From a virus: 64,000 bases of DNA. The translations under genes and the position numbers were made by a program. The stretch is taken from positions 64,001 through 128,000 of the IMG/VR virus record IMGVR_UViG_3300034358_000044. One strand, given 5' to 3'. Numbering within the stretch: position 1 is the stretch's first letter; every line of letters begins with the position of its first letter. The notes under the pieces were generated by a model. The model saw only the letters and a program-made list of their open reading frames with translations. It was not told the origin of the DNA and ran no database searches. This document shows positions 1 through 64,000 of the stretch, one piece after another.

Positions 1-234
1 CGGAACACCGATGCATATGGTAGTGGTGTTTCAGCCGACCTGGCCATTGCCATTGATAGGACCAAGTCGGAGCTACTTCGACTGCAGTCGCAGAACTCCA
101 GTATGCCTCTCAGTGAGAAGTTGTTGTCGGCGGAACTCACCTCGATGTCGTTTGACGCGACCACTACGACACTGAACGCGACGGTGAGCCTCAAGAACAT
201 GCTCGGTGAACAGGCCCAAGTCTCTGTAAGGTGA
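1..234 (+). CDS. Partial (C-terminal) gp25/GpW-like baseplate protein
   Basis: Open frame from base 1 to TGA 232-234 (...EKLLSAELTSMSFDATTTTLNATVSLKNMLGEQAQVSVR*), directly before the baseplate J-like gene. Confidence 0.5.
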   Translation, partial: RNTDAYGSGVSADLAIAIDRTKSELLRLQSQNSSMPLSEKLLSAELTSMSFDATTTTLNATVSLKNMLGEQAQVSVR

Positions 235-237
235 CGC

Positions 238-3200
238 ATGGCATCGACTGACCTCAAGACTTTCCTGGAGAACCGCCTCACGGTTCTGGATCCGTCCATC
301 GACCTGTCTGCAGGCTCGCCTGCCCAGGTGCAGTTCATCTCCCCAGTCATCTCCTACCTGGGGACGGACCCGATTGAGACGGACATCAAGACATTCATCC
401 TGGACAGGTTCCAGCAGGAGTTCCCGGAGGTCTTCTCCGGTGACCCTGGTGTGGTCAGCGATACCTTCATCAAGCCCACCATCCTGATGTTGGAGCCCTT
501 CAAGCGGGAGATTCAGTCCATCAAGAGGAACCAGTCCCTCAAGGACCCAACCCTCCTCTCCGATGATGACGCAGATGCCCTCGTTGCCAACTTCTTTGAC
601 GAACGGAGAGCAGGCGGGCTGTCGAGTGGTATAGCTCGTGTCTACTTCGCCAATCCGAGCAACGTCCAGGTGGAGCCGACGAGTCGGGTCTTCACGGCCA
701 GTGGGTTGAACTTCTTCCCAGTCTCTCCCAGTGCCATTTCGGCAGAGGAGATGGTCTTCAACAAGACCGGTGGTCTCTACTTCATGGACTTCATGGTCCA
801 GGCAGAGGCAACTGGGACGGAGTACAACATCTCCAAGAACTCCCTCACAGGAGTCCAGGGGATTTCAGGGGCCATCAAGGTCGACAATCCCAGGGACTTC
901 ACTGATGGGACTGCGTCTCTGAGCACCGAGACCTTCGTCGATCAGGCCAGGGGGTCGCTGACCGAACGTTCCCTGGTCACTCGTCGAGGCGCAACGGCCA
1001 TCCTCCGGGAGAACTTCCAGGGTATGGTTCGTGCCGTTCAGGTCATCGGTGCAGGGGATCCTGAGATGCAGCGGGACATCCTCTCTGCCACCTCCCCAGG
1101 CCACGCCTTCCTCACCGGCAAGGTCGGCATCTACAAGCAGATGGCCTACGTCCGCTGCCGGACGATGGACGTTGGGGATGCCTCCGAGCCCGTGGTTGCT
1201 CCTGGCGACCAGGTCTACCTCTACCTGAATCAGGGGCTCTACCCTCTCATTCCTCAGCAGAATCGCTTCGTGCGGCTCACCATTGCTGAGGTCATCCTGG
1301 GACCGCTCCAGCACGCCACCAGTCCTGAGTTCCAGGTCTCCTACCTGTTGAGGTACGTCGAGAGTCCCCCAGCCGCCTTGGTTGGCGGGGCGTACTTCGA
1401 GGGAGGCATCATCAAGAAGGGGACCGTGACCGTGTCCTCTCTTCCTGGGGCGCTCCTGTCTGACCCGGTGACGGTCAGATCTCAGAAGGTCCATCTGCTG
1501 GGGCACTCCGACGTCTACGTCCGACCAGTGTCTCAGACGGTCTCGACGGTGGTCGTCAACTCCCTCTCGGCAGACCCTGGAGACTCCAGCCTGCAGAGGT
1601 TCTCCCTCTCCACCTTTGCCTCAAATAGGGTGACTGACTCCATCAACTTCGATTCGGCAAAGGTGCGGCAAGGGGACTACCTCATCATCGAGTCAGGGGT
1701 CGATGTCGGGTCCTACACCATCAAGGCGGTCAACGGGTCTTCCCTCTACCTTGGGTCCAACCTCACTGCCACAGCTACTAACGTCAAGTACCGCATCATC
1801 AGCAACCTGACGTTCAACCCTTTCGCTCCCAGGGTGCTGAAGATTCCATTCGGTACGGTGCCCCACAACGACCTCCAAACGGTCATCGGGTCCAAGACGT
1901 TCACGCTCACGGCTCCTTCATCGGATCTCCTGAACTATGGAGTGAAGGTGGGAGACGTTCTCAAGCTTTCTTCTGCCATCGATCCGGACGAGTTCACCAT
2001 CACCGGGTTCATCGACGGACAGCATGTCTTGGTGGATCGAGCTGCAGCAGGATCCGAGTCCGGCATCAGCTACGAGATCTACACGCCCTTGGAAGCAGTA
2101 CAGCGGCCACTGGTCCGTATCAAGGAGCTGCAGGTCCTAGACTCTGCTAAGCAGGTCACCGGAGTCTCCATCCCTCCTTCTGAGCCTGTGGGGGTTGTTC
2201 CTGCCGGCAACTTCACCTCTGCCCAGGTCGTTGGCTTTGGACAGAAGGCCAGCGCCTTCATCCTTCCCGACCTGACTCCCTTCGTGGTTGCGCTACCCTC
2301 TGTGAGTCGCTCTTCCAGCCCTCCAGGACGGTACTCTGCTGCCTTTTTGAAGAGCATCGGTTTCTATGGTGCAGTGGTCTTCGAGGATGTGGGAGTCGAC
2401 GGTAGACCCTCGGACGAGTTCGACTACATCCCGTCCATGTTCGGGCAGTGCAGCTACGTCGTACTCACGGCCGAGGACACGACCGACGTCGAGAACTTCC
2501 CACCTGTGGATCCGAAACCAGGAGACGCCCTCACCCTGAAGAGTGGCCCCAACGCTGGGAACTACCTCATCAAGGACGTCATCAAGTTCCGCTACTGGGT
2601 AACTGGTGCTCAGGTCTGGGCGTACATCGTTCAAGTCTACGGTTCCTTCCGAGTCGATGTCCTCGGACAGCTCACTGCCTTCCTGAATGACACAGAAGGG
2701 CTGTTCCCTGGTACTGGGTGCGCCGTGCCCAAGTTGGACATCATGACAGCCGATGTGACTGTACCGTCCTACCTGCAGACCACGTTGTACTCGACGATGG
2801 GGACGAAGCTGCGCCTGGCACTCGCTGCCTACGGGGTGTCCCCGCTGTCCCTGCCCTCGGCTGCAGAACTTCAGACTGCCATCGACTCAATGTTCCTGCT
2901 CCGGTACGAGTACGGAACTCCGGCGCGTGGAGTCCTCCGTACGTTCTTCTCGCACCCAACACTCTTTCAGCAGAACACCTCTGCGAACCTGAACCCGACA
3001 ACCTACTCCTTCAAGACTCCTGCAGGAGATCTTCTCAAGTTCAGAACGGATCCGTCTCGGTACTCCAAGCACGAGATGGTTCCTCCGAGGTTGGAGAGCG
3101 ACTCCGACCCGCTCCTCTACCCGCGAGATGGGGAGCAGTTCTACCTCATTCACTACTCTGCAAACACCGTCCCCTTCACGGTGGGAGCAACCCTCATTGG

Positions 3201-4899
3201 ACCTACTACTACAGCCACCATAGTGGCAGACAGCCGAGAGGGCACTACGGGAGTACTGACCGTGAGGAGCCTTACTGGCTCGACCTCCATGGGGGTTTCC
3301 ATCACGGATGATTCAGGGACCGGAGCTTCTGCCATCTTGGTGGGGCTTGAGAGGGGCGTCACGTTCTCCAGCTCTTCTCGTGAGTCGATGTTCAACCTGG
3401 GTATCCGCCCTGGGGACGTGTTCGGAGTCCACGAAGAGTTCAAGCTGCATGGGAGCTATGGGACAGCGGGCACTGGGCACAAGAACTACATGTCCTCGGT
3501 GCAGACGGTCTTCAACTCGACCCAGGTCACCTTTCCGAATAGCCCCAGTCCCTTCGTCCCGGACATGGTTGGTGGGATGCTCTTCATCGAGGAGGGAAAG
3601 GACAAGGGTGGCTACCGTATCGTCAAGGTCATCGATGGGAAGAATCTGGTCCTAGATGCTCCCATGACGGAGTCGACTCCTACGGCCATCCTGAGCGGCT
3701 CCATTGTGTCGTACGGGTACACTTTGTCGCAGAATCGAGTCACGAGTCTGACTCCGGTTTTCACTCCTGCGCATGTGAACAAGTACCTGACTATGTACGG
3801 AGTCGATTTGGAGTTCCAGGGTTCGTACAGAATCAAGAGTGTGCCAGCCCCCAACATTGTCGAGCTCGATCGCTCTGCGTTTTCCGACTTCCCCAGCACC
3901 GCAGTACCCAATGGGTTGTGGGTCATCACCGATGCTCCAAGTGCTGAGCCAAAGAAGCTTGGTAGTCCCGCCACGGGGACGGAGCTCGTAGCGACGCGCC
4001 CCATTCGCATCTACAGGAACTTCGAGACTGAGATGCACATCACGCTGGTGGATCCAAGCCCAGATGTCTCTACCATCGGACTGGGGGTCGGAGCTTTGGG
4101 CTACGGGGTGAAGGAACCCTTCCGCATCTTCCGACCGGATGTTCGAAGGGTGAACCCCTACGAGATGTCCCTGAGTCAGATGAACGGTCTCTACTACTTC
4201 GATTCTGAAGTGGTGTCGTTGGGGCCCAACCCGTCGAACAACCTCAGCACCAACAGCTATCTCACGGTGGATGAAGGGACCTACGAGTCGGACGGCTACC
4301 ACCACCTGGTCGATGACTACACGTTGACCTACTCGACCCAGGAGACTGGAAAGCTCTTCATCCCGAGCTCCATTCTTCCACTGAGCAGCCCGGATAGTCT
4401 GGACAATCGGCTTTCCTTGGTGGGCGTCCCCCTGCAGATCTCCTACGAACGGGGAGACGTGGTTCAGCAGGTCCAGGACTTCCTGTCTTCCCCAGAGGAC
4501 AGAACGACGACGGCCAACATGCTGGCCCGACACTTCCTCCCGTCCTACGTCTACTACTCCGCCGACTACATCGGAGGGTCAGACGCTGGAGTCATCGCCA
4601 AGGACATCATCAGCCACATCGACAACCTGGCTGTCGAGACTGCCATAGACGTCTCCGTCGTGCAGAAGCTCATCGAGAACAGGGGAGGCAACGTCGAGAC
4701 TCCCACGGCCATTGCCATCCTCCTGCACGACTGGGACAGAAGGCAGTGGGTCGAGTTCAGTGAGAACCGGATTGGAGGGACAGTAACTTTGGTCCCCTAC
4801 AACGGAACTCCCAGGGTGTCGTACTTCGTTCCAGGACCGGATGTCTCGGGGCAGTCGCCCATTCCTGATGGGGAGCGTACGTACCTCAATCGCCTATAG
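238..4899 (+). CDS. Large baseplate wedge (J/gp6-like) protein, 1553 aa
   Basis: N-terminal baseplate-J-like segment (GIARVYFANP...VDNPRDFTDG...RSLVTRRG...VRAVQVIGAGDPEMQRD) followed by beta-rich repeats; position in structural operon. Confidence 0.65.
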   Translation: MASTDLKTFLENRLTVLDPSIDLSAGSPAQVQFISPVISYLGTDPIETDIKTFILDRFQQEFPEVFSGDPGVVSDTFIKPTILMLEPFKREIQSIKRNQSLKDPTLLSDDDADALVANFFDERRAGGLSSGIARVYFANPSNVQVEPTSRVFTASGLNFFPVSPSAISAEEMVFNKTGGLYFMDFMVQAEATGTEYNISKNSLTGVQGISGAIKVDNPRDFTDGTASLSTETFVDQARGSLTERSLVTRRGATAILRENFQGMVRAVQVIGAGDPEMQRDILSATSPGHAFLTGKVGIYKQMAYVRCRTMDVGDASEPVVAPGDQVYLYLNQGLYPLIPQQNRFVRLTIAEVILGPLQHATSPEFQVSYLLRYVESPPAALVGGAYFEGGIIKKGTVTVSSLPGALLSDPVTVRSQKVHLLGHSDVYVRPVSQTVSTVVVNSLSADPGDSSLQRFSLSTFASNRVTDSINFDSAKVRQGDYLIIESGVDVGSYTIKAVNGSSLYLGSNLTATATNVKYRIISNLTFNPFAPRVLKIPFGTVPHNDLQTVIGSKTFTLTAPSSDLLNYGVKVGDVLKLSSAIDPDEFTITGFIDGQHVLVDRAAAGSESGISYEIYTPLEAVQRPLVRIKELQVLDSAKQVTGVSIPPSEPVGVVPAGNFTSAQVVGFGQKASAFILPDLTPFVVALPSVSRSSSPPGRYSAAFLKSIGFYGAVVFEDVGVDGRPSDEFDYIPSMFGQCSYVVLTAEDTTDVENFPPVDPKPGDALTLKSGPNAGNYLIKDVIKFRYWVTGAQVWAYIVQVYGSFRVDVLGQLTAFLNDTEGLFPGTGCAVPKLDIMTADVTVPSYLQTTLYSTMGTKLRLALAAYGVSPLSLPSAAELQTAIDSMFLLRYEYGTPARGVLRTFFSHPTLFQQNTSANLNPTTYSFKTPAGDLLKFRTDPSRYSKHEMVPPRLESDSDPLLYPRDGEQFYLIHYSANTVPFTVGATLIGPTTTATIVADSREGTTGVLTVRSLTGSTSMGVSITDDSGTGASAILVGLERGVTFSSSSRESMFNLGIRPGDVFGVHEEFKLHGSYGTAGTGHKNYMSSVQTVFNSTQVTFPNSPSPFVPDMVGGMLFIEEGKDKGGYRIVKVIDGKNLVLDAPMTESTPTAILSGSIVSYGYTLSQNRVTSLTPVFTPAHVNKYLTMYGVDLEFQGSYRIKSVPAPNIVELDRSAFSDFPSTAVPNGLWVITDAPSAEPKKLGSPATGTELVATRPIRIYRNFETEMHITLVDPSPDVSTIGLGVGALGYGVKEPFRIFRPDVRRVNPYEMSLSQMNGLYYFDSEVVSLGPNPSNNLSTNSYLTVDEGTYESDGYHHLVDDYTLTYSTQETGKLFIPSSILPLSSPDSLDNRLSLVGVPLQISYERGDVVQQVQDFLSSPEDRTTTANMLARHFLPSYVYYSADYIGGSDAGVIAKDIISHIDNLAVETAIDVSVVQKLIENRGGNVETPTAIAILLHDWDRRQWVEFSENRIGGTVTLVPYNGTPRVSYFVPGPDVSGQSPIPDGERTYLNRL

Positions 4900-5170
4900 G
4901 CAGCTTCGGCATCGAGACGATTATTCTGGAGTTGGGGTCGAACTCTGTCTCACATTGAGAACAACGAAGAAGCATATTCGGTAGTGGTGATCCGCGACTG
5001 AATGGATTCTTCGGATTCACAAACTGAGAATTGGCGTAGGAGCCGCAAGAAGGGCAGGCACTGTTCCTGAAAAACGCCTGCTCTTTTTTGACAAGGGGAG
5101 TAAGGATGTCTTCCTGGCCCTCCAGGAGCTTCCAAATTTCATCTTGGGTCAATGGCTTTCGTTGAGTCAT
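4886..5170 (-). CDS. Small zinc-ribbon protein
   Basis: CPSCGS...CSQCET motifs; fills the gap between two + strand structural genes. Confidence 0.6.
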   Translation of the reverse strand: MTQRKPLTQDEIWKLLEGQEDILTPLVKKEQAFFRNSACPSCGSYANSQFVNPKNPFSRGSPLPNMLLRCSQCETEFDPNSRIIVSMPKLPIGD

Positions 5171-5202
5171 ACTCACGCTGTCTCTCAGGGGAGGTACACG
5201 AG

Positions 5203-7581
5203 ATGGGCCTACGGCTTGTGAACATGTTTCCGAGAACGCCCTCGGACTACGTCAAGCCTGGGCAACCCCTCCTGCTCGGATTGCGGTCGGATGGCATAGC
5301 GGCGTCACCTGCAGGAAGTGTAGTGCTCGGCACCTTTCAGGCTGCCATGGGGTATACCTCCGTTCAAAACGGCGGGCTACTCCCAGAGAGCAGTATCGTG
5401 CTTCCCAAGATAGGGGCTTCAGTCTCTCTTGATTCGGCAGAGCGTGTGAGGCCTGCTGGTCCTGAGATTCTCAGGATTCCATTCGGAACCGGAATCAAGC
5501 TGACTACCACTGGGACCGTCAATCCGACAGGCGTCTACGCCGTTCAGGTGCCGATCGATCCAGCAGCCTCTGTCATGGGCTACTTCAAGTTCAAGACGAA
5601 CTCGACGTGGACCCTAGGTACGCATGACTGGTGCGACCTCTTCAACATGACGGGTATCTACCTGGGTGTGGAGTACGGTCCTGCCAACACCATGTGCTGG
5701 GCCTCTCTTCGTGGAAGCCCTGCTGGGGTAGGGTCTCTTGTCGTTGGTGGCCCACTGCAGACCTTCGGGTCCCCAAGGCCTGGGCAGCGTCAGATTCCTT
5801 TTACGTGGGGCTCACTTCCCAACGGCTCTGTGGTGGAGGTGTGGATCGTCTTCAACCTTGCTGGGTACGCAGCACCATTCACCCCGGCCAATGTTCCAGT
5901 GGTGGAGGTGTGGACCAAGGCACCTATGGACTCTGTCCCAGTGCTACGTACTTCTGCCTCTCCTCTCCTTCTCAGTGCGCTCGGTACCTTTCCATCTTCT
6001 TCGTCTCATTTCGACAACTCCCGACCAGGAGCTTCTGACCAAGCCACGCTGTACTTTGGAAACGCGAGTCCTGGGAGCGACTCGTTCGAGCTCCTCGACT
6101 GGGCTCTCTTTCCCGACTACCGGGTAGCCGTAAGGAACGGGGAGGCCTTCGGTCCGACCAAGCTCACCATTCGTTCCGACAGCCCCTACCTCTACAAGTG
6201 CGCAGATGGGAGGCCGACGAAGCTTGCTCCAGGGCGGTGGTTCTTTCTCCCTGGAGATGGCTTCCATCCACCGATTGACTACCTCTACTACGCTCCTACG
6301 AAAGCCACCCCATCGTACCTCGTCGTGGAGAAGAGCTTTGGAAGTGGCGCTGGATACTACCGGGAAGAGCCGCGCCTTTTCCGAATGGAAGACGGTGCAG
6401 TCATAGAGGCCTTTCTGTCGGTCGAGTCCATCGCCAAGGTGGCTGATTCGGTAGGAGCAGGCATCTCCATTGATGACGGCCACCGTCTCTTCCAGCTCGC
6501 ATTCCTAGAGACGGACTCTCGACGTACACTGGGCCTCTTCAATGGGGTACCTGGTGGGAGTCTGGTCGATGGATACTTCACTCCATCAGCAGGAGACGAC
6601 CAGTTCTTGGACTGGAGAAGTCTCAAGCTTGTGCGTCTCGTCGTGGACAGGCTGCGTGGGAGAGTCTCCTTGTTCGTGGACGGGGTGCGGTACCTCGATC
6701 GCCCACTGACGGACTTCCCTGGGTCCACCTCCAACGCTGGCAGGATGTCCTTTGGGCATCTGGAGTCCTCCGCATCACAGGCGAAGCTCAACGTCTCCTT
6801 CCTGAGCTACCTCACCAGGTACGTCGCCTGGGAGCTCGATGAGCACCTTCTTCCAGAGGCTGCTCCTGCAGCCATGACCTGGCGCGTTTTCGGTGCTGCT
6901 ACGAAGGCGCTGAGCCCGGACTTCTCCAGTCTCCTCATCACCAAGCCGGATGTCGGCACCATCGGTTCGAGAGGGTTCTACTCGAAGCTGGTGCCCACCT
7001 TTGATGAGCGTCACGGTCTCCAGCTCGACTTCAAGATGAAGGTGGTGGGGTACGCCGACTCGCACGGGACTGCCTTCGCCAAGATGACCTGGGTTGGGAC
7101 AGGAGTTCAAATCTACCTCGGGAACAAGGTTCTTCACCTTGGGTGCTTCGACTGCGGCTCCAGTGGGCGAGTCGTTGGAATCGTGCCTGGGTCTGGGTCG
7201 ACCGAGGACATCATCAACCAGACTCCTCTGGGTCGTGCGTTTTCATCGCAGGTGGACTGGACCGAAGCTACCCTTTTTCGAGTGAGCTACCGGCCCTACG
7301 ACAGAGTCGAAGTATGGGTCGACAACATTCCCTCTGGTCCCGTCATCTCGATTCCCTGGTTGAATGACACAGACGGATTCGATCTACCGCAGGACACGAC
7401 ACCGCCTTCTGTAGCCTTTGGGCACTTCGATGGGGCGACCTCCAGCGTCTCTGCGTGGGAGTTCTTCCGCTACGGAGTAGGGAATGGCTATGAGGTCGCC
7501 ATTGAGCCGCTGTTCCCAGATGGTCTGAAGGAGTACTTCTTCGGTGGGCGCACTCTCCTTCATACGGAGTTCGACGAGTGA
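5203..7581 (+). CDS. Virion structural protein with beta-sandwich/lectin-like domains
   Basis: Long ORF in structural operon; ATG 5203 preceded by GGGGAGG (track start 5152). Confidence 0.6.
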   Translation: MGLRLVNMFPRTPSDYVKPGQPLLLGLRSDGIAASPAGSVVLGTFQAAMGYTSVQNGGLLPESSIVLPKIGASVSLDSAERVRPAGPEILRIPFGTGIKLTTTGTVNPTGVYAVQVPIDPAASVMGYFKFKTNSTWTLGTHDWCDLFNMTGIYLGVEYGPANTMCWASLRGSPAGVGSLVVGGPLQTFGSPRPGQRQIPFTWGSLPNGSVVEVWIVFNLAGYAAPFTPANVPVVEVWTKAPMDSVPVLRTSASPLLLSALGTFPSSSSHFDNSRPGASDQATLYFGNASPGSDSFELLDWALFPDYRVAVRNGEAFGPTKLTIRSDSPYLYKCADGRPTKLAPGRWFFLPGDGFHPPIDYLYYAPTKATPSYLVVEKSFGSGAGYYREEPRLFRMEDGAVIEAFLSVESIAKVADSVGAGISIDDGHRLFQLAFLETDSRRTLGLFNGVPGGSLVDGYFTPSAGDDQFLDWRSLKLVRLVVDRLRGRVSLFVDGVRYLDRPLTDFPGSTSNAGRMSFGHLESSASQAKLNVSFLSYLTRYVAWELDEHLLPEAAPAAMTWRVFGAATKALSPDFSSLLITKPDVGTIGSRGFYSKLVPTFDERHGLQLDFKMKVVGYADSHGTAFAKMTWVGTGVQIYLGNKVLHLGCFDCGSSGRVVGIVPGSGSTEDIINQTPLGRAFSSQVDWTEATLFRVSYRPYDRVEVWVDNIPSGPVISIPWLNDTDGFDLPQDTTPPSVAFGHFDGATSSVSAWEFFRYGVGNGYEVAIEPLFPDGLKEYFFGGRTLLHTEFDE

Positions 7582-10500
7582 TGCTGGCCTTCATCAACGG
7601 GTCTACCGTCTTCGAGCGCAAGGTTCCCATCGCTGTTCCGATGGCCGACCCTGCATACGGAGTGATTGGCTCCGTCATTCGGCTGAATGGGCAGTCCAGT
7701 GTTGACCCTGAGCCGGTGGAGGGAAGAAGCGGGTCAGATGGAGTCACCACCGCCACTACCGGCAACACCATCAGTGCTCTCTCTGGGGCCTTCAGTGGGG
7801 TGGACTACGGTCGAATCATTCGCATCGATGGGGCAGACCGTGGTTCTTACCTCATCTCTGGAATCCTCTCTGACTCTGAAGTAGTTGTGACACGCCCGGA
7901 TGGTGGAGGAGTCAACCTAGGTAGCAGCTCCTCCTTGTCCTGGAGCATCGATGATTTCTTCACCTACTCGTGGCGTTTCATCTCCGTCCCCATTGGGTCG
8001 AGGGTCGTCATCGAGGGTTTCCGACCCCTGTACCCTGACCTCTCCTTGGTCTCTTTCTCTCCTGATGTCGTGGGGGAGTACGTTGTAGGGCTGACGGTTT
8101 CGAACGCAGTCCACAGCAGCGTCGAGGTTACGACGAGAGTCAGCATCAGGGCCATCTTGGTCCCTCATGGGCGAGGCCTCGTCCCGGATGGCAAGTTCAT
8201 CTGGAGCTACATTCGTGACGTCTGGCAGGAGGTGGCCAACAAGGAGGTCTTCGAGACATTCTGGTCCGCCCTCATCCAGATTTGTGGAGCCGAGCTCCTC
8301 AAGCTCTACCAGGCGGACTTCAACAAGAGCATCAGGGACATCCAGGAGCTCTACCAGCGTCGCTGGCTCTCGTACGAGCCCAAGCTGAACTTGGTGGAGG
8401 CGGACTGCACCTTCTACCTGGGGAACTCTGCTGCAGGCTCTGGAGGAACCTCCAAGCCCCTTGCCCTGAGTGGGCAGGCCGTTGTCGCCTCCAGTGGTGA
8501 GGTGATTGTCGTATCCGGCTCCGTGCTACCAGACGTCTACGGAGCCACTTTCCGCATCGTCATGGACGTGATGGCTCCTGGCAACGTAGGGTCTTACCCT
8601 CTTCAAGGGGCCAACCTTTCGAAGACGGGGTACCTTCTCGCGCTTGATCCTCCTTCAGTCCCAGGGCCAAACCCTCTCCCAGGTAAGGTAGTCAGCGGTC
8701 TTCAGTTCGTCTTCGATGCTCACTCCACATCGTGGACGATGGGTACTGAAGAGGCTGATGGGGGCAGCTACACCTTGGGAATTGTAGAAGGGACCACGCC
8801 TCTCGACTGGCTCACGGAGATCTACTCAGGTAGTGGGGGTGGGTCTGTCATTCCCGTCTATGTCGGGGACGTGATTTACTACCCATCTGGACTGAACGCC
8901 GGCTACTACCGCGTTGTCGAGAAGAGTGGATCCTACGTTGTTGTGGATCATGCCTCCACGGTAGCATCCGAAGTGGGTGTCATGGCGGACGTCTACCGCC
9001 CTGTGGAGTATGAGCTTCTTCCAGCGGAAGCCCTTCCAGAGACAGTCTCCAGCTTCGCCCTGCCATACGAGGGCAACGAGGTGGTGACGCCTCTGGCTTC
9101 TGGGAGAGTCATCACCGTGGGAGGGCGCGCCTACCCAGTCCTGCGCGTCTTCATGGATGAGACGCAGGGTGTCTCGATGGTAGTCGTGGTGACGGATGGT
9201 GGCGCCCTTCTGGTCGGCCAGGTAGGAATGCCGTGGAGGGTGGCCAACACGTTGGAGTCCTCCTCCCAGAACTTCGAAGAGCTCGGAGTCTCGCCAGGAG
9301 ATCGAATTGAGTTCGACGTCACCAACGACAACGCGAACCTCATCTCCAGTGTTCCTGGGCAGGTAGTAGGAGTCGTAGGGAAGAGACTCAGCTTCGTTCT
9401 GACGATAGCTCCACTCACAGATGGGGTTGTTCCTGCTATTCCCAAGGAGACCTACCAGAAGCTGGCCTCCGACTTCGTGGTATCGGGCGTCTCCGAGCTC
9501 CAGGATGGAACTCTCAAGTTCTCTGGGGCTGCAGCGGCAGTACTGGACACCATTGGCTCGGAGCTGTTTCACCGAAGCTACTGGAACACGCCTCTTACTT
9601 CTACGACCGACTTCAAGATCCTGAACGGGGTCTTCCACGTCCACCCGAAGTTCATCATCAGGAATTCAAGAGTCCCGGTCGATGACTCCTTGCGGTCCGT
9701 TCCGGTTCTCCAGGATTGGGTCGTTCAGCCAACTACTACAACCCGTGCTGGCAAGACGTACCAGTTGAAGAACGAGAAGGAGTACTTGCTGAGTACTCCT
9801 CCAGTCTCCCTCATCGAGAACTCTGACTTCCTCGTTGATGGAGAGCTCGCCTTCTCTGGGTCTATGACCTTCGACTCTGGGACCGATTTGATGTTGGTGG
9901 AGACGGGGCACTTCCTTAACCGTGGGGTCCAAGCTGGAGACACGGTCGAGATCGCAAGCCCTGCGTCTCTTGCCGGCTCCTACACCGTCCTGTCCGTTCT
10001 CTCGAACTTCCTGCTCAAGTTGAATAGGCCAATCCCGAAGTATGTGATCAGCACCCAGGTGACCGCTCGCCTTGTGATTCGACGGCGTACAGGCGGTAGG
10101 TATATCCGCTTCATTCCAGGGGAGTTCACTGCGGCAGCACCTGCCCCCAACCGACTCTGGGCCGAGGTGAGCCTCTTCGACAACAGGCCCTCCATCGAGG
10201 ACAACTTCGGAATCCTGGTAGGGTTGACGCAGTCTGACCTCGAAGCAGTCTCGACGAACATCAACTACCGACAAGCCGTGGCCGGGCTGATGTTCGCCTA
10301 CACCCGTGGGTCTGCCATCAGCAAGATTCGCCTGGGAGCTCAGATTCTCCTGGGGCTCCCCTTCGCTGAACACCGTGGCATCATCAGGTCCATCGAGGGG
10401 GACTACCGACTGGACGATGAAGGAACTCCAACGCTGGGCCGTCTCCTCATTGAGGATACCGACCAAGCGGGCAAGGCTCTGGGAACCATGAGGGTCTACA

Positions 10501-12089
10501 CCTTCCCGGTGGACCCCATCTCGGACCTGGCCGGTCTCGAAGTCAACCCGGCAACGGGGAAGTTCTATGCCGTTGGGGACTCGGTCGAGGCCTTCGCCGC
10601 TCTCTGCAAGGGCGTGGAGGTGACCGACTACCTCACCAGGACTGAGAGCAACCTGAGTGGGCCAGCCATTCTTCGGCAGTTCCACACGGCCAGGCTTCGT
10701 GCGAACGACAGCATCTTCGACATCAACGAGCTCAGTCTTCTCTCGGCATTCCTGAAGCGCATCACTCCGTCGTATGTCTCGCTGGTGATTACGACGGCCT
10801 CTGAGTTCAGGGACGCAGTCTCGATCACCGACGCTACCTACAGGAGGCTGGCCTCTGGTAGCTCCAGTTCGTCCTTCATCGTGGACCAGGTGGCAATGAA
10901 GGTGCCCATCGTCCCCAAGTTCGACTTGGTGGACTTCTCCGGGAACTACGTCAGCTTCTTCGATGCAGGTATGGCGTGGATGCGCTTCAGCCGGTCTTCT
11001 TCGCTTACGACGTCAGGGGATGTTGCCTCCTACGCGCCTGGCGGCTTCCTTACCTCCACGTCGAATGATGGTCCCGTAGTGAGAGTCGGGGACACCCTCC
11101 TCATCTACTCCGGCCTCAATCAGGGAACCTACTCCATTACGGCGGTCACCGACTCTTCAGTCACGGTCTCAGGTCTTCCTTCGGCTGGTTTCGAGATTGC
11201 TACGCAGGGCTTTGCCATTCTCAGGTACCCCACTGGGGAAGTTCGTAGAGGCACCTGCATCTCTGATGGCGCTGGGACGGTGACAGCCGAAGCTGGACTG
11301 CACGCGGACGGAGTAGCTCCAGGGGATACCTTCATCACGCAGGACGGCTTCCGTGCAGTAGTCCTGGATGTTGGACCGCATGCAGATGCCTATGACGGAG
11401 TGGGTGGGCTGACCTCTGCCCTCGGGAATGGAATGATGAGGGTCTCTCCTGCAATCCCGGCTGGTACAGGGAAGAGCTACCGCATCTACCGAGAAAGCTT
11501 CCTGCAGGCCCCATACCCCGACGACTCAGGAGTCCTTCACAGTACTGGCTCTGGGTATACCTCTCTCAACAACGTGTTCTTGAAGGCCCTGCTGAACGTG
11601 GGTGATGAGCTGCAGGTTCAAGGACCCTCCCTCCAGAGAGTGACTGTTCTCGATCCGGTCAACCTCGTCATCATTCCTGTTCTCTCTGCTGGAGACTACA
11701 CGGTCTTGCTCTGCAGGAAGAATGGAATGGGTGGTCCCATTTCGTGGGACCACGTCGCCAAGTTCGCGCCTCAGGACTCAGCAGATATTGCTCTCTTCGA
11801 ACCTCAGAGCATTGCTTCCTGCACGGGAGGATCTGCTGTTGTGAATCTCGTTCAAGAGAGAACAACGTCTTCTGCTCTTGGAACTACGAGCCCTCCTGCA
11901 TCAGTAGACACGAGCCTGGCCAAGCCAGGAGATTTCGTCATTCTACTTTCTGGTGCCAACTCGACAGTGGATGTAGGGTATGGCCTTGGGGTGTACCCAG
12001 TGAAAGAAGTCACCCCCACCAACGTGAAGGTCACCACCATGATGGCGAACTCTGGAACGTCGTCGTGGAAGCTTCTGAGGCGGAGATGA
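7578..12089 (+). CDS. Baseplate/tail structural protein, 1503 aa, with N-terminal PKD-like segment
   Basis: PKD-like motif (YSWRFISVPIGS...FSPDVVGEYVVGLTVSN); ILLGLPF and AFLKRITPSY segments resemble wedge proteins; coupled to upstream gene. Confidence 0.6.
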   Translation: MMLAFINGSTVFERKVPIAVPMADPAYGVIGSVIRLNGQSSVDPEPVEGRSGSDGVTTATTGNTISALSGAFSGVDYGRIIRIDGADRGSYLISGILSDSEVVVTRPDGGGVNLGSSSSLSWSIDDFFTYSWRFISVPIGSRVVIEGFRPLYPDLSLVSFSPDVVGEYVVGLTVSNAVHSSVEVTTRVSIRAILVPHGRGLVPDGKFIWSYIRDVWQEVANKEVFETFWSALIQICGAELLKLYQADFNKSIRDIQELYQRRWLSYEPKLNLVEADCTFYLGNSAAGSGGTSKPLALSGQAVVASSGEVIVVSGSVLPDVYGATFRIVMDVMAPGNVGSYPLQGANLSKTGYLLALDPPSVPGPNPLPGKVVSGLQFVFDAHSTSWTMGTEEADGGSYTLGIVEGTTPLDWLTEIYSGSGGGSVIPVYVGDVIYYPSGLNAGYYRVVEKSGSYVVVDHASTVASEVGVMADVYRPVEYELLPAEALPETVSSFALPYEGNEVVTPLASGRVITVGGRAYPVLRVFMDETQGVSMVVVVTDGGALLVGQVGMPWRVANTLESSSQNFEELGVSPGDRIEFDVTNDNANLISSVPGQVVGVVGKRLSFVLTIAPLTDGVVPAIPKETYQKLASDFVVSGVSELQDGTLKFSGAAAAVLDTIGSELFHRSYWNTPLTSTTDFKILNGVFHVHPKFIIRNSRVPVDDSLRSVPVLQDWVVQPTTTTRAGKTYQLKNEKEYLLSTPPVSLIENSDFLVDGELAFSGSMTFDSGTDLMLVETGHFLNRGVQAGDTVEIASPASLAGSYTVLSVLSNFLLKLNRPIPKYVISTQVTARLVIRRRTGGRYIRFIPGEFTAAAPAPNRLWAEVSLFDNRPSIEDNFGILVGLTQSDLEAVSTNINYRQAVAGLMFAYTRGSAISKIRLGAQILLGLPFAEHRGIIRSIEGDYRLDDEGTPTLGRLLIEDTDQAGKALGTMRVYTFPVDPISDLAGLEVNPATGKFYAVGDSVEAFAALCKGVEVTDYLTRTESNLSGPAILRQFHTARLRANDSIFDINELSLLSAFLKRITPSYVSLVITTASEFRDAVSITDATYRRLASGSSSSSFIVDQVAMKVPIVPKFDLVDFSGNYVSFFDAGMAWMRFSRSSSLTTSGDVASYAPGGFLTSTSNDGPVVRVGDTLLIYSGLNQGTYSITAVTDSSVTVSGLPSAGFEIATQGFAILRYPTGEVRRGTCISDGAGTVTAEAGLHADGVAPGDTFITQDGFRAVVLDVGPHADAYDGVGGLTSALGNGMMRVSPAIPAGTGKSYRIYRESFLQAPYPDDSGVLHSTGSGYTSLNNVFLKALLNVGDELQVQGPSLQRVTVLDPVNLVIIPVLSAGDYTVLLCRKNGMGGPISWDHVAKFAPQDSADIALFEPQSIASCTGGSAVVNLVQERTTSSALGTTSPPASVDTSLAKPGDFVILLSGANSTVDVGYGLGVYPVKEVTPTNVKVTTMMANSGTSSWKLLRRR

Positions 12090-12745
12090 GCATGTTCAAG
12101 GACTTCGTCCAAGTTGCAGACAGGGGCTTCGCTCGTCTTCGTACCAGGGCTGGTGAACTCATCGCTGGGAGGGAGTTCGAGGAGAAGACCGTTGTTGAGG
12201 TGAAGGGGTGGGTCACTCTCTGTCTCAGGGAGCGCGGCAAGGTGGTGCCAGGAAGTCATCGCTCGGCCCACAACATCTGGACCAACACCGGGCGAGAGTA
12301 CCTGGCACTGGCCATGGCCCTCGCTGACGCCGACAACGCTTTCCGAAAGGATGCGGTCGCCTACATCGGTGTGGGCACTGGGGCAGCACTGGAGGACGTC
12401 AACGTTCTCAACCTGGTCAACCCCGTCGCCTACGCCCCCTCCCTCTTCCTCGCCGCTCTCGACATCCCGCCGACCTTCCCGCTGACCCCCACCCGCACGA
12501 CCGTCCGCTTCAAGAAGACCTTCGCGGAGGATGAGATCACTCTCTCATCCGGGACGGTCCTCGTCAGTGAGATGGGGCTCTTCACCAACGGATCACCCAT
12601 CGCTGTTCCAGCCTACGCATTCGGGACTCGGGATGTGACGTTCGCCAACCGAATGAGTCAGGCCCCAGTAGCCTACAAGGCTTTCGAGCCCGTTCCGAAG
12701 ACCAACGCCCTGCAGCTCGAAATGTCTTGGGAAATCCGTCTGTAA
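12086..12745 (+). CDS. Tail fibre/collar-associated structural protein
   Basis: ATGA-coupled start at 12086; HNIWTNTGREYLA...YIGVGTG...SEMGLF pattern typical of tail-fibre base proteins. Confidence 0.6.
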   Translation: MSMFKDFVQVADRGFARLRTRAGELIAGREFEEKTVVEVKGWVTLCLRERGKVVPGSHRSAHNIWTNTGREYLALAMALADADNAFRKDAVAYIGVGTGAALEDVNVLNLVNPVAYAPSLFLAALDIPPTFPLTPTRTTVRFKKTFAEDEITLSSGTVLVSEMGLFTNGSPIAVPAYAFGTRDVTFANRMSQAPVAYKAFEPVPKTNALQLEMSWEIRL

Positions 12746-12758
12746 AAGAGGCCAGCAC

Positions 12759-15700
12759 ATGATGGACTACTTCAGGAGACCTGCTCTTGCAGGCAACACC
12801 CTCACTCGTACCAACCGCGCCATCATTCGCGGCAACGTACGAAGGGCAGATGCTGACGGTCTCAGCACCGTTCCCTACTTCCCTGGTGCCACCGCCGGGA
12901 AGACCATCATTGTGTCGGTGGATGGTGGACCTCCGACCACTGTCACCCTCTCTGACATCAATGCCGCCGGGAGCAGCCTTGTCTCCGCGTTGATGGACCT
13001 GACTGCCGCTCTACCTGGTGCTGAGTCGTTCGATTCAGATGGGTCCATCTCCATTCGATCGAAGTCGGCTGCATGGGGAGCCGCCATCGAGGTGGTGGGA
13101 GGAACGGCTGCCACTGCCCTTGGGTTCGACGTTGTCCTGGAGACGATTCGTTCGACGCTGGGAGACTTCCCCAGCTCTCCAGAAGGGCGCGTCGGGAACC
13201 CCTTCGGCACCGCCTTCCTGACCAAGGGAGAGGGCTTCAGTGCAGAGTCCGTCAACCGGGGCCTGGCTCGGGTCGCTGCCAACACGGACGTTCTTCATGC
13301 GGACCTTCAGCGGGAGGACATCGTCATCAGGAAGGTGGACTGCTCAGTTCTGTCCGTCTCTGAGTTGGTAGTTGAGCCCACCACGAGGGTCTTCACTGGG
13401 CTAGGAGTGCTTTCTGGAGCCTCCACCAAGGAAGAACTCTCGAAGTACTTCTTCTTGGTGGATCCAGTCACCCACCTACCGCCGGCAAGCCGAGTGACGG
13501 GTCTGCGCACCGTCGCGAATGGCAACGTTCTTGGGGTGTCAGTCAGCAAGGTCTCGGCCCCCATTTCCTCCATCGCCAGTGGGAGGGTGTTGCAGTGCCC
13601 TGGAGCACAGTTCGTCTCTGGTGGAGGCGTCGTCCCTGGAGACTTCGTACTCATCACTGGAGCTACGAACACCGTTCCCTGGAACAACAACGGTCTCCGC
13701 TGGGTGGTAGAAGAAGTCACAGACGATGCCGTCTCCGTCAGACCGATGTCGAGCTCAGAGCTCTCCCTGGTTGGAACGACGGTGACTGAAGAGCACCCCA
13801 TCCTAGAGCTCAACGGTTCGGGAACCGGGTTCGGTACAGTCGGAGTCCGCTCCGGCTCGTTCGTAAGTGGGGTCCATGTCATGGTGGATCCTCCTCTTCC
13901 TGAGGGGGCTACCTACGACCTCTACGTCGCAGTCCCAAGCAGTGTTCACTCCAGAAAGAAGTTCGAGTCTCAGGCTGGGGCAATCGCCAATGCGTACTTC
14001 GCGTCTGACCATCGACCAGTACCCAACGGTATCCTCTCTGCGCCCAGTGCAACGTTCTCCAGCTCCTCGCTTTCCCTCACAGAGGGGTACGCTCGCTTCT
14101 CTGGACGAGTCGTCCGTATTCAGCCTCGTACTTTTGTAGGAGGAGAGTTCGACTCTGCCGGTCCTGGGCTCGTCGATCCGCTCTACGGGGCCATCAACTT
14201 CATCTACTGGGATGAGAACGCCAATGAGGTGAGGACGACGAGGAACCCCATTGGGGTCTTCAACTCAGATCCATCCCAGGCCCCTGGGAACGCCTTCACT
14301 GGAACCAGGACGTCTCAGCATCTTCTCTACACCGTCTGCAAGAGTGGGAGTGTACTCACCAAGTACGCCCCTGCCCCTCGGGTATTGGAGCATGAGTCTG
14401 GTTCTGTGACCGTGGGAATCGGCGGGCAGTTCCGGTTGCTGGAAGACGCCATCACCTACCTTGGCACTGTGAGCGACGCCAACGGGCGTCGGTCTGACGC
14501 CCTCTCCCAGTTCGAGATAGTCCTGCTCAGTGACGTACAGTTCGTCCTGCAGCTCCCGGACATCAACTTCTCCGTGAAGATTCGTGGAGCTCGACCTGGG
14601 ACTCGCATCGTCTCCAACGCGGGGCAGGACAACCTACCCTACTTGAGTATCGGCTCCGACAACGTACCGGTGACGGTCGTCTTCGAGGACCTGGAGTGGT
14701 TCAACGAGACGGTTGCCGGGACCCTGACATCGACTCTCATCAAGGCTGGGACCGGCTCGACCGTCATCTTGAGTCGGGTCACGAGTTCTGGACCTGCCGG
14801 TGCCTTCATCGAGTCGAAGGGTCTGGGGCTTTCCGTACACGACTGCTCCTTCCGCGACCTTCGGTACACCTTCCTCAAGAGCTCTGAAAGGAATCTCCGG
14901 GTCGACATCACCAACTCCAAGTTCCGCCGCAGCGCCAACATGTGGACGGACCCGGAGCCCTTCCCCTCCATGTTCTATACCGTGGATGGAGAGGTCTTCG
15001 CATGCCACTCTCTCGTTGTCCGAGGCTGTGACTTCTACAACCTCACCTCGGAACAGGCCTACGATACAGAGCCTGTCGTCGGCCGTTTCGGTTGCGGACT
15101 GGTCCTCTTCGATGGGTGCTCGTTCACCTCCGATGACACCAATCCGATCTCTCAGAACTCGTGCCTCTTCAAGCACACCACGGATGCGATCAGTTCGAAC
15201 AGTGCCGCGTCCTTCATCGTCTCCAACTGCCACTCACCAGCTCCCACCAGAGTTTTCATCGACTCTGATGCGCGTGAGGGGTGCCTCATCGAGAACTCGT
15301 ACATCGAAGTCGAGCCGTACAGCACCGTTCCAGGTCTTCGAGCTCCAGTCATTCGTGGTTGCCACATCCAAGGTAAGGGGGATGGCAATGGGACCTACGG
15401 GACGCTCGTCGAGGTTCTGAAGGAGTTCAGCGGGAACAAGGTCACTGGGTGGAGCTCTGTAGGAGTCTCCAACTCGAAGAACGTTCTCGGTCCTTGTTCG
15501 ATTTCTGACAACGACATCGCGACGGTCTACGAGGTCGCCATTCAGGCTGCGACCTACAACTCCTCTCCCGTACTCATCGAGCGCAATCAGGTCTCTCTGG
15601 CGAGTAACAATTCGACCGCCATCAAGGCGTTCGACGGTCCTACGCTCCTCACCCATGGGACGATCAACGACAACATCATTCTCCTCGACAACGCCTCGGC

Positions 15701-18035
15701 CGTTGCCGGTATGGTGGGAATCGACCTCTGGGGTAGCCCGACGGTAGCCAGTAACCAGATTCGATTCCTCCTTCTGAACGTATCGTCTCAATCTGACGGC
15801 CACACTGGCATCAAGCTTCGAGATGGAGGTGCGGCCTCCTGCCCAAGACTCATCGGCAACTCCATTCACTTCGACATGGGAAACAGCGTCGCAGTGTCTA
15901 TCGAAGGTGGAGCGAACTGCCACCTCCTGGGGAACTTCATCGAGGCCAAGCAGATGGCCCTCAAGTTCGACACCCCCACCAAGTCCTTCAACAGAGTGGT
16001 TGAGGGAAACACCATTCGATCCTCTGATACAGCCGTAGAGTGGCTGGCGGCATCGAGGTTCTCCAGCAATAACGTTCATGGTGGGGTGACTTCGGCCTAT
16101 CAACTTGCGGACGTTGTCAGCCAGAACTACTTCGACGGCTCTACCGCCATCGGCGGGGCAAGCCCTTGTGAGATTTCTGGCAACTCCTTCCGAGACCAGT
16201 TGATTGTTGATGGAAGCGTAGTGTCCTTCTTGGACAACTACTGTGTTGGGATGTCCTACATCACGTTTGTTGATACAGGCCTTCAGCGATCCTGTGTCTC
16301 AAAGAACACTTTTCTGGGGGGAGCGCTGATCTCGTCTTCAGGTGCGGCCCTGGTTGACGGGAACAGCTTCGTTGGGACCGGGTACTCCATCAACGCCTCT
16401 CGTGCGGACGTTTGCAGAAACTCTTTCCGGTCAGATACCTCTGGGTATGTAGCCACGATCGGTTCGTCGACCAACAGTACTCTCTTCACCGACAACTACG
16501 TCGAGTACCCCGTCACATTCAACAGCTCGGCCTACCTCGCTATCGAGAGGAACTTCTTCTGCCGTGGAATTACTGTGGCGGCGGTCGACGTCTTCAACCA
16601 CAACTACTTCAGGGGCGATGCTTCCGCGCTCAGCAACACCCTCACGATTACCGGAAGAAACGCCAACGGGGTTGCTACGTCTCCGGCTGTTGGAAACGTC
16701 ATCAACGACGTTGCCCCAGGAAGCACCTTCTCGAATCTCTTGATCAGTGGGATGCGTTTCATTTGCACCAGCACGACCGCTGTCGTCTTCAGCGGGTGCC
16801 ACATCTCCAACTCGTTCATCAGTGCGATCAAGGCCACCTTCACCTACTGCTACGGGGCCTCTACCACTTTCGCAATCGCAGTGGCTCCGGCAGGACTTCT
16901 CACCATCACGGAGAGCACTCTCTCATCCTGTTTCTTCTCGAACGCTACCGCAACTACGGTAAACGCCCAGAACACGGTCTTGTCGGCTTGTACGAGTAGT
17001 GGTGGTCTGTTGATTACGGGACCGTCCGCTCTCCTCACCATCACCGGGTGTGTCATCGGTGGGGCTCTGTTTGTAACCGGACAGAGTGGTCGTTTGGACC
17101 TGGACTCGACTCGTGTCGGTGGAAACCTCAACGCCTCCGCCCACCTGAACCTCAAGGTCACAGGATGCACGGTGTATGGGTCTACCTCCCTGACGGCTGC
17201 GAACCTGAGCATCTACTCATCTGAGCTCGAAGGGGCTTCTCAAATAGCTCTCGCAGCTTCCACTCTTGTTCTTGAAGGAGTGGAGACCCCTGGCTACTTC
17301 CTCATCTCTGAGTACGCCGCCAGTAGCCTTCGGAACATCGCCATCCGTGGGTGCAAGTGCCATGGCATCGCCATCGCATCACCTGTCAACTACCCCAACG
17401 TCTCGATCTCCAACAACACCATTCTCGTTGACTCGACGGACTCCTTCATCATCTCCGGTATCGACGTTCGGAGGGGGACTGTAAATGACGACGCCGTTGC
17501 GGGTCCGACTGCTGGAACTCAGTACGGATGGTTCATCACCGGCAACCGGATAACGGTCTTCTCGGGGTACAACTCTGCGCTGGTTGGTGGAGTGACCCAC
17601 TGCATTCACTTCGCCACTACGGCGGCCTCTGAGTTCTTCTACAACGTCACCATCTCGAACAACCTTTTCTTCCTGTTCGCTGCTGGTCCGTTCACTGGAA
17701 TCGTGGCCCCCACTCGCAGCATTGGAGTCATCTTCGTCGATCAGCACCACAACTCCTCCCTTCAAGACATCAGCATCGTGGGAAACAAGATTCTCAAGCC
17801 TGCGGACCATTTGAGTTTTGGAGCCCCAGCAGTCGCTGTCGATTCGTACTACTTCAAGACTGTCACAGGTGCCGCCGTAGGTACGATAATGCGCCACTTC
17901 ATCAGTGGAAATGATATGCACATTCACGGTTCCTCCGGCTGGGCACTGGGTGGGAGTCCAAGTAACTTTGGAAGAACTGGCGAAACCTGGGTTAGCGCCG
18001 CTACAATTTCCTTCGCCATCAACGACGAAAATTAG
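12759..18035 (+). CDS. Tailspike/tail fibre with right-handed beta-helix (pectin-lyase-like) repeats, 1758 aa
   Basis: VTVGIGGQFRLLEDAI motif then many Asn-ladder repeats (ISDNDI, IERNQV, INDNII, VASNQI, IGNSIH, VEGNTI, ISNNTI, ITGNRI). Confidence 0.75.
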   Translation: MMDYFRRPALAGNTLTRTNRAIIRGNVRRADADGLSTVPYFPGATAGKTIIVSVDGGPPTTVTLSDINAAGSSLVSALMDLTAALPGAESFDSDGSISIRSKSAAWGAAIEVVGGTAATALGFDVVLETIRSTLGDFPSSPEGRVGNPFGTAFLTKGEGFSAESVNRGLARVAANTDVLHADLQREDIVIRKVDCSVLSVSELVVEPTTRVFTGLGVLSGASTKEELSKYFFLVDPVTHLPPASRVTGLRTVANGNVLGVSVSKVSAPISSIASGRVLQCPGAQFVSGGGVVPGDFVLITGATNTVPWNNNGLRWVVEEVTDDAVSVRPMSSSELSLVGTTVTEEHPILELNGSGTGFGTVGVRSGSFVSGVHVMVDPPLPEGATYDLYVAVPSSVHSRKKFESQAGAIANAYFASDHRPVPNGILSAPSATFSSSSLSLTEGYARFSGRVVRIQPRTFVGGEFDSAGPGLVDPLYGAINFIYWDENANEVRTTRNPIGVFNSDPSQAPGNAFTGTRTSQHLLYTVCKSGSVLTKYAPAPRVLEHESGSVTVGIGGQFRLLEDAITYLGTVSDANGRRSDALSQFEIVLLSDVQFVLQLPDINFSVKIRGARPGTRIVSNAGQDNLPYLSIGSDNVPVTVVFEDLEWFNETVAGTLTSTLIKAGTGSTVILSRVTSSGPAGAFIESKGLGLSVHDCSFRDLRYTFLKSSERNLRVDITNSKFRRSANMWTDPEPFPSMFYTVDGEVFACHSLVVRGCDFYNLTSEQAYDTEPVVGRFGCGLVLFDGCSFTSDDTNPISQNSCLFKHTTDAISSNSAASFIVSNCHSPAPTRVFIDSDAREGCLIENSYIEVEPYSTVPGLRAPVIRGCHIQGKGDGNGTYGTLVEVLKEFSGNKVTGWSSVGVSNSKNVLGPCSISDNDIATVYEVAIQAATYNSSPVLIERNQVSLASNNSTAIKAFDGPTLLTHGTINDNIILLDNASAVAGMVGIDLWGSPTVASNQIRFLLLNVSSQSDGHTGIKLRDGGAASCPRLIGNSIHFDMGNSVAVSIEGGANCHLLGNFIEAKQMALKFDTPTKSFNRVVEGNTIRSSDTAVEWLAASRFSSNNVHGGVTSAYQLADVVSQNYFDGSTAIGGASPCEISGNSFRDQLIVDGSVVSFLDNYCVGMSYITFVDTGLQRSCVSKNTFLGGALISSSGAALVDGNSFVGTGYSINASRADVCRNSFRSDTSGYVATIGSSTNSTLFTDNYVEYPVTFNSSAYLAIERNFFCRGITVAAVDVFNHNYFRGDASALSNTLTITGRNANGVATSPAVGNVINDVAPGSTFSNLLISGMRFICTSTTAVVFSGCHISNSFISAIKATFTYCYGASTTFAIAVAPAGLLTITESTLSSCFFSNATATTVNAQNTVLSACTSSGGLLITGPSALLTITGCVIGGALFVTGQSGRLDLDSTRVGGNLNASAHLNLKVTGCTVYGSTSLTAANLSIYSSELEGASQIALAASTLVLEGVETPGYFLISEYAASSLRNIAIRGCKCHGIAIASPVNYPNVSISNNTILVDSTDSFIISGIDVRRGTVNDDAVAGPTAGTQYGWFITGNRITVFSGYNSALVGGVTHCIHFATTAASEFFYNVTISNNLFFLFAAGPFTGIVAPTRSIGVIFVDQHHNSSLQDISIVGNKILKPADHLSFGAPAVAVDSYYFKTVTGAAVGTIMRHFISGNDMHIHGSSGWALGGSPSNFGRTGETWVSAATISFAINDEN

Positions 18036-18043
18036 GAGGCACC

Positions 18044-18718
18044 ATGAGGTCGGTTCTACTCGCTGCAGTTCTTTGCTTCTCGGCCACTGCACTCGCTCAA
18101 GACGCAGGGGTGGCCGACTCTGGCATCTTCGACGCTGGGGTCTTCGACGCAGGAGCTCCTGCAGTTGCAGTAGTTCCTACCGACCCCACCATGACGACCT
18201 CCATCGGCGATGCCGGTGTAGAGGTGGTGGTGACGGTGCCGGCTACTACGACGCCCATCACCATCATGCTGCCGGACGGCGGCGTGGTGAGCAGCGACAA
18301 CATCCCAGGGATGAACGTCGCCTTCAAGAATATCTACCAGGGAGTGAAGACGGGCAACTGGTGGCTCGTCCTCGCCGCCATCGTGGTCCTCATCGTGGGC
18401 CTCTTCCGTATGTACGGAAAGAAGCTGCACGAGTGGATCCCCGACAAGAGCTTTGCGGACAAGCCCCTCTGGTTCGTCTTCGAGACCAAGCCTGGGGCGT
18501 GGATCCTCAACTGGGTCACCGCCATCGCGGTCGTGGTGGGCACTGCCATGGCCTCTGGAGCGCCAGTCGACTTCAACCTCTGGAAGACAGTCGTGGTGGT
18601 CTCCACCACTGGTACTGCCCTCTTCCAGCTCGTGGATGACATCGTGCAGTGGGTCCAGACCAAGAAGGCTCCTCCGGTGGATCCTGCAGCTCCAGTCCCA
18701 ACGACCCCGGTGAAGTGA
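18044..18718 (+). CDS. Membrane protein with signal peptide, DAG repeats and 3-4 TM segments (possibly holin-like)
   Basis: Signal peptide ending ALA-Q; hydrophobic stretches WWLVLAAIVVLIVGLF and WILNWVTAIAVVVGTAMA; immediately upstream of spanins. Confidence 0.55.
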   Translation: MRSVLLAAVLCFSATALAQDAGVADSGIFDAGVFDAGAPAVAVVPTDPTMTTSIGDAGVEVVVTVPATTTPITIMLPDGGVVSSDNIPGMNVAFKNIYQGVKTGNWWLVLAAIVVLIVGLFRMYGKKLHEWIPDKSFADKPLWFVFETKPGAWILNWVTAIAVVVGTAMASGAPVDFNLWKTVVVVSTTGTALFQLVDDIVQWVQTKKAPPVDPAAPVPTTPVK

Positions 18719-19029
18719 TGCAGTACCTTCCTCTGATTCTGGGCATCATCTCCGTCGTCCTTGGCATCGTTGTCGCCATCATGACTTCAGGGATGGCAGG
18801 TCTCAGGAAGGAACTCGGAGAGTCGCAGCAGAAGTTGGAAGACACCAAGCGTGAGCTCGGAGGGCAGCTTCAGCAGTCGAAGATTCAGCTCGATGAAGCT
18901 GTCGCCAGCCGAGATCGCGTCATCACCGGACTGAAGACGGAAATCGACAGACTGGAGACAAGCCTTGCTGCGAATCATGATCCTGTCGTTGTTCGTGAGC
19001 GTCTCAGTCGGTTGCTCTCTGTGCCGTGA
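18718..19029 (+). CDS. Inner-membrane spanin (Rz-like)
   Basis: TGATG-coupled start; N-terminal TM (LPLILGIISVVLGIVVAIM) followed by coiled coil. Confidence 0.7.
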   Translation: MQYLPLILGIISVVLGIVVAIMTSGMAGLRKELGESQQKLEDTKRELGGQLQQSKIQLDEAVASRDRVITGLKTEIDRLETSLAANHDPVVVRERLSRLLSVP

Positions 19030-19333
19030 CTACTGCATCGACCATCCTGAGATTCGGTACATGCCGGCGGCCACCGACTGCCTGCCGGACCCGCCTCCCA
19101 GGGAGTGGCCTGTCGAGGCCACGGTGGATGCAACCTGCCCGGCCAACTTCGCCCTGTGCCTACAGGTAGACGCAGGACTGTCCCTGGAGCACAACCTGCT
19201 GGCCCTCAGGCGCTACTCCACAGAGGCCTGGGCCAGGTGTGGGGCTTCCGTCCCTGATGCCGGGGCTGGAGATGCTGGGGTTGCTGGGGCTGTTGATGCT
19301 GGCCGACTGGACGCTGGCTCAGGGGCCCGGTAG
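18977..19333 (+). CDS. Outer-membrane spanin lipoprotein (Rz1-like)
   Basis: Lipobox MILSLFVSVSVG-C; Pro/Cys-rich; overlaps the 3' end of the i-spanin in another frame. Confidence 0.7.
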   Translation: MILSLFVSVSVGCSLCRDYCIDHPEIRYMPAATDCLPDPPPREWPVEATVDATCPANFALCLQVDAGLSLEHNLLALRRYSTEAWARCGASVPDAGAGDAGVAGAVDAGRLDAGSGAR

Positions 19334-19753
19334 AAGGCTGATGGAGCTCGACGAGGAGAGGAAGGGGCTGGCGAAGAGCAGCTCCTCCACCTTCTGAATC
19401 AGCGCAATGCGTCGTAGGGGCTTCTCCATCACCACGGTGGCCCCGGCCTGAACCGCCTCCTGCTGGAGCTGCATGGATCCAGCAGTGATGGCGATGATGG
19501 GGATGGCCCCGAACTCCAGAGTGCCTCTGAGCTTCTTGATGAGCTGGATGCCACTCATCTTGGGCAACATCAGGTCTGTAATGATGAAGCCTGGCTGGAC
19601 CTTCTGGCAGAGATCCCATCCTGCCTCTCCGTCCATCGCCGTGAAGACCTGGTACTGGTCTCCCTCCATCGCGAAGAAGTCAGAAATCATCTTGCCGATG
19701 AGCTCTTCGTCATCGACAACAACCATCTTGAGAGTGGCCGGCTTCTGCGGCAT
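19319..19753 (-). CDS. Single-domain CheY-like response regulator receiver
   Basis: VVDDEE acidic pocket, ITDLMLP phospho-acceptor Asp, ITA and EKP motifs intact. Confidence 0.9.
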   Translation of the reverse strand: MPQKPATLKMVVVDDEELIGKMISDFFAMEGDQYQVFTAMDGEAGWDLCQKVQPGFIITDLMLPKMSGIQLIKKLRGTLEFGAIPIIAITAGSMQLQQEAVQAGATVVMEKPLRRIALIQKVEELLFASPFLSSSSSISLLPGP

Positions 19754-19794
19754 TGGGAGAGTCTACGCCTACCCGACCGAAGATGCCGAGAGCT

Positions 19795-19827
19795 AAAAAG
19801 GAAAGGCTCGAAACTTAGAGCCCTTCC
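19795..19827 (-). terminator. Intrinsic terminator downstream of rsr
   Basis: GGAAGGGCUC/GAGCCUUUCC 10-bp stem followed by U5. Confidence 0.75.
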
Positions 19828-19860
19828 CTCCGCAGCACCCGGCACAAAGTGCAGGTGCTA

Positions 19861-21492
19861 CTACCCGGTGACGAAGCTGTTCATCACCGTGGGGACGTCA
19901 GTCGAGAAGCCGACCACGTCCAGCATACCGGCATCGTTGGGGTCGGCGATGGTGAACCCGTTGCTCACCATGCCGCAGACGATGAGCTTGGCATCGATGC
20001 CAGTCTCCTGCCGGTACTGACGCAGCGCCTGGAACGGGTGGACCACCCCAGCGTACGTCTCTGAGTCCGTGTAGATCACGAACACGTCCACCTTCAGCTT
20101 CTCCTTGAGAGCGTACTGCATGGGGAGAGAGCAGTCGGTGGTCCCGAAGGGGATGTCCGAGATGGACCTGACCGCCTCGGGGAGCTTCATCTTCGGGGAC
20201 AGCTTGAGGGGCTTCAGCTGCGTCCCGGAGCCCCAGAGCCCGGAGCTGCCGCCGACCCCGAAGCCCACGATGTGGTGCCATGGCTCGGTCCTGGCCGTCA
20301 CCAGCGACATGGCGGCCGAGGCGTCCCTGGGGGTCAGGTTCGAGCCCGCGACGGAGCCGCCCGACATGGACCCCGAGACGTCGAGAGCCAGCAGGTAGCG
20401 CTTGCCGGTGGGCACGATGGTGTCGAAGGCCATGTAGAAGGCCTCGTCCAGCGCATCGACCACGTTGCTGTCGGGATTCCACGACAGGCTGCCCTTGAGG
20501 CCGTGCCCTGAGCTGTAGGTGCTCTGGGCCATCAGCAGGGCCATGGGGTGGATCCTGGCCTTCCTGAGGGCTTCCTTGTCCCCCAGGCGGGCAGCCACGA
20601 AGTGGGAGGCGTCGGAGAGGGGCTTGATGAGGCCGATCTCCGTCATCTTGCCCAGGTTGCGCACCATGGCGGTCAGCGGCATGCCATTGCCCGAGGTCAA
20701 GAGGGCGTCCCAGACCTTGACCGAGTTCAGCATCTGGGTGGGCACGCACTCCCTGGGCAGGTTGTAGTCCGTGATGAGCTGGACCATCTCGGTGTCCTTG
20801 GTGACCACCTTGGCCATCTCGAAGCCCCGGATGAGGGCGGGCACGAGCGGCTGGGCGGACTGCTCCGCCGGCAGCTTGCCGACCGCCCACTGGTAGCTCA
20901 GCTTCTGGACTTCGCTCTTCGGCTTGGGCTTCGCCTTCCGGAGGATGTCCCGGTGCGACCAGCCGTTCCGGCTCTGGTACTTCACCAGGTTGAGGGCGAG
21001 CGAGTCGGGCTGCTGGTTCTCGTACCAGCGGGTGAAGCCCCTCTTGGTGACGCGGCCCCAGCCACCCAGCTCCTTCACCGCCTCCGCCATCTGGAAGAGG
21101 TGAGTCCCGATGCGGCAGACCTGAGGGATGGAAGCCGAGGCCAGACGGCGCGTCTCGACGTCGCCCTCCTTCAACGCCAACGCGAGGGCGAAGATGGCAG
21201 GGTCGTTCTTGGGCGCCTTGCCCCCGCTGCTCACGTCGATGATGAGGTTGATGGCCTTCCCGCCATCTTCCTTGATGCACTCGACGACGCTGGCAGCGTT
21301 CTCCTGGGTCAGCTTCTTCTCCGAGGCGTAGTACGACCCGCCTTCAGAGCCCAGGATGAGGAACCGCTTGAAGCGTGTCCACTTGTCAGCGGCGAAGACG
21401 AAGCCACCTGCGGAGTTCTTCACCTGCGCCATGCCCGGAACCGGTTCGGTCTGGACGGTCTTCTTCGTTGAAACGTGCTTCCCGTAGTTCAT
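19861..21492 (-). CDS. rsr: Ro60/TROVE-vWA RNA-binding protein (Rsr ortholog)
   Basis: NSAGGFVF, RFLILGSEGGSYY, KYQSRNGWSHRDILR, MPLTAMVRNLGKMT, RIHPM; vWA MIDAS LDVSGSM, GTTDCSLPM, YTDSET, DAGMLDVVGF; ATG 21492 with GGGAGG. Confidence 0.95.
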   Translation of the reverse strand: MNYGKHVSTKKTVQTEPVPGMAQVKNSAGGFVFAADKWTRFKRFLILGSEGGSYYASEKKLTQENAASVVECIKEDGGKAINLIIDVSSGGKAPKNDPAIFALALALKEGDVETRRLASASIPQVCRIGTHLFQMAEAVKELGGWGRVTKRGFTRWYENQQPDSLALNLVKYQSRNGWSHRDILRKAKPKPKSEVQKLSYQWAVGKLPAEQSAQPLVPALIRGFEMAKVVTKDTEMVQLITDYNLPRECVPTQMLNSVKVWDALLTSGNGMPLTAMVRNLGKMTEIGLIKPLSDASHFVAARLGDKEALRKARIHPMALLMAQSTYSSGHGLKGSLSWNPDSNVVDALDEAFYMAFDTIVPTGKRYLLALDVSGSMSGGSVAGSNLTPRDASAAMSLVTARTEPWHHIVGFGVGGSSGLWGSGTQLKPLKLSPKMKLPEAVRSISDIPFGTTDCSLPMQYALKEKLKVDVFVIYTDSETYAGVVHPFQALRQYRQETGIDAKLIVCGMVSNGFTIADPNDAGMLDVVGFSTDVPTVMNSFVTG

Positions 21493-21503
21493 GTTGCCTC
21501 CCA

Positions 21504-21530
21504 TTCAGCTCGTGAATCCCACGAGCAAGG
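21504..21530 (-). promoter_or_regulatory. Circularly permuted Ro-binding hairpin in the rsr leader, adjacent to the RBS
   Basis: CCUU-GCUCGUG-GGAUU-CACGAGC-U-GAA directly followed by UGGGAGGCAAC-AUG. Confidence 0.6.
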
Positions 21531-21555
21531 AACCGCGACTCTGACGGTGAAACGT

Positions 21556-22089
21556 TCAGCTCCTGAACGCCTTGGTGTTTCTCTGGGCCGCGAGAGCGAC
21601 CCCTGCTGCAGAAGCGGCCAGATTCAGGGAGGGCCTGACGTTCTCCCTCTCCTGCTCCAAGGCTTCCAGTCTGTTCGAGACGTGGATGAGCTGCTCGGCC
21701 AGGCTCTCGTACTCCTCGCGGGAGACGTAGGATTTCCTTGCCTGCTGCTTCACCAACTCCTTCATCCCCTTGCGGAACTCCTTACCTTGGTCGGAGTTCG
21801 AGAGGGCGGCGAAGAGGATCATGTCGTCTTCGGACCAGACGTGCATGTCGGCCCTGAGATACTTCAACTGAAAGGTCTCTCGGTTCTGCTGGAGAAACGA
21901 AATTGCGCCAATGTCGTTGGCGCAATTGCCGTCGAACTCGTCCCGGTGATTGAGGTAGACGTTCCTGAGGTTTCTCTCAGTGACGCCCAACACACCGGAG
22001 AGAACAGAGCCCGTAGTGAACAGGGTCCCGTCCTCGTCCTCCATCATGGGGACATTCAGATTGTTGAACTGCCAGGTCATCAGTCGCAT
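21556..22089 (-). CDS. Bro-N/antirepressor-like DNA-binding protein
   Basis: N-terminal FNNLNVPMMEDEDGTLFTTGSVLSGVLGV and C-terminal coiled coil; ATG 22089 with AAGGAG. Confidence 0.55.
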   Translation of the reverse strand: MRLMTWQFNNLNVPMMEDEDGTLFTTGSVLSGVLGVTERNLRNVYLNHRDEFDGNCANDIGAISFLQQNRETFQLKYLRADMHVWSEDDMILFAALSNSDQGKEFRKGMKELVKQQARKSYVSREEYESLAEQLIHVSNRLEALEQERENVRPSLNLAASAAGVALAAQRNTKAFRS

Positions 22090-22110
22090 GCGTTCTCCTT
22101 CAAGGGGGAT

Positions 22111-22141
22111 AAAAAAAGAGGCCCCCACTCTCATGGGAGCC
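22111..22141 (-). terminator. Intrinsic terminator at the end of the tRNA/Y RNA transcript
   Basis: GGCUCCCA-UGAGAG-UGGGGGCC stem followed by UC and U7. Confidence 0.75.
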
Positions 22142-22142
22142 C

Positions 22143-22332
22143 ACGGGCAAGACGATGCTGCTCTAGGCGGGAGGTGGACATCCCTTGCGGGTACCTCGTC
22201 CGTTTCCCTACGAGACTCCCAGCAATCAGAGTCTGGGAACTATTCAGTCAAGAGCGCCGGATTGGCGATGCCCTCGAACTTGGCAACTCTCAGCCCAAGC
22301 TCTTTTCGGGTAACCTAGAACCATCAGCCCGC
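22143..22332 (-). ncRNA. Y RNA-like module E (long)
   Basis: 5' GCGGGC-U-GAUG pairs with 3' CGUCUU-GCCCGU (bulged Ro helix) and encloses several hairpins. Confidence 0.55.
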
Positions 22333-22342
22333 TTCAAAAGAA

Positions 22343-22428
22343 GAGTGAACAAGAAGTGAAACTCGGTGGGACCCTTTTGATCGGGTCCAGCGTTTTGGGC
22401 TGGAGAACCAAGTCTCTTCGGCTCACTC
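22343..22428 (-). ncRNA. Y RNA-like module C
   Basis: GAGUGAGC-C-GAAG / UUCUU-GUUCACUC, 8 bp plus bulged C; two internal hairpins. Confidence 0.7.
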
Positions 22429-22435
22429 AAGAAAA

Positions 22436-22501
22436 GTACGAGCAAGGTTGTGAATGACGGAATCTTTTTATGGTAGGTAACCGTCACTCGTCAGCTCGTA
22501 C
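22436..22501 (-). ncRNA. Y RNA-like module B
   Basis: GUACGAGC-U-GAC / CCUU-GCUCGUAC, perfect 8 bp; inner stem GAGUGACGG/CCGUCAUUC. Confidence 0.7.
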
Positions 22502-22510
22502 AAAGAAAAT

Positions 22511-22572
22511 GGCGAACAAGAATTTAACCAGGGGTATGTTTTCCGTGGATAACCCTAGAGCGTCAGCTCGCC
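22511..22572 (-). ncRNA. Y RNA-like module A
   Basis: GGCGAGC-U-GAC / UCUU-GUUCGCC, 7 bp; inner stem CUAGGG/CCCUGG. Confidence 0.7.
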
Positions 22573-22648
22573 AAAAGCTGTGGGATAGATTTCATCCCTG
22601 TAAAACCTTATGCCGAACTTCTTCGGACTTTTGAATAGCAGTGGTGAA

Positions 22649-22722
22649 CGTCCTCGGTGAGACTCGAACTCACTACCCATTTCTTAGAAGGAAATTGCTC
22701 TATCCAGATGAGCTACGAGGAC
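22649..22722 (-). tRNA. tRNA-Arg(TCT)
   Basis: Cloverleaf; AUUUC-CU UCU AA-GAAAU. Confidence 0.9.
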
Positions 22723-22724
22723 AG

Positions 22725-22810
22725 TGGAAGACTGAGGACTCGAACCTCAACCCCTTGCGGAATCGCACGGTTTAGCAAACCGGCCAGGGACCTCCCCTGG
22801 TTAGCCTTCC
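22725..22810 (-). tRNA. tRNA-Ser(GCT)
   Basis: Cloverleaf with long variable arm; anticodon GCU. Confidence 0.9.
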
Positions 22811-22815
22811 AACAG

Positions 22816-22899
22816 CGGAGAGAGGAGGATTCGAACCTCGGCCGACTTGCATCAACCAGCAGCTTTCCAAGCTGCCTCCTGACCATCAGGTCACTCTCC
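22816..22899 (-). tRNA. tRNA-Ser(GGA)
   Basis: GCAGC-UU GGA AA-GCUGC; long variable arm. Confidence 0.9.
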
Positions 22900-22903
22900 A
22901 AAG

Positions 22904-22989
22904 CGGAAGACGGAGGTATCGAACCCCACACCCTTACAGGAGCGCACTCGTTTCGAGCGAGGCCTGGTCCCATGACCAGTTCATCTTCC
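22904..22989 (-). tRNA. tRNA-Ser(CGA)
   Basis: CUCG-CU CGA AA-CGAG; long variable arm. Confidence 0.85.
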
Positions 22990-23081
22990 AAAGCTCCCCC
23001 CAGATGCGCCCTGGAGGACCGGCGGGGCCTGTAGGTTCCCTGAGCCCCTAGCTGTCGCCAGTTCGTGAGCTCAGAGTACAG

Positions 23082-23166
23082 CGGAGGGCGGAGGTATCGA
23101 TCCCCACACCGTTTCGGGTGTCATCAGTTTTCAAGGCTGCGTCGCTTCCCAAGCGATTCACCCTCC
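23082..23166 (-). tRNA. tRNA-Ser(TGA)
   Basis: Loop CU UGA AA; long variable arm. Confidence 0.85.
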
Positions 23167-23711
23167 TAGTCAGATTCCAGCTCCCCGTTCCAGTAGGAGA
23201 CATCCCGGAGCCAGTTCTTCCAGCTTTCCGGCATGCCCTTCCTGAACGTGAAGGTCAGCCTCATCGTGTCCGGCAACTTCTTGGGACGCACCGGAGTAGA
23301 GAACAGCTTCATGCCGGCCTGCTCAGGTGTACGTCCGCCCTTCTTCTGGTTGCAGGGCACGCAAGCGATGACGATGTTCTCCCACCGAGTCTGACCGCCA
23401 TGCGCCCGGGGAACGACATGGTCGTAGGTGGACTCCTGCCTGGGCACCTTGGAGTGGCAGTACTGGCAGCGACCTTGGTCCCTCGTGTAGACGTTCTCAC
23501 GAGAGAACTTGATGGCCCTCTTCTTCCCGATGATGCGCTTCAGGAAGCGAATGACGGAAGGCACCTTGAACTCCAGGGTGACAGAACGGACGGTCCAGTC
23601 CTCGTACTCCTCGACGATCTCGACCTTGTTCTCCCAGAGAAGCGTGATGGCCCGTTGCCAAGGGATCCTGGCCACCGGCTCAAATGATTGCGACAATACC
23701 AGCGTGTCCAT
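23166..23711 (-). CDS. Free-standing HNH endonuclease
   Basis: RDQGRCQYC...TYDHVVPRAHGGQTRWENIVIACVPCNQKKG; ATG 23711 with GGAGG. Confidence 0.9.
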   Translation of the reverse strand: MDTLVLSQSFEPVARIPWQRAITLLWENKVEIVEEYEDWTVRSVTLEFKVPSVIRFLKRIIGKKRAIKFSRENVYTRDQGRCQYCHSKVPRQESTYDHVVPRAHGGQTRWENIVIACVPCNQKKGGRTPEQAGMKLFSTPVRPKKLPDTMRLTFTFRKGMPESWKNWLRDVSYWNGELESD

Positions 23712-23738
23712 GACCAGCCTCCTTTGACTACGAGTGTG

Positions 23739-23817
23739 TGCCCCAGGAGGGAATCGAACCCTCATGCCGAAGCAGTGGATTTTGAATCCACCGTGTCTAC
23801 CGTTCCACCACCGGGGC
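23739..23817 (-). tRNA. tRNA-Leu(CAA)
   Basis: GUGGA-UU CAA AA-UCCAC. Confidence 0.9.
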
Positions 23818-23823
23818 CCTACT

Positions 23824-23905
23824 TGGATGAAGAGGGACTCGAACCCTCATGAGCAAGCTCGCCGGCTTCTAGGGCCGGAGTGTCTACCAGTTCCACCATT
23901 CATCC
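23824..23905 (-). tRNA. tRNA-Leu(TAG)
   Basis: CCGGC-CC UAG AA-GCCGG. Confidence 0.9.
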
Positions 23906-23908
23906 ATG

Positions 23909-23991
23909 TGATCGAGAAGGGACTTGAACCCTTACGGTGTTACCCGCCTGCCCCTCAAGCAGGTGCGTCTACCAATTTCCGCCACTCGATC
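23909..23991 (-). tRNA. tRNA-Leu(GAG)
   Basis: CCUGC-UU GAG GG-GCAGG. Confidence 0.9.
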
Positions 23992-23995
23992 AATG

Positions 23996-24078
23996 TGCCC
24001 AGAGCGAGAATCGAACTCGCACGGTTTTACCCGCCAGACTCTGAATCTGGTGCGTCTACCAAGTTTCGCCACCTGGGC
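23996..24078 (-). tRNA. tRNA-Leu(CAG)
   Basis: CCAGA-UU CAG AG-UCUGG. Confidence 0.9.
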
Positions 24079-24083
24079 AACTG

Positions 24084-24155
24084 TACTGGCAGAGGGATTC
24101 GGACCCCCGACATCTTGGGTGTAGGCCAAGCGCTCTACCTCTGAGCTATGCCAGC
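24084..24155 (-). tRNA. tRNA-Val(TAC)
   Basis: CUUGG-CC UAC AC-CCAAG; T-loop UCCGAAU. Confidence 0.85.
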
Positions 24156-24217
24156 ATGTTGAGGACTTGGTAGCGCAAGTTGCCTCTGAACCTCTTCCCT
24201 TTCGGGTGCTACGGGTG

Positions 24218-24288
24218 TCGTGAGTGACAGAGTTGAACTGTCCTTCCAGGCTTATGAGGCCCGTGTCTTACCGATAGACGAACTCACG
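24218..24288 (-). tRNA. tRNA with CAT anticodon (elongator Met or Ile2)
   Basis: CGGGC-CU CAU AA-GCCUG. Confidence 0.8.
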
Positions 24289-24297
24289 TACTGCACA

Positions 24298-24371
<74 letters not shown>

Positions 24372-24372
24372 A

Positions 24373-24445
24373 CGCTCTTGGAGGGATTCGAACCCCCGAC
24401 TTCCTCTTTAGGAAAGAGGCGGTCTATCCACTGACGTACAAGAGC
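24373..24445 (-). tRNA. tRNA-Arg(CCT)
   Basis: CCUCU-UU CCU AA-AGAGG. Confidence 0.9.
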
Positions 24446-24450
24446 AACAG

Positions 24451-24522
24451 CGCCCTGCCGAGGAGTTGAACCTCGCACTATCCCAGGTTCGTAGCCTGAG
24501 GTCTGGATCCGCCAGGCAGGGC
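24451..24522 (-). tRNA. tRNA-Arg(ACG), atypical short D arm
   Basis: UCAGG-CU ACG AA-CCUGG. Confidence 0.75.
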
Positions 24523-24525
24523 ATG

Positions 24526-24594
24526 AGCCCTATCGGAGAGTTGAACTCCATCTTTCGCCTTCGGAGGGCGAAGTCCAGATCCGCTGGATAGGGC
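24526..24594 (-). tRNA. tRNA-Arg(CCG), atypical short D arm
   Basis: UUCGCC-CU CCG AA-GGCGAA. Confidence 0.75.
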
Positions 24595-24792
24595 CTACTT
24601 CTTTCTACTTCTCGGAGAGGCTCTTGGTTTGGGGACCAGAGTAGGCCCGTCGTAGCCGATACCGGCTTCCAAGAGGCGCTCCAGACGCATCCATTTCTCT
24701 CTGTCGTAGCCGTCTGTTCCGACGTCACGAGTCCAAAGCTCGTGGAAGAGCACTCGTGCTTCTGCCTTCTCTTCTTTTTTCAAGCGGTGCAT
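24595..24792 (-). CDS. Hypothetical protein
   Basis: ORF MHRLKKEEK... fills the gap between two tRNAs. Confidence 0.5.
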   Translation of the reverse strand: MHRLKKEEKAEARVLFHELWTRDVGTDGYDREKWMRLERLLEAGIGYDGPTLVPKPRASPRSRKK

Positions 24793-24795
24793 GAG

Positions 24796-24867
24796 TGCTC
24801 CCGATGGGAATCGAACCCAATGCCTCGTCCTTACCAAGGACGTGCTCTGCCGTAGAGCTACAGGAGC
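24796..24867 (-). tRNA. tRNA-Thr(GGT)
   Basis: CGUCC-UU GGU AA-GGACG. Confidence 0.9.
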
Positions 24868-25086
24868 GTACTACAGGTAGCTGACACACTTGCCTTTGGG
24901 AGGTGGTGGTCCGTCTGGTGTTCTGCCCCGTGCCATGGATGGCATCCGAACTCCGTGCTTTGTTCGGCGTCGTCTTTTCCCGTGTGTCGGAAGGTGAGGT
25001 GCATCACGTACTTCCTCCCCTGGATCCACCGGGGAGGCGTCTGTATGAGCCGTGGGCACGCCTCACTTGCTACTAGTCCGGCTACC

Positions 25087-25305
25087 CTAATCGTGACTGC
25101 AGGTGAGCTTCAGTGGATCGTGTCGAACGAAGATGCCCAGGACGGTCTTGTTGCCGCAGAAGCAGCACTCACCCGGGGGCTCTTTCGTCATGAGGGGAAG
25201 GCGCACTTCAACTTCGCCCTCTGGAGTCTTGGAGTAGTTCTTGGCGAGCCAGCAGTCGCCACACATCCGGTGGGTCCATTTGAGGATCCGCTCTGCAGGA
25301 GGCAT
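25087..25305 (-). CDS. Small Cys-rich (Zn-binding) hypothetical protein
   Basis: CGDC...CCFCG...C-terminal CSH. Confidence 0.55.
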   Translation of the reverse strand: MPPAERILKWTHRMCGDCWLAKNYSKTPEGEVEVRLPLMTKEPPGECCFCGNKTVLGIFVRHDPLKLTCSHD

Positions 25306-25314
25306 TCAGCTTCC

Positions 25315-25551
25315 TTACCACATCACGAGCTGGGCCTTGATCTTCTTGGCCTTGAGTCTGGCCAATGCCCTCTTCGCTTCCTTCTTGTCGTCCTTGAACT
25401 CGAACAGCAAGTCCCGCATCTTCGTCTCCATCAGAACGCCGGCCCCCATTTCTGGGCGTCCGACGATTCCCTTGATGACGGAGTCGAGATCGAACTTCGG
25501 GTACCTATCGATCGAGTAGTATACGGTCAGGACGTAAGACTCTTTGGCCAC
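25315..25551 (-). CDS. Hypothetical protein
   Basis: ATG with GGAG RBS; phage-like codon usage. Confidence 0.6.
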   Translation of the reverse strand: MAKESYVLTVYYSIDRYPKFDLDSVIKGIVGRPEMGAGVLMETKMRDLLFEFKDDKKEAKRALARLKAKKIKAQLVMW

Positions 25552-25581
25552 CAGAGCACTCCTCTCATTACGGGTTGAACA

Positions 25582-25654
25582 TGGAGCTGGACGGGATCGA
25601 ACCGACGACTTCCAGATTGCAAACCTGGCGCTCTCCCAACTGAGCTACAGCCCC
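25582..25654 (-). tRNA. tRNA-Ala(TGC)
   Basis: GGGGCUG acceptor with G3:U70; anticodon UGC. Confidence 0.92.
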
Positions 25655-25662
25655 TTCTACAG

Positions 25663-25733
25663 TGGACATGGAGAGAATCGAACTCTCGTCTCTCGGATGC
25701 GAACCGAGTGCTCTCCCGCTGAGCTACACGCCC
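25663..25733 (-). tRNA. tRNA-Ala(CGC)
   Basis: CUCGG-UU CGC AU-CCGAG; G3:U70. Confidence 0.9.
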
Positions 25734-25738
25734 TTCAG

Positions 25739-25811
25739 TGGACCTTGACGGGATCGAACCGTCTACCTCTTGGATGCCATCCAAGTGCTCTCCCAGATGA
25801 GCTAAAGGCCC
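25739..25811 (-). tRNA. tRNA-Ala(GGC)
   Basis: CUUGG-AU GGC AU-CCAAG; G3:U70. Confidence 0.9.
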
Positions 25812-25816
25812 AGACT

Positions 25817-25945
25817 ACGCGAGCAAGGAATCTGCCACTCCGATTTATACCGACGCTCTACCATTGAGCTACTCTCGATGCTTTGAGAGATGGGCATCGA
25901 ACCCACAACCTTCGGTTCCAGATAATGGAATGACTTCGGCTCGCT
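25817..25945 (-). ncRNA. YrlA-type Y RNA #1 (Ro stem plus permuted tRNA-like domain)
   Basis: 5' GCGAGC-C-GAAG / 3' CCUU-GCUCGC; T arm GUGGG-UUCGAUG-CCCAU, then capped acceptor-like stem CUCUC/GAGAG, then D arm UA-GCUC-AAUGGUA-GAGC; no anticodon arm. Confidence 0.85.
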
Positions 25946-25946
25946 G

Positions 25947-26018
25947 TGCTCCAAGAAGGAGTTGAACCTTCTACCTTTCCCATGTCAAGGGAACGATCTA
26001 CCGGTGATCTACTGGAGC
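25947..26018 (-). tRNA. tRNA-Val(GAC)
   Basis: UUCCC-UU GAC AU-GGGAA. Confidence 0.9.
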
Positions 26019-26080
26019 AGATGTACGGTGGCTTCAAGGCTTCCGCCCTTGGCCTGCATTTGTCTCCCGTACGAGACCTG

Positions 26081-26153
26081 TGCTGACCCTCGGAATCGAA
26101 CCGAGATGTTCCGCTCTTCAGGCGGACGCATGAACCATCACTGCCAGGTCAGC
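26081..26153 (-). tRNA. tRNA-Phe(GAA)
   Basis: UCCGC-CU GAA GA-GCGGA. Confidence 0.88.
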
Positions 26154-26199
26154 ATACTCCAGAGGGACTCTCGCCCCTCTGGGCGCTACGAAAGATGTG

Positions 26200-27114
26200 C
26201 TAGGTCTTGCGAGCCGAGGCCCCGTTGTTCTGGGTCTGGATGAGGTTCTGCACGTCGGCCAGGGACTTGGTCGAAGCCGCCGCCTCCAGCGCCTTGGTGG
26301 CGATGTCGGTGACCCTCTTGTCGGCGTCGTTGATGCGGCCCTGAAGCTGGCCGATGACCATGTCCTGGTTGGCCAGGCGGTCGTTGAGACCCTTGATGGT
26401 GTTGTCCGCCACCAGCTTCGCCGTGTCGGCGTCCTTCTGGAGGAGGGAGAGCTTGTGCTCGTAGTCCCTCTTCACGGAGCTGCCCACGATGGCCTCCGCC
26501 TTCTTCACTTCGGAGTCGATCTTTGCCGGGAAGGCAGTGACCTGCGCCCTGAGCTCGGTGATCTCGTTCTCCTGCTTCTTGAGGTTCTCCTCCCGCTCCT
26601 TGAAGCCCTTCTCCATCAGCTCCCTGCGATCTCGATCCTGAGCCGCCGTGACACGAATCTCCTCTTCGTGGCGGAGCTGCTCGGAACGACGAGCCTGCTG
26701 CAGGTCGTAGGTGTACTGCTCCTCGTCCTTCGTGCGCTCCAGCTCCTGCGAGGCCTTGGCCGCCGACACCTCCTGCTGGTAGCGATCGCTCTCCCGGTCG
26801 ATCTCCGCCTTCCGATCCTCGAAGGCGGCCTCCAGCTCGTCGAAGGCCTTCAGGACGTTCTCGGCCTCGTAGATGCCGGTGAGCTCCTGCTTCTTCAGAT
26901 CGACCGCCTGGGAGACCGTGTTGAGCTCCTGGAGCTGCTCCTGAAGCTTGCTGGTCACGTCGGACAGGGTCTTGCCGATGCTCAGCTGCGCCTCGGTCAC
27001 CTTCTTCGCAGCAGCATCGATGGTGAGGTTGGCGGCGGTCTTCAGGGTTGCTTCGTTCTTCACCGTCGTGGCCACATCGGACCTGGTGACGGCCTTCTTC
27101 TTCGGAGTTGCCAT
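26200..27114 (-). CDS. Long coiled-coil protein (304 aa)
   Basis: Heptad-rich E/K/Q/A sequence with strong phage codon bias. Confidence 0.8.
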   Translation of the reverse strand: MATPKKKAVTRSDVATTVKNEATLKTAANLTIDAAAKKVTEAQLSIGKTLSDVTSKLQEQLQELNTVSQAVDLKKQELTGIYEAENVLKAFDELEAAFEDRKAEIDRESDRYQQEVSAAKASQELERTKDEEQYTYDLQQARRSEQLRHEEEIRVTAAQDRDRRELMEKGFKEREENLKKQENEITELRAQVTAFPAKIDSEVKKAEAIVGSSVKRDYEHKLSLLQKDADTAKLVADNTIKGLNDRLANQDMVIGQLQGRINDADKRVTDIATKALEAAASTKSLADVQNLIQTQNNGASARKT

Positions 27115-27219
27115 TCTGTATTCCCCTCGGCGTGTTGGCCTAAGCTAAATTGCTTGGCCACACCCTTCTACCGAAAGGGTCTGACATTTTGCTTTTCTCC
27201 CTTTTGTTCTCAGCACTTG

Positions 27220-27291
27220 CGGTCTGTACGGGAATCGGACCCGTCTCGGCACCGTGACAGGGTGCTCGCCTCACCAGATGCGTAACAGACC
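27220..27291 (-). tRNA. tRNA-Asp(GTC)
   Basis: GCACC-CU GUC AC-GGUGC; T-loop UCCGAUU. Confidence 0.85.
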
Positions 27292-27380
27292 AACTCGCCT
27301 CTCCTCCCGGTCGTAGACGAGGACAGGTCGTCATCCCGGTGAAGTCCTTCGGCACGGGAGAGGCCCCGAGCCTGAATCTG

Positions 27381-27452
27381 GGCGAAGTACGGGACTCGAA
27401 CCCGTGTTTCAAGAGTCACAATCTTGCGTCCTGCCGCTGGACGAACTCCACC
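27381..27452 (-). tRNA. tRNA-His(GTG)
   Basis: CAAGA-UU GUG AC-UCUUG; G-1:C73. Confidence 0.9.
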
Positions 27453-27586
27453 ATACAACTGTTGAACCACCCTCTTCGCCCGGCCTTGTGTTGGAAAGGG
27501 CAAGCCCTCTGGGTCTCTCACCCAGTGAAACAGCTCACTTCAACTTCGAAGCTGCTGCACCCTCCGGCGCCTACTTAGGTTCAACA

Positions 27587-27658
27587 TGCACCAAGAAGGA
27601 ATTGAACCTTCCACCTCACGCTTATCAGGCATGCGCTCTACCAATGAGCTACTGGTGC
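27587..27658 (-). tRNA. tRNA-Ile(GAT)
   Basis: CAUGC-CU GAU AA-GCGUG. Confidence 0.9.
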
Positions 27659-27664
27659 GAACTT

Positions 27665-27874
27665 CTACTTCTTGATCTCCTTCCAGTTACCACTGAACCT
27701 TTCTTCCCAATATCCAACTGGAATGGACAGATCATCAGACCCGCCTTCTGGAGGAAGCCCCTTCATCCAGTAAGGTCTGTGTCCCAACATCGTGAGGAGT
27801 TCCTTTTCATTGACGATTCTAGGACTACGCTCAACAACACGTTGACCACCAAGATGAAGCTCGAATGTTCTCAT
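27665..27874 (-). CDS. Hypothetical protein
   Basis: ORF MRTFELHLGG... fills the gap between two tRNAs. Confidence 0.45.
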   Translation of the reverse strand: MRTFELHLGGQRVVERSPRIVNEKELLTMLGHRPYWMKGLPPEGGSDDLSIPVGYWEERFSGNWKEIKK

Positions 27875-27875
27875 G

Positions 27876-27949
27876 TCGAGGAGACAGGATTTGAACCTGC
27901 GATCTCTTGGATCCGAACCAAGCGCGATACCAGTCTTCGCTACTCCTCG
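27876..27949 (-). tRNA. tRNA-Pro(CGG)
   Basis: CUUGG-UU CGG AU-CCAAG. Confidence 0.9.
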
Positions 27950-28050
27950 ATGGCCGGCAGTACCCGACGTACACTCGGGTCTCTTGGCTGTGCGCTCCCT
28001 GTTGCCAGGTGCCACTGTACCGGAGCCACTCAACTGAGTGGGTGAAGCTG

Positions 28051-28324
<274 letters not shown>

Positions 28325-28343
28325 GTGTCCTCGTGAAGATGAA

Positions 28344-28476
28344 GATGGGCAAGGTATTAGACTTGGGGTTTAAGCGCTCTACCGCTGAGCTACCCCGAGA
28401 TAGAATCCCGGGGGCAAGGAGTTGAACCTCGCGACCTCTCCATTATGAGTGGTAATCCAAATCAGTTCAGCCCATC
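28344..28476 (-). ncRNA. YrlA-type Y RNA #2
   Basis: 5' GAUGGGC-U-GAAC / 3' CCUU-GCCCAUC; T arm CGAGG-UUCAACU-CCUUG, capped acceptor-like stem CCCCGGGA/UCUCGGGG, D arm UA-GCUC-AGCGGUA-GAGC; no anticodon arm. Confidence 0.85.
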
Positions 28477-28478
28477 AG

Positions 28479-28552
<74 letters not shown>

Positions 28553-28561
28553 ATGCTACAG

Positions 28562-28634
28562 TACCGCGTACGGGAGTCGAACCCGTCTCTCCAGCTTGAA
28601 AGGCTAGCGGCCTCACCAGAAGCACGAACGCGGC
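28562..28634 (-). tRNA. tRNA-Glu(TTC)
   Basis: CUAGC-CU UUC AA-GCUGG. Confidence 0.88.
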
Positions 28635-28637
28635 ATA

Positions 28638-28709
28638 TGACCTTGGGGAGAATCGAACTCCCGTTCCCAGGATGAGAACCTGGTGTCCGAACCACTAGAC
28701 GACAAGGCC
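28638..28709 (-). tRNA. tRNA-Glu(CTC)
   Basis: CCAGG-UU CUC AU-CCUGG. Confidence 0.9.
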
Positions 28710-28713
28710 TACT

Positions 28714-28785
28714 AGACGAGGGTGAGAGTCGAACTCACTCATGACGGTTTTGCAGACCGTCGCCTTCCCACTTGGCTACCCCGTC
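28714..28785 (-). tRNA. tRNA-Cys(GCA)
   Basis: ACGGU-CU GCA AA-ACCGU; U73. Confidence 0.9.
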
Positions 28786-29632
28786 ATTCTTCTGCTCAGG
28801 TGTGCTTGTGGCCATACTTCGATGGTTCACTCAGCTTTCGAAGGGTACCGTCATCGTGATTCTCGTACTCGCTTGCGCGCTGGTTGGAGCCCTCGACTTC
28901 GTATCGCCTCCCGAAGTGGCGTTGACAGCCCCCTACCTCGCCATCATCAGCTTCGCCGTCTGGTACGGAGGGCGCTTCCACGGGTACGCAGTTGGAACCT
29001 TTGGCATCATCACCCGCTTCATCAGTGCCCAGCAGCTCCTGCACAACAGGCCCTACCTGAGCGCCTGGAACGTCGTCCTTGAGGCGTTGGTGCTGCTGGG
29101 TGCTGCCACCATCATCTTCCAGTTCAAGTCCGCCCTGGAGCACGAGAAGGCCTTCTCCCGGAAGGACCTGCTGACCGGGTTGCTCTCCCGCAGAGGCTTT
29201 GATGAGGTGGTGGAGCGCGAGCTCAATCGTTCGAAGCGCTACAAGACGCCCATCTGCGTGGCCCTCATGGACGTGGACAAGTTCAAGAGGGTGAATGACG
29301 TTCAGGGGCACAAGGCAGGGGACATGCTACTAAGGGGGCTCGGTCAGTGCCTCACCAAGGCCGTCCGCAATGTGGATGCTGTGGCCAGATGGGGCGGTGA
29401 CGAGTTCATCCTTCTGATGCCCGACACCTCTCTCAAGGATGCAGAGTTGGCCGTTGCCAGAGTGAAAGAGGAGCTTGCTCTCTTTTTCCAGCTCTGGGGC
29501 ATCGGTCTCTCCATTGGCGTCTCGGAGATTGGCCCCAAGGGAATCGACCAGGCTCTTCACGATGCGGATGTGAAGATGTACAACCTCAAGAAGCTCTCCA
29601 GGCAGGGCTCGAACCTGCGACCCCCGAGTTAA
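28772..29632 (+). CDS. Membrane-anchored diguanylate cyclase (GGDEF); start codon uncertain
   Basis: About 4 N-terminal TM segments; DLLTGLLSRR, DVDKFKRVNDVQGHKAGD, RNVD I-site, RWGGDEF, SIGVS, ADVKMY. Confidence 0.9.
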   Translation: MATPSFFCSGVLVAILRWFTQLSKGTVIVILVLACALVGALDFVSPPEVALTAPYLAIISFAVWYGGRFHGYAVGTFGIITRFISAQQLLHNRPYLSAWNVVLEALVLLGAATIIFQFKSALEHEKAFSRKDLLTGLLSRRGFDEVVERELNRSKRYKTPICVALMDVDKFKRVNDVQGHKAGDMLLRGLGQCLTKAVRNVDAVARWGGDEFILLMPDTSLKDAELAVARVKEELALFFQLWGIGLSIGVSEIGPKGIDQALHDADVKMYNLKKLSRQGSNLRPPS

Positions 29633-29667
29633 CAGCTCGGTGCTGCTACCAACTGAGCTACTGGAGA
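29594..29667 (-). tRNA. tRNA-Asn(GTT)
   Basis: CCGAG-CU GUU AA-CUCGG. Confidence 0.9.
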
Positions 29668-29682
29668 ATACCACTACGACTG

Positions 29683-29754
29683 TGCGCCCCCTCAGGGTCG
29701 AACTGAGACGTAAGCGCTTATGAGGCACTGGCTCTACCATTGAGCTAGAGGCGC
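29683..29754 (-). tRNA. tRNA with CAT anticodon (Ile2 or elongator Met)
   Basis: AGUGC-CU CAU AA-GCGCU. Confidence 0.85.
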
Positions 29755-29756
29755 GA

Positions 29757-29829
29757 AGCCCTGAGCCAGATTCGAACTGGCCACCTACTGATTACAAATC
29801 AGTTGCTCTGCCGAATGAGCTACCAGGGC
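29757..29829 (-). tRNA. tRNA-Thr(TGT)
   Basis: ACUGA-UU UGU AA-UCAGU. Confidence 0.9.
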
Positions 29830-29833
29830 ATTG

Positions 29834-29905
29834 CTGGGACACCAGGATTCGAACCTGGATCTGCCCGCTTCAAAGGCGGTCGTCTTACCTTTGGACGATG
29901 TCCCA
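29834..29905 (-). tRNA. tRNA-Gln(TTG)
   Basis: U1-A72; loop CU UUG AA. Confidence 0.88.
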
Positions 29906-29908
29906 ATG

Positions 29909-29979
29909 CTGAGGGTCAGGGATTCGAACCCCGATGATCAGTGTCAGAGACTGACATCCTACCGTTGGATGAACCCTCA
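29909..29979 (-). tRNA. tRNA-Gln(CTG)
   Basis: UCAGU-CU CUG AC-ACUGA. Confidence 0.9.
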
Positions 29980-30001
29980 AGATGCTACGGAGATTTGGTC
30001 A

Positions 30002-30075
30002 GGGGGTAAGCAGGTCTTGAACCTGCATCTGGACCGTCATGGGGTCCCGCTCTACCAACTTGAGCTACTACCACC
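30002..30075 (-). tRNA. Atypical tRNA-His(ATG)
   Basis: GGACC-CC AUG AC-GGUCC; G-1:C73; C33; 2:71 mismatch. Confidence 0.7.
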
Positions 30076-30355
30076 CGGGCACCCTTCACAGAATGCCATT
30101 CTCCCTACCCGTTTCCTAGGACGGAAGAGAGGAACTGATTGAAGATTGTGTGAGGTTTCCTCATGGGCCTGCTGAAGCTCTGGGCTTGTCACCCAGAGTT
30201 CCCATGAGGAGAACCCGACGGCCATTGCTGGCAATCACTCTCCTGGGGGATCGAACCCGTACAGCTCCCCCCCGAAAGAACACGATCTCTTCATGTGCTT
30301 TCGGCGAGGAGAGGGGGCGCCAGCCCCCATCTGGAGAAGACCTAAAAGTTGTGTG

Positions 30356-30427
30356 AGCGGGTAGAGGGACTCGAACCCTCGACATTCTGCTTGGAAGGCA
30401 GAAGCTCTACCACTGAGCTATACCCGC
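30356..30427 (-). tRNA. tRNA-Gly(TCC)
   Basis: GCGGGUA acceptor; UCUGC-CU UCC AA-GCAGA; U73. Confidence 0.92.
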
Positions 30428-30716
30428 GTACTGACCCCTGAGGGGCCCTTCGATGTTGGACCACGACGTTGTGCAATCCGGCTGAGTCGCGAGCTCATCC
30501 TCTCGGGGCTGGTACTGAGGGGTTCCCTGGGACGTGAAGATCCCGTGGCATCGAGCAGCTTCACTTCTTGAGGAACGCCACCCCGTTGTGCTTCCCGTAT
30601 GGTTCGGGCCTGGGTCTTGGGGCTCTGCGTCCCCTCACCAGTTCGCTTACACCATGCCGTACTGCGTGTCTTCATTGTATGTAATCACTGGTCCTCCTTG
30701 TGCGTTACATGACGTG

Positions 30717-30788
30717 TGCTCCCGCTGGGAATCGGACCCAGGACCCTTCGCTTAAAAGGCGAGTGCTCTACCACTGAGCTACGAGAGC
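30717..30788 (-). tRNA. tRNA-Lys(TTT)
   Basis: Loop CU UUU AA; T-loop UCCGAUU. Confidence 0.85.
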
Positions 30789-30835
30789 GCGACTGGCGCA
30801 CCGCAGCTTGGTTTCTGTCTCATGTTGTTCTCCTG

Positions 30836-30908
30836 TGGGCTCGGAGGGAATTGAACCCTCAACCTCGTGCTTAAGAGGCACTTGCTCTACCAATTGAGCT
30901 ACGAACCC
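30836..30908 (-). tRNA. tRNA-Lys(CTT)
   Basis: Loop CU CUU AA. Confidence 0.9.
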
Positions 30909-30949
30909 ATGCGCCTCTTCCCGAACTGCGGAAGAGACGTTCACCACTA

Positions 30950-30968
30950 CTATTCAGTTCTCAAAGAA
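30950..30968 (-). promoter_or_regulatory. rrn boxA-like antitermination motif
   Basis: TTCTTTGAGAACTGAATAG resembles the TCTTTGAAAACTGAA boxA-type motif of many bacterial rRNA operons. Confidence 0.45.
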
Positions 30969-30975
30969 ACCTCAG

Positions 30976-31062
30976 TGGGTGAGGTGGGGATCGAACCCAC
31001 CGGTATCTCGTAGAGAGACCAGATTTACAGTCTGGCGGGGCACCATTGCCCACGTCTCACCC
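30976..31062 (-). tRNA. tRNA-Tyr(GTA)
   Basis: CCAGA-CU GUA AA-UCUGG; long variable arm. Confidence 0.88.
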
Positions 31063-31077
31063 ATATTCGAATGTCCA

Positions 31078-31148
31078 AGCGGCTAGTGGGAATCGAACCC
31101 ACTTGTTCAGGCTGGCAACCTGATGCTCAACCAATGAGCGATAGCCGC
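31078..31148 (-). tRNA. tRNA-Gly(GCC)
   Basis: UCAGG-UU GCC AG-CCUGA. Confidence 0.9.
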
Positions 31149-31159
31149 ATATTCATTTG

Positions 31160-31232
31160 AGCCCAAGAGAGGAATCGAACCCCCGACCGTCTGCTTACGA
31201 AGCAACTGCTCTTCCAACTGAGCTACTTGGGC
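31160..31232 (-). tRNA. tRNA-Thr(CGT)
   Basis: Loop UU CGU AA. Confidence 0.88.
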
Positions 31233-31236
31233 ACTG

Positions 31237-31307
31237 CACGCCGCGTAGGAATCGAACCCACGTCTTCAGTTTTGGAGACTGACGTCCTTCCACTGGACGA
31301 GCGACGT
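31237..31307 (-). tRNA. tRNA-Trp(CCA)
   Basis: UCAGU-CU CCA AA-ACUGA; G73. Confidence 0.9.
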
Positions 31308-31591
31308 ATGGTGCTGCGGTCCTCCGTACGCTGAAAATGGAAGAGGCCAGGAACCTCGTGGGTGCCTGGCCTCTAGAAGGGATCCCTTTGGGGGGAGATT
31401 CTAGATGCCAGGCTTCCTCGGGTTCATCAGGCTGAGGCGGGGCTCCTGCTTCGTAAACGACGAATCGCACACGTGGGCAATAGCAGCGGCTGCTGCCTGA
31501 TACTGCTGCCCTTGTGTGGATGCGGAAGTCATGGAAGGCGAGCCTCTGGGTTGCTGCGACGGAGCAAACCTACGGGGCCTGACAAACGATG

Positions 31592-31924
31592 TCAAGCGAG
31601 AAACGATTCGAGGGGGATGGCGGAGGCCCCACCATCGGGATTGACCACCTCCACCACCACCCTCTCCTCCCCTTTGTCAAAGGTGCTACCAGCAGCCTGG
31701 GCGGGAGTCGACCTAGGACTGCTGAGATCTACGGTTGTGCCGGAGTCGTAGGCGTCCAGGCACTCGTCGCTACAGAGGTGAGGAGGGGGCATGGTGGTGT
31801 CGCTGATGTCCACCCACAGGGTACGCGCCCCACACACGGTGCAGGGGTACACCCGGCCGGAGTTCTGAATCCGGCCCACTGCCTGTCCCTCTTCAACCTG
31901 CTTGAAGGCGACGTTGAATCGCAT
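31592..31924 (-). CDS. Hypothetical protein with Zn-finger-like CxxC...CxxxC
   Basis: YPCTVCG...LCSDECL; translationally linked gene string. Confidence 0.65.
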   Translation of the reverse strand: MRFNVAFKQVEEGQAVGRIQNSGRVYPCTVCGARTLWVDISDTTMPPPHLCSDECLDAYDSGTTVDLSSPRSTPAQAAGSTFDKGEERVVVEVVNPDGGASAIPLESFLA

Positions 31925-31933
31925 GAGGGCCTT

Positions 31934-32152
31934 CTAGGTGAACTTGGCCCAGGAGTCACTCTCTTCATCTTCGTGCCAGCCGAACTCGTCCATCTTGGCT
32001 TTGTCCTCTGGCGTCATGGTGTCCTTGAGCTGACTCAGCTCTGGGCCGGCGCAGATGATGTCGTGCTGCGCATCCACCAGTCCTCGGCTCTTAGACGTTA
32101 CGTACTTCTGGAGGATTTGCAGTCCTCCAATGACGTCGCTGATGTTCGCCAT
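31934..32152 (-). CDS. Small hypothetical phage protein
   Basis: Tightly packed gene string; AQHDIICAGP motif. Confidence 0.7.
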   Translation of the reverse strand: MANISDVIGGLQILQKYVTSKSRGLVDAQHDIICAGPELSQLKDTMTPEDKAKMDEFGWHEDEESDSWAKFT

Positions 32153-32153
32153 G

Positions 32154-32639
32154 TCAGAAGCCGAGTTCGCAGAGCTCGCTGTAGTCGAGCTCGAAGGTCT
32201 TCGTCCGGCTGATGTTCTTCATGACCCTCTCGTCAGCGACGATGTTGTCCGCCAGGTAGCTGACCGTGGTACCGAGTCGGCGGAGCTCGTGCAGGTCCTT
32301 CTCCAGCGACTCGACGATGTCCTGGGGAATCCCCGAGTAGCCACCAGGACGTACCTCACGGTTGCCCACGGTGTTGACGGAGGCCTTGGTGAGGTAGGCG
32401 TTCACCTTGTCGGAGTCGTTCCCGGCCTCGATGACCTCCTTGGGGTCCACGCCCCGGCTCTTGGCGAGCTCCGCGATGCGCGCCTTGCTCTTTTCGATCT
32501 TGGTGTGGGTCTCCTTGACGCGCGTCTTGAGGGAGTCAGCGATCTCCTCCCCCGTCTTGTTGAACTTCAGGTTCTCGATTCGAAGGTGGCCGCCAGTTCC
32601 GTCGAACATTGCTTCCATCTTGTCGTAGCTCTTGCGCAT
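32154..32639 (-). CDS. Hypothetical protein
   Basis: Tightly packed; phage codon bias. Confidence 0.75.
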   Translation of the reverse strand: MRKSYDKMEAMFDGTGGHLRIENLKFNKTGEEIADSLKTRVKETHTKIEKSKARIAELAKSRGVDPKEVIEAGNDSDKVNAYLTKASVNTVGNREVRPGGYSGIPQDIVESLEKDLHELRRLGTTVSYLADNIVADERVMKNISRTKTFELDYSELCELGF

Positions 32640-32640
32640 G

Positions 32641-32826
32641 TCAGATGTCCTCGCCCTTCAGTGTGGACCTGCCAGATGCCCTGGCGCGGTTGATGGCCGC
32701 CTGGATGATCATGTGAACCTGCTGGTTGACTGCATCGATGAAGTCGTCTCCAGAACGCATCTCTGCGTCCTTCACTGCCTGCTTCACCTTCGAGACCACT
32801 ACGAGAACATCCACTTCTTTCGCCAT
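32641..32826 (-). CDS. Bacterial-type single histone-fold protein (Bd0055/HMf-like), 61 aa
   Basis: VLVVVSKVKQAVK...MRSGDDFIDAVNQQVHMIIQAAINRARASGRSTLKGEDI; helix1-helix2-RxTxxxxD pattern. Confidence 0.85.
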   Translation of the reverse strand: MAKEVDVLVVVSKVKQAVKDAEMRSGDDFIDAVNQQVHMIIQAAINRARASGRSTLKGEDI

Positions 32827-32835
32827 TGCGTGCTC

Positions 32836-33642
32836 CTACAAGTCCTTCGAGTCGATGAACCAAGACACCAGGAAGCTGATGCCCTTGATGGTGTGGCCGT
32901 TCTTGGTGAAGATGCGGCCGATGACCATCGGGTCGCCCTTCGTGGCAGAACGCTGTGAGGGAGCAGCTCCCAGTACGTCGAAGAACTTCTCCGAGAGTGC
33001 CTTGGCCGTAGCGTTGAGGACTTCCGGCTTGGCCAGCTTGAAGGGGAAGTCGATGTTCTCCTTGAACTCGGAGGCCCAGGCTTCCGTCACGTAGACGGGC
33101 TTCCCCTCCTTGTCCTTGTCCATGTGAACGTCGCTCTCGATGAGAGCCTTCGGGCTGACGAATCGACCCTCACTCAGGGCCGGGTTGTTGCTCTCCTGGT
33201 CGGGGATGAACGGCATGTCCGACCTGTAGGAGTTCTTCCGATCCGCCCACAGCTTCTTGGGGTTCTTCGCCGTGGTGCGAATGGCGAAGATGTCCATGTC
33301 CATGTCGGGGATGATGGTGTAGCCGGCCTTCAGCGCCGCATGGACCTTCTCGTAGAACTGCTTCTGCTTCTTGGCCTTGGTGACGATGGCCTCGAACGGC
33401 TTGCTCGCCCACTTCCTCTTCTTGGCGATGTCGAGGTTGTCCTCTGCGGCCTTGATGTCCACGTCGATCCTCTGGATCTTCGCAGTGGCCCAGTTCTGGA
33501 GCTTCTTCTGCGCCAGGTTCATTTGCTCCAGGGTGCTGGCGGCGACGAAGACGTCATCACCTTCAGAGTCCTCTGTGAGCTTTGCCGTCACGTCCATAGG
33601 AGCTGGAAGCGCCTTCTGGACGACTTCCTTCTCTTCGTTCAT
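32836..33642 (-). CDS. Hypothetical protein
   Basis: 268-aa ORF with phage codon bias. Confidence 0.75.
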   Translation of the reverse strand: MNEEKEVVQKALPAPMDVTAKLTEDSEGDDVFVAASTLEQMNLAQKKLQNWATAKIQRIDVDIKAAEDNLDIAKKRKWASKPFEAIVTKAKKQKQFYEKVHAALKAGYTIIPDMDMDIFAIRTTAKNPKKLWADRKNSYRSDMPFIPDQESNNPALSEGRFVSPKALIESDVHMDKDKEGKPVYVTEAWASEFKENIDFPFKLAKPEVLNATAKALSEKFFDVLGAAPSQRSATKGDPMVIGRIFTKNGHTIKGISFLVSWFIDSKDL

Positions 33643-33877
33643 AGCGAGTCCTTTGCAGTGGATGCTGCGTTGACGATTCGAGTGAGGAGCACCGACCTCT
33701 TTGTGCCTGCTGGGATGGCGATGCCGAGAACTTCATCGGCAAAACGAGCGAGATCGAAGTCGCTCATTCCCAGCAGTTGCTCGCTGCTCACCACCATGAA
33801 GTTGTTGGGGACGACCGTGTTGGGACGACGACCAGGAGCCGGTGGAGGTTCCGACTCCTGGAGTTGGGCCGTCGTCC

Positions 33878-34969
33878 CTACTTGGGGGACACAGGGCCGA
33901 TGAAGCCCTGGAGGAACGTCTGGAAGCTGGCCAGGGTCCCGGCGTTGCCCTTGGTGGCGGGCTGGAGCTGGGGGTTGGTGAGGTACATGTGGTGCAGGCT
34001 GGCCAGAATCTGGTAGCCGAGCACCCGCAGCTCATCGACATCACCCTGCAGCTTGGCGACCGCCTTGAGGGCAGCGTCGCTGTTGTGGGCGGAGATCTCC
34101 AGGCCCTTGCCCAGGGAGTCCAGCTTGGACGCCAGTCCGCCGTCCTGGGCGTGAGGCTGTGCCACCTGCTGGGGAACGAACGGAGCCATCTGGGCGACCG
34201 GAGGGACGAACTGCTGCTGGGGTGCCGGAGGCGGCCCGTTGAACTGCATCACCGGGGTAGCCGCCTGCTGAGCAGGAACCGGCTGGGGCTGGAAGCCGGG
34301 AGGGGCCATCGCAGCGGGAGGTGGAGGAGCCACGGCGTTGCCAGCAGCCGTCTTGCGCTTCCTGCCGGACACCTGCACAGCGCCGTCTGCCGGAGGTGCC
34401 TGAGGGGCGGGCTGCATCATCTGCTGCGGCGGCATCTGCATGGGCATCTGCACCTGCTGCGGAGGGATCCACTGGGCAGGAGCCTGGGGAGCCATCGGAG
34501 GAACCCCGACCGGTGCTTGGGTGAACTGCTGCAGCGGCTGCTGCTGGTAGCCGGCAGGAACCGGCATCATCTGCTGAGGCGCAGCCGGGACCTGGGCGAA
34601 CTGCTGCGGGGACATGGGCGCAGGAGCCTGGGGGACGGGTTGGAAGGACATCTGCGGACCCGCTGGGGGCTGAGCCATCTGGGGAACTCCATTCGTTGAG
34701 GGTGGGAGCTGCGGTACACCTGACGCGCCGAGATCGTTCTGGAGGTAGCCAGCAGAGATCTCGTGGTTGATGATGGCCGTCTTCACGAGCTCCCGGTTGT
34801 CGAGAGTCTCCTGGTAGGTCATCAGCGGATTGCCATCCGGCTTCTTGTAGATCATGTACGCCAGGTTTCGAACGGCTACGAACCTTGCTGCGTCCAGCTC
34901 CGTCTTCCTCTGGCTTGCAGTGGTGCCCGGTCGAGGGGCGAGTTCGTAGGTAGTGCCAGTATCAGTCAT
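33878..34969 (-). CDS. Pro/Gln-rich protein with folded N- and C-termini
   Basis: Central low-complexity P/Q/A/M region. Confidence 0.8.
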   Translation of the reverse strand: MTDTGTTYELAPRPGTTASQRKTELDAARFVAVRNLAYMIYKKPDGNPLMTYQETLDNRELVKTAIINHEISAGYLQNDLGASGVPQLPPSTNGVPQMAQPPAGPQMSFQPVPQAPAPMSPQQFAQVPAAPQQMMPVPAGYQQQPLQQFTQAPVGVPPMAPQAPAQWIPPQQVQMPMQMPPQQMMQPAPQAPPADGAVQVSGRKRKTAAGNAVAPPPPAAMAPPGFQPQPVPAQQAATPVMQFNGPPPAPQQQFVPPVAQMAPFVPQQVAQPHAQDGGLASKLDSLGKGLEISAHNSDAALKAVAKLQGDVDELRVLGYQILASLHHMYLTNPQLQPATKGNAGTLASFQTFLQGFIGPVSPK

Positions 34970-35180
34970 CTTCTTCTCCTGTGTGGACGGGCCGGTTGAG
35001 GAAGGCCCGTATTGCTTGTGCGTCCCCGTACTTCTTCATCATGTCGAGTCTGGCCAGATACTCAGGTTCCAGAATGGCCTCGAAGAGTTGGCAGGTGTAC
35101 CCCTGGTAGATCTTCTCTTCATCGGTAGCCAGGCAGGACCCTATCTTCTTGCAACTGAGGCAATCCCCTCTTTGAATCAC
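34962..35180 (-). CDS. Small Cys-rich protein
   Basis: CLSCKKIGSC...YTC. Confidence 0.7.
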   Translation of the reverse strand: MIQRGDCLSCKKIGSCLATDEEKIYQGYTCQLFEAILEPEYLARLDMMKKYGDAQAIRAFLNRPVHTGEEDD

Positions 35181-35491
35181 TGCACTCCCTCAGCATTCGG
35201 AGAGAAGCAAACAGCATGACGACCTTCGGAGCAGCCGTAGGTGGGGCAGTGGCCATTGCAGCCGGGCAACTGACTCCTCGTGACGCTGAAGTGGTCGTAG
35301 ATGTGCTTCTCTAGCAGCTTTCTGGTTTCGATGGTTCCTGAAACGTACTCAGGAGCCATATTCACGGTGCCAGCTACCAGCCCTAGTAGGGTTTCGCGTG
35401 GAATGCCCCTACGAAGGAGTCCCAGACCCTGCTTTCGGGCAATGCCCAGAAGCTCGGTCTCGTTGCAGTGCTGCAGGATGGTGTCATCCAT
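35177..35491 (-). CDS. Hypothetical protein with C-terminal Cys cluster
   Basis: ATG 35491; CNGHCPTYGC...C. Confidence 0.65.
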   Translation of the reverse strand: MDDTILQHCNETELLGIARKQGLGLLRRGIPRETLLGLVAGTVNMAPEYVSGTIETRKLLEKHIYDHFSVTRSQLPGCNGHCPTYGCSEGRHAVCFSPNAEGVQ

Positions 35492-35951
35492 CTTTGTCCT
35501 CCAGCATCTCCTTGCGGAGGCGATGCCAACGTCCGTACCATCCTGGCGTAGATTTGTCTGCCCCGATGGAGGAAATGTGCTTCCTGGAGGGACAGCTCGG
35601 GCAGAACTCGAACGGAGCCCGTTCACAGGTTGCCACCTCCACTGAGACGTAACCATCAGGGCTTTGTCCCATGAAGCGCCCTGCAGCGTTCTCCCATCGT
35701 GGGCAGGAAACGAGCTCGTACCGCTGTTCCTTGGCGGTATTGAAGATGAGCTCGAAGGAGGAGTGAGGGCAGTAGGGGCAGGCAGCGTAGGGCTGAGCGA
35801 GGCACACCACCCGATTCTGGCTCTGGATGATGTTTCGGTCCTCCAGGTTCGGCCTGCACTCCACGGTCAGGTCGTTCTTGGACTTGCCCAGCGCCACCTC
35901 ATCTTCTTGTTCAACTTTCTGCACCAATGAAACGTAATCGTAGAAGTTCAT
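35484..35951 (-). CDS. Cys-rich hypothetical protein (duplicated CxxxxxxxCxxCP motif)
   Basis: CLAQPYAACPYCP and CERAPFEFCPSCP. Confidence 0.7.
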   Translation of the reverse strand: MNFYDYVSLVQKVEQEDEVALGKSKNDLTVECRPNLEDRNIIQSQNRVVCLAQPYAACPYCPHSSFELIFNTAKEQRYELVSCPRWENAAGRFMGQSPDGYVSVEVATCERAPFEFCPSCPSRKHISSIGADKSTPGWYGRWHRLRKEMLEDKDG

Positions 35952-35952
35952 G

Positions 35953-36411
35953 TCATCTCTCCAGAACCTCCTTTGGAATTCCGAATTGGGAGGGGTCTAC
36001 TTCGTGGATGAAGATCTCAATCCTGGGGTCTCTTGGGTCCATGTGCTTCTCTTGGGCCGCAATGAAGGTCTGCGAGTCGTCGATGGCGATCGCATCCCTG
36101 ATGCAGTCTTCAAGAAGCTTTATGCGATTCGTGAGGTCAAATCTCTTATACCGAGACTTTGCCCGTTTTGAGAGAGGCACTCTGGGGTTGTTGTACGACT
36201 CGTTCACCACCGTCTCAAAGTAGAAGTGGAGGTGAACGGCGTAGAGTGCATCAGGATTGAGCTGGTTGATGGCCGGTAGGTACTCACGGCCAATCACCAT
36301 GGCGAACCGCTCAGCGTACTCCCTCGCCACCTTCGTCAGGATTGTACCTTTGAAGAACAGCTTGTTCGAGCTGGGCGGAATTTCTCGATACACCATCCTG
36401 AGAACATTCAC
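35953..36411 (-). CDS. rusA: RusA-like Holliday junction resolvase
   Basis: PPSSN...DLTNRIKLLEDCIRDAIAIDDSQ...DPRDPRIEI. Confidence 0.8.
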   Translation of the reverse strand: MNVLRMVYREIPPSSNKLFFKGTILTKVAREYAERFAMVIGREYLPAINQLNPDALYAVHLHFYFETVVNESYNNPRVPLSKRAKSRYKRFDLTNRIKLLEDCIRDAIAIDDSQTFIAAQEKHMDPRDPRIEIFIHEVDPSQFGIPKEVLER

Positions 36412-37103
36412 TTGAGCTCGATTCGTTCTGGCGGCTCTTCGTTCTCCTTGGCGATGGTGGGGACGTGCTTCGCCATCCACTCCATCGGCAAGTCGATTCC
36501 CTCACAGGCATCCAGGATGGTGAAGTGTTCCTCATCCTTGCTGATGGTCGCCATGCAGTGAAGGAGGACATGGGGGAGAGGGCCGACGAACAGTTCCTCG
36601 AAGTTGAGCTCGATGGCGACGGCCTTGCTGATGTCCCAGATGTGGGCTTCTGCTTCACGCAGGTCCAGAGCCCGGGTCCTGACTTCCGGGGGAGCCAGGT
36701 GGGAGCAGTGGTCAGGTGGAGTGTCCACGAGGTGGTAGCGGCAGCAGGAAGGCCTGTCGTCGTAGACGGAGCAGGTCTTCTCGGCCGTCAGGAGGGCACA
36801 GGGGATGCCCTTCTTGAAGTAGGTCGACCGGTTGACCCCTTCGAACTGGGTTTCCAGGGCCATGGCCCTGAGCTTGGGGAGCAGCTTCTCCCACTCCCCC
36901 GACATGAGGATCCGTTCAGCCAGAACGAGTCCTTCGACCAGGGTGATGGTGGCCAGGAGGTGGCAGCAGTGAGCACACCCCTTGGTGCAGGAGGGCTTGA
37001 ACTGGTCCTTCTTCTGCTCCAACAACTCTTCTACGAAAGAGTCTACTTGCTTGTAGACCTTTCGAATCTCATCCGTAACTGTAGTCTTCTCTTCATCAGC
37101 CAC
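36408..37103 (-). CDS. YkgJ-family CxxxCxxCC Fe-S/Zn cluster protein
   Basis: SCTKGCAHCC...CALL...CSVYDDRPSCCR. Confidence 0.85.
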   Translation of the reverse strand: MADEEKTTVTDEIRKVYKQVDSFVEELLEQKKDQFKPSCTKGCAHCCHLLATITLVEGLVLAERILMSGEWEKLLPKLRAMALETQFEGVNRSTYFKKGIPCALLTAEKTCSVYDDRPSCCRYHLVDTPPDHCSHLAPPEVRTRALDLREAEAHIWDISKAVAIELNFEELFVGPLPHVLLHCMATISKDEEHFTILDACEGIDLPMEWMAKHVPTIAKENEEPPERIELK

Positions 37104-37111
37104 AATCCCTC

Positions 37112-38092
37112 CTAGAGGATTTCCTTACCGCCCTTGAGAATCTTCTTCTCGAACTCTTCCAGCCTCGTGCCGGAGAGGCCGACCGACTTGCCAGCCTCAT
37201 TGGCGTTGAACTTCGAACTCAGGAGCAGCCGAAGAGCCCCCATCTCCTTCTTGGAGAAGTGGACCCCATAGAGGTCGTACTCCTCGTACAGCACCCATGT
37301 CTTGGGCCACACCGCCGCGATGACGTTGCCGATCATGTTGGCGTACTGCCGAATCTCCCACTGCGCACCTGGGCGCATGCGGAGGTTGCAGAAGGCCAGC
37401 CAGTTCCTCACGTCCGTCTTCGCCCTCATCCTGGAGTAGCGGGAGACTGGGGTGTTGAGGCGGGCGACTTCCTTGGCGATGCCGTTGCTCACCCAGGAGT
37501 CGTACGTCTCATAGACGTCGTCCTGTTGCCGGGCGAGCTCAGACAGAACCTGGGCGCTGACCCCATCACCGACTGCTTCAGCACTTCCCTGCTTGTTGGA
37601 GGTGCTCTGCTTCTGGATTCGACCTCTCTCCGGCAGGTAGTGGAGATTCGGCATCTGGGTGTAGCGCGCCGACATCTCATTGTAGCTCTGGGTCCGGTGG
37701 CGGTGCCACTCACGGAAGACCATGATGGGCGCCTGCACCTCGATGGTGAGCTCGCACATCTCGAAGGGCGTGGCGTGCTTGTTCCTCCACAGGTTGTCGA
37801 GGAGCGCCAGGTCGCCATTGGGGTAGATGGTCATCTTGTGGCTGGGGCCACACTCCAGCCTCCAGGTTTCCTGCTTGCGCTCTTCGTCCATCAACTGGAC
37901 CTTGCCGCAGGAGTCACAGCGCTCGTAGGGCTTCCAGGAGATGAACCCCTTGTTGGTGCTCATCCGGGCAGCTTCGACGAAGGTCTCGTCGCTGCCCATC
38001 ACGTCCACGACCTTGATGTACCCATGGTCGAGAACCTGGAACTGCCAAGTCTTCAGTTCTTCAATGCTCTGGGCGTCCAGTGGCATCTTCAT
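37112..38092 (-). CDS. thyX: FAD-dependent thymidylate synthase
   Basis: HATPFE, EWHRHRTQSYNEMSARY, AKEVAR, RNWLAFCNLR...AQWEIR. Confidence 0.95.
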   Translation of the reverse strand: MKMPLDAQSIEELKTWQFQVLDHGYIKVVDVMGSDETFVEAARMSTNKGFISWKPYERCDSCGKVQLMDEERKQETWRLECGPSHKMTIYPNGDLALLDNLWRNKHATPFEMCELTIEVQAPIMVFREWHRHRTQSYNEMSARYTQMPNLHYLPERGRIQKQSTSNKQGSAEAVGDGVSAQVLSELARQQDDVYETYDSWVSNGIAKEVARLNTPVSRYSRMRAKTDVRNWLAFCNLRMRPGAQWEIRQYANMIGNVIAAVWPKTWVLYEEYDLYGVHFSKKEMGALRLLLSSKFNANEAGKSVGLSGTRLEEFEKKILKGGKEIL

Positions 38093-38099
38093 TGTTTCC

Positions 38100-38759
38100 T
38101 CATGGAGCGAGTCGCAGAATGTTATTGCCGTTGTACCGCTTCATGAACTTGTCGATGTCCTGACGGTAGTAGTCCAGGCCTTCTCGGACCTGAAGAATCC
38201 CGTCAAGCTCCATGTCGGTGATGGTCTTCTGCTCTTCTTCAGAGGAGTGACCGACGATTCCCACATGCCCGTTCCTCCCGTTCCTCTTCAGTCGAACGAC
38301 CTTCGCCGCCATCTTGTGGAGCCCACTGACTTCATTCTTGAAGCGTACGTCTGGGCACACCACTCCATGTGGTTGAGACCCGACAAGCCTTCGGAGAGAA
38401 GAGGTTGGTCGGAGCCCCTTGGTGCGTGAGTAGGAGTAGCTCCCAGACAGGACTGCGTGAGCATGCCGGGAGAAGAGGTCTACCCACGTGTCCGGGTACA
38501 GATTCCTTATCACTTCGGTGCCGATGATTTGGCACGCGACCCGAGGAGTCATAAAGCCCTTCCCGGGGATAGGATACCTGAGGTCGGGCTGCTCCTTCCG
38601 TACACCCCAGAGCTGCTCCTCCGTCATGTCGTAGAGCTCCATCGCCATCCGCTTGATGGGATCTGCGAGTGCGATGCGGACGTAGCCGTACTTCTCGACC
38701 AGGTGGTCCGCGAAGACGTCCTTGCCGGAACCTGCCTGCCCCATGATGCCGAGAATCAT
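38100..38759 (-). CDS. Deoxynucleoside monophosphate kinase
   Basis: ILGIMGQAGSGKD, LADPIK, PRVACQIIGTE, DVRFKNE, HSSE. Confidence 0.9.
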   Translation of the reverse strand: MILGIMGQAGSGKDVFADHLVEKYGYVRIALADPIKRMAMELYDMTEEQLWGVRKEQPDLRYPIPGKGFMTPRVACQIIGTEVIRNLYPDTWVDLFSRHAHAVLSGSYSYSRTKGLRPTSSLRRLVGSQPHGVVCPDVRFKNEVSGLHKMAAKVVRLKRNGRNGHVGIVGHSSEEEQKTITDMELDGILQVREGLDYYRQDIDKFMKRYNGNNILRLAP

Positions 38760-38762
38760 TCG

Positions 38763-38993
38763 CTACCTCTTCTTGAGTCTGGAAGGAACCTCGTTGGACA
38801 GCTCTGGAGGAAAGCCAAGTGCTTTCCGCACCATGTTGGCGCCCGAGGCGGCGAAGTTGCAGTCCGCGATGGTACGCCCATAGGAAACGGTATGTGTGGT
38901 GCCCGTTTCCTTTTCCCAGGTCACCATGATGACAACATCCTGCCCATACTTCTCAGCGATGTCTTTCGCTGCTTTGATTGGCATCTTCTTCAT
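38763..38993 (-). CDS. Hypothetical protein
   Basis: MKKMPIKAAKDIAEKYG...; tightly packed. Confidence 0.65.
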   Translation of the reverse strand: MKKMPIKAAKDIAEKYGQDVVIMVTWEKETGTTHTVSYGRTIADCNFAASGANMVRKALGFPPELSNEVPSRLKKR

Positions 38994-38995
38994 CA

Positions 38996-39604
38996 CTACC
39001 TCTGGGGTCTGTTGAAGTGCCGGGCGCCCTGTGGTGGTCCTTGGATGCCGGCGACGTTGTGGTCCCGCTTCATCCTCTCGATTTCCTGTCCGCGCTGCGT
39101 GATGCGCCGGGAGACAGTTTCCCAATTCCTCTGGGCTTGCTCACGGATGGTGCGGGTGAGGCGGTAGACGCTCTCAGAGTAGATGACCTTTGCTTGGGCA
39201 TCAACAACGCGAGAGTCGGTGATGACGAGGTCTGTCTTGTCCCGGTCAGTGAGCCGCCCCTCACTGAGGGACTTGATGCCGATGCGGACTCGGGCGTAGA
39301 TGAACTCGAACTGCCCCTTGGCCGAGTCCACCAATGCCTGGGCCTTCGCCAGCTCACTCTCGACGTAGCCCGTGTACTGGCTCAGGTTGTTGAGAAGGTC
39401 TCCGAGATCATCATCCCCGAGGCCTGTCAGGTCTTGAGGCATCTCCCCACGATAGCCGCTGTTCGGCAGTGAGGGGGCCATGATGCCCCTCGACTGCACC
39501 TGTGCCAGAGCGTCCTGATAGACGTCCAGCCGTTTTGCTCCTGTGTCCAAGTCCTCTGGAGGACGGAGTTCAATCGCCCCCAGAGTGCCACTTCCTTTGG
39601 CCAT
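38996..39604 (-). CDS. Helical/coiled-coil hypothetical protein
   Basis: ATG 39604 with GGAGG. Confidence 0.7.
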   Translation of the reverse strand: MAKGSGTLGAIELRPPEDLDTGAKRLDVYQDALAQVQSRGIMAPSLPNSGYRGEMPQDLTGLGDDDLGDLLNNLSQYTGYVESELAKAQALVDSAKGQFEFIYARVRIGIKSLSEGRLTDRDKTDLVITDSRVVDAQAKVIYSESVYRLTRTIREQAQRNWETVSRRITQRGQEIERMKRDHNVAGIQGPPQGARHFNRPQR

Positions 39605-39606
39605 GC

Positions 39607-40473
39607 TTACCTCCTTGCAGCTTGCGCTTGCTTTGCAGCAGGGCACCCGTAGACGTAGGCGCAGTCTCTGCAGTGGAACCCAACTTCACCTGGGGGCGGA
39701 GTGCCCGAGTCGTAGAAGCTCTTGATGAGGGCAGCCTTGGTGTAGAGCTGCTCCCAGAGAGGCGGCTCGAACTCCACTGGGAAGTCCAGCAGGTTCGAGT
39801 CGTTCTTGTTCATGTAGAGGTAGACGATGACGGGGCGATCGAGAGCTGCCCCGTAGAGCATCGCCTGCTGCTTGTGCTCGGGTTTCGGCCTCTTCAGCTT
39901 GTCGAAAATGTTCGAGTTGCAGGTCTTGTACTCGTGGACGAGCCCAATCTCGTAGAGGGGGTGGCCCTCGATGTCGATGGTGAGGACGTTGTCCGCATCG
40001 GCATGCCCCTCCAACATGAGCTGCTCAGCGAGCTGCTGGAACTTCCCGCTGACCTCTACTTCCTTTCGATAAATCGGACCCCAAGCTCCGGCCTCCCCGT
40101 ATGACTGGAACATGTGGTGGACAGCATGGCCCAGGTCGAAGAGGAGGCGCATTCTGGGCTCCACTCTCTGTGCCCCTGGTGCTCCAACCATGTCGTTGTA
40201 GACCTTGAGGAGACAGGGGTGCCCGATTTGAGAAGGGTGAAGTCCGTCGTACCTGGGCTCCAGGAGGACGTATCCAGGGTACTCGCTGTCGCTGCACTTA
40301 CGGCACCGTACCCATTTGGCTTCGAGGAGCTCATTGTCCCTCTTGTTCTGCGCTTCGAGGTGGCGGTACAGCCTGTCCTTCAGCTTGATGTTCTGAAGCA
40401 AGAAGGAGCGCAGCTCCACACTCTGGGCAAGCCACTGTTGAGTGGTGTGGAGCTGCACGATGGGGCGAGTCAT
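39607..40473 (-). CDS. Cas4-like PD-(D/E)xK exonuclease
   Basis: LHPSQIGHPC, GHAVH, GHADAD, HEYKT, QQAMLY, C-terminal CRDCAYVYGC. Confidence 0.8.
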   Translation of the reverse strand: MTRPIVQLHTTQQWLAQSVELRSFLLQNIKLKDRLYRHLEAQNKRDNELLEAKWVRCRKCSDSEYPGYVLLEPRYDGLHPSQIGHPCLLKVYNDMVGAPGAQRVEPRMRLLFDLGHAVHHMFQSYGEAGAWGPIYRKEVEVSGKFQQLAEQLMLEGHADADNVLTIDIEGHPLYEIGLVHEYKTCNSNIFDKLKRPKPEHKQQAMLYGAALDRPVIVYLYMNKNDSNLLDFPVEFEPPLWEQLYTKAALIKSFYDSGTPPPGEVGFHCRDCAYVYGCPAAKQAQAARR

Positions 40474-40982
40474 TCCTGCGTCTCCATGTAGGCCTGTCGG
40501 ACTTCGAGGTACGTCTGCCAGAGAATGATGGCGTACATCCTCAGCGGGGAATCGTCCTTGAATGAAACGACGCAGGAGCTTCTGGCTCTGTAGTCGTCCT
40601 TCTTGATGACGAAGGTCTTTCCCGCTGACTTGAGGGCGAAGTCGAATACGGCGTCGTGATGTATATGCATGTCCTGAAACACACCGTAGTCGAGGACGGC
40701 CAGCTTCTTCGACTGACCTCCAGCCCCAACGAACTCGACCTGCATCACCCAGCCCTCGCCCCCACCCTTCAGGGCCTCCAGAGCTATCTTCTCCAGGTCT
40801 GCCTTCTTGAGGGTGTAGGAGTCGCTCTTGGTGAACTTACACTCTCCACGGATGTTACCCATGGAGCGAAAGTCCCCCTTGGCGAAACCGCTGGACCCAC
40901 TCCCGCTCTGCATCTGCCCGCCAACATCACGGGCAGCGCGCTTCTCCTGAAGCCTGCTCCTGCGCTGCGAGTAGCTCTTCAT
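40470..40982 (-). CDS. PD-(D/E)xK nuclease (resolvase-like)
   Basis: QEKRAA...SGS...KGD...ECKFT. Confidence 0.65.
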   Translation of the reverse strand: MKSYSQRRSRLQEKRAARDVGGQMQSGSGSSGFAKGDFRSMGNIRGECKFTKSDSYTLKKADLEKIALEALKGGGEGWVMQVEFVGAGGQSKKLAVLDYGVFQDMHIHHDAVFDFALKSAGKTFVIKKDDYRARSSCVVSFKDDSPLRMYAIILWQTYLEVRQAYMETQE

Positions 40983-40985
40983 CGG

Positions 40986-42293
40986 TCACTTCCAGTTCTT
41001 GTAGTCCATGTCGATTTTCTGCTTCTTGAAGCACTGGTCTCGGATGAAGTCCATGAGGGACTCTTCCTTCTTCTGGGCGGATTCGATGACATCGTCGGCC
41101 AAGGCCTGGCAGAACTTGTCAGCCCCCTGAGCTCTCATCAGGAACTCCTTGGGGTTCTCTGGATCGGGAATGCCGAGCCAGGCACCAGAAGCCTCGATGA
41201 CTCCGTTCTGCACTCCAGCTACAAGAGCATCACGGTAGAAGTCGGCGCTGTTGTTGCTGAACAGGTAGTTGAAGGCTCCTCGTGCTCCTTCGTGGATACC
41301 TGCCTTGCCCTTCTCGATCTTCCAGTTGACTTCCTTGCCGACCGACATGAACTTCTGAGTCGTTCCGCCAGGGCCGTAGACGGGGACGTAGCCCCCGAGC
41401 TGCTTCCCGCTGGAGATGTACAGGTCCACGAACTTGGCGTGCTCCAGTGCGTGGCCACCGGTCGTCCTGTACCCCTTGCCAGTCTTGTCCCCGATGTCGT
41501 CGCGTACCTGGTTGATGACGATGATGCAGGTGTCCCGGGTGCGCCCGTACTGGTCCCTGATGGTGAGGAGCGAGGACAGCTTCCTCATGAACTGGGTGAT
41601 GGGCTTGGCAGCGCCGCCGTACACCTTCTCTGTCATCGACTCCTGCTCGGACTCCTGCTCGGATTCGATGCCTCCGATGCTGTCCAGAACAATGAGGTGG
41701 TAGATGTTCTGCTCGACTGCAGCCAGGATGATGTCGAAGAGGAGCTCGGCACTCTCAGCATGAGTCTCGTGAATCTCCCCGACCTGATGGCGCATCTCCA
41801 TCATCTCTTGGTTAGTGTATGGAGGCCACCCATTGGCTTGACGACCGGCGTTCATTCGCTCGATGTCTTCATCCGCCAGAGCCACCCTCACCCCAGCAAG
41901 ACGTCCCTGGGTCTTGTCGGCGCGCATCTCGTTCATCGCCAGCAGGGTCATCATCTTGTTCCCCAGGATGCTCTGGAGCTGTCGAATGACCTGCCAGTAG
42001 ACGTAGCTCTTGCCTGCGTTCTTCGGTCCTACGAGCTGGGAGACTCCACTGGAGGGGAAGCCACCACGGAGCTCTAGGTCCAGAGTCAGGAGCCCTGTGG
42101 GGAGCCGCTTGGTGATGTACGGCATGGAGAGCTCTGAGGCAGGGCAAATCTCCGCCCTGCCGTGCATCTTCTTGTTGAACTCCTCCATGAGGGACTGCGC
42201 GAGTTCGTTACGGGACGGAGCGTCATCATCAGAGCTGCTCTTGCGTTTGACTTTGGGCGCAGAAGTCTCTGCACCCTTCTTCTTAGATGCCAT
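40986..42293 (-). CDS. recA: RecA/UvsX recombinase
   Basis: PTGLLTLDLELRGGFP, GPKNAGKS, IVLDSI, INQVRD, TTGGHALEH. Confidence 0.92.
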   Translation of the reverse strand: MASKKKGAETSAPKVKRKSSSDDDAPSRNELAQSLMEEFNKKMHGRAEICPASELSMPYITKRLPTGLLTLDLELRGGFPSSGVSQLVGPKNAGKSYVYWQVIRQLQSILGNKMMTLLAMNEMRADKTQGRLAGVRVALADEDIERMNAGRQANGWPPYTNQEMMEMRHQVGEIHETHAESAELLFDIILAAVEQNIYHLIVLDSIGGIESEQESEQESMTEKVYGGAAKPITQFMRKLSSLLTIRDQYGRTRDTCIIVINQVRDDIGDKTGKGYRTTGGHALEHAKFVDLYISSGKQLGGYVPVYGPGGTTQKFMSVGKEVNWKIEKGKAGIHEGARGAFNYLFSNNSADFYRDALVAGVQNGVIEASGAWLGIPDPENPKEFLMRAQGADKFCQALADDVIESAQKKEESLMDFIRDQCFKKQKIDMDYKNWK

Positions 42294-42319
42294 TTCTTCT
42301 CCAGTTGTAGGAAGTCAGT

Positions 42320-42763
42320 TCACTTCTGAAGCGGATCCTTGACGCGCTTCTCCCACGGCTCGACGCCGCAGAACTTGCACTTCTTCGGCTCCTCCAACTT
42401 CGATCCGCACTGAGGGCAGAGCGATCCGACAGCACCTGTCTTGTTCATTCCATCGTCTTCGAGAACAACTCCGAGCTTTTCGATCATGTGCTCCTCCGGT
42501 GCTTCAGACAGCTTCGACCCAGGCACGAACGAGTAGTGCTGGAACCTGAGCGTCGTCCTGGGGGTCAGCTCTTTTCCAAAGGCGACTCCCCCGCGAGTCT
42601 TCCTCTGCGTGAAGCGGCCGAAGCTGGGAATCTTCACCTCGCCGCCACTGACGATGATGTGCGTCTCGATGCGATTGAAGGTGGCGTAGAGAATCTCCTT
42701 CACCACCTTCTTCGGCTGACCGGTCTTCTTTGCGACTGACTCCACCAATTCGATAAACGTCAT
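42320..42763 (-). CDS. HU/IHF-like DNA-binding protein with in-frame C-terminal Zn ribbon
   Basis: MTFIELVESVAKKTG...VKIPSFGRF; C-terminal CPQCGS...CKFCG. Confidence 0.75.
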   Translation of the reverse strand: MTFIELVESVAKKTGQPKKVVKEILYATFNRIETHIIVSGGEVKIPSFGRFTQRKTRGGVAFGKELTPRTTLRFQHYSFVPGSKLSEAPEEHMIEKLGVVLEDDGMNKTGAVGSLCPQCGSKLEEPKKCKFCGVEPWEKRVKDPLQK

Positions 42764-42789
42764 ACCACTCCTGTCAACGTGTGAGTGTA

Positions 42790-43539
42790 CTACTTCGCAG
42801 TGCCCCAAGTATGCCCCGAACCAAGACCGAGAGTAGCTTTGTAGTCGTTGAAGAGCTTCAAGCGTCTCTTGATGCCTTCTTTAGCCTTTCGGTCGATTCG
42901 CACAAACTTCCCGCTCTGGAAGATTGCCCAGCCCCTATGGATCATCATGTGGTGGGTAGGGCACAGAAGGTGGGTCTTGGACTGCTTGTTAGAGCCCTTC
43001 CTAGTAAACTCCTCGTGGTGTTCATCGAGGATGAGTGTTTCTCCACAGACCTCGCAAGCCCCACGAAGCCCTAGAAGGTTTTTGTAGACCCCCTTCAGTC
43101 TTCGGTGGGAATGCTTGTTTCCGTGCTCTTTGCAGCAGTACCTTTTCCCGCTACCTCCATTACCCCCAAAACCGGGTCTCCTACCTGGGTGAGTCATCCA
43201 AATCTTGTTGTCGCACTCAGGAAGAGCACAAAGAACAAGAGTTGAGATTACCCCCCGCTCCTCACGGGAGAAGTGTAACTTCATATGCTGTCTACAGCAG
43301 AATCGCCCCCTACCCATCGTAGATTGGAAGTCCTTACCGCACTCAGGAAGTTGGCACTTTTTCTGAATATCTACTCGGGTGGGGAATCCTCTACTCTTGA
43401 GCAGGTAGGCGATGTTCTCTGTGGTGGTCCCTCGTTTCTTGGCTAGTTCTTTCAGGGACCACCCTTTCTGGAGCAGCTTCCAAAGCTTCTCTATTTCACT
43501 CGTAGGAAGCTTGCTAGTGGACCACTGTTTGGGTCTCAT
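42790..43539 (-). CDS. HTH/Zn-finger HNH homing endonuclease-like protein
   Basis: N-terminal HTH, repeated C..PEC motifs, CEVCG...HH...LCPTHHMMIH; AT-richer than its flanks. Confidence 0.7.
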   Translation of the reverse strand: MRPKQWSTSKLPTSEIEKLWKLLQKGWSLKELAKKRGTTTENIAYLLKSRGFPTRVDIQKKCQLPECGKDFQSTMGRGRFCCRQHMKLHFSREERGVISTLVLCALPECDNKIWMTHPGRRPGFGGNGGSGKRYCCKEHGNKHSHRRLKGVYKNLLGLRGACEVCGETLILDEHHEEFTRKGSNKQSKTHLLCPTHHMMIHRGWAIFQSGKFVRIDRKAKEGIKRRLKLFNDYKATLGLGSGHTWGTAK

Positions 43540-43578
43540 ACTTCGTATTGTACCTCATTTCCCATCGTTGAAGAAGTC

Positions 43579-45705
43579 CTATTTAGCCGTTCCCCAAGTA
43601 TGCCCGCTACCGGCAGATGCCGGCAGAGGAACTCGAAGCTGAAGCTCACCGAACGGGTGCTCCATCAGGTACTTCGCCCTGGCTTTCACCTTGGCGGCAT
43701 TCTCCTCTGGGCACTCGAAGATGAGCTCGTCGTGAATCTGCAGCAGGAGTTCAGCGCCGAGCTGCTTCAACTCTTCATCGTCTTCACACAGGAGCATGGC
43801 CGCTTTGGCGATGTCTGAGGCCGTGCCTTGAATGATGCTGTTCACCGCCTGCCGCTCGGCCTGAGCGGAGTCCTTCTTCTGCATGCCAGTGAGAGAACCG
43901 AAGCGGCGCAGACGACCGACGATGGTCGTCACGATACCAGTCCGCCAGAGCTCCATCTTCGTCGCCTCGATGTACGTCTTCACACCGGGGAAGACGCTGA
44001 ACCACTTCTTGATGAGCTGCATGCCCTCTTCGTCGCTCACGAAGCGCTTCAGTTCCTGGGTGAGGTTGGCCGCGAGGTGAGACCCACCGATGCCGTAGAT
44101 GATGCCGAAGCCTGTCGCCTTTGCAGCCTGCCGGTAGAACAGGAGCTCGATTTCCCTCTCCGTCAGTGGGGCACTTCTCCTTCCCTCGTTGACAGCCTTC
44201 TCAGCCTTCTTGGCCGCCATGACGTCGTCGTAGGGAATACCGTACATCTCCGCCACCGTGAGGCAGTGAAGATCGGTACCATCTCGGATGGCACCAATCA
44301 TCTTCTCGTCGCCAGAGAAGTGCGCCATCAGACGCATCTCCAACTGCTCGTAGTCGGCTACGACGAGGATTTTCCTCGCAGCATGAATGAACGCCTCTCG
44401 AATCTTGAAGGCGTCCTCACTGAGGCGGGGGATGTTCTGCAGGTTGGGGTTCGACGAGCTCAGGCGCATGGTGACCGCGCCCGTCTGATTCAGCCTGGTG
44501 TGGATGCGGTAGAACGGGTCCAGGTGTTCCTGCAGGCCCTCGACGTAGGTGCCGTGAGTCTTCTTGATGGACCTGTACCGCAGCAGTTTCATCGCCCACT
44601 CGTCTCCCTGGCCAGCCCAGAAGTCGAGAGTGTCGAAGTCTGTGGAGGGCTTCTTGATTCCCGACGTCCCTCCCTTGGTCATCTTCACCGGTTCCTTCTT
44701 GAGGTGGTCGAAGAAGAACCAGGAGACGTCGGCAGTGGCGTTGAGGTTGATGACCCTTCCCGTGTACCGGTTGAAGTCCCTCTGAATCTCGTCCATCTCC
44801 TTCCGCATGGGGCCGTCCTGTTCCATCAGGTGGCCCTTGTCCACGGTGATGCCTCGGCGTTCCAGCTTCCAGAGCAGCTTGGTGAAGGGCACCTCCACTC
44901 GATGGAAGTAGTCCCTCAAATTCTTCGCTGAAGAGAAGTTCGAGTAGATGGGTTGCTGGGTCAGCAGCTCATCGAAGTAGAGCCGCAGCATGTGGGAGTT
45001 GTAGGCGTCGAGAGAGGCGTAGTCAGTGGCCGACTCGAACTTGTGAAGAGCTTCCTGGTAGGCGTGAATCAGTGCCTCGTAGTCAAGCTGCTTCTCCCGT
45101 GCGTCCTCTGAGTTGTACCAGTCCGTCGCAGGTGGCGGTGGAGGAGCTGGTACGGTGAACGCCTTCCTCACCATGTCTCCCACGGTGGGGTTGAGGTTTC
45201 TCCCGGTGAGCTTGTCGGTCTTCTTGGGGAGAATCTTGCCGAAGGTGTCCTGAAAGGTTGGAGTCGTTCTTCCGAACCTGTCGCTGACACTCTCTTTCAG
45301 ACCGTGACGCCCTTGGTTGTTCTCGTTGTCGAGGAAGCTCTGGACGATGGTGTCTCGCCAGTCTCCTGCTTTCGACAGGTCGGCTCCCGTGTTGGCGAAC
45401 ATGTGGGCATCGAACTTCGCGTTGGTGAAGTCGAGGTTGATGTCCGGGTTTTCGAGAATCGGCTCCTTGAAGATGGGGATGAACTCTGCCGGAAGACAGA
45501 TGCGTTGTTGTGCATCCGCCAGCGACCAGACGATGACCCGGTCACTCTTCGTGTCGAGTCCCGACGTCTCAGAGTCGATGCCGAGTCCGTTGTTCAGCTC
45601 GTGTGATTGGAGGAAGTACTTCACCCATTCTCGTGCTTCTACTTCTCTCCCCACCCAGCGTCCGGAGGGGATACTCATGTCGAACGTGAAAGCCATGATC
45701 TTCAC
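43579..45705 (-). CDS. polA: Family A DNA polymerase (3'-5' exonuclease + polymerase)
   Basis: IDSETSG, NAKFD, YASLDA; RLSSSNPNLQN, DYEQLEMR, RQAAKATGFGIIYG, NSIIQGTASD, QIHDEL. Confidence 0.96.
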   Translation of the reverse strand: MKIMAFTFDMSIPSGRWVGREVEAREWVKYFLQSHELNNGLGIDSETSGLDTKSDRVIVWSLADAQQRICLPAEFIPIFKEPILENPDINLDFTNAKFDAHMFANTGADLSKAGDWRDTIVQSFLDNENNQGRHGLKESVSDRFGRTTPTFQDTFGKILPKKTDKLTGRNLNPTVGDMVRKAFTVPAPPPPPATDWYNSEDAREKQLDYEALIHAYQEALHKFESATDYASLDAYNSHMLRLYFDELLTQQPIYSNFSSAKNLRDYFHRVEVPFTKLLWKLERRGITVDKGHLMEQDGPMRKEMDEIQRDFNRYTGRVINLNATADVSWFFFDHLKKEPVKMTKGGTSGIKKPSTDFDTLDFWAGQGDEWAMKLLRYRSIKKTHGTYVEGLQEHLDPFYRIHTRLNQTGAVTMRLSSSNPNLQNIPRLSEDAFKIREAFIHAARKILVVADYEQLEMRLMAHFSGDEKMIGAIRDGTDLHCLTVAEMYGIPYDDVMAAKKAEKAVNEGRRSAPLTEREIELLFYRQAAKATGFGIIYGIGGSHLAANLTQELKRFVSDEEGMQLIKKWFSVFPGVKTYIEATKMELWRTGIVTTIVGRLRRFGSLTGMQKKDSAQAERQAVNSIIQGTASDIAKAAMLLCEDDEELKQLGAELLLQIHDELIFECPEENAAKVKARAKYLMEHPFGELQLRVPLPASAGSGHTWGTAK

Positions 45706-45767
45706 TCACATGGAAAGGTGGGGCCTGCCCATTGCTGACCGCAGGCCCCACATGTTGGACTACTGGA

Positions 45768-47231
45768 CTACTGCGGCTTGCCGTAGTTGGGCGGGACGAG
45801 AGGAACGAAGGGCATCGGACCCGTGGCCTGACCGGGCTGCGGTGCCTGCTGCGCGTACGGCTGGTACGGGGCCGCCATCCCGGGCTGCGGGAGAGGCGCT
45901 CCCATGTTCGGCTGGAACGGCTGGCCCATGTTCGGCTGGGGAGCGAACATCTGGGACGGCTGCTGGGGCATCGTGTAGGGAACAGGCTGGGCGTGGCCAG
46001 GCTGCTGGGGGAACTGCTGGGGGTTGTAGGCGCCCATCTGAGGCCCCATCGGCTGCTGGTAGCCCATCTGGGGGCCTCCGGAGGGAAGCGGCAGCTTCAG
46101 GCGGAAGGCCTGGTCCTGCAGCGTCCGAGGCTTGAGGTTCTCCTCGAAGTCGTAGAGCTTGCCCGTCTCCACGATGAACTCCCGCATGGTCTTGCCGCCG
46201 AGGAACGCAGGGTCCACGGTACGGGCGAAGTCCTCGATGGTCTTGTGGGGCAGACCCTGGGTGATGTGGCTCTTCGTGCCCTCACCCTGGCGCATGCCGT
46301 AGACGACGACGTCGAAGATGGAGAGCTGCAACCCCTTCGCGTTCTGCGCTTCGCAGGTCTCGCAGGAGATGATCTCCTTCAGCAGCACCGGCCTGTTGCA
46401 CCGCATGCAGGGGTACGGACGGATGACGTCCTGAGCGATTTGCTCGTCGCTCCTGGGGTCGTTCGCCATGTCCACGATGAGCGTGTTGCAGATGGGGCAG
46501 GAGAAGCCATCCGTGACGAGCTGGGAGTGGCAGTTGCCGCACTGCGACGAGATGACTTGGTCGAGCCCTTCGATGTCCGAGAGGTGGCCCTTGCCGAGAT
46601 CGAGGTAGCGCCTCTTCCCGAAGATGGTGGTCAGCGACCGGGGGTCGTACCCAGGCCACGGATCCTTGCCCGGAGCCGGGGGCAGAGGCTGCTCTCCCCT
46701 CAACACCCTGCAGAAGTTGCAGGTGCGGCCCTCGCACTCGGAGGTGATCATCACCGGCCCCGAGTTGTCGTTCTTCATGACGATGCCGCCCTTCTCTCGA
46801 TCGAGCAGAGGGTGGCCGTGGTAGTACGCGAGGTGGACGATGGTGAAGCAGAACGCATCTCCCACGCCGATGGACTTGTCTCCCGAGTCCACCGCGAAGC
46901 AGCCCACGCACGGCTGGGGGTTGTGGGGGTCGTTGCCGGCCGAGCAGATCTCGTCAGCGAACCACTCCTTCCCGCCCTGCATCAGCTTGCGCTTGTGGAC
47001 CCGGTACTTGAAGTACGGGTTGATGACGGGCTTGGCCCGGCCCGTGGCGGGATCCATCTCGACCTGCTCGGGAGCAGGATTGGGATCGACGTACTCCCCC
47101 TTCATGAGGATGATGGGCGAGCCGGGCTGAGTGGTCGGCAGCCGGTACTTGTCGTACCAGGCCCCCTTCGACTTCCCACCCTTCTTCTTCGTGTCCGCCG
47201 CAACGCTACGACGGAAGCTAGTCATTACCAT
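45768..47231 (-). CDS. Putative ssDNA-binding/replication accessory protein with Zn ribbons and P/Q-rich tail
   Basis: Located between primase and polA; several CxxC motifs; product inferred from context only. Confidence 0.5.
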   Translation of the reverse strand: MVMTSFRRSVAADTKKKGGKSKGAWYDKYRLPTTQPGSPIILMKGEYVDPNPAPEQVEMDPATGRAKPVINPYFKYRVHKRKLMQGGKEWFADEICSAGNDPHNPQPCVGCFAVDSGDKSIGVGDAFCFTIVHLAYYHGHPLLDREKGGIVMKNDNSGPVMITSECEGRTCNFCRVLRGEQPLPPAPGKDPWPGYDPRSLTTIFGKRRYLDLGKGHLSDIEGLDQVISSQCGNCHSQLVTDGFSCPICNTLIVDMANDPRSDEQIAQDVIRPYPCMRCNRPVLLKEIISCETCEAQNAKGLQLSIFDVVVYGMRQGEGTKSHITQGLPHKTIEDFARTVDPAFLGGKTMREFIVETGKLYDFEENLKPRTLQDQAFRLKLPLPSGGPQMGYQQPMGPQMGAYNPQQFPQQPGHAQPVPYTMPQQPSQMFAPQPNMGQPFQPNMGAPLPQPGMAAPYQPYAQQAPQPGQATGPMPFVPLVPPNYGKPQ

Positions 47232-48294
47232 GTGCTGCTCCTTGATTGATGTACTTCAGGAACGTCATCTTCTTGCTCACGAGTTCTGGTACTGCACTCT
47301 CTTCGTAGTCGTCTGGCTGCGTCTCGAAGTCACCCGCTGGGTACGGAACGACGCTGACCTTCCCGTGCATCGGCTTCCAGAGAAGGTCACCTACCATGCC
47401 TGTTGCCCTGATTCCTGCTGCGTCGTTGTCGAGAAACAAGACCACGTCCCAACCCAAGAGGTGAAGCATCTGCTGCTGCTTGTCGCTGATGTAGCTACCC
47501 ATCAGGGCCACGGTGTTCTCGAACCCGCTCTGCATCATCCAGAGGCAGGCCTTGAATCCCTCGACCAAAAACACCGTACCAGCAGGGTCTGACATTCTTC
47601 GGGCCCAGAGCCGGTGGAAGTTCCACAAGTAGTCGTGGTTCTCGCACCGGTACCCAGCAAAGTCCGCATCCTCGTCGAACCAAGTACCGAAATCGCTTGG
47701 GATAGTCTTCCCGTCCAGGCCTTTGTGCTTCCCCTGGTAGACCCGGTACTTCTGGTGCAGGTGCTGCTGGGTGAACTCCGTGATGCCCCCGGAGAAGCCG
47801 GCCAGGTTCCCGAACATGTCCCTCAGTGGGTACATGATGCGGTGGTTGGTCCGGTCGTACCCCACGTCCATTCTCTTCAGGATGTCCTCTCGGAATCCGT
47901 CTTGGACGAGCTTGGTGGGGCATACCTCATAGACCCCCAGTATGGACTCTGGGAGAATGATGTTCGCCTTGAAGGGTTCCCTGTTGACGAACTTGTGTTT
48001 CTTCTCGACCTGTTGAAGGGCTCTCTGTCGTTCGAGGTACGGCTCCAGGGACTTCGTCTCGGCGTCAATGGTCGAAGCCGGGACACTCAACTTCTGCAGA
48101 AGGGTGCGAATCGAACCCTTCTCATGACAAGTGAAGCAGTGAAACAGCCCCTTCTCCACGTTCACTGAGAAGGACGGCTTTCGTTCCTGCCCGTCCTTGT
48201 GGAAGGGGCAGGTGGTGATGATTTGATTCTCACCAGATGGCTTGAGCGACCCGGGCATGTACTTGCCCAGCATCGCCAACACCTGTTCCCTCAT
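47218..48294 (-). CDS. DnaG-like primase (CHC2 Zn finger + TOPRIM)
   Basis: CPFH...FHCFTC; LVEGFKAC; LFLDNDAAG. Confidence 0.92.
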   Translation of the reverse strand: MREQVLAMLGKYMPGSLKPSGENQIITTCPFHKDGQERKPSFSVNVEKGLFHCFTCHEKGSIRTLLQKLSVPASTIDAETKSLEPYLERQRALQQVEKKHKFVNREPFKANIILPESILGVYEVCPTKLVQDGFREDILKRMDVGYDRTNHRIMYPLRDMFGNLAGFSGGITEFTQQHLHQKYRVYQGKHKGLDGKTIPSDFGTWFDEDADFAGYRCENHDYLWNFHRLWARRMSDPAGTVFLVEGFKACLWMMQSGFENTVALMGSYISDKQQQMLHLLGWDVVLFLDNDAAGIRATGMVGDLLWKPMHGKVSVVPYPAGDFETQPDDYEESAVPELVSKKMTFLKYINQGAAHGND

Positions 48295-48297
48295 TGG

Positions 48298-49692
48298 CTA
48301 CCTCTCGAACCTGCCCCGTGAGGGCAGCGTTGGATCCTCTGCTGGGCGCTGGAACTGCGCCGCCTTCTTCGGTTTCTCCTCATCTTCGAAGTCTGTTGCA
48401 GCAAGCGGCCTCTTGAAGCTGAAGTCGTTTGCTGGCTCTCCGTTGATGACCATTCCTTCGAAGATGCCATCCCTCATGGCGGTGGCGGTCATGATGACCT
48501 CGGTGACCTTCCTCTTGGTGGTCTCGCTGATGTACTCCTTCTTCTTGAGGTGGAAGACCGCGTCAGCATCCTGTCCGATGGCGTCGGCGTAGGCCAAACC
48601 GGACAGCTCCTGGTCCTTGCTCTTCTCGGAGCCACGGTTGGCTTGGGTGATGCCGATGACAGGAATCTTCTCGTTCCTCGCCATACGCTTCAAGTCTTGG
48701 CTGACGTGGGCGACGTTCTTCCAGTCGATGGCCAGGGACTTGGTCCTGTCGTCTGGCATGAGGTACATGCCGTCCACGACAACCAGATCCGGTTTGTCCT
48801 CTCGCACCTTGGCTGCGAGCCAGGAGACACCGCCACCTCCTCCTTCATTAGTGATGACCTTGATGTACGGCTGAGTGCCGGTGTACTGACTGGCGCTCGT
48901 CTCGTCGTCCTTGAGCTCCTGCAGCTTGAGGAAGACCAGCTCCTTCATGTGGGGCTGGAGGGTTCCACGGATGAACTTGTCGTAGTCCACTCCGCAGAAG
49001 AGGCAGGCCATACGTCGAATGACTTGGTCAGGAGTGAGCTCAAGAGAATAGATGAGCACCTTCCTTCGGCAGTTGCGGTAGGCGTGGGTCGCCATGTGGA
49101 GCCCCACCCACGTCTTCATCTGCTTGGGGCGGGCGTAGAGGATGATGAGCTGCCCCTCCTGCATCCCCTGAGTCGCGGCATTCAGCGGCTCCCAGGGGAA
49201 GGGAATGCCGAGGAGTCCGTGCCCGGCCTGCACCATCTCGTAGTTGCTGAGGAGCTGGTTGTAGGCATTCGACAGGGACATGTCTTGGCCGACCTGTGAG
49301 AGGGAGGCGATCTTCGACGTCTCCGCCTTCAGCACGGCCATGGCCGCCATTGGATCACGCTCGGCCAGCTCCGAGACGTTCTGCGAGAGCAACTGGAGCT
49401 CGATGTAGACCTTCTGCTTGCGGAGCTCGGCTGCCAGTACCGGCACCGTGTCGTTGCTGGGGTGCGGGTAGAAGCTGTTGGGGAAGTGCATCTGGATGAG
49501 CTCCAGGCTGGGCACCTCTCCTGCTGTAGCGGGCGAGTGATACGTGAAGCGCATGAAGCGGTAGACTTCCTTGGCCAGCGGAGTGAAGAAGAACTCCTCC
49601 GTTATCTGAGCCTTCTCCAGCGCCTGGAAGTTCCTGTCGTAAATGACCCTCGTCAGCAGGGCCAACTCGATTTGGTTGGTCGTATCGGTCAC
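48298..49692 (-). CDS. dnaB: DnaB-like replicative helicase
   Basis: YARPKQMKT Walker A, YSLEL, VVVDGMYL, ITQANR, YADAIGQDAD; probable GTG start 49692 (track start 49797). Confidence 0.9.
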   Translation of the reverse strand: MTDTTNQIELALLTRVIYDRNFQALEKAQITEEFFFTPLAKEVYRFMRFTYHSPATAGEVPSLELIQMHFPNSFYPHPSNDTVPVLAAELRKQKVYIELQLLSQNVSELAERDPMAAMAVLKAETSKIASLSQVGQDMSLSNAYNQLLSNYEMVQAGHGLLGIPFPWEPLNAATQGMQEGQLIILYARPKQMKTWVGLHMATHAYRNCRRKVLIYSLELTPDQVIRRMACLFCGVDYDKFIRGTLQPHMKELVFLKLQELKDDETSASQYTGTQPYIKVITNEGGGGGVSWLAAKVREDKPDLVVVDGMYLMPDDRTKSLAIDWKNVAHVSQDLKRMARNEKIPVIGITQANRGSEKSKDQELSGLAYADAIGQDADAVFHLKKKEYISETTKRKVTEVIMTATAMRDGIFEGMVINGEPANDFSFKRPLAATDFEDEEKPKKAAQFQRPAEDPTLPSRGRFER

Positions 49693-49855
49693 GGGTAACC
49701 CTTCTTGGCGATGAAACGGCAATAGCCGTCCTTGCCCGGAGGCAAAGCGGCTTGGTCTCTTAGAAGTTGTTCCTGCGGGTAGTCCCCACTCAGTCACCCG
49801 TTGCAGCGGGCTTCGTGCGGGGACTCTCGTACAAGGTGCCGCAGGCCAGAGTCAA

Positions 49856-50155
49856 CTAGAGGCCGGGCACACCATCAGGTTGGGAGTCAGAGAATGCCTC
49901 CACGCTACTGGTGGTAGTGCCCTCGCTGAACAACGTGGTGAGGATGTCCTTTTCCACGCTGTCAAGGAAAGCCTTCATCTTCTCCAACGTCTCGGTGCTG
50001 TAGTCTCCGTACTTGGAACCAGCACCGTAGCGTACTCCTGTAGAAGAATTGCAGAAGGCGAACTTGGTCGTGACGACTTCCCCAGCGAGGAGGTTGATGC
50101 TCAACTCCCCGATGGTGACGCTGTCGATGCGGCAGATGCCTTCGGACTTGGTCAT
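49856..50155 (-). CDS. Hypothetical protein
   Basis: Coupled to upstream gene. Confidence 0.7.
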   Translation of the reverse strand: MTKSEGICRIDSVTIGELSINLLAGEVVTTKFAFCNSSTGVRYGAGSKYGDYSTETLEKMKAFLDSVEKDILTTLFSEGTTTSSVEAFSDSQPDGVPGL

Positions 50156-50538
50156 CAGTACCTCTGGCCGCGTGCAGCAGCTTCCTGGCGCTTCTGCTCC
50201 AGGATGGGAGCGAGCTCGTTCTCCGCCCTCTGCCGGTTCTCCATGGCGTAGCCACGGGCGAGCTCGGCAGCCAGCGTCACCGCTCTGTCGATGGTGTTCT
50301 GATCTTGGTTGCAGGTGAGCGTGATGGTCACCATGGCCGAAGCCCCGGTGCCGAAGTCCTTGATGCCCATGTCTGCTGAGACCGAGACACGGGAGAGACC
50401 GTTTCCGACAACCTGTTCGTATGCGTCCATGAGCTCCTTCGGGACTTCCCCGGTGAAGGTGTAGTTGATGTCGGGACTACCCTTGACGGACAAGGTCATC
50501 CCACCAGAAATCTTCGGCTGTTCTCGTTGAATGTCCAC
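50155..50538 (-). CDS. Hypothetical protein
   Basis: Tightly packed gene string. Confidence 0.7.
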   Translation of the reverse strand: MDIQREQPKISGGMTLSVKGSPDINYTFTGEVPKELMDAYEQVVGNGLSRVSVSADMGIKDFGTGASAMVTITLTCNQDQNTIDRAVTLAAELARGYAMENRQRAENELAPILEQKRQEAAARGQRY

Positions 50539-50540
50539 AG

Positions 50541-51149
50541 CTAGTCCCTGACCTTCTTATCCCCGAGGAAGTGAACCTCCTTGGGTCCTCGAACCTGAGG
50601 GGTGGACTCCTTCTCATCGTAGGCACCGGTCACCACATCGTCGAGCTTGTTGGCCCTGAGCCAGTTCAGCACGCCGTCGTAGTTGATGTCCCACGCCTGC
50701 TTCACCAACGGGACGCTGACGCCGTCCTTGTTGAGGGCCTTGAGCCCCATGAGGCGATCTTCGAGTCCGTGGTTCCTGACGAGCTTGAAGAGGGAGTCCG
50801 CATCGAACCCTCTCTTGGTCACGGAGGTGACGGTGAAGCCCTTGTACTCGACGCCCGTGGACTTCCCATCCGGTCCTCTCCACTGGGTCGGCGCTAGCAC
50901 CACGGCTTGACGGAGAGCATCAGCCGCGCTCTTCCTCTTGGCGTTGTAGTCCTCTTGCTTGGCGCGCAGGTCGTCCCAGAGGAACTTCCACGAGGCTAGG
51001 GCCTTCTCGTTGTCCCATTGAGCCATCTTGCCCAGCTCGAAGAGGAAGATTCCGCTGGTGATGATCTCCTCTGCATCCTGCCATGCCTTCTCCGCTTCGA
51101 GAAAGGCATCGACTGCGATTTCGTAGTCTTTCTTCTCTGACATGTTCAT
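50541..51149 (-). CDS. Hypothetical protein
   Basis: ATGA-coupled to UDG; start 51149. Confidence 0.7.
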   Translation of the reverse strand: MNMSEKKDYEIAVDAFLEAEKAWQDAEEIITSGIFLFELGKMAQWDNEKALASWKFLWDDLRAKQEDYNAKRKSAADALRQAVVLAPTQWRGPDGKSTGVEYKGFTVTSVTKRGFDADSLFKLVRNHGLEDRLMGLKALNKDGVSVPLVKQAWDINYDGVLNWLRANKLDDVVTGAYDEKESTPQVRGPKEVHFLGDKKVRD

Positions 51150-51988
51150 CCTCTCTGCGGCATGGGTGTTCCGAAGTACTGCCTTCGAAGGAAGTCGACC
51201 GCCTTCAGACCGAGCCTCCAGTCCTTCACGGTCTTGGCGTAGTCTCCGTTGGGCTCGTTCCAGTCCGCCTTCCTGAGTAGGTAGGAGGGATGGTAGATGG
51301 GCAGCACCGGGTAGGTGACTGGTCCCAGTCGGCCAGGGAACTCGACGTCGTAGATGCGACCACGTGCAGCGGTGATCTTCACTTGGTTCTTCCTCATGAG
51401 CGCCGACAGGGCAGAGTTGCCACAGGCGACGATGAGGAGTGGATCCACGATGTAGACGATGTTCATGAGTCTCGGCCAGCAGGCCTTGATTTGGTGGGCG
51501 ACCGGAGTCTGGTTCTCTGGGGGCCGGCACCCTATGGCATTCGTGACGAAGAACTCGTTGTACCGCCACTCACGAATGGCGTCGTGGTAGGCCTGCACCT
51601 TCTTCACGTTTCGCACGCCATGGCTGATGGAGGTGTACTCCTCCTGCCATGCCCGGATGACGGGGTCCGCTGAGGTGAAGGCCAGAATCTGATTCAGAAG
51701 CTGGCCGGACTTCCCAACGAATGGAATCCCGGTCTCATCCTCTTCAGCTCCTGGTGCCTCACCGACGATGAGGATGTGCGCGTCCGGGTTGCCATGACCG
51801 AAGACGATGTCCTTCCGACCAGTGCATTCCCGCATCTCTCCCAGGTTGCACTTCGTGCAGCCGTACCACTGGTCATAGAGGGACTGCAGCTTGTCCAGCT
51901 TCGACCCATTGAAGATGGGAAGCTCAGGTGGTGGCTCCTTGACCTTCTTCTTGTACGTCTTCTTCGGCGGTAGAGCTTCAGTGTCCAT
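51146..51988 (-). CDS. Family 4 uracil-DNA glycosylase
   Basis: CTKCNL, VFGHGN, VGEAPG, PFVGKSG, CRPPEN, HPSYLLR. Confidence 0.92.
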   Translation of the reverse strand: MDTEALPPKKTYKKKVKEPPPELPIFNGSKLDKLQSLYDQWYGCTKCNLGEMRECTGRKDIVFGHGNPDAHILIVGEAPGAEEDETGIPFVGKSGQLLNQILAFTSADPVIRAWQEEYTSISHGVRNVKKVQAYHDAIREWRYNEFFVTNAIGCRPPENQTPVAHQIKACWPRLMNIVYIVDPLLIVACGNSALSALMRKNQVKITAARGRIYDVEFPGRLGPVTYPVLPIYHPSYLLRKADWNEPNGDYAKTVKDWRLGLKAVDFLRRQYFGTPMPQRG

Positions 51989-51990
51989 TC

Positions 51991-54507
51991 TCAGTCCTCG
52001 ACCACTTCTCCTCTCGCGGGGAGAGCAGCGAATGCGATGTTGTAGGCCTCCTCTACGGAGGGTGGAAGAGTGTCTGGTACCCTCATGGGCTTCACGATTT
52101 GGTAGGGGTAGTTCCACTCCTTCAGACTTCTCTTGAGCGAGCCCAGCATCCTCTTGAAGGAGGGGACCATCCAATCGTCGAAGACGATCATGATGGGATC
52201 CTTCTTGCCCGGTCTCTCGCGCTGGATGCGCCCCATCGACTGCTGGAGAGCAATCTTCGAGCGGAAGGGGGTCAGCCAGAAGAGGGTGTCGAGCCGGTCA
52301 TCGTCCACTCCAGTGGACCCGAGCTTGGCGATGGCGAAGCAGATGTTGCTGTCCCGAAGGACGTCCATGCGCGTCGTCCTGTCCGTCTCCCCCACGATGA
52401 GGGCAGACCCAGGGAACATTGCGTGGAAGAGCTTGAGCTGGTCCTTGGAGTGAGAGAGGCACAGGACCTTTCTGCCAGCCTCTACAGCCGCCTTGATGCT
52501 GTGGTAGCGGTAGATGTTGCCCGCCTTGTTCCTACCCAGAGCGGTTCGTAGGAGGGAGATGTTGGTGGTCCCGTTGAGCTCGCTCTCCGCAGAGTTCATC
52601 ACCGTAGGTGTCTGCTGGATGAAGATCTTCGGAATCAAGTCCTGTTGAAGGTCCGTGTAGAACGGCTCCCCCAAGTGGTACCGGTAGATGGGGTCCAGCC
52701 CGTCCTCTCTCCGCACGGTGGCGGTGAGGCCGATGCGGTCTCCGTAGAAGGGGGAGGCGGTGAGGCTAAACTTCGGAGCCCCAATCTGGTGGACCTCGTC
52801 GTAGATGACGAGTCCGAAGTACCTGAACACTTCCTCAGGTACGGAGCCGCTGTCGATCCGCATCCAGAGAGTGGTGACGAGAGCTAAGGTGATGGGCTTG
52901 GCCCAGTTGAAAACTGGTCCCTGAATCAGCCCCATCTCCCCCTCAAAGCTCAGCCCCTTCACGATGCCCTTGTCGGGGTTGCCGTAAATCGACTCCTTCC
53001 ACTGCTCAAGAATGCCACCATCTGGTACAATGACGAGAGTAGGCACTCCCTTCTGGGCAACCTTCTTGAGGGCGAGGCGGGTGTTGTGGGTGGGGATGTA
53101 GTCCTTTGCGAGAAAGAGATGGTCTGGACTATCTACTGAGATGCAGGTGGCAAGGCCTTTTCCTTGGAAGATAACGGACTCTACAGCACGGTACGGTTCT
53201 CTCTGCCTTGAGGGTGGCAGCTTCTCCAGTTTTCGAGAGAGCCTGAAAAGGGGCATCCCCTTCGGCAGCTTTATGAGGAGTCTGAAACTGGGGAACTCTT
53301 TCCCGTTGCAGGTCGTGATTCGGTGCTGCCTAGTGCAGGTACCCCCTAGAGACAAAACCATGTCGGTCATGTCGTCTGCGAGTTGAGTTGACACAGTGGC
53401 ATACTCTGCTGCTCCTGCAGCAGTCGGACTGCCGTCAGTGTCGAGTAACCCTTGAATGACTGCAAGTCTGTCCCAACTACTGGAGTACTTGTACAACGGA
53501 GGAACGAACTTATAGTGTGCCGTGTGCCCCATGAGGCCAAGCTTCTGAAGAAGAACTGGAAGCCTGGACTCTTTCTGCGTCTGAGCATCACTATATGACA
53601 TCGAGATTCGATACGTCGTCGCCCTTCCAGAGTGCCTACCCGTAACCACCATGAAACGGTGAAGTGGTGGTAGTTTCATGAAGGACAACATCTCGCCGTC
53701 CATTGTAGTGAACTCAACGATGTTCGGTCTGGAGAGATGCCCATCTCCCAGAAGTGCTCCCAACGTATATGGGTCTACTTCAAGGTCCCCAGGCTGCCAC
53801 TCTACTGGAGCTATGGTTGGGAGATAGAAGAGGCGTCCTGCTGCTCCTTGGAGCGGCTTCTGAAGAAGGTCCTTCGTAGTGAGTGTTACAGTTGGCTTGC
53901 CACGGGTCCTCCTCAGAACGAAATTCCACTGATGGTCTGCATCGCAATCTAGATGTGTACCATCAGTGAAGGACACTCTGTAGATGTCCCTCTCGCCTTG
54001 AGGAAAGACTCCGACGACCTTGTAGGACCTACCATTGGTCCCTACTACTTGGTCCTCCATCGTCACCTGTTCGATGGGTATGAACCCTCTGGCTGTAAGG
54101 ACGTTCTGTCCGTGAGCCAGTGCTTTGCCTTTCCCGCAGCCCAGGTTGAGGATGCCATTGTCGTTGAGGGCTAAAGCATGCCACGCCTTCTCCTGCTCCT
54201 CATCACGAGGAACGACGTGATCCTCGAAGACGACCTTCTGGAACTCCGGGCGCAAGTCGATGAAGGGGAACTTGTACCTGGGGTAGTGTGAGGCGGGGAT
54301 GAACTCTCGTGGGCATACGAGATGGTGTTGCGTCTCGTGCCACATGCTCATCTTCACCTGTGCGACTTCACCCTGTTGATCTTTGCCATTCACAAGGAAC
54401 TCAAGGGCCCGCTTGACCGGCTCCGTCCGAATCTGTGACTTCGGAAGCCAGAGCCGATCAGCGAGGTACGCCTTTGAGGGATCCTTGGGGACGTAGAGCA
54501 AGTTCAT
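51991..54507 (-). CDS. SF2 (UvsW-like) DEAD/DEAH helicase interrupted by an intein
   Basis: GCGKGK|intein|T, DEVH, LTAT, QSMGRIQR. Confidence 0.9.
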   Translation of the reverse strand: MNLLYVPKDPSKAYLADRLWLPKSQIRTEPVKRALEFLVNGKDQQGEVAQVKMSMWHETQHHLVCPREFIPASHYPRYKFPFIDLRPEFQKVVFEDHVVPRDEEQEKAWHALALNDNGILNLGCGKGKALAHGQNVLTARGFIPIEQVTMEDQVVGTNGRSYKVVGVFPQGERDIYRVSFTDGTHLDCDADHQWNFVLRRTRGKPTVTLTTKDLLQKPLQGAAGRLFYLPTIAPVEWQPGDLEVDPYTLGALLGDGHLSRPNIVEFTTMDGEMLSFMKLPPLHRFMVVTGRHSGRATTYRISMSYSDAQTQKESRLPVLLQKLGLMGHTAHYKFVPPLYKYSSSWDRLAVIQGLLDTDGSPTAAGAAEYATVSTQLADDMTDMVLSLGGTCTRQHRITTCNGKEFPSFRLLIKLPKGMPLFRLSRKLEKLPPSRQREPYRAVESVIFQGKGLATCISVDSPDHLFLAKDYIPTHNTRLALKKVAQKGVPTLVIVPDGGILEQWKESIYGNPDKGIVKGLSFEGEMGLIQGPVFNWAKPITLALVTTLWMRIDSGSVPEEVFRYFGLVIYDEVHQIGAPKFSLTASPFYGDRIGLTATVRREDGLDPIYRYHLGEPFYTDLQQDLIPKIFIQQTPTVMNSAESELNGTTNISLLRTALGRNKAGNIYRYHSIKAAVEAGRKVLCLSHSKDQLKLFHAMFPGSALIVGETDRTTRMDVLRDSNICFAIAKLGSTGVDDDRLDTLFWLTPFRSKIALQQSMGRIQRERPGKKDPIMIVFDDWMVPSFKRMLGSLKRSLKEWNYPYQIVKPMRVPDTLPPSVEEAYNIAFAALPARGEVVED
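53083..54123 (-). mobile_element. Class-3 intein with LAGLIDADG homing endonuclease (347 aa)
   Basis: Starts ALAHG, ends THN|T; block B DHQW, block F ATCISV; LGALLGDG and QGLLDTDG. Confidence 0.9.
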
Positions 54508-54534
54508 GAGTCTCCAAGTACCACAAGCTGCCAG

Positions 54535-55152
54535 CTACTTGGGCAGCTCGTACTTCGGTTGAGGCTGCACGTCTATGACCTTCGGTTGTGGAGGTTGGGG
54601 TGGGAGCACCATCTGTCTGACTGCGAGGAAGCACTGCCCGAAGAACGACTCCAGCATGGCAAGCCCTGCGTTCTTCACTACTCGCTCCATGAACGATTCT
54701 TCCCCCATCTGCGGTCTCATTGGTGGAGGCGCAGAGTGGATGACTTGCTGCATCGGGTCCTGAATCCACCCGTAGCCATACTGCTCTGGGGGTGGATAGA
54801 CAGAGGGCCTCTGTGGATAGAGGTTCTGTGGCGCTGCTACTGGGACTTGGGGTCGGTACTGCGGGACCTGTTGGACCTGTTGCGGAGCGGGAGCGTACTG
54901 AAGAACTGGTGCAGGTTGCGGAACGGCATACGGCTGGTACACCTGGTACTGAGGCTGCGGGGCTGGAGCCGCCATCTGCCTCATGGAACTCGCCCTGATG
55001 ATTTCTTCTTTGCACGAAGTCTGAAAGCTACAACTTCGGCATTCCCTTGCGTTCTCATCGAAAGACTTCGCCCAGCATCGGGGTCTTTCGGAGAGTTGTG
55101 AAGAAGGAGTTCCGTATTGGTACTGCATTCTTTCTCCTTTCTGGGTTAACAA
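54535..55152 (-). CDS. Pro/Gln-rich protein with N-terminal Cys motif
   Basis: CWAK...ECRSCSFQTSC then P/Q/Y-rich region. Confidence 0.75.
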   Translation of the reverse strand: MLTQKGERMQYQYGTPSSQLSERPRCWAKSFDENARECRSCSFQTSCKEEIIRASSMRQMAAPAPQPQYQVYQPYAVPQPAPVLQYAPAPQQVQQVPQYRPQVPVAAPQNLYPQRPSVYPPPEQYGYGWIQDPMQQVIHSAPPPMRPQMGEESFMERVVKNAGLAMLESFFGQCFLAVRQMVLPPQPPQPKVIDVQPQPKYELPK

Positions 55153-55281
55153 CGGACTTCAAGAGCCTTATGCCTAGAACGCATTGGACTTTGCTCTGGC
55201 GTTTTCATTGCCAATGTAGGCGAGTAGGACCTACACTCCTCCGGAAGCTGTGACCTCTCTGAATCCGAAGAAGGAGTTCTC

Positions 55282-56988
55282 ATGAAGACCGCTGGCGTCG
55301 TGTTCGACTTCTACGACGATGCATCTGGGACGCTGCTGAAGGCGGCCTTCCCCACTCCCGACGAGCTCCCAGAGATCATCAAGGAGGCCCACATCCTCAA
55401 CTCGAATGAGCGAGACGTTCTTCGAGACGAGGCCTACGCCCTGGTGATGTCCAACAACGGGCACATCCTCCGCAAGTTCGCCTGCGTCGATGCCGGCAAC
55501 ACTCTGCTCTCCTGCCTCTACTTCGAGGAGAACGCCCAGAAGCTGCCGGAGGAGGCGGTGAAGGTGGCCGCCGTCAACCTCGCCTCCTTCTGCGAGGACT
55601 TCGGTTTCGAGCCAACCAACTTCGTCAAGATGGCGGCGGCGACCCAGAGTCGCACCAGGGACTCCATGAGGCAGCCCATCGTGGGAGACGAAGCCGACTG
55701 GGCACAGAGGACCAACCTCGTCTCGGTGCGTGGCGGTGCCGACAGTGGGCGTGTCATCCCCACTGCCAACCAGATGAAGACGGCCCAGGTCAAGACAGCG
55801 ATGTCCAGCTTCGCCAAGCACGTTGGTGGTGGGGCCGCTCTGGGGGGTGCTCTTGGGGTCGCAGGTGGGTCCAAGAAGGACGAAAACGGAAAGACCAACA
55901 AGCTCTATGGAGGTCTGACCGGTGCGGCAAGTGGTGGCTTCTTGGGGGCCTCTATTCACAGCATCCGCAACGTGGGCAACGAGATCGGCAAACAGGTTCG
56001 GCACGGCCACACCGGCAAGCCCCTGACTGACAAGGTCAAGACTCTGGCCGAGACGGACGTACAGAAGGTCCCGAAGAAGCTGAAGGATGTGGAGGAGTAC
56101 CTGCAGGCCTTCCCCCAGAAGGAAGTGAAGGCCTCAGTGCAGAAGCTCGCTGGGGGACAGGTTCTCACGGACGACAAGAAGGACAACGGGCCGGAGAAGA
56201 AGAACCCTGACATGCTGAACAGGGCGACGATGAAGGACAAGAACACCTTCGCTGTGGGAACCGGACAGGGAGACCTGGAGGTCAACTACAAGTCTCTCCC
56301 GAAGATCGCCATGGTGGTGGACGTCTCCAACAAGGAGCCAGTTCACAGGTTCGAGAAGAGGGCCTCGAAGCGTCACGCTCTCGGCACCAGCTACCCCCTG
56401 GATTCCTACCAGGACGTGAAGGCTGCGGCACAGTACTTCGACGACTACTACGGACAGTTCAACCCGGCCGACCGCCACGAGTACGCCGTGAAGACCGCCT
56501 CTCGTGCAGACGAGCTCGGCATTGCCACCAGCGAGCTTCTTCAGCGGTACGGCTCCACCGAGTACGCCCCGGACATCGACGCCCATCTGGCCAGCCGCAA
56601 GGCGGCAGCCCCCATGTTCGGCGCTGTGTATGACGCCATGCGAGAGAAGCGGGCGGAGGTCTCACCCGAGGTCTTCGTCGAGCTCCTGCAGAAGGTTGAT
56701 GAAGAAGCCGGCCTGAACTGGTACTACGGTGGGGACGTGACTGACCCCTACCTGGCGACCTTCGGCGGCAAGGAGAAGGCAGCAGCTTCCGAGTGGGCTT
56801 GGGAAGGCCCCAACGGGCAGGCGCTGACGGCGGAGCACCTCCAGGGCCTGGCGGAGTCCACAGGGTTCAAGAAGTCCTTCGATCAGGAACTCGTCTCTGA
56901 GTTCTGCAAGGATCCGACTACCATCTTCGACTCGCTGCCGAACGACACGAAGAACCTCATGGCCCGTATGGCGCTCTCGGAGGAATGA
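55282..56988 (+). CDS. Putative head/virion-associated protein
   Basis: First gene of the + operon leading to the portal; AAGGAG RBS. Confidence 0.6.
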   Translation: MKTAGVVFDFYDDASGTLLKAAFPTPDELPEIIKEAHILNSNERDVLRDEAYALVMSNNGHILRKFACVDAGNTLLSCLYFEENAQKLPEEAVKVAAVNLASFCEDFGFEPTNFVKMAAATQSRTRDSMRQPIVGDEADWAQRTNLVSVRGGADSGRVIPTANQMKTAQVKTAMSSFAKHVGGGAALGGALGVAGGSKKDENGKTNKLYGGLTGAASGGFLGASIHSIRNVGNEIGKQVRHGHTGKPLTDKVKTLAETDVQKVPKKLKDVEEYLQAFPQKEVKASVQKLAGGQVLTDDKKDNGPEKKNPDMLNRATMKDKNTFAVGTGQGDLEVNYKSLPKIAMVVDVSNKEPVHRFEKRASKRHALGTSYPLDSYQDVKAAAQYFDDYYGQFNPADRHEYAVKTASRADELGIATSELLQRYGSTEYAPDIDAHLASRKAAAPMFGAVYDAMREKRAEVSPEVFVELLQKVDEEAGLNWYYGGDVTDPYLATFGGKEKAAASEWAWEGPNGQALTAEHLQGLAESTGFKKSFDQELVSEFCKDPTTIFDSLPNDTKNLMARMALSEE

Positions 56989-57473
56989 TGCACGCTGCAA
57001 CCTACTCTGCGTTCAAGCAGGAACTCAGCAAGATCTCTTCTGGATGGGAACATGCAGCAGAGCTTGGTGGTCTTGGCCTGTTGGCGGCTCCGAGCGTTGG
57101 CCATCTTCGTGGAAAAGAGTGGAGTGAGAAGAACAAGTCCAAGGCGGAAGTTGCAGGTCTTGGAATCTTGGCAGCCCCGACCGCCTACAAAGTGATGAAG
57201 AGCGGGGTCAACAAGCTTCGAGGGGTCGCCCCATCGATCATGAAACATGCTTCGGTGGGACTGGCCGATGGGGCTCTGGGTCTCTTCAAGAAGGCTGACG
57301 TCTGGAACGCCAACACTGGGGCAATTCAAGGAGCTGCTTCTCTGAATCGCGGGGTTGCGACTGTCGCTGCTGCGAAGCCCAAGTTCGACGCGAAGGCGCT
57401 GGCGAACGCCTACAAGAATTCTGGTATCAAGCCTGGGATTCAGTCCGCAGCCAGGATGGTCTCCAGACGCTAA
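56985..57473 (+). CDS. Gly/Ala-rich putative internal virion protein
   Basis: AFKQELSKIS N-terminal motif; coupled start. Confidence 0.55.
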   Translation: MMHAATYSAFKQELSKISSGWEHAAELGGLGLLAAPSVGHLRGKEWSEKNKSKAEVAGLGILAAPTAYKVMKSGVNKLRGVAPSIMKHASVGLADGALGLFKKADVWNANTGAIQGAASLNRGVATVAAAKPKFDAKALANAYKNSGIKPGIQSAARMVSRR

Positions 57474-57482
57474 GGATGGTCG

Positions 57483-58418
57483 ATGGTTTCTCCAGAACAA
57501 GATCTCTTCGACAGGCTCAAGGGCGCCGAGACCGTGAAGCCCACGGCCTCGTTGGAGAACTCTGCCGTGGCGAAAGACTTGGCCGCTGAGAGCAAGGACT
57601 CCACCACTGCAGTCACCCTGCGTAACCTCTTCACCCATCAGGACTCCCACCCAGTTGTCTTGGACTTCGCCCTCCTGAAGGCCTTCGGTCTGGAGTGGTA
57701 CGGGTGGGAGGCGGAGACCATCTGGGCGGAGGTTCGGCGCGTTTTCCAGATGCATATCTCAGAGGTGAACCGGGCGAAGGTTAACACTCTCAAGACGCTG
57801 CACGTCTCCAACACTCCGTGGGATCACTGGCAGGTCTTCGAGAAGATCGTCCAGGGACTGAACAACGTCGTTCCGCATTGGGGTTTCATGCAGGCCCCAA
57901 CCCTGGAGCAGCTCTACTCCGCCATCGACATGCTGGAACACATCAGGACTGTCGAGTTCAGCCATGAAGTGAAGGCGTACATCGCTACGGCGGTTCTTCA
58001 CGAAGAGGTCACCTTCGTTCCTCCTCCACTCAGCTTTGTTCAGCTCGAAGTCTCCAAGCCGTACTACCACTGCAAGGACTGCGGCCACGAGTACTCTGCT
58101 CTCTTCCATGACGGGTTTTGCGACTCCTGCACCCAGAAGATGGACCATGAGCAGGGGCTGTCGATGAAACCGAAGCAGGAACTTCTCAATCAGGGCATCG
58201 GCAAGAACATGGAGACCCGCCTACGGCATGACCCTGAGGCGGTGCAGAAGCGGTGGGATGCAGTAGGTCATCAGCCCTTGGAGAAGATCGAGCTCGAAGA
58301 GACTGAGGTCGACATCCAAGTGGCCAAGCTCTTGGTCGCTCGCGACTACATGAACGTTCGCCGGAGGCAGCTCACGGAGCAGCTCGTGACCCTCAAGGCC
58401 TGGCTGGGAGCCGTATGA
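57483..58418 (+). CDS. Hypothetical protein with Zn ribbon
   Basis: CKDCGH...CDSC. Confidence 0.75.
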   Translation: MVSPEQDLFDRLKGAETVKPTASLENSAVAKDLAAESKDSTTAVTLRNLFTHQDSHPVVLDFALLKAFGLEWYGWEAETIWAEVRRVFQMHISEVNRAKVNTLKTLHVSNTPWDHWQVFEKIVQGLNNVVPHWGFMQAPTLEQLYSAIDMLEHIRTVEFSHEVKAYIATAVLHEEVTFVPPPLSFVQLEVSKPYYHCKDCGHEYSALFHDGFCDSCTQKMDHEQGLSMKPKQELLNQGIGKNMETRLRHDPEAVQKRWDAVGHQPLEKIELEETEVDIQVAKLLVARDYMNVRRRQLTEQLVTLKAWLGAV

Positions 58419-59320
58419 ACGCCATCAGCATGGCCGCCTTCATCACTGAGATGGAGAAGATAGCTGACATTCACATTGGGGACAGCACGCATCCCATCAG
58501 GTCGGCCGGACTGTTCATTGGTACCGAGTCCGACCACGATGCGAAGGCCATGGTTCTCCAAAAGCTGTTGGAGAAGCACAAGTCCCTCAACAAGTCCCGA
58601 GCTGAATACCAGAAGCTCTTCCCCGATGACTATGTCACTGGGGCAATGCACTTCGACAAGACTCACTCCGGCAAACCGACACTTCACTTCCGTGTCGGGC
58701 GGGCTGGTGGTGAAGGACAGAGTGACTTCTACAACGCCGTTTTCTCGGAGGCGATGAAGAGAAAGACCGCAGGCCTCTTGAGAAATCTCGGAGCGCCCAT
58801 TCGCTCCTCAGGAAGGTGGATGGGGAAACAACTGGGGGGTATAGCCAAAGACGTTAAAGGTGTGGGCAAGGACGCCTTGACTCGTCCTCTGGCTGCTTCT
58901 CGTGAGGGGCTCGCAGAAACCGTCAAGCAGGTCACGACCGGCCCCAAGTTCTTTCGAGGTCTCGGAGGACTGGGACTTGCCGCCCAAGGAGCCCAGACAT
59001 TCTCTGACGCCAAGAATCTTGCTCCGAGTGTAGACCCCACTGGGGCAAAGCGTGGTAGAGGTGAGAGAATCGGTCAGCTTGCTGGAACGACCATGGGCGG
59101 CTTTATCGGCATGAAACGTGGAATCACAGGGTCCCTAGTGTCGAGTGAAGCAGGGCGTATTGGGGCAGGATTGATTGGAAGAGGAGTAGACAGGGCCATT
59201 GGTGCAGCACGTGGGATCAAGCCTCCGGCCCCTACCTCTATCCTCAATGACCCATCCATTCTCAACAACCCCAACGCTCTTCATAATGTTGGGATGAGAA
59301 CTTTCGGTTCTCGTGGGTAA
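58415..59320 (+). CDS. Gly/Ala-rich putative internal virion protein
   Basis: AFITEMEKIA N-terminal motif. Confidence 0.55.
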   Translation: MNAISMAAFITEMEKIADIHIGDSTHPIRSAGLFIGTESDHDAKAMVLQKLLEKHKSLNKSRAEYQKLFPDDYVTGAMHFDKTHSGKPTLHFRVGRAGGEGQSDFYNAVFSEAMKRKTAGLLRNLGAPIRSSGRWMGKQLGGIAKDVKGVGKDALTRPLAASREGLAETVKQVTTGPKFFRGLGGLGLAAQGAQTFSDAKNLAPSVDPTGAKRGRGERIGQLAGTTMGGFIGMKRGITGSLVSSEAGRIGAGLIGRGVDRAIGAARGIKPPAPTSILNDPSILNNPNALHNVGMRTFGSRG

Positions 59321-59329
59321 GGAGCAGCG

Positions 59330-61372
59330 GTGAGCTACGACAACCTGTCTCTCGGTTTCGGTGGGACGTCCCGGTTCTCCGGGCAGCGGGGCCGTACCGC
59401 CGATGGGACAGGGCGTTCTGGCGTCAGGTACCCTTCTCCCTTCTTCGACATCGGGCACACGTACCTGCCGCCGTCGATGAAGGCGTTGATGCGGTGGTGC
59501 CGGTACTACTACCTCGTCAACCCGCTCATCAACACCGTCATCCACAAGATGTCGGAGTACCCCATCACCGAGATCGTCATCGACGAGCAGGACCCCATCA
59601 AGAAGGAGCGGTGGGAGGAGGTCCTCGGACAGCACCTGCGGTACAGGGCGTTTCAGATCGAGGTCGGTCTCGACTACTACACGTACGGCACCTGCGCCAT
59701 CACCATCCACTACCCCTTCACCAAGTACCTCATCTGCAAGAACTGCGGATTCAAGGAGAAGGCGGCCAAGACGACGTACAAGTGGCGCAACCTCGACTAC
59801 GTCATCGAATGCACGAAGTGCAACCACCACGGGCCGGCGAAGATCCAGGACTTCTTCGAGAAGGACTTGCGGCGCATCCGGCTGCAGCGGTGGAACCCGG
59901 AGTACATCAACATCGACCCAGGTTTCGGAGGGGCGGACCCGGTCTACACCTTCGAGATTCCTCTTCAGCTTCGCAACGACATCCTGCTGGGGAAGAAGAA
60001 CGTTCTCGACACCATCCCTGACGTCTTCGTGGAGGCGATGAGGAGGAACAAGTTCATCTCCTTCGCCTCAGAGAACATCTTCGTGATGAAGAGGCCCATC
60101 ATCAGCCAGAAGGACAACGGCTGGGGCATGCCACTCATCTTCCCAGTGCTGAAGGACGCCTTCTACCTGCAGATTCTTCGCAAGGCGCAAGAGTCCATCG
60201 CCCAGGAGCACATCGTTCCTCTGCGGGTGCTCTTCCCCCAGGCAGGTTCTGCGAGCTCGGATCCGTACACCACCGTCTCCCTCGACTCCTGGAAGTCGCG
60301 CATGGAGGGGGAGATTGCCAAGTGGAAGTACGACAACAACTACATCCCCATCCTACCGCTCCCCATCGGGAACGAGACCATCGGTGGGGATGGTAAGGCG
60401 CTCGGTCTCTACCAGGAGATGGACGTCTGGTCGAAGCAGATTGTCGTGGGTATGGGCGTGCCTCAGGAGTTCGTCTTCGGAGGGATGACCTACTCCGGCT
60501 CCAACGTCTCCATGCGAATGCTGGAGAACATGTTCATCGGGTACCGCACCGACCACGAGAACATGCTGAACCAGTTCGTCATCAAGCGCATCGCCAACTT
60601 CATGGAGTGGACTCCCGTGAAGGCGCACATGCGTCGCTTCAAGATGGCTGATGACCTGCAGCGCTCCACCCTCTACTTCCAGCTCAACCAGGCGCAGAAG
60701 ATTTCCGACCAGACTCTCCTCAACGAGGTGGACCAGGATCCACTGGTCGAGGACGAGCGGAAGAAGTTGGAGCTCTCGAAGCAGCTTGAGTACCAGCGGA
60801 AGATGCAGCTCTCCCAGGCCAACACCCAGGCCGAGGTCGCTGCCATCCAGATGAAGGCTCAGATGGCCGCCCAGCAGCAACAGGCAGCCGCCATGGGCCA
60901 GCAGCCGGGTCAGCCGCAACCCGGAGCACAGCCTGGGGGCCAGCCCGGGGCGGACCCCAATGCCGCAGCCGGCGGTGCCCCCCAGACGGGCCAGCAGGGC
61001 GAAATGGTGCCCGGCCAGCAGGTGGACCCTGCCATGCCCCAGGGAAGCACCGTGTCGCAGGAGAACGCCCAGCAGGCCCCTCAGGACGGCATTCCCCAGG
61101 AGGCTCAGAGCCCCCTCACTATGGGTCTCAAGGGCGGTGGTATGAATCTCCTGTACCTGGCCAAGCGTGCCGCCAATGCGCTCAAGGACCAGGACAAGAT
61201 GACCCAGATGATGGAGCTCAACCGGATGAAGGCCACCAATCCGCAGCTCTACATGCTGGTCATCCAGATCATCAACAGCAAGCAGGGCTCACAAGAGAAC
61301 CCCATGGACGCCTCTCAGTCCCCCTTGCCCGAGCAGAAGCCTTCGCGTAGAGCAGCATCAGTTGGTGTGTGA
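59330..61372 (+). CDS. Portal protein
   Basis: YYLVNPLINTVIHKMSEYP, GLDYYTYG, GWGMPLIFPVLK, GMGVPQEFVFGG; P/Q-rich C-terminal tail. Confidence 0.8.
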   Translation: MSYDNLSLGFGGTSRFSGQRGRTADGTGRSGVRYPSPFFDIGHTYLPPSMKALMRWCRYYYLVNPLINTVIHKMSEYPITEIVIDEQDPIKKERWEEVLGQHLRYRAFQIEVGLDYYTYGTCAITIHYPFTKYLICKNCGFKEKAAKTTYKWRNLDYVIECTKCNHHGPAKIQDFFEKDLRRIRLQRWNPEYINIDPGFGGADPVYTFEIPLQLRNDILLGKKNVLDTIPDVFVEAMRRNKFISFASENIFVMKRPIISQKDNGWGMPLIFPVLKDAFYLQILRKAQESIAQEHIVPLRVLFPQAGSASSDPYTTVSLDSWKSRMEGEIAKWKYDNNYIPILPLPIGNETIGGDGKALGLYQEMDVWSKQIVVGMGVPQEFVFGGMTYSGSNVSMRMLENMFIGYRTDHENMLNQFVIKRIANFMEWTPVKAHMRRFKMADDLQRSTLYFQLNQAQKISDQTLLNEVDQDPLVEDERKKLELSKQLEYQRKMQLSQANTQAEVAAIQMKAQMAAQQQQAAAMGQQPGQPQPGAQPGGQPGADPNAAAGGAPQTGQQGEMVPGQQVDPAMPQGSTVSQENAQQAPQDGIPQEAQSPLTMGLKGGGMNLLYLAKRAANALKDQDKMTQMMELNRMKATNPQLYMLVIQIINSKQGSQENPMDASQSPLPEQKPSRRAASVGV

Positions 61373-61447
61373 GCTCGCGTAACTCAAGGGTAGAGTGCTC
61401 TCGGTACTAGGCCGAAAGAAGTGCGGGTTCGAATCCCGTCGCGGGTG
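61373..61447 (+). tRNA. tRNA-like gene with CUA (amber) anticodon and extended anticodon stem
   Basis: Acceptor GCUCGCG/CGCGGGU, D stem ACUC/GAGU, CUCUCGG-UA CUA GG-CCGAAAG, T arm GCGGG-UUCGAAU-CCCGU. Confidence 0.7.
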
Positions 61448-61526
61448 CTTGACACGAAGTTCTGAAGGGCTAGGTTCTTCCCCATGATCGACAGCGCCCT
61501 AGTCTGAAGCTGAGCTGACGCACTAC

Positions 61527-61820
61527 GTGGTGGTGCGCAGGGACCTGCCTACGGGCACGGCTCTCGCGCAGACCGTCCACGCGGCCGGAGAGACTTCCCC
61601 AGGGAACCTCCCCGACCACACCTACGCCGTAGTCCTTGCCGCTGAACACGAGGAAGCCCTCCTCAAGCTTGAGCTGCGTCTGCAGCTCGCTGGCATCCCC
61701 CACAAGGTCATTCGAGAACCGGACTCGCCCTGGAACAACCAGGCGATGGCCATCGGCATTGTGCCGTGTGGTCGCTCAACGGTGCGGAAGGTGCTCTCGC
61801 ACCTGCCGCTCTACAGGTAG
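61527..61820 (+). CDS. Peptidyl-tRNA hydrolase 2 (Pth2)-like protein; start uncertain
   Basis: YVVVRRDLPTGTALAQTVHAA...AVVL...IREPD...AIGI...LSHLPL. Confidence 0.8.
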   Translation: MVVRRDLPTGTALAQTVHAAGETSPGNLPDHTYAVVLAAEHEEALLKLELRLQLAGIPHKVIREPDSPWNNQAMAIGIVPCGRSTVRKVLSHLPLYR

Positions 61821-61829
61821 GAGTGCGCC

Positions 61830-62114
61830 ATGAAGCTGGACAGAGAGAAGCTGCGTTCGGAGTTGAAGACCATCATCCCCGAGATACGGGCTTTGAAGAA
61901 ACTCCAGAGGGAGAGTCATCAGCCAAACTACGGATACCGCGAGCACTACCGGAGACTTCATCTGAAGAAGCAGACCAACTTGCTCTGTACGCTTCTGGCG
62001 CACTCGCGTGGGCACATCCATAGGAAGGGTATGACCCTAGAAGAGCAGGCTGCGCTGATGGCCGAGAAAGCCTCGACCTACGTGCGCCCCCAGGAATCAG
62101 CCGTAGCTGCTTAG
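61830..62114 (+). CDS. Hypothetical basic helical protein
   Basis: GGAG RBS, ATG. Confidence 0.7.
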   Translation: MKLDREKLRSELKTIIPEIRALKKLQRESHQPNYGYREHYRRLHLKKQTNLLCTLLAHSRGHIHRKGMTLEEQAALMAEKASTYVRPQESAVAA

Positions 62115-62299
62115 GGCGCCCCCCTGCGACCCCACCACCACCATCCACCGCCACCACCAAGAAGAACCAGGACTACGACGATGATGAGTATCAGTTCGAG
62201 GCTCATGGTGGAGACATATGGAGCATCTTCCGCGCCACTCCGAACTGCTGGCAACTACTAGGGCGAAGAAAGCCTTCCATCAAGATGATAGCTAACAAA

Positions 62300-62339
62300 A
62301 GCTGCACGGGGACTTGTCCACCGACTTCCCCGTGCAGCT
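62300..62339. terminator. 13-bp inverted repeat between convergent genes
   Basis: AGCTGCACGGGGA ... TCCCCGTGCAGCT. Confidence 0.5.
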
Positions 62340-62352
62340 AGTTGTTCCTCGA

Positions 62353-62547
62353 CTACTTGTCCTTCGGCGGAATCTGGAGACCGAAGAGGAACCCAGGACC
62401 ATTGCCCTCGGGATCCTGAGAGACCTCGATCTTCGACTTGTCATCCAAGGTGAAGAAGGGGAATCCGTCCTTGTTGACCCCCGTCTTCACGATGGTCCGC
62501 CCTTCCAGGCCCTTCATGTACTTCTTCATGAACGTGTTGTCGTCCAT
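62353..62547 (-). CDS. Hypothetical protein
   Basis: MDDNTFMKKY...; tightly packed. Confidence 0.65.
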   Translation of the reverse strand: MDDNTFMKKYMKGLEGRTIVKTGVNKDGFPFFTLDDKSKIEVSQDPEGNGPGFLFGLQIPPKDK

Positions 62548-62548
62548 G

Positions 62549-62668
62549 TCAGTCGTCCCGGTCAGGCATGTTCTCGGGAGGGTACTCCTCCTCGTCGGAA
62601 CCCTCCTCCGCCGCGATGGCCTCGTCCTCGTCGTCCTTGTCGTCGTCGTCTTCGTCTGGTCCACGCAT
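62549..62668 (-). CDS. Highly acidic 39-aa microprotein (not in ORF track)
   Basis: GGAG-N7-ATG; MRGPDEDDDDKDDEDEAIAAEEGSDEEEYPPENMPDRDD*; exactly fills the gap between neighbours. Confidence 0.6.
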   Translation of the reverse strand: MRGPDEDDDDKDDEDEAIAAEEGSDEEEYPPENMPDRDD

Positions 62669-62669
62669 G

Positions 62670-62903
62670 TTAATGCTCCGTCTCCAGGATCGAGACATGG
62701 CGCTTCTCCGCCTTCTCGATCAGGTCCTTGATGTACGTCTCGACACCCTTCGCCTTCACCTGCTTCTTCAGCATGCTGCGCAACGCCTTGGCCTGCTCCC
62801 TCGTCTTCCGAAGCTTCTTCTCCAGCTTCAGATTCTTCTCGTGCAACTCCATGATGCGGGCTGCCATCTCGATTATGAACTGCTCTCGTTCTGCTCTGTT
62901 CAT
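62670..62903 (-). CDS. Basic coiled-coil hypothetical protein
   Basis: MNRAEREQF...; tightly packed. Confidence 0.65.
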   Translation of the reverse strand: MNRAEREQFIIEMAARIMELHEKNLKLEKKLRKTREQAKALRSMLKKQVKAKGVETYIKDLIEKAEKRHVSILETEH

Positions 62904-62905
62904 GG

Positions 62906-63130
62906 TTATCGACCCTCGATTGGGAAGTACTGCTTCATGAGTGCCACTCTTCTGTAGATGTCCTGATACGATTGACTCAACTCGGCTACTTGCTTCAGGA
63001 GCTCCGATGGTGCTCCTTGAGCTGAGAGGCGTTGGTAGAAGATGTAGAACGTCTTCCACCCTTCCAGCGCGTACTCCTCTTCTGCTGCTACATCCTTGTG
63101 GAAGACCGGTTCAGCAACGTTGATGCTCAT
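62906..63130 (-). CDS. Hypothetical protein
   Basis: Coupled start. Confidence 0.6.
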   Translation of the reverse strand: MSINVAEPVFHKDVAAEEEYALEGWKTFYIFYQRLSAQGAPSELLKQVAELSQSYQDIYRRVALMKQYFPIEGR

Positions 63131-63468
63131 CCGGACCTCCCATTCAACTGCGCGTCACACGCGGCACAGAATTGTGGTTCTTCATCACCTGGGTCGTTGT
63201 TGAGGACGTAGTCGATGACACATCCGTAGTGGAGGGATGCCTCTTCGTCCCCGTTGTCATCGGGATCTTCGATGACCATTGGTCGCCCACTCTTGGCACC
63301 GAAACCGGATACTCCTGGCGTCATGTGGAGGCACAGGTCTCCCACCACGATGGGCAACTGACAGTAGGTACAGAGAAGTTCCTGGATGACGACAGGTTCC
63401 CTCCTCGGTGCTGCAGCCTCCTCAGCGTAGAATTGAGGAGGAGCAAACGGTAGATTCCACTCAGCCAT
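63127..63468 (-). CDS. Zn-binding hypothetical protein
   Basis: AGGAGG RBS; CTYC...HYGC...CAAC. Confidence 0.65.
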   Translation of the reverse strand: MAEWNLPFAPPQFYAEEAAAPRREPVVIQELLCTYCQLPIVVGDLCLHMTPGVSGFGAKSGRPMVIEDPDDNGDEEASLHYGCVIDYVLNNDPGDEEPQFCAACDAQLNGRSG

Positions 63469-63838
63469 GCTGCCTCCTGAGAATGAGTTGAAGGAAGGAC
63501 GACTGCCACCCGCATCTGGTGCAGCCGGCAATGAATCCAGGTTCGCCCTCATCGGGCTGACTTGATTGAAAGAAACCTGGGATCCACCTTTCGATTCGAG
63601 TTTCTTTGTCGGTGATGAAGGTGCTTTTCAGGCACGCATCACACTCCCAACCAGCTTGTTGATCCTGCATCCCTACGAGCCACTGAGTCATGAGAGAGCA
63701 GGTGCCGCAGTCGAAGGCCCTTCCACACAATCCCGGAATGGGAGTGCCATCGATGATAGGCCTCATCTTCTTGTCGAACCTCCCACCGTGAGCTTGGAAG
63801 TAGAGTGGGCAGAAAGCGGTCTTGGTTGGGTCCGACAT
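63461..63838 (-). CDS. Cys-rich hypothetical protein
   Basis: Several CxxC motifs. Confidence 0.65.
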   Translation of the reverse strand: MSDPTKTAFCPLYFQAHGGRFDKKMRPIIDGTPIPGLCGRAFDCGTCSLMTQWLVGMQDQQAGWECDACLKSTFITDKETRIERWIPGFFQSSQPDEGEPGFIAGCTRCGWQSSFLQLILRRQHG

Positions 63839-64000
63839 TTCAACCTTCGATAGAGACCCAGAGAAGGATGAGCCTCTGATGGTAGATGATGAGGATTTGC
63901 AGAATGAGCGCCGTGACGAAGAAACTCACTCGTCTTTTTCCTCAGGCTCCTCTGGAACTGGCTCATCATTCACGGCCCCGTTGAGGGCGTCGTCGTTTTC

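What the first reader, a model, noticed from the sequence alone, without database searches (positions are those of the whole stretch)
21490..21563. Circularly permuted Ro-binding site on the rsr ribosome-binding site (candidate translational autoregulation)
Seen: the mRNA reads CCUU-GCUCGUG-[GGAUU]-CACGAGC-U-GAA-U-GGGAGG-CAAC-AUG. These are the two Ro-helix strands in reversed order, joined by a loop, ending 1 nt before the Shine-Dalgarno. A weaker 4-bp alternative pairing uses GAGC-U-GA at the stop codon of the upstream Bro-N gene (21563-21555). Inference: free Rsr binds its own leader and blocks initiation, matching Ro levels to Y RNA levels as ribosomal-protein operons do. I know of no report of this for Ro60.
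Basis: partly seen in the sequence, partly recalled or inferred. Interest (0 to 1): 0.85.

Follow-up and report, generated by a model that had tools for sequence, protein, structure and literature searches.

The report
Ro-site hairpin in rsr leader
Just ahead of the ribosome-binding site of a phage gene for the RNA-binding protein Ro60 (Rsr) lies a small hairpin that copies, with its two strands swapped, the stem by which Ro60 is thought to grip the phage's own Y RNAs; the same arrangement recurs before Ro60 genes of many unrelated phages and bacteria, so Ro60 probably senses and limits its own production, which has not been tested.

Summary
On the minus strand, 21530-21490 reads CCUU-GCUCGUG-GGAUU-CACGAGC-U-GAA-U-GGGAGG-CAAC-AUG in front of a full-length Ro60/Rsr gene.

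- **Match to the Y-like RNAs.** The hairpin shares 10 and 9 bases with the closing helix of the phage's second Y-like RNA, with the strands in swapped order.
- **Not chance or a relic.** Four relatives with 64-65% identical Rsr keep CCUUGCUCG...ACGAGCUG unchanged, while the loop and the stem top vary.
- **Recurrence elsewhere.** A strict descriptor finds the motif in the last 70 nt of 16 of 145 non-redundant rsr leaders, against 1.8 expected. The stems covary, and the motif usually ends 0-4 nt before the Shine-Dalgarno sequence.
- **Same module in Y-like RNAs.** A covariance model built from the leaders also finds this capped hairpin inside tRNA-shaped Y-like RNAs, almost always on the rsr strand.
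- **Cultured examples.** Phages Phosso, StarPlatinum and Comrade carry it.

Rsr binding and repression are inferred, not shown. I found no paper reporting Ro60 autoregulation. This scan has noted the same motif on other genomes before.

The parts
21503..21530 (-). Ro-site-like hairpin. It reads CCUU, then a 7-bp stem (GCUCGUG/CACGAGC) with loop GGAUU, then bulged U and GAA-U. UU (21528-21527) lies opposite GA (21506-21505).
   Evidence: Sequence. Folds. Covariance-model hit of 24.3 bits, the best in the 64-kb window. Conserved in L005, L006, L126 and L007.
21497..21502 (-). Shine-Dalgarno sequence GGGAGG of rsr. It starts 2 nt after the GA of the motif and lies 4 nt before the AUG. In longer folds GGGA pairs with UUCC (21532-21529).
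19861..21492 (-). rsr, a Ro60 ortholog of 543 aa. An in-frame AUG at 21504 lies inside the motif, has no ribosome-binding site, and is not the called start.
   Evidence: Pfam TROVE and vWA_Ro60. PDB 1YVP, 9NEN and 2NVO at E <= 7e-116. P0001.
21532..21550 (-). Upstream leader piece. It holds the invariant UCACCG and a small hairpin (ACCG/CGGU in the window, CCGC/GCGG in relatives).
   Evidence: Alignment A3. Folds. Function unknown.
21555..21563 (-). GGAGCUGAA across the stop codon (UGA 21558-21556) of the upstream gene. It is not conserved and is sequestered in a local hairpin (21570-21552).
   Evidence: The gene is absent in relatives.
21556..22134 (-). Ant/Bro-like gene inserted between the Y-array terminator and the rsr leader. 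Its true start is probably downstream of 22134.
   Evidence: Translation. phrog_5060 at E 2e-4. No such gene in L005, L006 or L007.
22143..22573 (-). Four tandem Y-like RNAs at 22572-22511, 22501-22436, 22428-22343 and 22332-22143. Each has the normal-order helix stem-GC-(U/C)-GA...CUU-G(C/U)-stem. A terminator follows at 22142-22113.
   Evidence: Sequence. Fold of module 2 with z = -4.6. Terminator. No Rfam family reaches threshold.

Best explanation
The hairpin is a minimal, loop-capped copy of the Rsr-binding helix of Y RNAs, placed on the rsr ribosome-binding site as an autogenous translational operator.

The proposed mechanism is as follows. When Rsr exceeds the supply of Y RNAs, free Rsr docks on the bulged helix: stem, bulged pyrimidine, then GA opposite UU. 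The conserved 5'-strand motif (G-N-Y-G-A-A-N-G) runs into the first G of the Shine-Dalgarno sequence. A bound 60-kDa ring, possibly also stabilising the pairing of the flanking UUCC with GGGA, would keep the 30S subunit off. Complete Y RNAs would compete for Rsr and relieve the block, matching Rsr to Y RNA levels.

- **Shown:** the sequence, the fold, the conservation, the enrichment and the position.
- **Inferred from established knowledge:** that this helix type is the Ro60/Rsr site (Chen et al. 2014, PMC4201824, citing Stein et al. 2005).
- **Inferred only:** binding to the leader, the direction of the effect, and competition by Y RNAs.
For: 1. **Identity with the phage's own Y-RNA helix.** The leader shares CCUUGCUCGU and ACGAGCUGA with module 2.
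2. **Pattern of conservation.** In four relatives at 64-65% Rsr identity, the lower helix with its flanks (CCUUGCUCG / ACGAGCUG) is invariant. The loop (GGAUU, GGUU, GGCU, GGGCUA), the stem top and the rest of the leader all change. This is the pattern expected of a sequence-specific protein site on RNA.
3. **Enrichment.** A strict descriptor hits 16 of 145 non-redundant rsr leaders. The expectation is 1.8 from the same loci on both strands, or 0.5 from shuffles (Poisson P about 1e-10).
4. **Position.** The motif ends 0-4 nt before the Shine-Dalgarno sequence in about 19 of 24 hairpin-bearing leaders.
5. **Spread on the Rsr tree.** The hairpin-bearing leaders need at least 8-9 changes of state on the tree.
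6. **Stem variation.** Stems differ between clades through compensatory changes and G-U pairs. G5:C25, C8:G22, the bulged pyrimidine and the following G stay fixed.
7. **Covariance-model hits.** Model R1 gives 56 hits of 19 bits or more in 165 Rsr loci, all but one on the rsr strand. About half lie in leaders. The rest are the only Ro-type helix inside tRNA-shaped Y-like RNAs. Capped hairpins of this kind therefore appear to be working Rsr modules.
8. **Published motif.** The leaders carry the published Rsr motif GNCGAAN0-1G (PMC4201824), for example GCCGAAAG-GAGG. The window clade has U at the bulge both in its Y RNAs and in its leader.
9. **Model predicts new cases.** The top model hit in Sinorhizobium phage Phosso and in Streptomyces phages StarPlatinum and Comrade falls in the rsr leader. 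None of these was used to build the model.
Against: - No binding or expression data exist. No RNA data could be obtained.
- Only about one leader in six has the capped hairpin. Catera, Myrna, Sixama, Sparky, FuzzBuster and Cashline lack it.
- In one clade (L144 group) and in L217 the hairpin lies about 40 nt from the start codon, so direct occlusion of the Shine-Dalgarno sequence is doubtful there.
- L007 has GC instead of GA after the bulge.
- The covariation count is partly circular, because the seeds were chosen for pairing.
- The transcription start is unknown and no sigma-70-like promoter was found. It is therefore assumed, not shown, that the hairpin is in the mRNA.
- In a 66-nt context another fold is 2.8 kcal/mol better.
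- The sign of regulation is open. Binding could equally free the Shine-Dalgarno sequence from the CCUU flank, or stabilise the mRNA.
Confidence: 0.5

Rival explanations
1. Rsr does bind the leader hairpin, but the outcome is not translational repression. Binding could protect or mark the 5' end of the rsr mRNA after the Y RNA/tRNA precursor is processed. It could open the CCUU:SD pairing, giving positive feedback. It could also load newly made Rsr onto RNA.
For: - Same comparative evidence for a protein site as the main reading.
- The hairpin follows directly on Y RNA arrays and terminators, so read-through precursors are likely.
- Folds pair the 5' flank with the Shine-Dalgarno sequence. Ro-type U:G and U:A pairing of the same UU would compete with that.
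- In the L144 clade and L217 the site is about 40 nt from the start codon.
Against: In about 19 of 24 hairpin-bearing leaders the motif abuts the Shine-Dalgarno sequence within 0-4 nt. That placement is what steric repression needs, and a stabiliser does not need it.
Confidence: 0.2
2. The hairpin is an Rsr-independent RNA element. Candidates are a hairpin that tunes access to the Shine-Dalgarno sequence, an RNase processing site or a stability element. On this reading it looks like the Y-RNA helix only because it descends from a Y module.
For: - The Shine-Dalgarno sequence and AUG are base-paired in minimum-free-energy folds of the window, L005, L007 and L201.
- Junctions of tandem Y modules give the same strand order. 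A duplication could therefore create such a hairpin.
Against: - The unpaired signature (bulged pyrimidine, G, UU opposite) is conserved where the stem sequence is free to change. A purely structural element would not need this.
- The same capped module is the only Ro-type helix in many tRNA-shaped Y-like RNAs.
Confidence: 0.17
3. The hairpin is a non-functional relic of a decayed or duplicated Y RNA.
For: The rsr genes sit beside fast-evolving Y RNA arrays. The window's leader has recently been disturbed by a gene insertion.
Against: - 17 bases are invariant across relatives whose Rsr proteins differ at one residue in three.
- The motif recurs with different stems at the same distance from the Shine-Dalgarno sequence in many clades.
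- The leader survived the insertion intact.
Confidence: 0.05
4. The element acts at the DNA level, as a palindromic operator or part of a promoter.
For: GCTCGTG-N5-CACGAGC is a perfect inverted repeat. The rsr promoter has not been found.
Against: - Half-site spacing varies from 6 to 9 bp among close relatives.
- Other clades keep pairing only through G-U pairs.
- Hits are strand-specific, with 55 of the 56 hits of 19 bits or more on the rsr strand.
- There is no sigma-70-like match.
Confidence: 0.03

Closest known systems
Ro60/Rsr-binding bulged helix of Y RNAs. Examples are vertebrate GGUCCGA/UUGACC, bacterial and phage YrlA/YrlB, D. radiodurans Yrn1/Yrn2, and Thermus phage phiLo Yrl1/2 with the 'CGAA' motif.
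   Same: It shares the stem ending in G-C, the bulged pyrimidine, GA opposite UU, and the 5'-strand motif GNCGAAN0-1G (PMC4201824; PMC12135203). Within the window it is nearly base-for-base the helix of Y module 2.
   Different: The strand order is swapped, so the helix is closed by a 3-6 nt loop at what is the open end in Y RNAs. It has no internal loop, second stem or tRNA-like effector module. It lies inside an mRNA leader. In this clade the bulge is U, not C.
Autogenous translational operators that mimic the protein's main RNA target. Examples are the E. coli thrS operator (a tRNA-Thr anticodon-arm mimic next to the Shine-Dalgarno sequence), ribosomal-protein leaders (L1, S8, S15, L20, L25), MS2/PP7 coat-protein hairpins, and archaeal L7Ae with a k-turn in its own 5' UTR. 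These are cited from my own knowledge.
   Same: It is a small copy of the cognate RNA site placed on or beside the ribosome-binding site of the protein's own gene. The abundant cognate RNA could act as competitor. The capped hairpin corresponds to the anticodon-arm position of tRNA-shaped Y-like RNAs, which parallels thrS.
   Different: No Ro60/TROVE protein has been reported to do this. Repression is untested here.
Rfam families, including YrlA (RF02553), Y_RNA (RF00019) and nematode sbRNAs (RF01656)
   Same: RF01656, a Y-RNA homolog family, reaches its threshold on Y-like RNAs in two related loci, L165 and L173.
   Different: No Rfam family matches the leader hairpin or the window's Y modules, even at E <= 10. 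The leader element is not a described family.

Membership tests
Ro60/Rsr-binding helix of Y RNAs | 5'-strand motif GGUCCGA (animals) or GNCGAAN0-1G (bacteria, Chen et al. 2014), including a bulged C | tested here: met
   The window reads G-C-U-G-A-A-U-G, with the bulge U instead of C, as in its own Y modules 1, 2 and 4. Other clades read GCCGAAAG exactly.
Ro60/Rsr-binding helix of Y RNAs | 3' strand (C)UU-G pairing with GA, and a closing G-C pair | tested here: met
   CCUU-G is at 21530-21526. In the 20 aligned leaders, U3, G5, C8, C25 and G27 (alignment columns) are invariant.
Ro60/Rsr-binding helix of Y RNAs | Helix formed by the 5' and 3' ends of a 70-130 nt RNA that also carries an internal loop and an effector module | tested here: not met
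   The strands are joined by a 5-nt loop and the element is 28 nt long. It is followed at once by the Shine-Dalgarno sequence and AUG. It is therefore not a Y RNA.
Ro60/Rsr-binding helix of Y RNAs | Bound by Ro60/Rsr | not testable with these tools
   No RNA-protein prediction or binding data were available.
Autogenous translational operator by target mimicry | A copy of the protein's cognate RNA site in its own mRNA | tested here: met
   Covariance model R1 scores leader hairpins and the internal modules of Y-like RNAs alike.
Autogenous translational operator by target mimicry | The site overlaps or abuts the Shine-Dalgarno sequence or start codon | tested here: met
   The gap is 2 nt in the window and 0-4 nt in about 19 of 24 leaders. 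It is about 40 nt in the L144 clade and L217.
Autogenous translational operator by target mimicry | Conserved in orthologous leaders | tested here: met
   It is present in about one sixth of the leaders sampled, not in all.
Autogenous translational operator by target mimicry | Protein-dependent repression relieved by the cognate RNA | not testable with these tools
   This needs reporter, toeprint or binding assays.
Intrinsic terminator | G+C-rich hairpin followed by a U run | tested here: not met
   The hairpin is followed by UGAAUGGGAGG and was not called by the scan.
Palindromic DNA operator | Fixed half-site spacing, with strand symmetry | tested here: not met
   Spacing is 6-9 bp in close relatives. 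G-U pairs occur. Hits are strand-specific.

The most novel reading that the evidence does not exclude
Ro60/Rsr proteins are autogenous translational repressors, and Y RNAs act as the anti-repressor by titrating Rsr away. The operator is the anticodon-arm-like Rsr module of tRNA-shaped Y RNAs, reduced to about 25 nt and placed on the ribosome-binding site. This circuit is old and widespread in phages and bacteria. It would give the first known cis-regulatory target of a Ro60 protein and the first explanation of how Ro60 and Y RNA levels are matched.
Probability: 0.45. Interest if true: 0.75.

Novelty: new member of a known kind. Interest (0 to 1): 0.65.

Why it matters
Ro60 is a conserved RNA-quality-control protein and a major human autoantigen. 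How its level is matched to that of its Y RNA partners is not known in any organism.

- **A direct test.** A conserved copy of the Ro60 docking helix on the ribosome-binding site of rsr makes feedback control testable with simple assays. Cultured phages that carry it are available: Sinorhizobium phage Phosso and Streptomyces phages StarPlatinum and Comrade.
- **A minimal site.** The element defines a natural Rsr site of about 25 nt, useful for binding and structural work.
- **Strand order.** It indicates that the helix works when capped by a loop.
- **Annotation.** It gives a marker for annotating rsr leaders and Y-like RNAs that Rfam models miss.

Tried and rejected
- **Rfam.** Searches at gathering threshold and at E <= 10 gave no family for the leader or for the Y modules.
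- **Near-identical phage DNA.** None was found.
- **Pattern scan of IMG/VR.** The scan for CCTTGCTCG-N(4-14)-CGAGCTG returned 118 loci, none of which holds rsr. The 80 of them searched with R1 served as a biased negative control for the model. The only hits of 19 bits or more were at the pre-selected sites.
- **Contig of P0002.** No DNA was available.
- **Promoter scan.** No sigma-70-like site was found.
- **Normal-order helix descriptor.** It was too loose: 24 leaders observed against 13 expected, and hundreds of chance hits in the window. I used it only to point to real Y RNAs by eye.
- **ARAGORN.** It does not call the tRNA-shaped Y-like RNAs.
Rejected as not conserved.
- **A shared-strand switch between the last Y RNA and the leader hairpin (L140, L130).** Left aside as ambiguous.
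- **Complex prediction.** Not used, because it cannot take RNA.
Full report
**Setting.** The window is part of a 195.7-kb IMG/VR virus record. It carries 41 tRNA genes on the minus strand. On that strand the order is:
- the tRNA array;
- four tandem Y-like RNAs (22573-22143) ending in a canonical terminator;
- a 192-codon Ant/Bro-like ORF (22134-21556);
- a 63-nt spacer;
- rsr (21492-19861);
- a receiver-domain gene.

rsr encodes a full-length Ro60. [quoted passage not shown]

**The observation.** The phage's Y-like RNAs close with the helix stem-GC-(U/C)-GA...CUU-G(C/U)-stem. Module 2 is GUACGAGC-U-GA...CCUU-GCUCGUAC and folds as a classic stem/internal-loop/stem RNA (z = -4.6). The leader holds the same two strands in swapped order, joined by a loop. 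A pattern for this swapped arrangement occurs 3 times in 64 kb against 0.17 expected. The other two hits are the junctions between neighbouring Y modules. In contexts of 91-201 nt the hairpin has pair probability of about 1. The flanking UUCC pairs with GGGA of the Shine-Dalgarno sequence, and part of the start codon is also paired. In one short context a different fold is 2.8 kcal/mol better.

**Close relatives.** No similar phage exists in GenBank collections. Metagenomic Rsr proteins of 64-65% identity lie in syntenic loci with the order HNH gene, tRNAs, Y array, rsr, receiver gene. In L005, L006, L126 and L007 the Y-array terminator is followed directly by the leader. The Ant-like ORF of the window is therefore an insertion. 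Across these five leaders, CCUUGCUCG and ACGAGCUG are invariant. The loop (GGAUU, GGUU, GGCU, GGGCUA), the top of the stem and the surrounding leader all vary. Half-site spacing thus changes from 9 to 6. This argues for an RNA hairpin with a sequence-specific lower part and against a DNA operator. It has no counterpart in relatives, and in the window it is locked in a stronger local hairpin.

**Distant leaders.** I fetched 160 further Rsr loci at 47-66% identity from metagenomes and species genomes and located the starts. Many unrelated leaders carry the same capped helix just before the Shine-Dalgarno sequence. Examples are CUU-GCCCC-GCC-GGGGC-C-GAAAGGAG (L172), CCUU-GUCCGA-GGGA-UCGGAC-C-GAAAAGGAAG (L201) and UUU-GCCCGC-AUUUG-GCGGGC-C-GGAGGAGG (L237, a Polyangiaceae MAG).

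A strict descriptor was U[UC], G-closed stem of at least 5 bp, loop of 3-8 nt, C, bulged pyrimidine, G[AG]. It hits the last 70 nt of 16 of 145 non-redundant leaders. The expectation is 1.8 from the same loci on both strands and 0.5 in shuffled leaders. One of the 16 is a false positive inside a Y RNA.

The motif usually ends 11-15 nt before the start codon, so the Shine-Dalgarno sequence begins 0-4 nt after it. In the L144 clade and L217 it lies about 40 nt upstream.

In the 20-sequence alignment, G5:C25 and C8:G22 never vary. Four pairs show compensatory changes and G-U pairs occur. This count is partly circular, because the seeds were chosen for pairing. On an Rsr tree the hairpin-bearing leaders need at least 8-9 changes of state. 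The window's nearest named neighbours are Myxococcota and Bacteriovoracaceae contigs.

**Covariance model.** Model R1, built from the leaders, gave 56 hits of 19 bits or more in the 165 Rsr loci, all but one on the rsr strand. In 752 kb of unrelated phage DNA the only such hits were at sites pre-selected for the pattern.

About half of the hits are leaders. The others share one architecture: D-arm, then CCUU-GCCCG-loop-CGGGC-C-GAnG, then GGUUAUC, then T-arm. These are tRNA-shaped Y-like RNAs whose only Ro-type helix is the same capped hairpin, in the anticodon-arm position. They are the un-permuted counterpart of YrlA as Chen et al. describe it (PMC4201824). Capped Ro-type hairpins therefore look like working Rsr modules, and the leader element is that module alone.

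The model also predicts cases it was not built from. Its top hit in Sinorhizobium phage Phosso (19.2 bits) and in Streptomyces phages StarPlatinum and Comrade (a 4-bp version) lies in the rsr leader. Six other actinophages lack it.

**Link to known Ro60 recognition.** Chen et al. 2014 give GNCGAAN0-1G on the 5' strand as the likely Rsr motif, related to GGUCCGA, which X. laevis Ro60 contacts mainly on that strand. Work on Thermus phage phiLo used the CGAA motif to find Y-like RNAs that its Ro60 binds. Most hairpin leaders read GCCGAAAG with the last G in the Shine-Dalgarno sequence. The window clade has U at the bulge in both its Y RNAs and its leader.

**Interpretation.** The best reading is an autogenous translational operator by target mimicry, with Y RNAs as competitors. 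Binding, its sign and the competition are all inferred. The rivals are:
- an Rsr site with another outcome, such as mRNA stabilisation or activation;
- an Rsr-independent structural element;
- a relic;
- a DNA site.

The conserved unpaired signature, the fixed position and the strand bias speak against the last three.

**Literature and earlier notes.** Five full-text searches and two papers read in part gave no report of Ro60/Rsr autoregulation. Earlier notes of this scan describe the same kind of hairpin before rsr in other genomes. I treat them as leads only.

Noticed in passing
L172 1998-2102 and 2231-2362; L153 about 2215-2340 and 2355-2480; L135 about 2400-2660; L242 about 620-1080: These are tRNA-shaped Y-like RNAs. 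An acceptor stem, D-arm and T-arm enclose a long arm whose tip is the loop-capped Ro-type hairpin, followed by GGUUAUC. They look like the un-permuted counterpart of YrlA. Rfam's tRNA model hits some of them at 37-53 bits with lengths of 104-122 nt, and ARAGORN does not call them.
   Followed up: partly
window 21556-22134 (-): An Ant/Bro-like gene (phrog_5060, E 2e-4) is inserted between the Y-array terminator and the rsr leader. It is absent from relatives L005, L006, L007 and L126. The leader survived the insertion intact from UCACCG onward.
   Followed up: partly
window 21901-21927: A perfect 11-bp inverted repeat (AATTGCGCCAA-N5-TTGGCGCAATT) lies inside the Ant-like ORF. The terminator scan flagged it, and it gave spurious microRNA hits on both strands.
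   Followed up: no
window 19319-19753 (-); L007 4828-5226: A stand-alone response-regulator receiver-domain gene follows rsr in the window and in relatives. This is a conserved neighbour of unknown role.
   Followed up: no
window 25819-25944 (-) and 28344-28476 (-): Two more normal-order Ro-type helices lie within the tRNA array: GCGAGC-C-GA...CCUU-GCUCGC and GAUGGGC-U-GA...CCUU-GCCCAUC. They are likely further Y-like RNAs.
   Followed up: no
L288 1158-1179 (Sinorhizobium phage Phosso); L292 940-961 (StarPlatinum); L293 953-974 (Comrade): These cultured phages carry the capped Ro-type hairpin 9-19 nt before the rsr start codon. They are usable as experimental models.
   Followed up: partly
window 21532-21550 (-); L005 2935-2960: An invariant UCACCG and a small hairpin precede the Ro-type hairpin in all five leaders of the clade. 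In L005 and L007 a second pairing (GCUGAG/CUCAGC against GCCGAG/CUCGGC) shows a compensatory change. Its role is unknown.
   Followed up: no
L225 1460-1500 (Paludisphaera MAG): This rsr leader has a minimal normal-order hairpin, GGCGGGC-C-GA, a 12-nt loop, then CUU-GCCCGCC, followed directly by GAAGGAGG. It is a second way of putting a Ro-type helix on the Shine-Dalgarno sequence.
   Followed up: no

What the first reader, a model, noticed from the sequence alone, without database searches (positions are those of the whole stretch)
22143..22639. ~500-nt non-coding array of tandem and nested Ro-binding modules (candidate multivalent Y RNA scaffold)
Seen: three tandem self-closed modules (22511-22572, 22436-22501, 22343-22428) separated by U-rich linkers (AUUUUCUUU, UUUUCUU). 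An outer helix, GCUAUUCA-AAA-GUC-C-GAAG (22639-22621) with CUU-GAC-UGAAUAGU (22252-22239), could enclose all three. A fifth helix (22332-22322 with 22151-22143) crosses the outer one, so the two would be alternative folds or a pseudoknot. The array starts about 10 nt after tRNA-Arg(TCT) and ends at a terminator. Inference: it is either a polycistronic precursor cut in the U-rich linkers into mini-Y RNAs, or one long RNA binding 4-5 Ro rings. I know of no description of this architecture.
Basis: partly seen in the sequence, partly recalled or inferred. Interest (0 to 1): 0.9.

Follow-up and report, generated by a model that had tools for sequence, protein, structure and literature searches.

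The report
Phage cluster of four Y RNAs
The 500-nt stretch is a real cluster of four small Y-RNA-like genes (binding sites for the phage's own Ro60/Rsr ring protein) at the tail of a 41-tRNA operon, a layout seen in many uncultivated phages, whereas the proposed outer helix that would make it one nested multi-Ro scaffold is not supported.

Summary
On the minus strand, three self-closed hairpin modules lie at 22573-22510, 22501-22436 and 22428-22343. A fourth, 190-nt module (22332-22143) follows, 8 nt after tRNA-Arg(TCT) at the start and ending at a strong terminator.

A covariance model built only from modules beside other phages' rsr genes finds exactly these three hairpins in the whole 195.7-kb genome (29-40 bits). 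A 5'-half matrix plus an 8/8-bp upper stem supports the fourth. The same model gives 80 hits in 78 rsr sources, all on the rsr strand, with strong covariation. It gives none in 366 kb of unrelated phage DNA. Twelve sources carry three or more modules.

So this is a Y-RNA gene cluster, 0.6 kb upstream of an intact TROVE-vWA Rsr gene. It is not unique to this window.

The "outer" helix exists as complementarity. It lacks the family's upper-stem geometry, has zero ensemble probability, costs 11 kcal/mol when forced, and crosses the well-supported fourth module. No close relative is available to test it by covariation.

Most likely a polycistronic tRNA-Y precursor is processed into separate Y RNAs, as in Deinococcus. 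A single multivalent RNA remains possible (about 0.2). I call it a new variant of a known kind, of moderate interest.

The parts
22648..22723 (-). tRNA-Arg(TCT), last of 41 minus-strand tRNA genes (22648-31307). The array begins 8 nt downstream of it.
   Evidence: ARAGORN; Rfam tRNA 60.5 bits
22574..22647 (-). 74-nt leader between the tRNA and module A. It carries the 5' strand of the proposed outer helix (22639-22613: CUAUUCA-AAA-GUC-C-GA-AG-AGUUCGG) and two small local hairpins. It is not a canonical module 5' half.
   Evidence: Sequence. Absent from the top 5'-half matrix hits. Local hairpins in the folds.
22510..22573 (-). Module A, a 64-nt mini Y-like hairpin. Lower stem UGGCGAGC/GUUCGCCA, bulged U, GA/UU step, upper stem CUAGGG/CCCUGG, loop starting GGGUUAUC.
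   Evidence: R1 32.1 bits, E 5e-6; lower-stem pair probability 0.95
22436..22501 (-). Module B, a 66-nt mini Y-like hairpin. Lower stem GUACGAGC/GCUCGUAC, bulged U, upper stem AGUGACGG/CCGUCAUU, loop starting GGUUACC.
   Evidence: R1 40.5 bits, E 3.4e-8; descriptor scan gives lower stem 8 bp, upper stem 9 bp
22343..22428 (-). Module C, an 86-nt Y-like module. Lower stem GAGUGAGC/GUUCACUC, bulged C (GCCGAAG fits the published GNCGAAN0-1G motif), upper stem AGACUUGG/CCGAGUUU, GGUUCUC, and two extra small hairpins in the loop.
   Evidence: R1 28.9 bits; 5'-half matrix 21.7 bits; lower-stem pair probability 1.0
22143..22332 (-). Module F, a 190-nt Y-like RNA with a roughly 140-nt multi-hairpin loop and no tRNA-like domain. 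Lower stem 22332-22327 with 22148-22143; bulged U 22326; GA 22325-22324 with UU 22150-22149; upper stem 22321-22314 with 22167-22160; GGUUACC 22315-22309.
   Evidence: 5'-half matrix 19.0 bits; lower stem 6 bp and upper stem 8-9 bp; lower-stem pair probability 0.72-0.99. Too long for R1's band.
22239..22260 (-). 3' strand of the proposed outer helix (CCGGCGCU-CUU-GAC-UGAAUAGU). It lies inside the loop of module F, so the outer helix and F cross.
   Evidence: Mean unpaired probability 0.47 when F is folded alone.
22110..22142 (-). Intrinsic terminator (10-bp stem, U7 tail) directly abutting the 3' strand of module F. It is the likely 3' end of the tRNA/Y transcription unit.
21556..22089 (-). 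177-aa ORF between the array and rsr, with a weak anti-repressor-like match. It starts after the terminator and carries its own Shine-Dalgarno sequence.
19861..21504 (-). Intact Ro60/Rsr gene (547 aa; TROVE plus Ro60 vWA domains), the presumed protein partner of the modules.
   Evidence: Matches Xenopus Ro60 1YVP at E 6e-123 and D. radiodurans Rsr 2NVO at E 7e-116.
25819..25944 (-). YrlA-like Y RNA with the same Ro stem plus a T arm, an acceptor-like stem and a D arm. It starts 2 nt after tRNA-Val(GAC). It belongs to the same Y repertoire but lies outside the array.
   Evidence: Rfam YrlA 36 bits, below the gathering score of 69; R1 18.7 bits; matrix 22.0 bits
28344..28476 (-). Second YrlA-like Y RNA. 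It starts 2 nt after tRNA-Pro(TGG).
   Evidence: Rfam YrlA 25.5 bits; descriptor scan gives lower stem 7 bp, upper stem 7 bp

Best explanation
The region is a cluster of four Y-RNA-like genes: three 64-86-nt hairpin 'mini-Y' modules (A, B, C) and one 190-nt large-loop module (F). It forms the 3' end of the phage's 41-tRNA transcription unit, 0.6 kb upstream of the phage's own Ro60/Rsr gene.

Each module has a lower stem interrupted by a bulged pyrimidine and a G.U/A-U 'GA/UU' step. This matches the helix type that Ro60 proteins bind on Y RNAs. Above it sit a 6-8-bp upper stem and a loop opening with GGUUAYC.

Inferred mechanism:
- The modules are co-transcribed with the tRNAs and terminated at 22142-22110.
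- tRNA processing separates them from tRNA-Arg.
- They are cut in the single-stranded U-rich linkers and trimmed back to the stems.
- This yields four separate Y RNAs, each holding one Rsr ring.
- The differing loops would recruit different partners, for example a host 3'-5' exoribonuclease, as in the Deinococcus and Thermus phage phiLo Ro60-Y-PNPase complexes.

Shown here: the family membership, the structure and the genomic linkage. Inferred only: Rsr binding, co-transcription, processing and partner recruitment. I treat the 'outer' helix as a chance, relic or at most auxiliary tertiary contact, not as a fifth Ro site.
For: 1. Model R1 was built from 25 modules of other phages' rsr loci. In the window it hits only B, A and C (40.5, 32.1, 28.9 bits) and a YrlA-like RNA. 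In the whole 195.7-kb genome it hits only these three.
2. The family is tied to rsr. There are 80 hits at E<=0.01 in 78 sources, all on the rsr strand; 26 sources have 2 or more hits and 12 have 3 or more. There are 0 hits in 366 kb of unrelated phage DNA.
3. Covariation. In the MAFFT seed, 87% of cells pair against 65% shuffled, and the score is 0.64 against 0.23, with 0/500 shuffles as high. In the 80-hit alignment, 91% of cells pair and all 8 upper-stem pairs carry double changes. The lower stem of the seed was pre-selected for pairing; the upper stem was not.
4. Within the window the four upper stems all differ in sequence yet all pair.
5. F has a 5' half of 19.0 bits, a lower stem and an 8/8-bp upper stem at consensus spacing.
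6. The partner gene is intact.
7. A terminator follows F, and no other strong terminator lies in the tRNA region.
8. Modules behave as independent units elsewhere. Loci carry 1 to 6 modules. Stand-alone genes exist with a promoter-like box and a U tail (L016). A tRNA separates two modules in L007.
9. Precedent: the D. radiodurans tRNA-Asp/Yrn2/Yrn1 polycistronic precursor (PMC4201824), and two Yrl RNAs upstream of phage phiLo Ro60 that bind it and host PNPase (PMC12135203).
10. No ORF with any family match covers the region.
Against:
- A, B and F carry U instead of the near-invariant bulged C, and GAC/GAU instead of GAA. They therefore depart from the published GNCGAAN0-1G motif and may bind Rsr weakly or not at all.
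- No Rfam Y-type family hits the array.
- There are no tRNAs between A, B, C and F to force cleavage.
- The predicted fold joins leader and array through an 8-bp AU-rich closing helix, 22634-22627 with 22341-22334 (probability about 0.95). That would be compatible with an unprocessed RNA.
- The outer-helix complementarity is rarer than strict chance expectation.
Confidence: 0.62

Rival explanations
1. One long RNA of about 540 nt (22647-22110) stays intact and acts as a multivalent scaffold carrying 4-5 Rsr rings. The outer helix (22639-22613 with 22260-22239) would form a long-range pseudoknot with module F, or alternate with it, enclosing A, B and C.
For: - The outer complementarity can extend to about 21 bp, with a vertebrate-like GUC-C-GA/UU-GAC core.
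- Helices of that quality occur only about 0.002 times per 540 nt in 1.4 Mb of control sequence.
- The distal strands CUAUUCA and UGAAUAG are largely unpaired in local folds, so a tertiary contact is physically possible.
- No tRNAs separate the modules.
- phiLo Ro60 forms higher-order and dimeric RNPs with its Yrl RNAs (PMC12135203).
Against: - The strict chance rate was defined post hoc from this helix. A looser, a-priori pattern gives about 0.05 per 540 nt.
- Duplex energy is no better than shuffles.
- Ensemble probability is 0, and forcing the helix costs 11.4 kcal/mol and unfolds module C.
- The 5' strand lacks the family's spacing and GGUUAYC and is not a top matrix hit.
- It crosses the canonical module F.
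- Two long-range Y-type pairings touching arrays turned up in relatives: L017:5271-5661, which encloses a mini module, and the overlapping modules of L020. Neither is convincing and neither was followed up.
- Modules elsewhere occur singly or separated by tRNAs.
Confidence: 0.2
2. The array is mainly a decoy or buffer. Modules with the off-consensus bulged U (A, B, F) would bind Rsr weakly and titrate or time the availability of free Rsr, or gate its cavity, rather than tether effectors.
For: - The bulge is C in 24 of 25 seed modules but U in A, B, F and the YrlA-like RNA at 28476.
- Y RNAs are described as gates for Ro60 access in D. radiodurans (PMC4726728).
Against: - Nothing here measures affinity.
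- U-bulge modules also occur in another phage (L051), so U may simply be tolerated.
- The varied, structured loops suggest specific partners rather than passive decoys.
Confidence: 0.1
3. The hairpins work independently of Rsr, as 3'-terminal stabilisers, leaky terminators (stem plus U-tract) or processing punctuation for the tRNA operon.
For: - Each module's closing stem is followed by a U-rich tract.
- The array sits at the operon's 3' end, before the terminator.
Against: - The same motif family follows rsr on the rsr strand in about half of 78 sources, whether or not tRNAs are present.
- It is absent from 366 kb of unrelated phage DNA.
- The conserved bulge/GA-UU/GGUUAYC details are not needed for termination.
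Confidence: 0.05

Closest known systems
Deinococcus radiodurans Yrn1/Yrn2 Y RNAs (Chen et al. 2014, PMC4201824)
   Same: - Several Y RNAs are encoded beside rsr.
[quoted passage not shown]
- Both strands of the Ro-binding helix resemble the metazoan one.
- One of them is a simple long hairpin.
   Different: - Here there are four modules in a row (six Y-like RNAs in the phage) behind 41 tRNAs, in a virus.
- The mini modules are shorter.
- Three modules have a bulged U.
- Expression and Rsr binding are not shown here.
YrlA / YrlB of Salmonella Typhimurium, Mycobacterium smegmatis and mycobacteriophages (Rfam RF02553; PMC4201824)
   Same: - rsr-linked, on the same strand.
- A GNCGAA-type 5' strand.
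- The window's two RNAs at 25944 and 28476 have the YrlA order of T arm, acceptor-like stem and D arm.
- The mini modules play the 'hairpin Y RNA' role of YrlB.
   Different: - Array modules have no tRNA-like domain and no YrlA model hit.
- Even the two tRNA-like ones score 36 and 25.5 bits against a gathering score of 69.
- The 3' strand (CUUG...) is recognisable here, unlike in Salmonella and M. smegmatis.
Thermus phage phiLo Yrl1/Yrl2 with phage Ro60 (PMC12135203)
   Same: Phage-encoded Ro60 with more than one Y-like RNA just upstream. Binding, higher-order RNPs and a complex with host PNPase have been shown experimentally.
   Different: - Two RNAs there, not a four-module array fused to a tRNA operon.
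Vertebrate Y RNAs and nematode stem-bulge RNAs (Rfam RF00019, RF01656; PMC4726728)
   Same: - Lower stem with a bulged pyrimidine.
- GA/UU step.
- Upper stem followed by a UUAUC loop motif.
- Sister modules in another phage (L055) score 25-34 bits on the nematode sbRNA model, close to its gathering score of 38.
   Different: - The window's own modules do not hit either model.
- No Pol III context.
- Whether the likeness is common descent or convergence on Ro60 binding is unknown.

Membership tests
Y RNA (functional class: Ro60/Rsr-bound ncRNA) | Encoded close to, and on the same strand as, a Ro60/Rsr (TROVE) gene | tested here: met
   rsr lies at 19861-21504 (-) and the array at 22143-22573 (-), 0.6 kb upstream.
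Y RNA (functional class: Ro60/Rsr-bound ncRNA) | Terminal helix with a bulged C and the conserved 5' motif GNCGAAN0-1G (PMC4201824) | tested here: inconclusive
   Module C (GCCGAAG) and the outer 5' strand (GUCCGAAG) fit. A and B (GCUGACG) and F (GCUGAUG) have U for the bulged C and C/U for the last A.
Y RNA (functional class: Ro60/Rsr-bound ncRNA) | Physical association with, and stabilisation by, Ro60/Rsr | not testable with these tools
   Needs EMSA or co-immunoprecipitation.
Rfam YrlA (RF02553) | Covariance-model score at or above the gathering score (69 bits) | tested here: not met
   No YrlA hit at E<=10 in 22100-22647. The only hit nearby, 22666-22779, is two adjacent tRNAs at 24 bits.
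Rfam YrlA (RF02553) | tRNA-like domain (T arm, acceptor-like stem, D arm) | tested here: not met
   Absent from A, B, C and F, by sequence and with no ARAGORN or tRNA model hit in the array. Present in 25944-25819 and 28476-28344.
Metazoan Y_RNA / nematode sbRNA (RF00019, RF01656) | Covariance-model hit | tested here: not met
   None for the window array at E<=10. Sister modules in L055 reach 25-34 bits against a gathering score of 38.
Metazoan Y_RNA / nematode sbRNA (RF00019, RF01656) | UUAUC motif at the start of the loop after the upper stem (PMC4726728) | tested here: met
   A has GGGUUAUC. B and F have GGUUACC and C has GGUUCUC, which are variants. Columns G19 T20 T21 and C24 are invariant in the 25-module seed.
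Phage rsr-linked mini-Y family defined here (model R1) | Significant hit by a model built without the window's sequences | tested here: met
   B 40.5, A 32.1 and C 28.9 bits, E 3e-8 to 3e-5 over 64 kb.
Phage rsr-linked mini-Y family defined here (model R1) | Two covarying helices (lower stem plus GA/UU, and upper stem) at consensus spacing | tested here: met
   Family level. A, B, C and F individually. The outer helix does not meet the spacing or the GGUUAYC criterion.

The most novel reading that the evidence does not exclude
The 3'-terminal segment of about 540 nt is not cut up. It persists as a single RNA in which three mini-Y arms are enclosed by a long-range helix (22639-22613 with 22260-22239) that interlocks as a pseudoknot with the 190-nt terminal module. 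This would present 4-5 Ro-binding helices and assemble a multi-ring Rsr particle. No such multivalent Y RNA has been described.
Probability: 0.15. Interest if true: 0.8.

Novelty: new variant of a known kind. Interest (0 to 1): 0.5.

Why it matters
Y RNAs are known as one to a few small RNAs beside the Ro60 gene. Here a phage carries six Y-like RNAs in three designs: hairpin, large multi-hairpin loop, and tRNA mimic. All are wired into its tRNA operon.

The same model shows that arrays of 3-6 such modules are common beside rsr in uncultivated phages. That points to a diversified adaptor set for one Ro60 ring during infection. It also gives a ready covariance model for annotating these RNAs, some of which currently lie under 'hypothetical protein' calls (see the passing notes).

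The modules share the bulged stem and the UUAUC loop motif of vertebrate Y RNAs and nematode sbRNAs. This makes the relationship between prokaryotic or viral Y RNAs and eukaryotic ones testable.

For the specific claim of a nested multi-Ro scaffold, the value of this check is negative: it is not supported.

Tried and rejected
- blastn of the array against 50,697 phage records: no match.
- Close relatives through Rsr in IMG/VR and JGI metagenomes: best 55% amino-acid identity, and no array-level homologue. Covariation of the outer helix is therefore untestable.
- Exact scan for the outer 5' strand in IMG/VR: none.
- Degenerate A/B-type 5' pattern in IMG/VR: 41 matches, all without an R1 hit, so they are chance.
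- blastn-short of the array against all fetched loci: only 14-15-nt chance words.
- R1 with filters off cannot span F or the outer helix.
- RNAduplex of the outer 5' strand against the rest: the best partner is elsewhere, and the energy equals the shuffle mean.
- Tandem Repeats Finder: nothing; the modules are diverged paralogues at 66% column identity.
- Sigma-70 promoter scan of 19.5-32.5 kb: none.
- RtcB in the genome: absent.
- Pfam and PHROG on ORFs overlapping the region: none.
- Two Wolin-lab reviews and the supplements of Chen 2014 are not held. I could not check whether phage Y arrays are tabulated there.

Full report
**Context.** The window is bases 64001-128000 of a 195.7-kb IMG/VR virus record. 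Its minus strand carries 41 tRNA genes from 31307 down to 22648. The finding lies immediately downstream of these (22639-22143). It is followed by an intrinsic terminator with a 10-bp stem and a U7 tail at 22142-22110. Next comes a 177-aa ORF (21556-22089) with a weak anti-repressor-like match. Then comes an intact 547-aa Ro60/Rsr gene at 19861-21504, with TROVE and Ro60-vWA domains. The Rsr protein matches Xenopus Ro60 (1YVP, E 6e-123), human RO60 and D. radiodurans Rsr.

**Observation.** The whole segment folds more stably than shuffles (-193.8 kcal/mol, z = -4.3). The minimum-energy fold contains A, B, C and the fifth helix, but not the outer helix.

**What the modules are.** All share one plan. 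A lower stem ends in G(A/G)GC, then a bulged C or U, then GA, then two bases. A 6-8-bp upper stem follows, and the loop starts GGUUAYC. On the return strand come the upper stem, about 5-8 bases, CUU, and the lower stem.

I fetched 80 IMG/VR loci and 6 metagenome loci through the Rsr protein (42-55% identity). A simple scan showed the same plan in many of them, right next to rsr. There are two size classes:
- hairpins of 58-90 nt;
- RNAs of 125-150 nt with a T arm, an acceptor-like stem and a D arm (YrlA-like).

I aligned 25 hairpin modules from other phages, with none from the window (A2). The given structure pairs in 87% of cells, against 65% after shuffling and 40-54% after sliding the partner. 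The covariation score is 0.64 against 0.23, with 0/500 shuffles as high. The lower stem had been pre-selected for pairing. The upper stem had not, and 7 of its 8 pairs change on both sides.

The resulting model R1 hits only four places in the 64-kb window, both strands: B (40.5 bits), A (32.1), C (28.9), and a YrlA-like RNA at 25944-25819 (18.7). In the whole genome it hits only A, B and C.

Over 78 sources it gives 80 hits at E<=0.01, every one on the rsr strand. Twenty-six sources have two or more hits and twelve have three or more. On that alignment 91% of cells pair and all 8 upper-stem pairs show double changes. That alignment is fitted to the model, so it leans towards the structure. A set of 41 unrelated phage loci (366 kb) gives no hit.

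The modules are therefore members of a real, rsr-linked structured-RNA family.

**The fourth module.** R1 cannot span long loops, so I used a position matrix of the 24-nt 5' half from A2. Its five best scores in the window are the YrlA-like RNA at 25944 (22.0), C (21.7), the fifth helix's 5' strand at 22332 (19.0), A (16.7) and B (14.2). The best plus-strand score is 10.4.

It is followed by GGUUACC, with an 8-nt spacer before CUU. It is thus a canonical 190-nt module (F) with a multi-hairpin loop of about 140 nt and no tRNA-like domain. Large-loop modules of 126-176 nt in L016, L021 and L063 are comparable.

**The outer helix.** The complementarity is CUAUUCA-AAA-GUC-C-GA-A-G with C-UU-GAC-UGAAUAG. 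It can extend by six more pairs, 22618-22613 with 22260-22254. Evidence on it is mixed.
- Under a loose a-priori pattern (3-4 bp, a bulge of up to 4 nt, then at least 6 bp), such helices occur 122 times in 1.4 Mb. That is about 0.05 per 540 nt.
- Under a strict pattern tailored to it, there are 6 hits in 1.4 Mb. Two are true modules and one is the helix itself, which gives about 0.002.
- Its duplex energy is not better than shuffles.
- Its pair probability in the ensemble is 0, and forcing it costs 11.4 kcal/mol and unfolds C.
- Its 5' strand is not among the top matrix hits and has a 15-nt rather than 8-nt distance to a degenerate GGUUUUAC.
- It has no 3' spacer.
- Its 3' strand sits inside F's loop, so it can only coexist with F as a pseudoknot.
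- The distal strands are largely single-stranded in local folds, so a tertiary contact cannot be excluded.

No close relative exists in the collections searched, so covariation cannot decide. I rate it as unsupported, with about 0.15-0.2 probability of being functional.

The fold predicts another closing helix, UUCAAAAG at 22634-22627 with CUUUUGAA at 22341-22334. It is AU-rich and not statistically remarkable.

**One RNA or several.** No expression data could be obtained. The indirect evidence favours separate units.
- Module number per locus varies from 1 to 6.
- Stand-alone modules have their own promoter-like box and U tail (L016).
- In L007 a tRNA sits between two modules.
- In this window the two YrlA-like RNAs begin 2 nt after tRNA 3' ends, at 25946/25944 and 28478/28476. 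tRNA processing would therefore release them.
- Linkers in other arrays are 10-28 nt and A+U-rich (60%). Here they are U-rich and single-stranded.
- The published precedent is the D. radiodurans tRNA-Asp/Yrn2/Yrn1 precursor, which is processed to separate Y RNAs (PMC4201824).

Against this, nothing between A, B, C and F forces cleavage.

**Comparison with known families.**
- The published bacterial 5' motif is GNCGAAN0-1G (PMC4201824). Module C fits it. A, B and F deviate: they have a bulged U, and GAC or GAU.
- Rfam YrlA does not hit the array. It scores 36 and 25.5 bits, against a gathering score of 69, on the two tRNA-like RNAs.
- The plan resembles vertebrate Y RNAs and nematode sbRNAs, including the UUAUC loop motif described for those (PMC4726728).
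- Four tandem modules in L055 score 25-34 bits on the nematode sbRNA model RF01656, whose gathering score is 38. The window's modules do not hit it.
- Phage precedents are YrlA-like RNAs in 22 phages (PMC4201824), two Yrl RNAs upstream of phiLo Ro60 with binding shown (PMC12135203), and three abundant transcripts upstream of an Rsr-like gene in a Listeria phage (PMC12282133).
- I found no description of 4-6-module arrays. However, two reviews and the key supplementary tables were not available.

**Verdict.** The reading as Ro-binding modules is well supported. The nested multi-Ro scaffold is not supported. I classify the region as a new variant of a known kind: an expanded, tRNA-operon-embedded cluster of eukaryote-like mini Y RNAs, one instance of a layout recurrent in uncultivated phages. 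The scan's other first-reader notes on this genome (four tandem Y genes, six to seven Y RNAs in total, a 190-nt 'Y4') agree with what I tested.

Noticed in passing
window 25819-25944 (-) and 28344-28476 (-): Two YrlA-like tRNA-mimic Y RNAs (Ro stem, T arm, capped acceptor-like stem, D arm) sit inside the tRNA array. Each starts 2 nt after a tRNA 3' end, tRNA-Val(GAC) and tRNA-Pro(TGG). Rfam YrlA scores 36 and 25.5 bits, below the gathering score of 69, so standard annotation would miss them.
   Followed up: partly
L055:2819-3407 (IMGVR_UViG_3300031643_000003); family-wide in alignment A2: Phage mini-Y modules carry an invariant GGUUAYC at the start of the loop. This is the same place as the UUAUC motif of vertebrate Y RNAs and nematode sbRNAs. 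Four tandem L055 modules score 25-34 bits on Rfam's nematode sbRNA model RF01656 (gathering score 38). This points to homology or tight convergence between phage and eukaryotic Y RNAs.
   Followed up: partly
L093:2577-2645 and 2853-2918 (Mycobacterium phage TinyTim, MK112554.1): Two R1 hits (25.7 and 26.4 bits) lie just upstream of the Ro-like gene and overlap annotated 'hypothetical protein' CDSs 229 and 230. These ORF calls may really be Y RNA genes.
   Followed up: no
L017:5359-6085 (IMGVR_UViG_3300021181_000012): A six-module Y array lies downstream of rsr. It includes a module (5518-5658) whose embedded tRNA-like part is in the normal D arm, anticodon-like arm, T arm order rather than the permuted YrlA order.
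   Followed up: no
L020:3193-3402: Two Y-like modules overlap. The 3' lower-stem strand of the first (..UCCGAGUC) is also the 5' strand of the second, so the two folds are mutually exclusive. This may be a switch.
   Followed up: no
L004:3390-3520: Between Y modules upstream of rsr lies a tRNA-like sequence with D-arm and T-arm motifs. A long insert separates them, and ARAGORN does not call it. It may be an intron-bearing or disrupted tRNA.
   Followed up: no
L062:6875-8500: In another phage the Y array downstream of rsr is followed by a tmRNA gene and seven tRNAs. The linkage of rsr, Y RNAs and the tRNA/tmRNA cluster recurs (also in Gordonia phage Sixama, L091).
   Followed up: no
window 22724-22990 (-): Three long-variable-arm tRNAs lie just upstream of tRNA-Arg. 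ARAGORN leaves one undetermined (22724-22810, 'anticodon gt'). Rfam scores all three as sub-threshold tRNA-Sec-like, at 35-40 bits against 47.
   Followed up: no
window 21493-21565 (-): An earlier first-reader note proposes a Y-like bulged helix in the rsr mRNA leader. R1 gives no hit there. I did not examine it further.
   Followed up: no

Follow-up and report, generated by a model that had tools for sequence, protein, structure and literature searches.

Histones with a truncated third helix (α3 histones) have been characterised in bacteria and archaea only since 2023. The classes described by Schwab et al. 2024 (PMC11390915) comprise the face-to-face (FtF) tetramers, the bacterial dimers of the HBb type, the ZZ and Rab-GTPase fusions, and the 'phage histones', which carry a C-terminal tetramerisation helix. 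HTkC from Thermococcus kodakarensis (9F2C) is an archaeal, cellular, basic and highly expressed chromatin protein of 59 residues, solved as a tetramer. Its C-terminal carboxylate pairs with R45, and the R45A mutant is a dimer (bioRxiv 10.64898/2025.12.06.692711). The gene of HLp from Leptospira perolatii (9QT0, 9QT1 and 9QT2) lies beside that of SMC in the bacterial chromosome. R49 anchors the hydrogen-bond network between the two HLp dimers, and five residues (S14, K15, K17, K21 and R59) account for 52% of the DNA-binding energy (PMC12701072). HBb, or Bd0055, from Bdellovibrio (8CMP, 8FVX and 9EZZ) is strictly dimeric, and its K52 and R57 are DNA contacts.

Viral proteins of this kind have been sought in IMG/VR 4 with Bd0055 and the Schwab profiles (hLife 2025, PMC13681535). 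In that survey, 84 bacterial-like proteins were found, and 289 non-redundant Caudoviricetes histone-fold proteins fell into seven clusters. The classes described include a face-to-face one (VFFHFP) and a Bd0055-like one (BBVHFP), and all the proteins are known from structure prediction only. No experimental work on a phage α3 histone came up in a search of the literature. An α3-truncated histone gene in the genome of an uncultured phage is analysed below and compared with these systems.

The phage record and the histone locus

The window, that is, the whole stretch of 64,000 nucleotides that was analysed, corresponds to bases 64001 to 128000 of a 195,735-bp IMG/VR virus record (IMGVR_UViG_3300034358_000044), for which CheckV gives a completeness of 100%. 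That the record is a phage rests on this estimate, on a large terminase gene (TerL; phrog_675, E 1.3e-64) and on a weak portal-like match. A search of the record with PF05065 (capsid) gave no match. The replication and recombination genes encode a family-A DNA polymerase (PolA), a primase, a DnaB-like helicase and a UvsX-like recombinase. A Cas4-like nuclease, a thymidylate synthase and RusA are also encoded. Polymerases of deposited phages all show less than 35% identity to this one. A preliminary description of this DNA, made from the sequence, had reported a 61-aa phage-encoded protein. The open reading frame is indeed present, on the minus strand, and its translation includes the fragments quoted there; the attribution to a phage is borne out by a 195.7-kb tailed-phage record with TerL, PolA, DnaB, UvsX and 42 tRNAs. 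The features of the window are collected in Table 1.

Table 1. Positions of the histone gene, its neighbours and other features within the window.
Feature	Positions	Strand	Remarks
α3-truncated histone-fold gene, 61 aa	32641-32826	-	intact ORF, ATG start, TGA stop
Shine-Dalgarno AGGAG	32833-32837	-	6 nt 5' of the histone ATG; read from the sequence
Upstream ORFan, 268 aa	32836-33642	-	kept next to the histone gene by related uncultured phages
Downstream ORFan, 161 aa	32154-32639	-	close to the histone gene on related contigs; 35-38% identity
Small ORFan, 72 aa	31934-32152	-	part of the conserved cluster
Small ORFan, 110 aa	31592-31924	-	part of the conserved cluster; tRNA array next
tRNA array, 41 genes	22648-31307	-	directly downstream of the histone cluster; all 20 amino acids
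tRNA with two-base anticodon	22724-22810		assigned by ARAGORN
42nd tRNA gene	61373-61448	+	
HU/IHF-like protein	42320-42808	-	N-terminal half HU domain, C-terminal Cys-pair zinc-ribbon-like tail
363-aa ORF	33878-34969	-	two genes upstream of the histone gene
Ro60 orthologue	19861-21504	-	TROVE E 1e-39, Ro60 vWA E 5e-64
PolA	43579-45705	-	
249-aa ORF	42790-43539	-	beside PolA
30-nt direct repeat	42787-42816 and 43576-43605		83% identical, 789 nt apart

The Shine-Dalgarno sequence of the histone gene overlaps the TAG stop codon of the upstream 268-aa ORF, which suggests that translation of the histone is coupled to that of this ORF. On the other side, a single nucleotide separates the histone TGA from the ATG of the 161-aa ORF. 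From this overlap and this gap, the histone gene lies inside a compact, probably translationally coupled minus-strand operon. A scan for sigma-70-like promoters found 0 sites where 0.9 was expected, and terminator-like sites were at chance level.

Short contigs from metagenomes encode the three nearest relatives of the histone, which are 71, 60 and 53% identical to it. Homologues of the 268-, 161-, 72- and 110-aa ORFs are found there as well, in the same or a slightly rearranged order, and the histone gene thus belongs to a conserved cluster of a small group of uncultured phages. Homologues of the 268-aa ORFan in the related contigs are 55-62% identical (tblastn, E 1e-36 to 1e-108). This protein has no Pfam, PHROG or usable Atlas match, and its own structural model is poor. 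The 161-aa ORFan gave sub-threshold family matches only, and the neighbours of the histone gene returned nothing above threshold when compared with Pfam and PHROGs.

Pairwise comparison of the histone gene with three syntenic homologues gave dN/dS values of 0.18-0.46, which are approximate as dS is about 1. The gene evolves under purifying selection. DNA nearly identical to the record was found in contigs of several peat-metagenome runs, and no RNA run is listed among those that contain it. In four further peat runs, the contigs match the histone gene exactly and so offer no variation to be read. The phage record contains one histone-fold gene, so that any oligomer would be homomeric.

The preliminary description had placed an HU homologue 10 kb away. 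Such a gene is present on the same strand, at a distance of 9.5 kb, but its product has only half an HU domain, joined to the zinc-ribbon-like tail. It matches PF00216 with 33.1 bits (cut-off 22.4) over profile positions 1-56 of 90 alone, and HU-HIG with 22 bits, under the cut-off. The protein is a candidate for a second DNA-architectural protein of the phage. The combination of half an HU domain with a zinc-ribbon-like tail is atypical among phage DNA-binding proteins.

Elsewhere in the window, the phage encodes an orthologue of Ro60. No family match was obtained for the 363-aa ORF, the centre of which is a long stretch of low complexity rich in Gln, Pro and Ala. PolA and the neighbouring 249-aa ORF, which is Cys-rich and weakly HNH-like, share about ten C-terminal residues, and the 30-nt direct repeat spans the 3' ends of both genes. 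The arrangement resembles the insertion of a mobile endonuclease gene behind polA, accompanied by duplication of the polA end.

Homologues of the phage histone

When the protein was compared with the sequences of the PDB by phmmer, four significant matches were obtained, all of them α3-truncated histones: HTkC (9f2c, E 1.5e-7), HLp (9qt0, E 3.4e-6) and the two Bd0055/HBb entries 8cmp (E 3.3e-5) and 8fvx (E 3.8e-5). The resemblance to Bd0055 that had been pointed out before is therefore well beyond chance. A search of 1.84 billion representatives with a profile built from the phage histone and its two nearest relatives retrieved 543 relatives (E ≤ 1e-3). Those inspected are singlets of about 60 residues and fused doublets of about 120-130 residues with a common G-R-x-T...D ending, and the α3-type length and motif were found in all of them.

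The best profile matches after the protein's own clade (P0004-P0009) are fused doublets of about 120-130 residues, with two α3 folds per chain. One of these, on archaeal-looking contigs, adjoins a TFIIB gene. The doublets P0005 and P0011 start with hydrophobic leaders resembling signal peptides, which would be odd for DNA-binding histones.

The homology is visible only in PDB sequences and large protein libraries. Pfam and PHROGs gave no meaningful match to the 61-aa protein, and tblastn against 50,697 deposited phages gave none. Megablast of 12 kb returned tRNA matches only, a word-indexed protein search retrieved 2 relatives only, and a pattern scan with the clade alignment yielded no confirmed locus in IMG/VR or GTDB genomes. 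The nearest Atlas clusters are mostly from Planctomycetota and Myxococcota, and one is labelled Uroviricota. The relatives of one close cellular singlet are scattered over Woesearchaeota, Methanosarcinales, Planctomycetota and one Nitriliruptorales MAG, so that no donor can be named. FtF histones are spread across domains, and this distribution is consistent with that.

Fold, conserved residues and charge

The structure of the phage histone was predicted with AlphaFold2 using an alignment of 70 singlet sequences (pLDDT 92.1). The model consists of helix α1 (residues 11-20), a 24-residue helix α2 (27-50) and a helix α3 reduced to three residues (58-60), the protein stopping at residue 61. It superimposes in Foldseek onto HLp with TM scores of 0.87-0.95 and an rmsd of 0.8 Å, onto HBb with TM scores of 0.85-0.89 and onto HTkC with TM scores of 0.83-0.90, the rmsd across all three being 0.8-1.2 Å. 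The nucleosomal histones HMfB and HPhA reach a TM score of about 0.6 only. The top Foldseek matches are all histones, and the seven at E ≤ 1e-3 are each a chain of HLp, HBb or HTkC. This model replaces an earlier one made with 3 sequences, which had a pLDDT of 72 and a Foldseek E-value of about 0.1, again with histones as the only matches. The preliminary description had spoken of a short-helix-2 bacterial histone and had proposed comparing a predicted structure with Bd0055 and HMf. The comparison confirms the histone fold, with its truncated α3 and TM scores of 0.85-0.95 against α3 histones. The outcome that would have refuted the proposal, a predicted structure other than a histone-fold dimer, did not occur. 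The fold and the assignment to the α3-truncated histone family are secure.

The RxTxxxxD motif, or RD clamp, is present as R53, T55 and D60. Among the 70 relatives, T55 is invariant, and D60 and R53 are conserved in 68 and 60 sequences, respectively. The lysines of α1 are also widely kept (K13 in 61/70, K15 in 60/70 and K19 in 56/70). According to correspondences read by hand from the phmmer alignments, as are all those with HTkC, HLp and HBb given here, the five main DNA-binding residues of HLp (S14, K15, K17, K21 and R59) align with S12, K13, K15, K19 and K57; four are identical, and R59 is replaced by lysine. These five residues of the phage protein are candidate DNA contacts. R53 corresponds to R55 of HLp. 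The protein shares with HBb the truncated fold, the S-K-x-K start of α1, K16 (K19 in the phage histone), T53 (T55) and the RD clamp. The DNA contacts K52 and R57 of HBb have not been kept, being aligned with S54 and E59, respectively.

The phage histone has as many basic residues (nine K+R) as acidic ones (nine D+E), with a pI of 6.5. The four members of the phage clade have pI values of 5.7-6.5 and net charges of 0 to -1. The median pI of the 70 singlet relatives is 9.5. Six sequences fall below pI 7, and they include all four clade members. Such a neutral charge is unusual for a protein that coats DNA in bulk; the DNA-contact positions are nevertheless retained. Owing to the neutral to acidic charge of the clade, a minor alternative in which the protein mainly makes protein contacts is weighed below.

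Subtype and oligomeric state

Since the chain comprises only the 61-aa histone fold, with an intact RxTxxxxD motif, the ZZ, Rab-GTPase fusion and 'phage histone' classes are excluded. The 'phage histones' in the sense of Schwab 2024 (e.g. A0A2E7QIQ9; VTTHFP) are likewise encoded by phages and have an α3-type fold, but a long C-terminal helix for tetramerisation and the absence of RxTxxxD set them apart. Two types are left to be weighed, the FtF tetramer and the HBb-like dimer. The protein had been called Bdellovibrio-type. This is right as regards the homology to Bd0055 and the short α3 fold, but the subtype leans towards FtF rather than HBb, as suggested by sequence scores, R47, the C-terminal end, a weakly supported tree and a model with four copies.

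For each of the four phage-clade proteins, the score against an FtF reference (HTkC or HLp) exceeds that against HBb. HTkC is the best match of the phage histone, with 44-47% identity, similar length and the same RxTxxxxD clamp. R47 aligns with the tetramer-critical R45 of HTkC and with R49 of HLp, and the HBb position is occupied by serine. The C-terminus falls at the same aligned position as those of HTkC and HLp, whereas the HBb chain runs past the aligned end. The replacement of HBb K52 and R57 by Ser and Glu also speaks against an HBb-type protein. The FtF signature is incomplete, however. Its asparagine (N52 in the logo, N53 in HLp), which is present in 41 of the 70 relatives, is S51 in the phage histone, and the HLp interface residues S52, N53 and T61 are replaced by Ala, Ser and Glu. 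The asparagine is not an absolute requirement for the FtF arrangement, since HTkC has a glutamate at this position and yet is a tetramer. The arginine is found in 53/70 relatives, but two of the three closest ones have Gln (P0002) or Glu (P0003) instead, so that tetramerisation is not conserved throughout the clade.

A model of four copies was calculated with ESMFold2. It scored 0.86, the best of three controls scoring 0.02. This mark is reached by 20/30 solved homo-pairs and 1/23 solved single chains, counts that are a rough guide here as the model was made with its own alignment and with four copies rather than two. The runs agreed in at least 98% of contacts, with a partner pLDDT of at least 87. 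One contact is the handshake dimer, which involves residues 6-61, with the α2 helices crossing at residue 37 and L1 (residue 29) paired with L2 (residue 56). The other, with a different copy, involves residues 46-47, 50-51 and 57-60, which are the FtF interface positions. The score may come from familiarity of the predictor with the solved tetramers 9f2c and 9qt0, together with the make-up of the alignment, 40 of whose 70 rows bear the FtF signature.

In a maximum-likelihood tree of 73 sequences, the four phage proteins group together (SH-aLRT 75). They lie in a half of the tree with HTkC, HLp and mostly sequences bearing the R..N signature, and HBb lies in the other half; this division has weak support, as only 62 columns were available.

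The main competing explanation is a strictly dimeric histone of the Bd0055/HBb type, the isolated dimers of which would bend DNA or coat it end-on. The significant homology and nearly identical monomer fold to HBb agree with it, as do the missing FtF asparagine, the loss of the arginine in P0002 and P0003 and the weak division of the tree. The hLife 2025 survey also contains Bd0055-like viral proteins predicted to be dimers. The higher scores against HTkC and HLp, R47, the C-terminal end and, in the four-copy model, a dimer-dimer contact predicted with confidence at the FtF interface weigh against it. A strictly dimeric protein is considered unlikely, although a serious contender, and an FtF-like tetramer somewhat probable.

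Discussion

The explanation put forward is that the phage encodes its own copy of an α3-truncated histone, which would form an FtF tetramer and act as a phage-made nucleoid-associated protein; as a whole, it is regarded as moderately probable. Two chains would form the canonical histone handshake homodimer. From two such dimers, a small toroidal tetramer would most likely be built face-to-face, on the pattern of HTkC and HLp. The contact between dimers would be made by the C-terminal end of α2 (R47, A50 and S51), loop 2, the three-residue α3 and the C-terminal carboxylate. DNA would be bound irrespective of sequence by the N-terminus of α1 (S12, K13, K15 and K19) and by the L1 and L2 loops (R24-S25, T55 and K57), and would be wrapped or sharply bent; FtF tetramers as a class wrap about 60 bp. 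The protein would thus organise or compact DNA during infection, and its target in the cell may be phage or host DNA. The conjectures of the preliminary description were that it might coat or compact the phage DNA, shield it from restriction or CRISPR, or poison host chromatin. Such a role is proposed because the gene is single-copy, coupled to ORFans, and on the same strand as the replication and recombination genes, the strand that carries RusA, thymidylate synthase, the Cas4-like nuclease, UvsX, the HU-like protein, PolA, primase and DnaB.

The comparison with described proteins sets limits to the analogy. HTkC is a basic protein of cellular chromatin with a solved tetramer, whereas the phage protein is charge-neutral, comes from a bacteriophage-like genome, and has a tetramer and DNA wrapping that are predicted only. 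The gene of HLp adjoins that of SMC, and the phage gene stands among phage ORFans. The VFFHFP and BBVHFP proteins, predicted to be tetramers and dimers, respectively, are Caudoviricetes α3 singlets from the same database. The VFFHFP are described as having 5-40 N-terminal residues that form a tail rich in lysine. The phage protein lacks such a tail, its approximately ten N-terminal residues containing one lysine and two acidic residues.

It is conceivable, although improbable, that in this small phage clade an FtF histone has become charge-neutral and passes as a unit with the 268- and 161-aa ORFans, and that it functions as part of a phage-specific chromatin module rather than as a plain DNA coat. 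The histone might then join the α3 histones of a histone-bearing host, for instance a peat planctomycete, in mixed oligomers that remodel or disable the host chromatin. Alternatively, the histone and its partners might tag phage DNA that is to be replicated or packaged.

A distinctly improbable alternative is that the main target of this histone-fold protein is something other than DNA. The protein would be a decoy or poison subunit mixing with the α3 histones of the host, if present, or an adaptor working with the 268- and 161-aa ORFans. Its neutral to acidic charge, unlike that of most relatives, would fit, as would the tight linkage and translational coupling to two conserved ORFans. Planctomycetota and Myxococcota, which predominate in the nearest Atlas clusters, are moreover lineages with α3 histones of their own (PMC11390915). 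Against this, the serine and lysines of α1, the DNA-contact positions of the loops and the RD clamp are all retained, and several cellular relatives are neutral too.

That the reading frame is a chance ORF or a mis-called frame in GC-rich DNA could be entertained given the 58% GC, the many overlapping spurious ORFs on both strands and the lack of Pfam and PHROG matches, but it is refuted by the significant homology to four solved histones and the 543 profile matches, by dN/dS values below 0.5, by the Shine-Dalgarno sequence and coupled neighbours, by the conserved synteny and by the confident fold.

The novelty suggested in the preliminary description was overstated, since FtF-like and Bd0055-like histone-fold proteins of phages from IMG/VR had already been published in the hLife 2025 survey. 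The gene is a good further example of the α3 histones catalogued from metagenomes in 2025, not a discovery. It adds one member to classes already known from the same database and would not surprise a specialist. Its value lies in being a clean candidate for work at the bench: the genome is estimated to be complete, the gene is single-copy and compact with conserved partner genes, and the protein carries the experimentally defined tetramer arginine and DNA-contact residues. The phage histone could thereby reveal how a virus of prokaryotes makes use of a histone.
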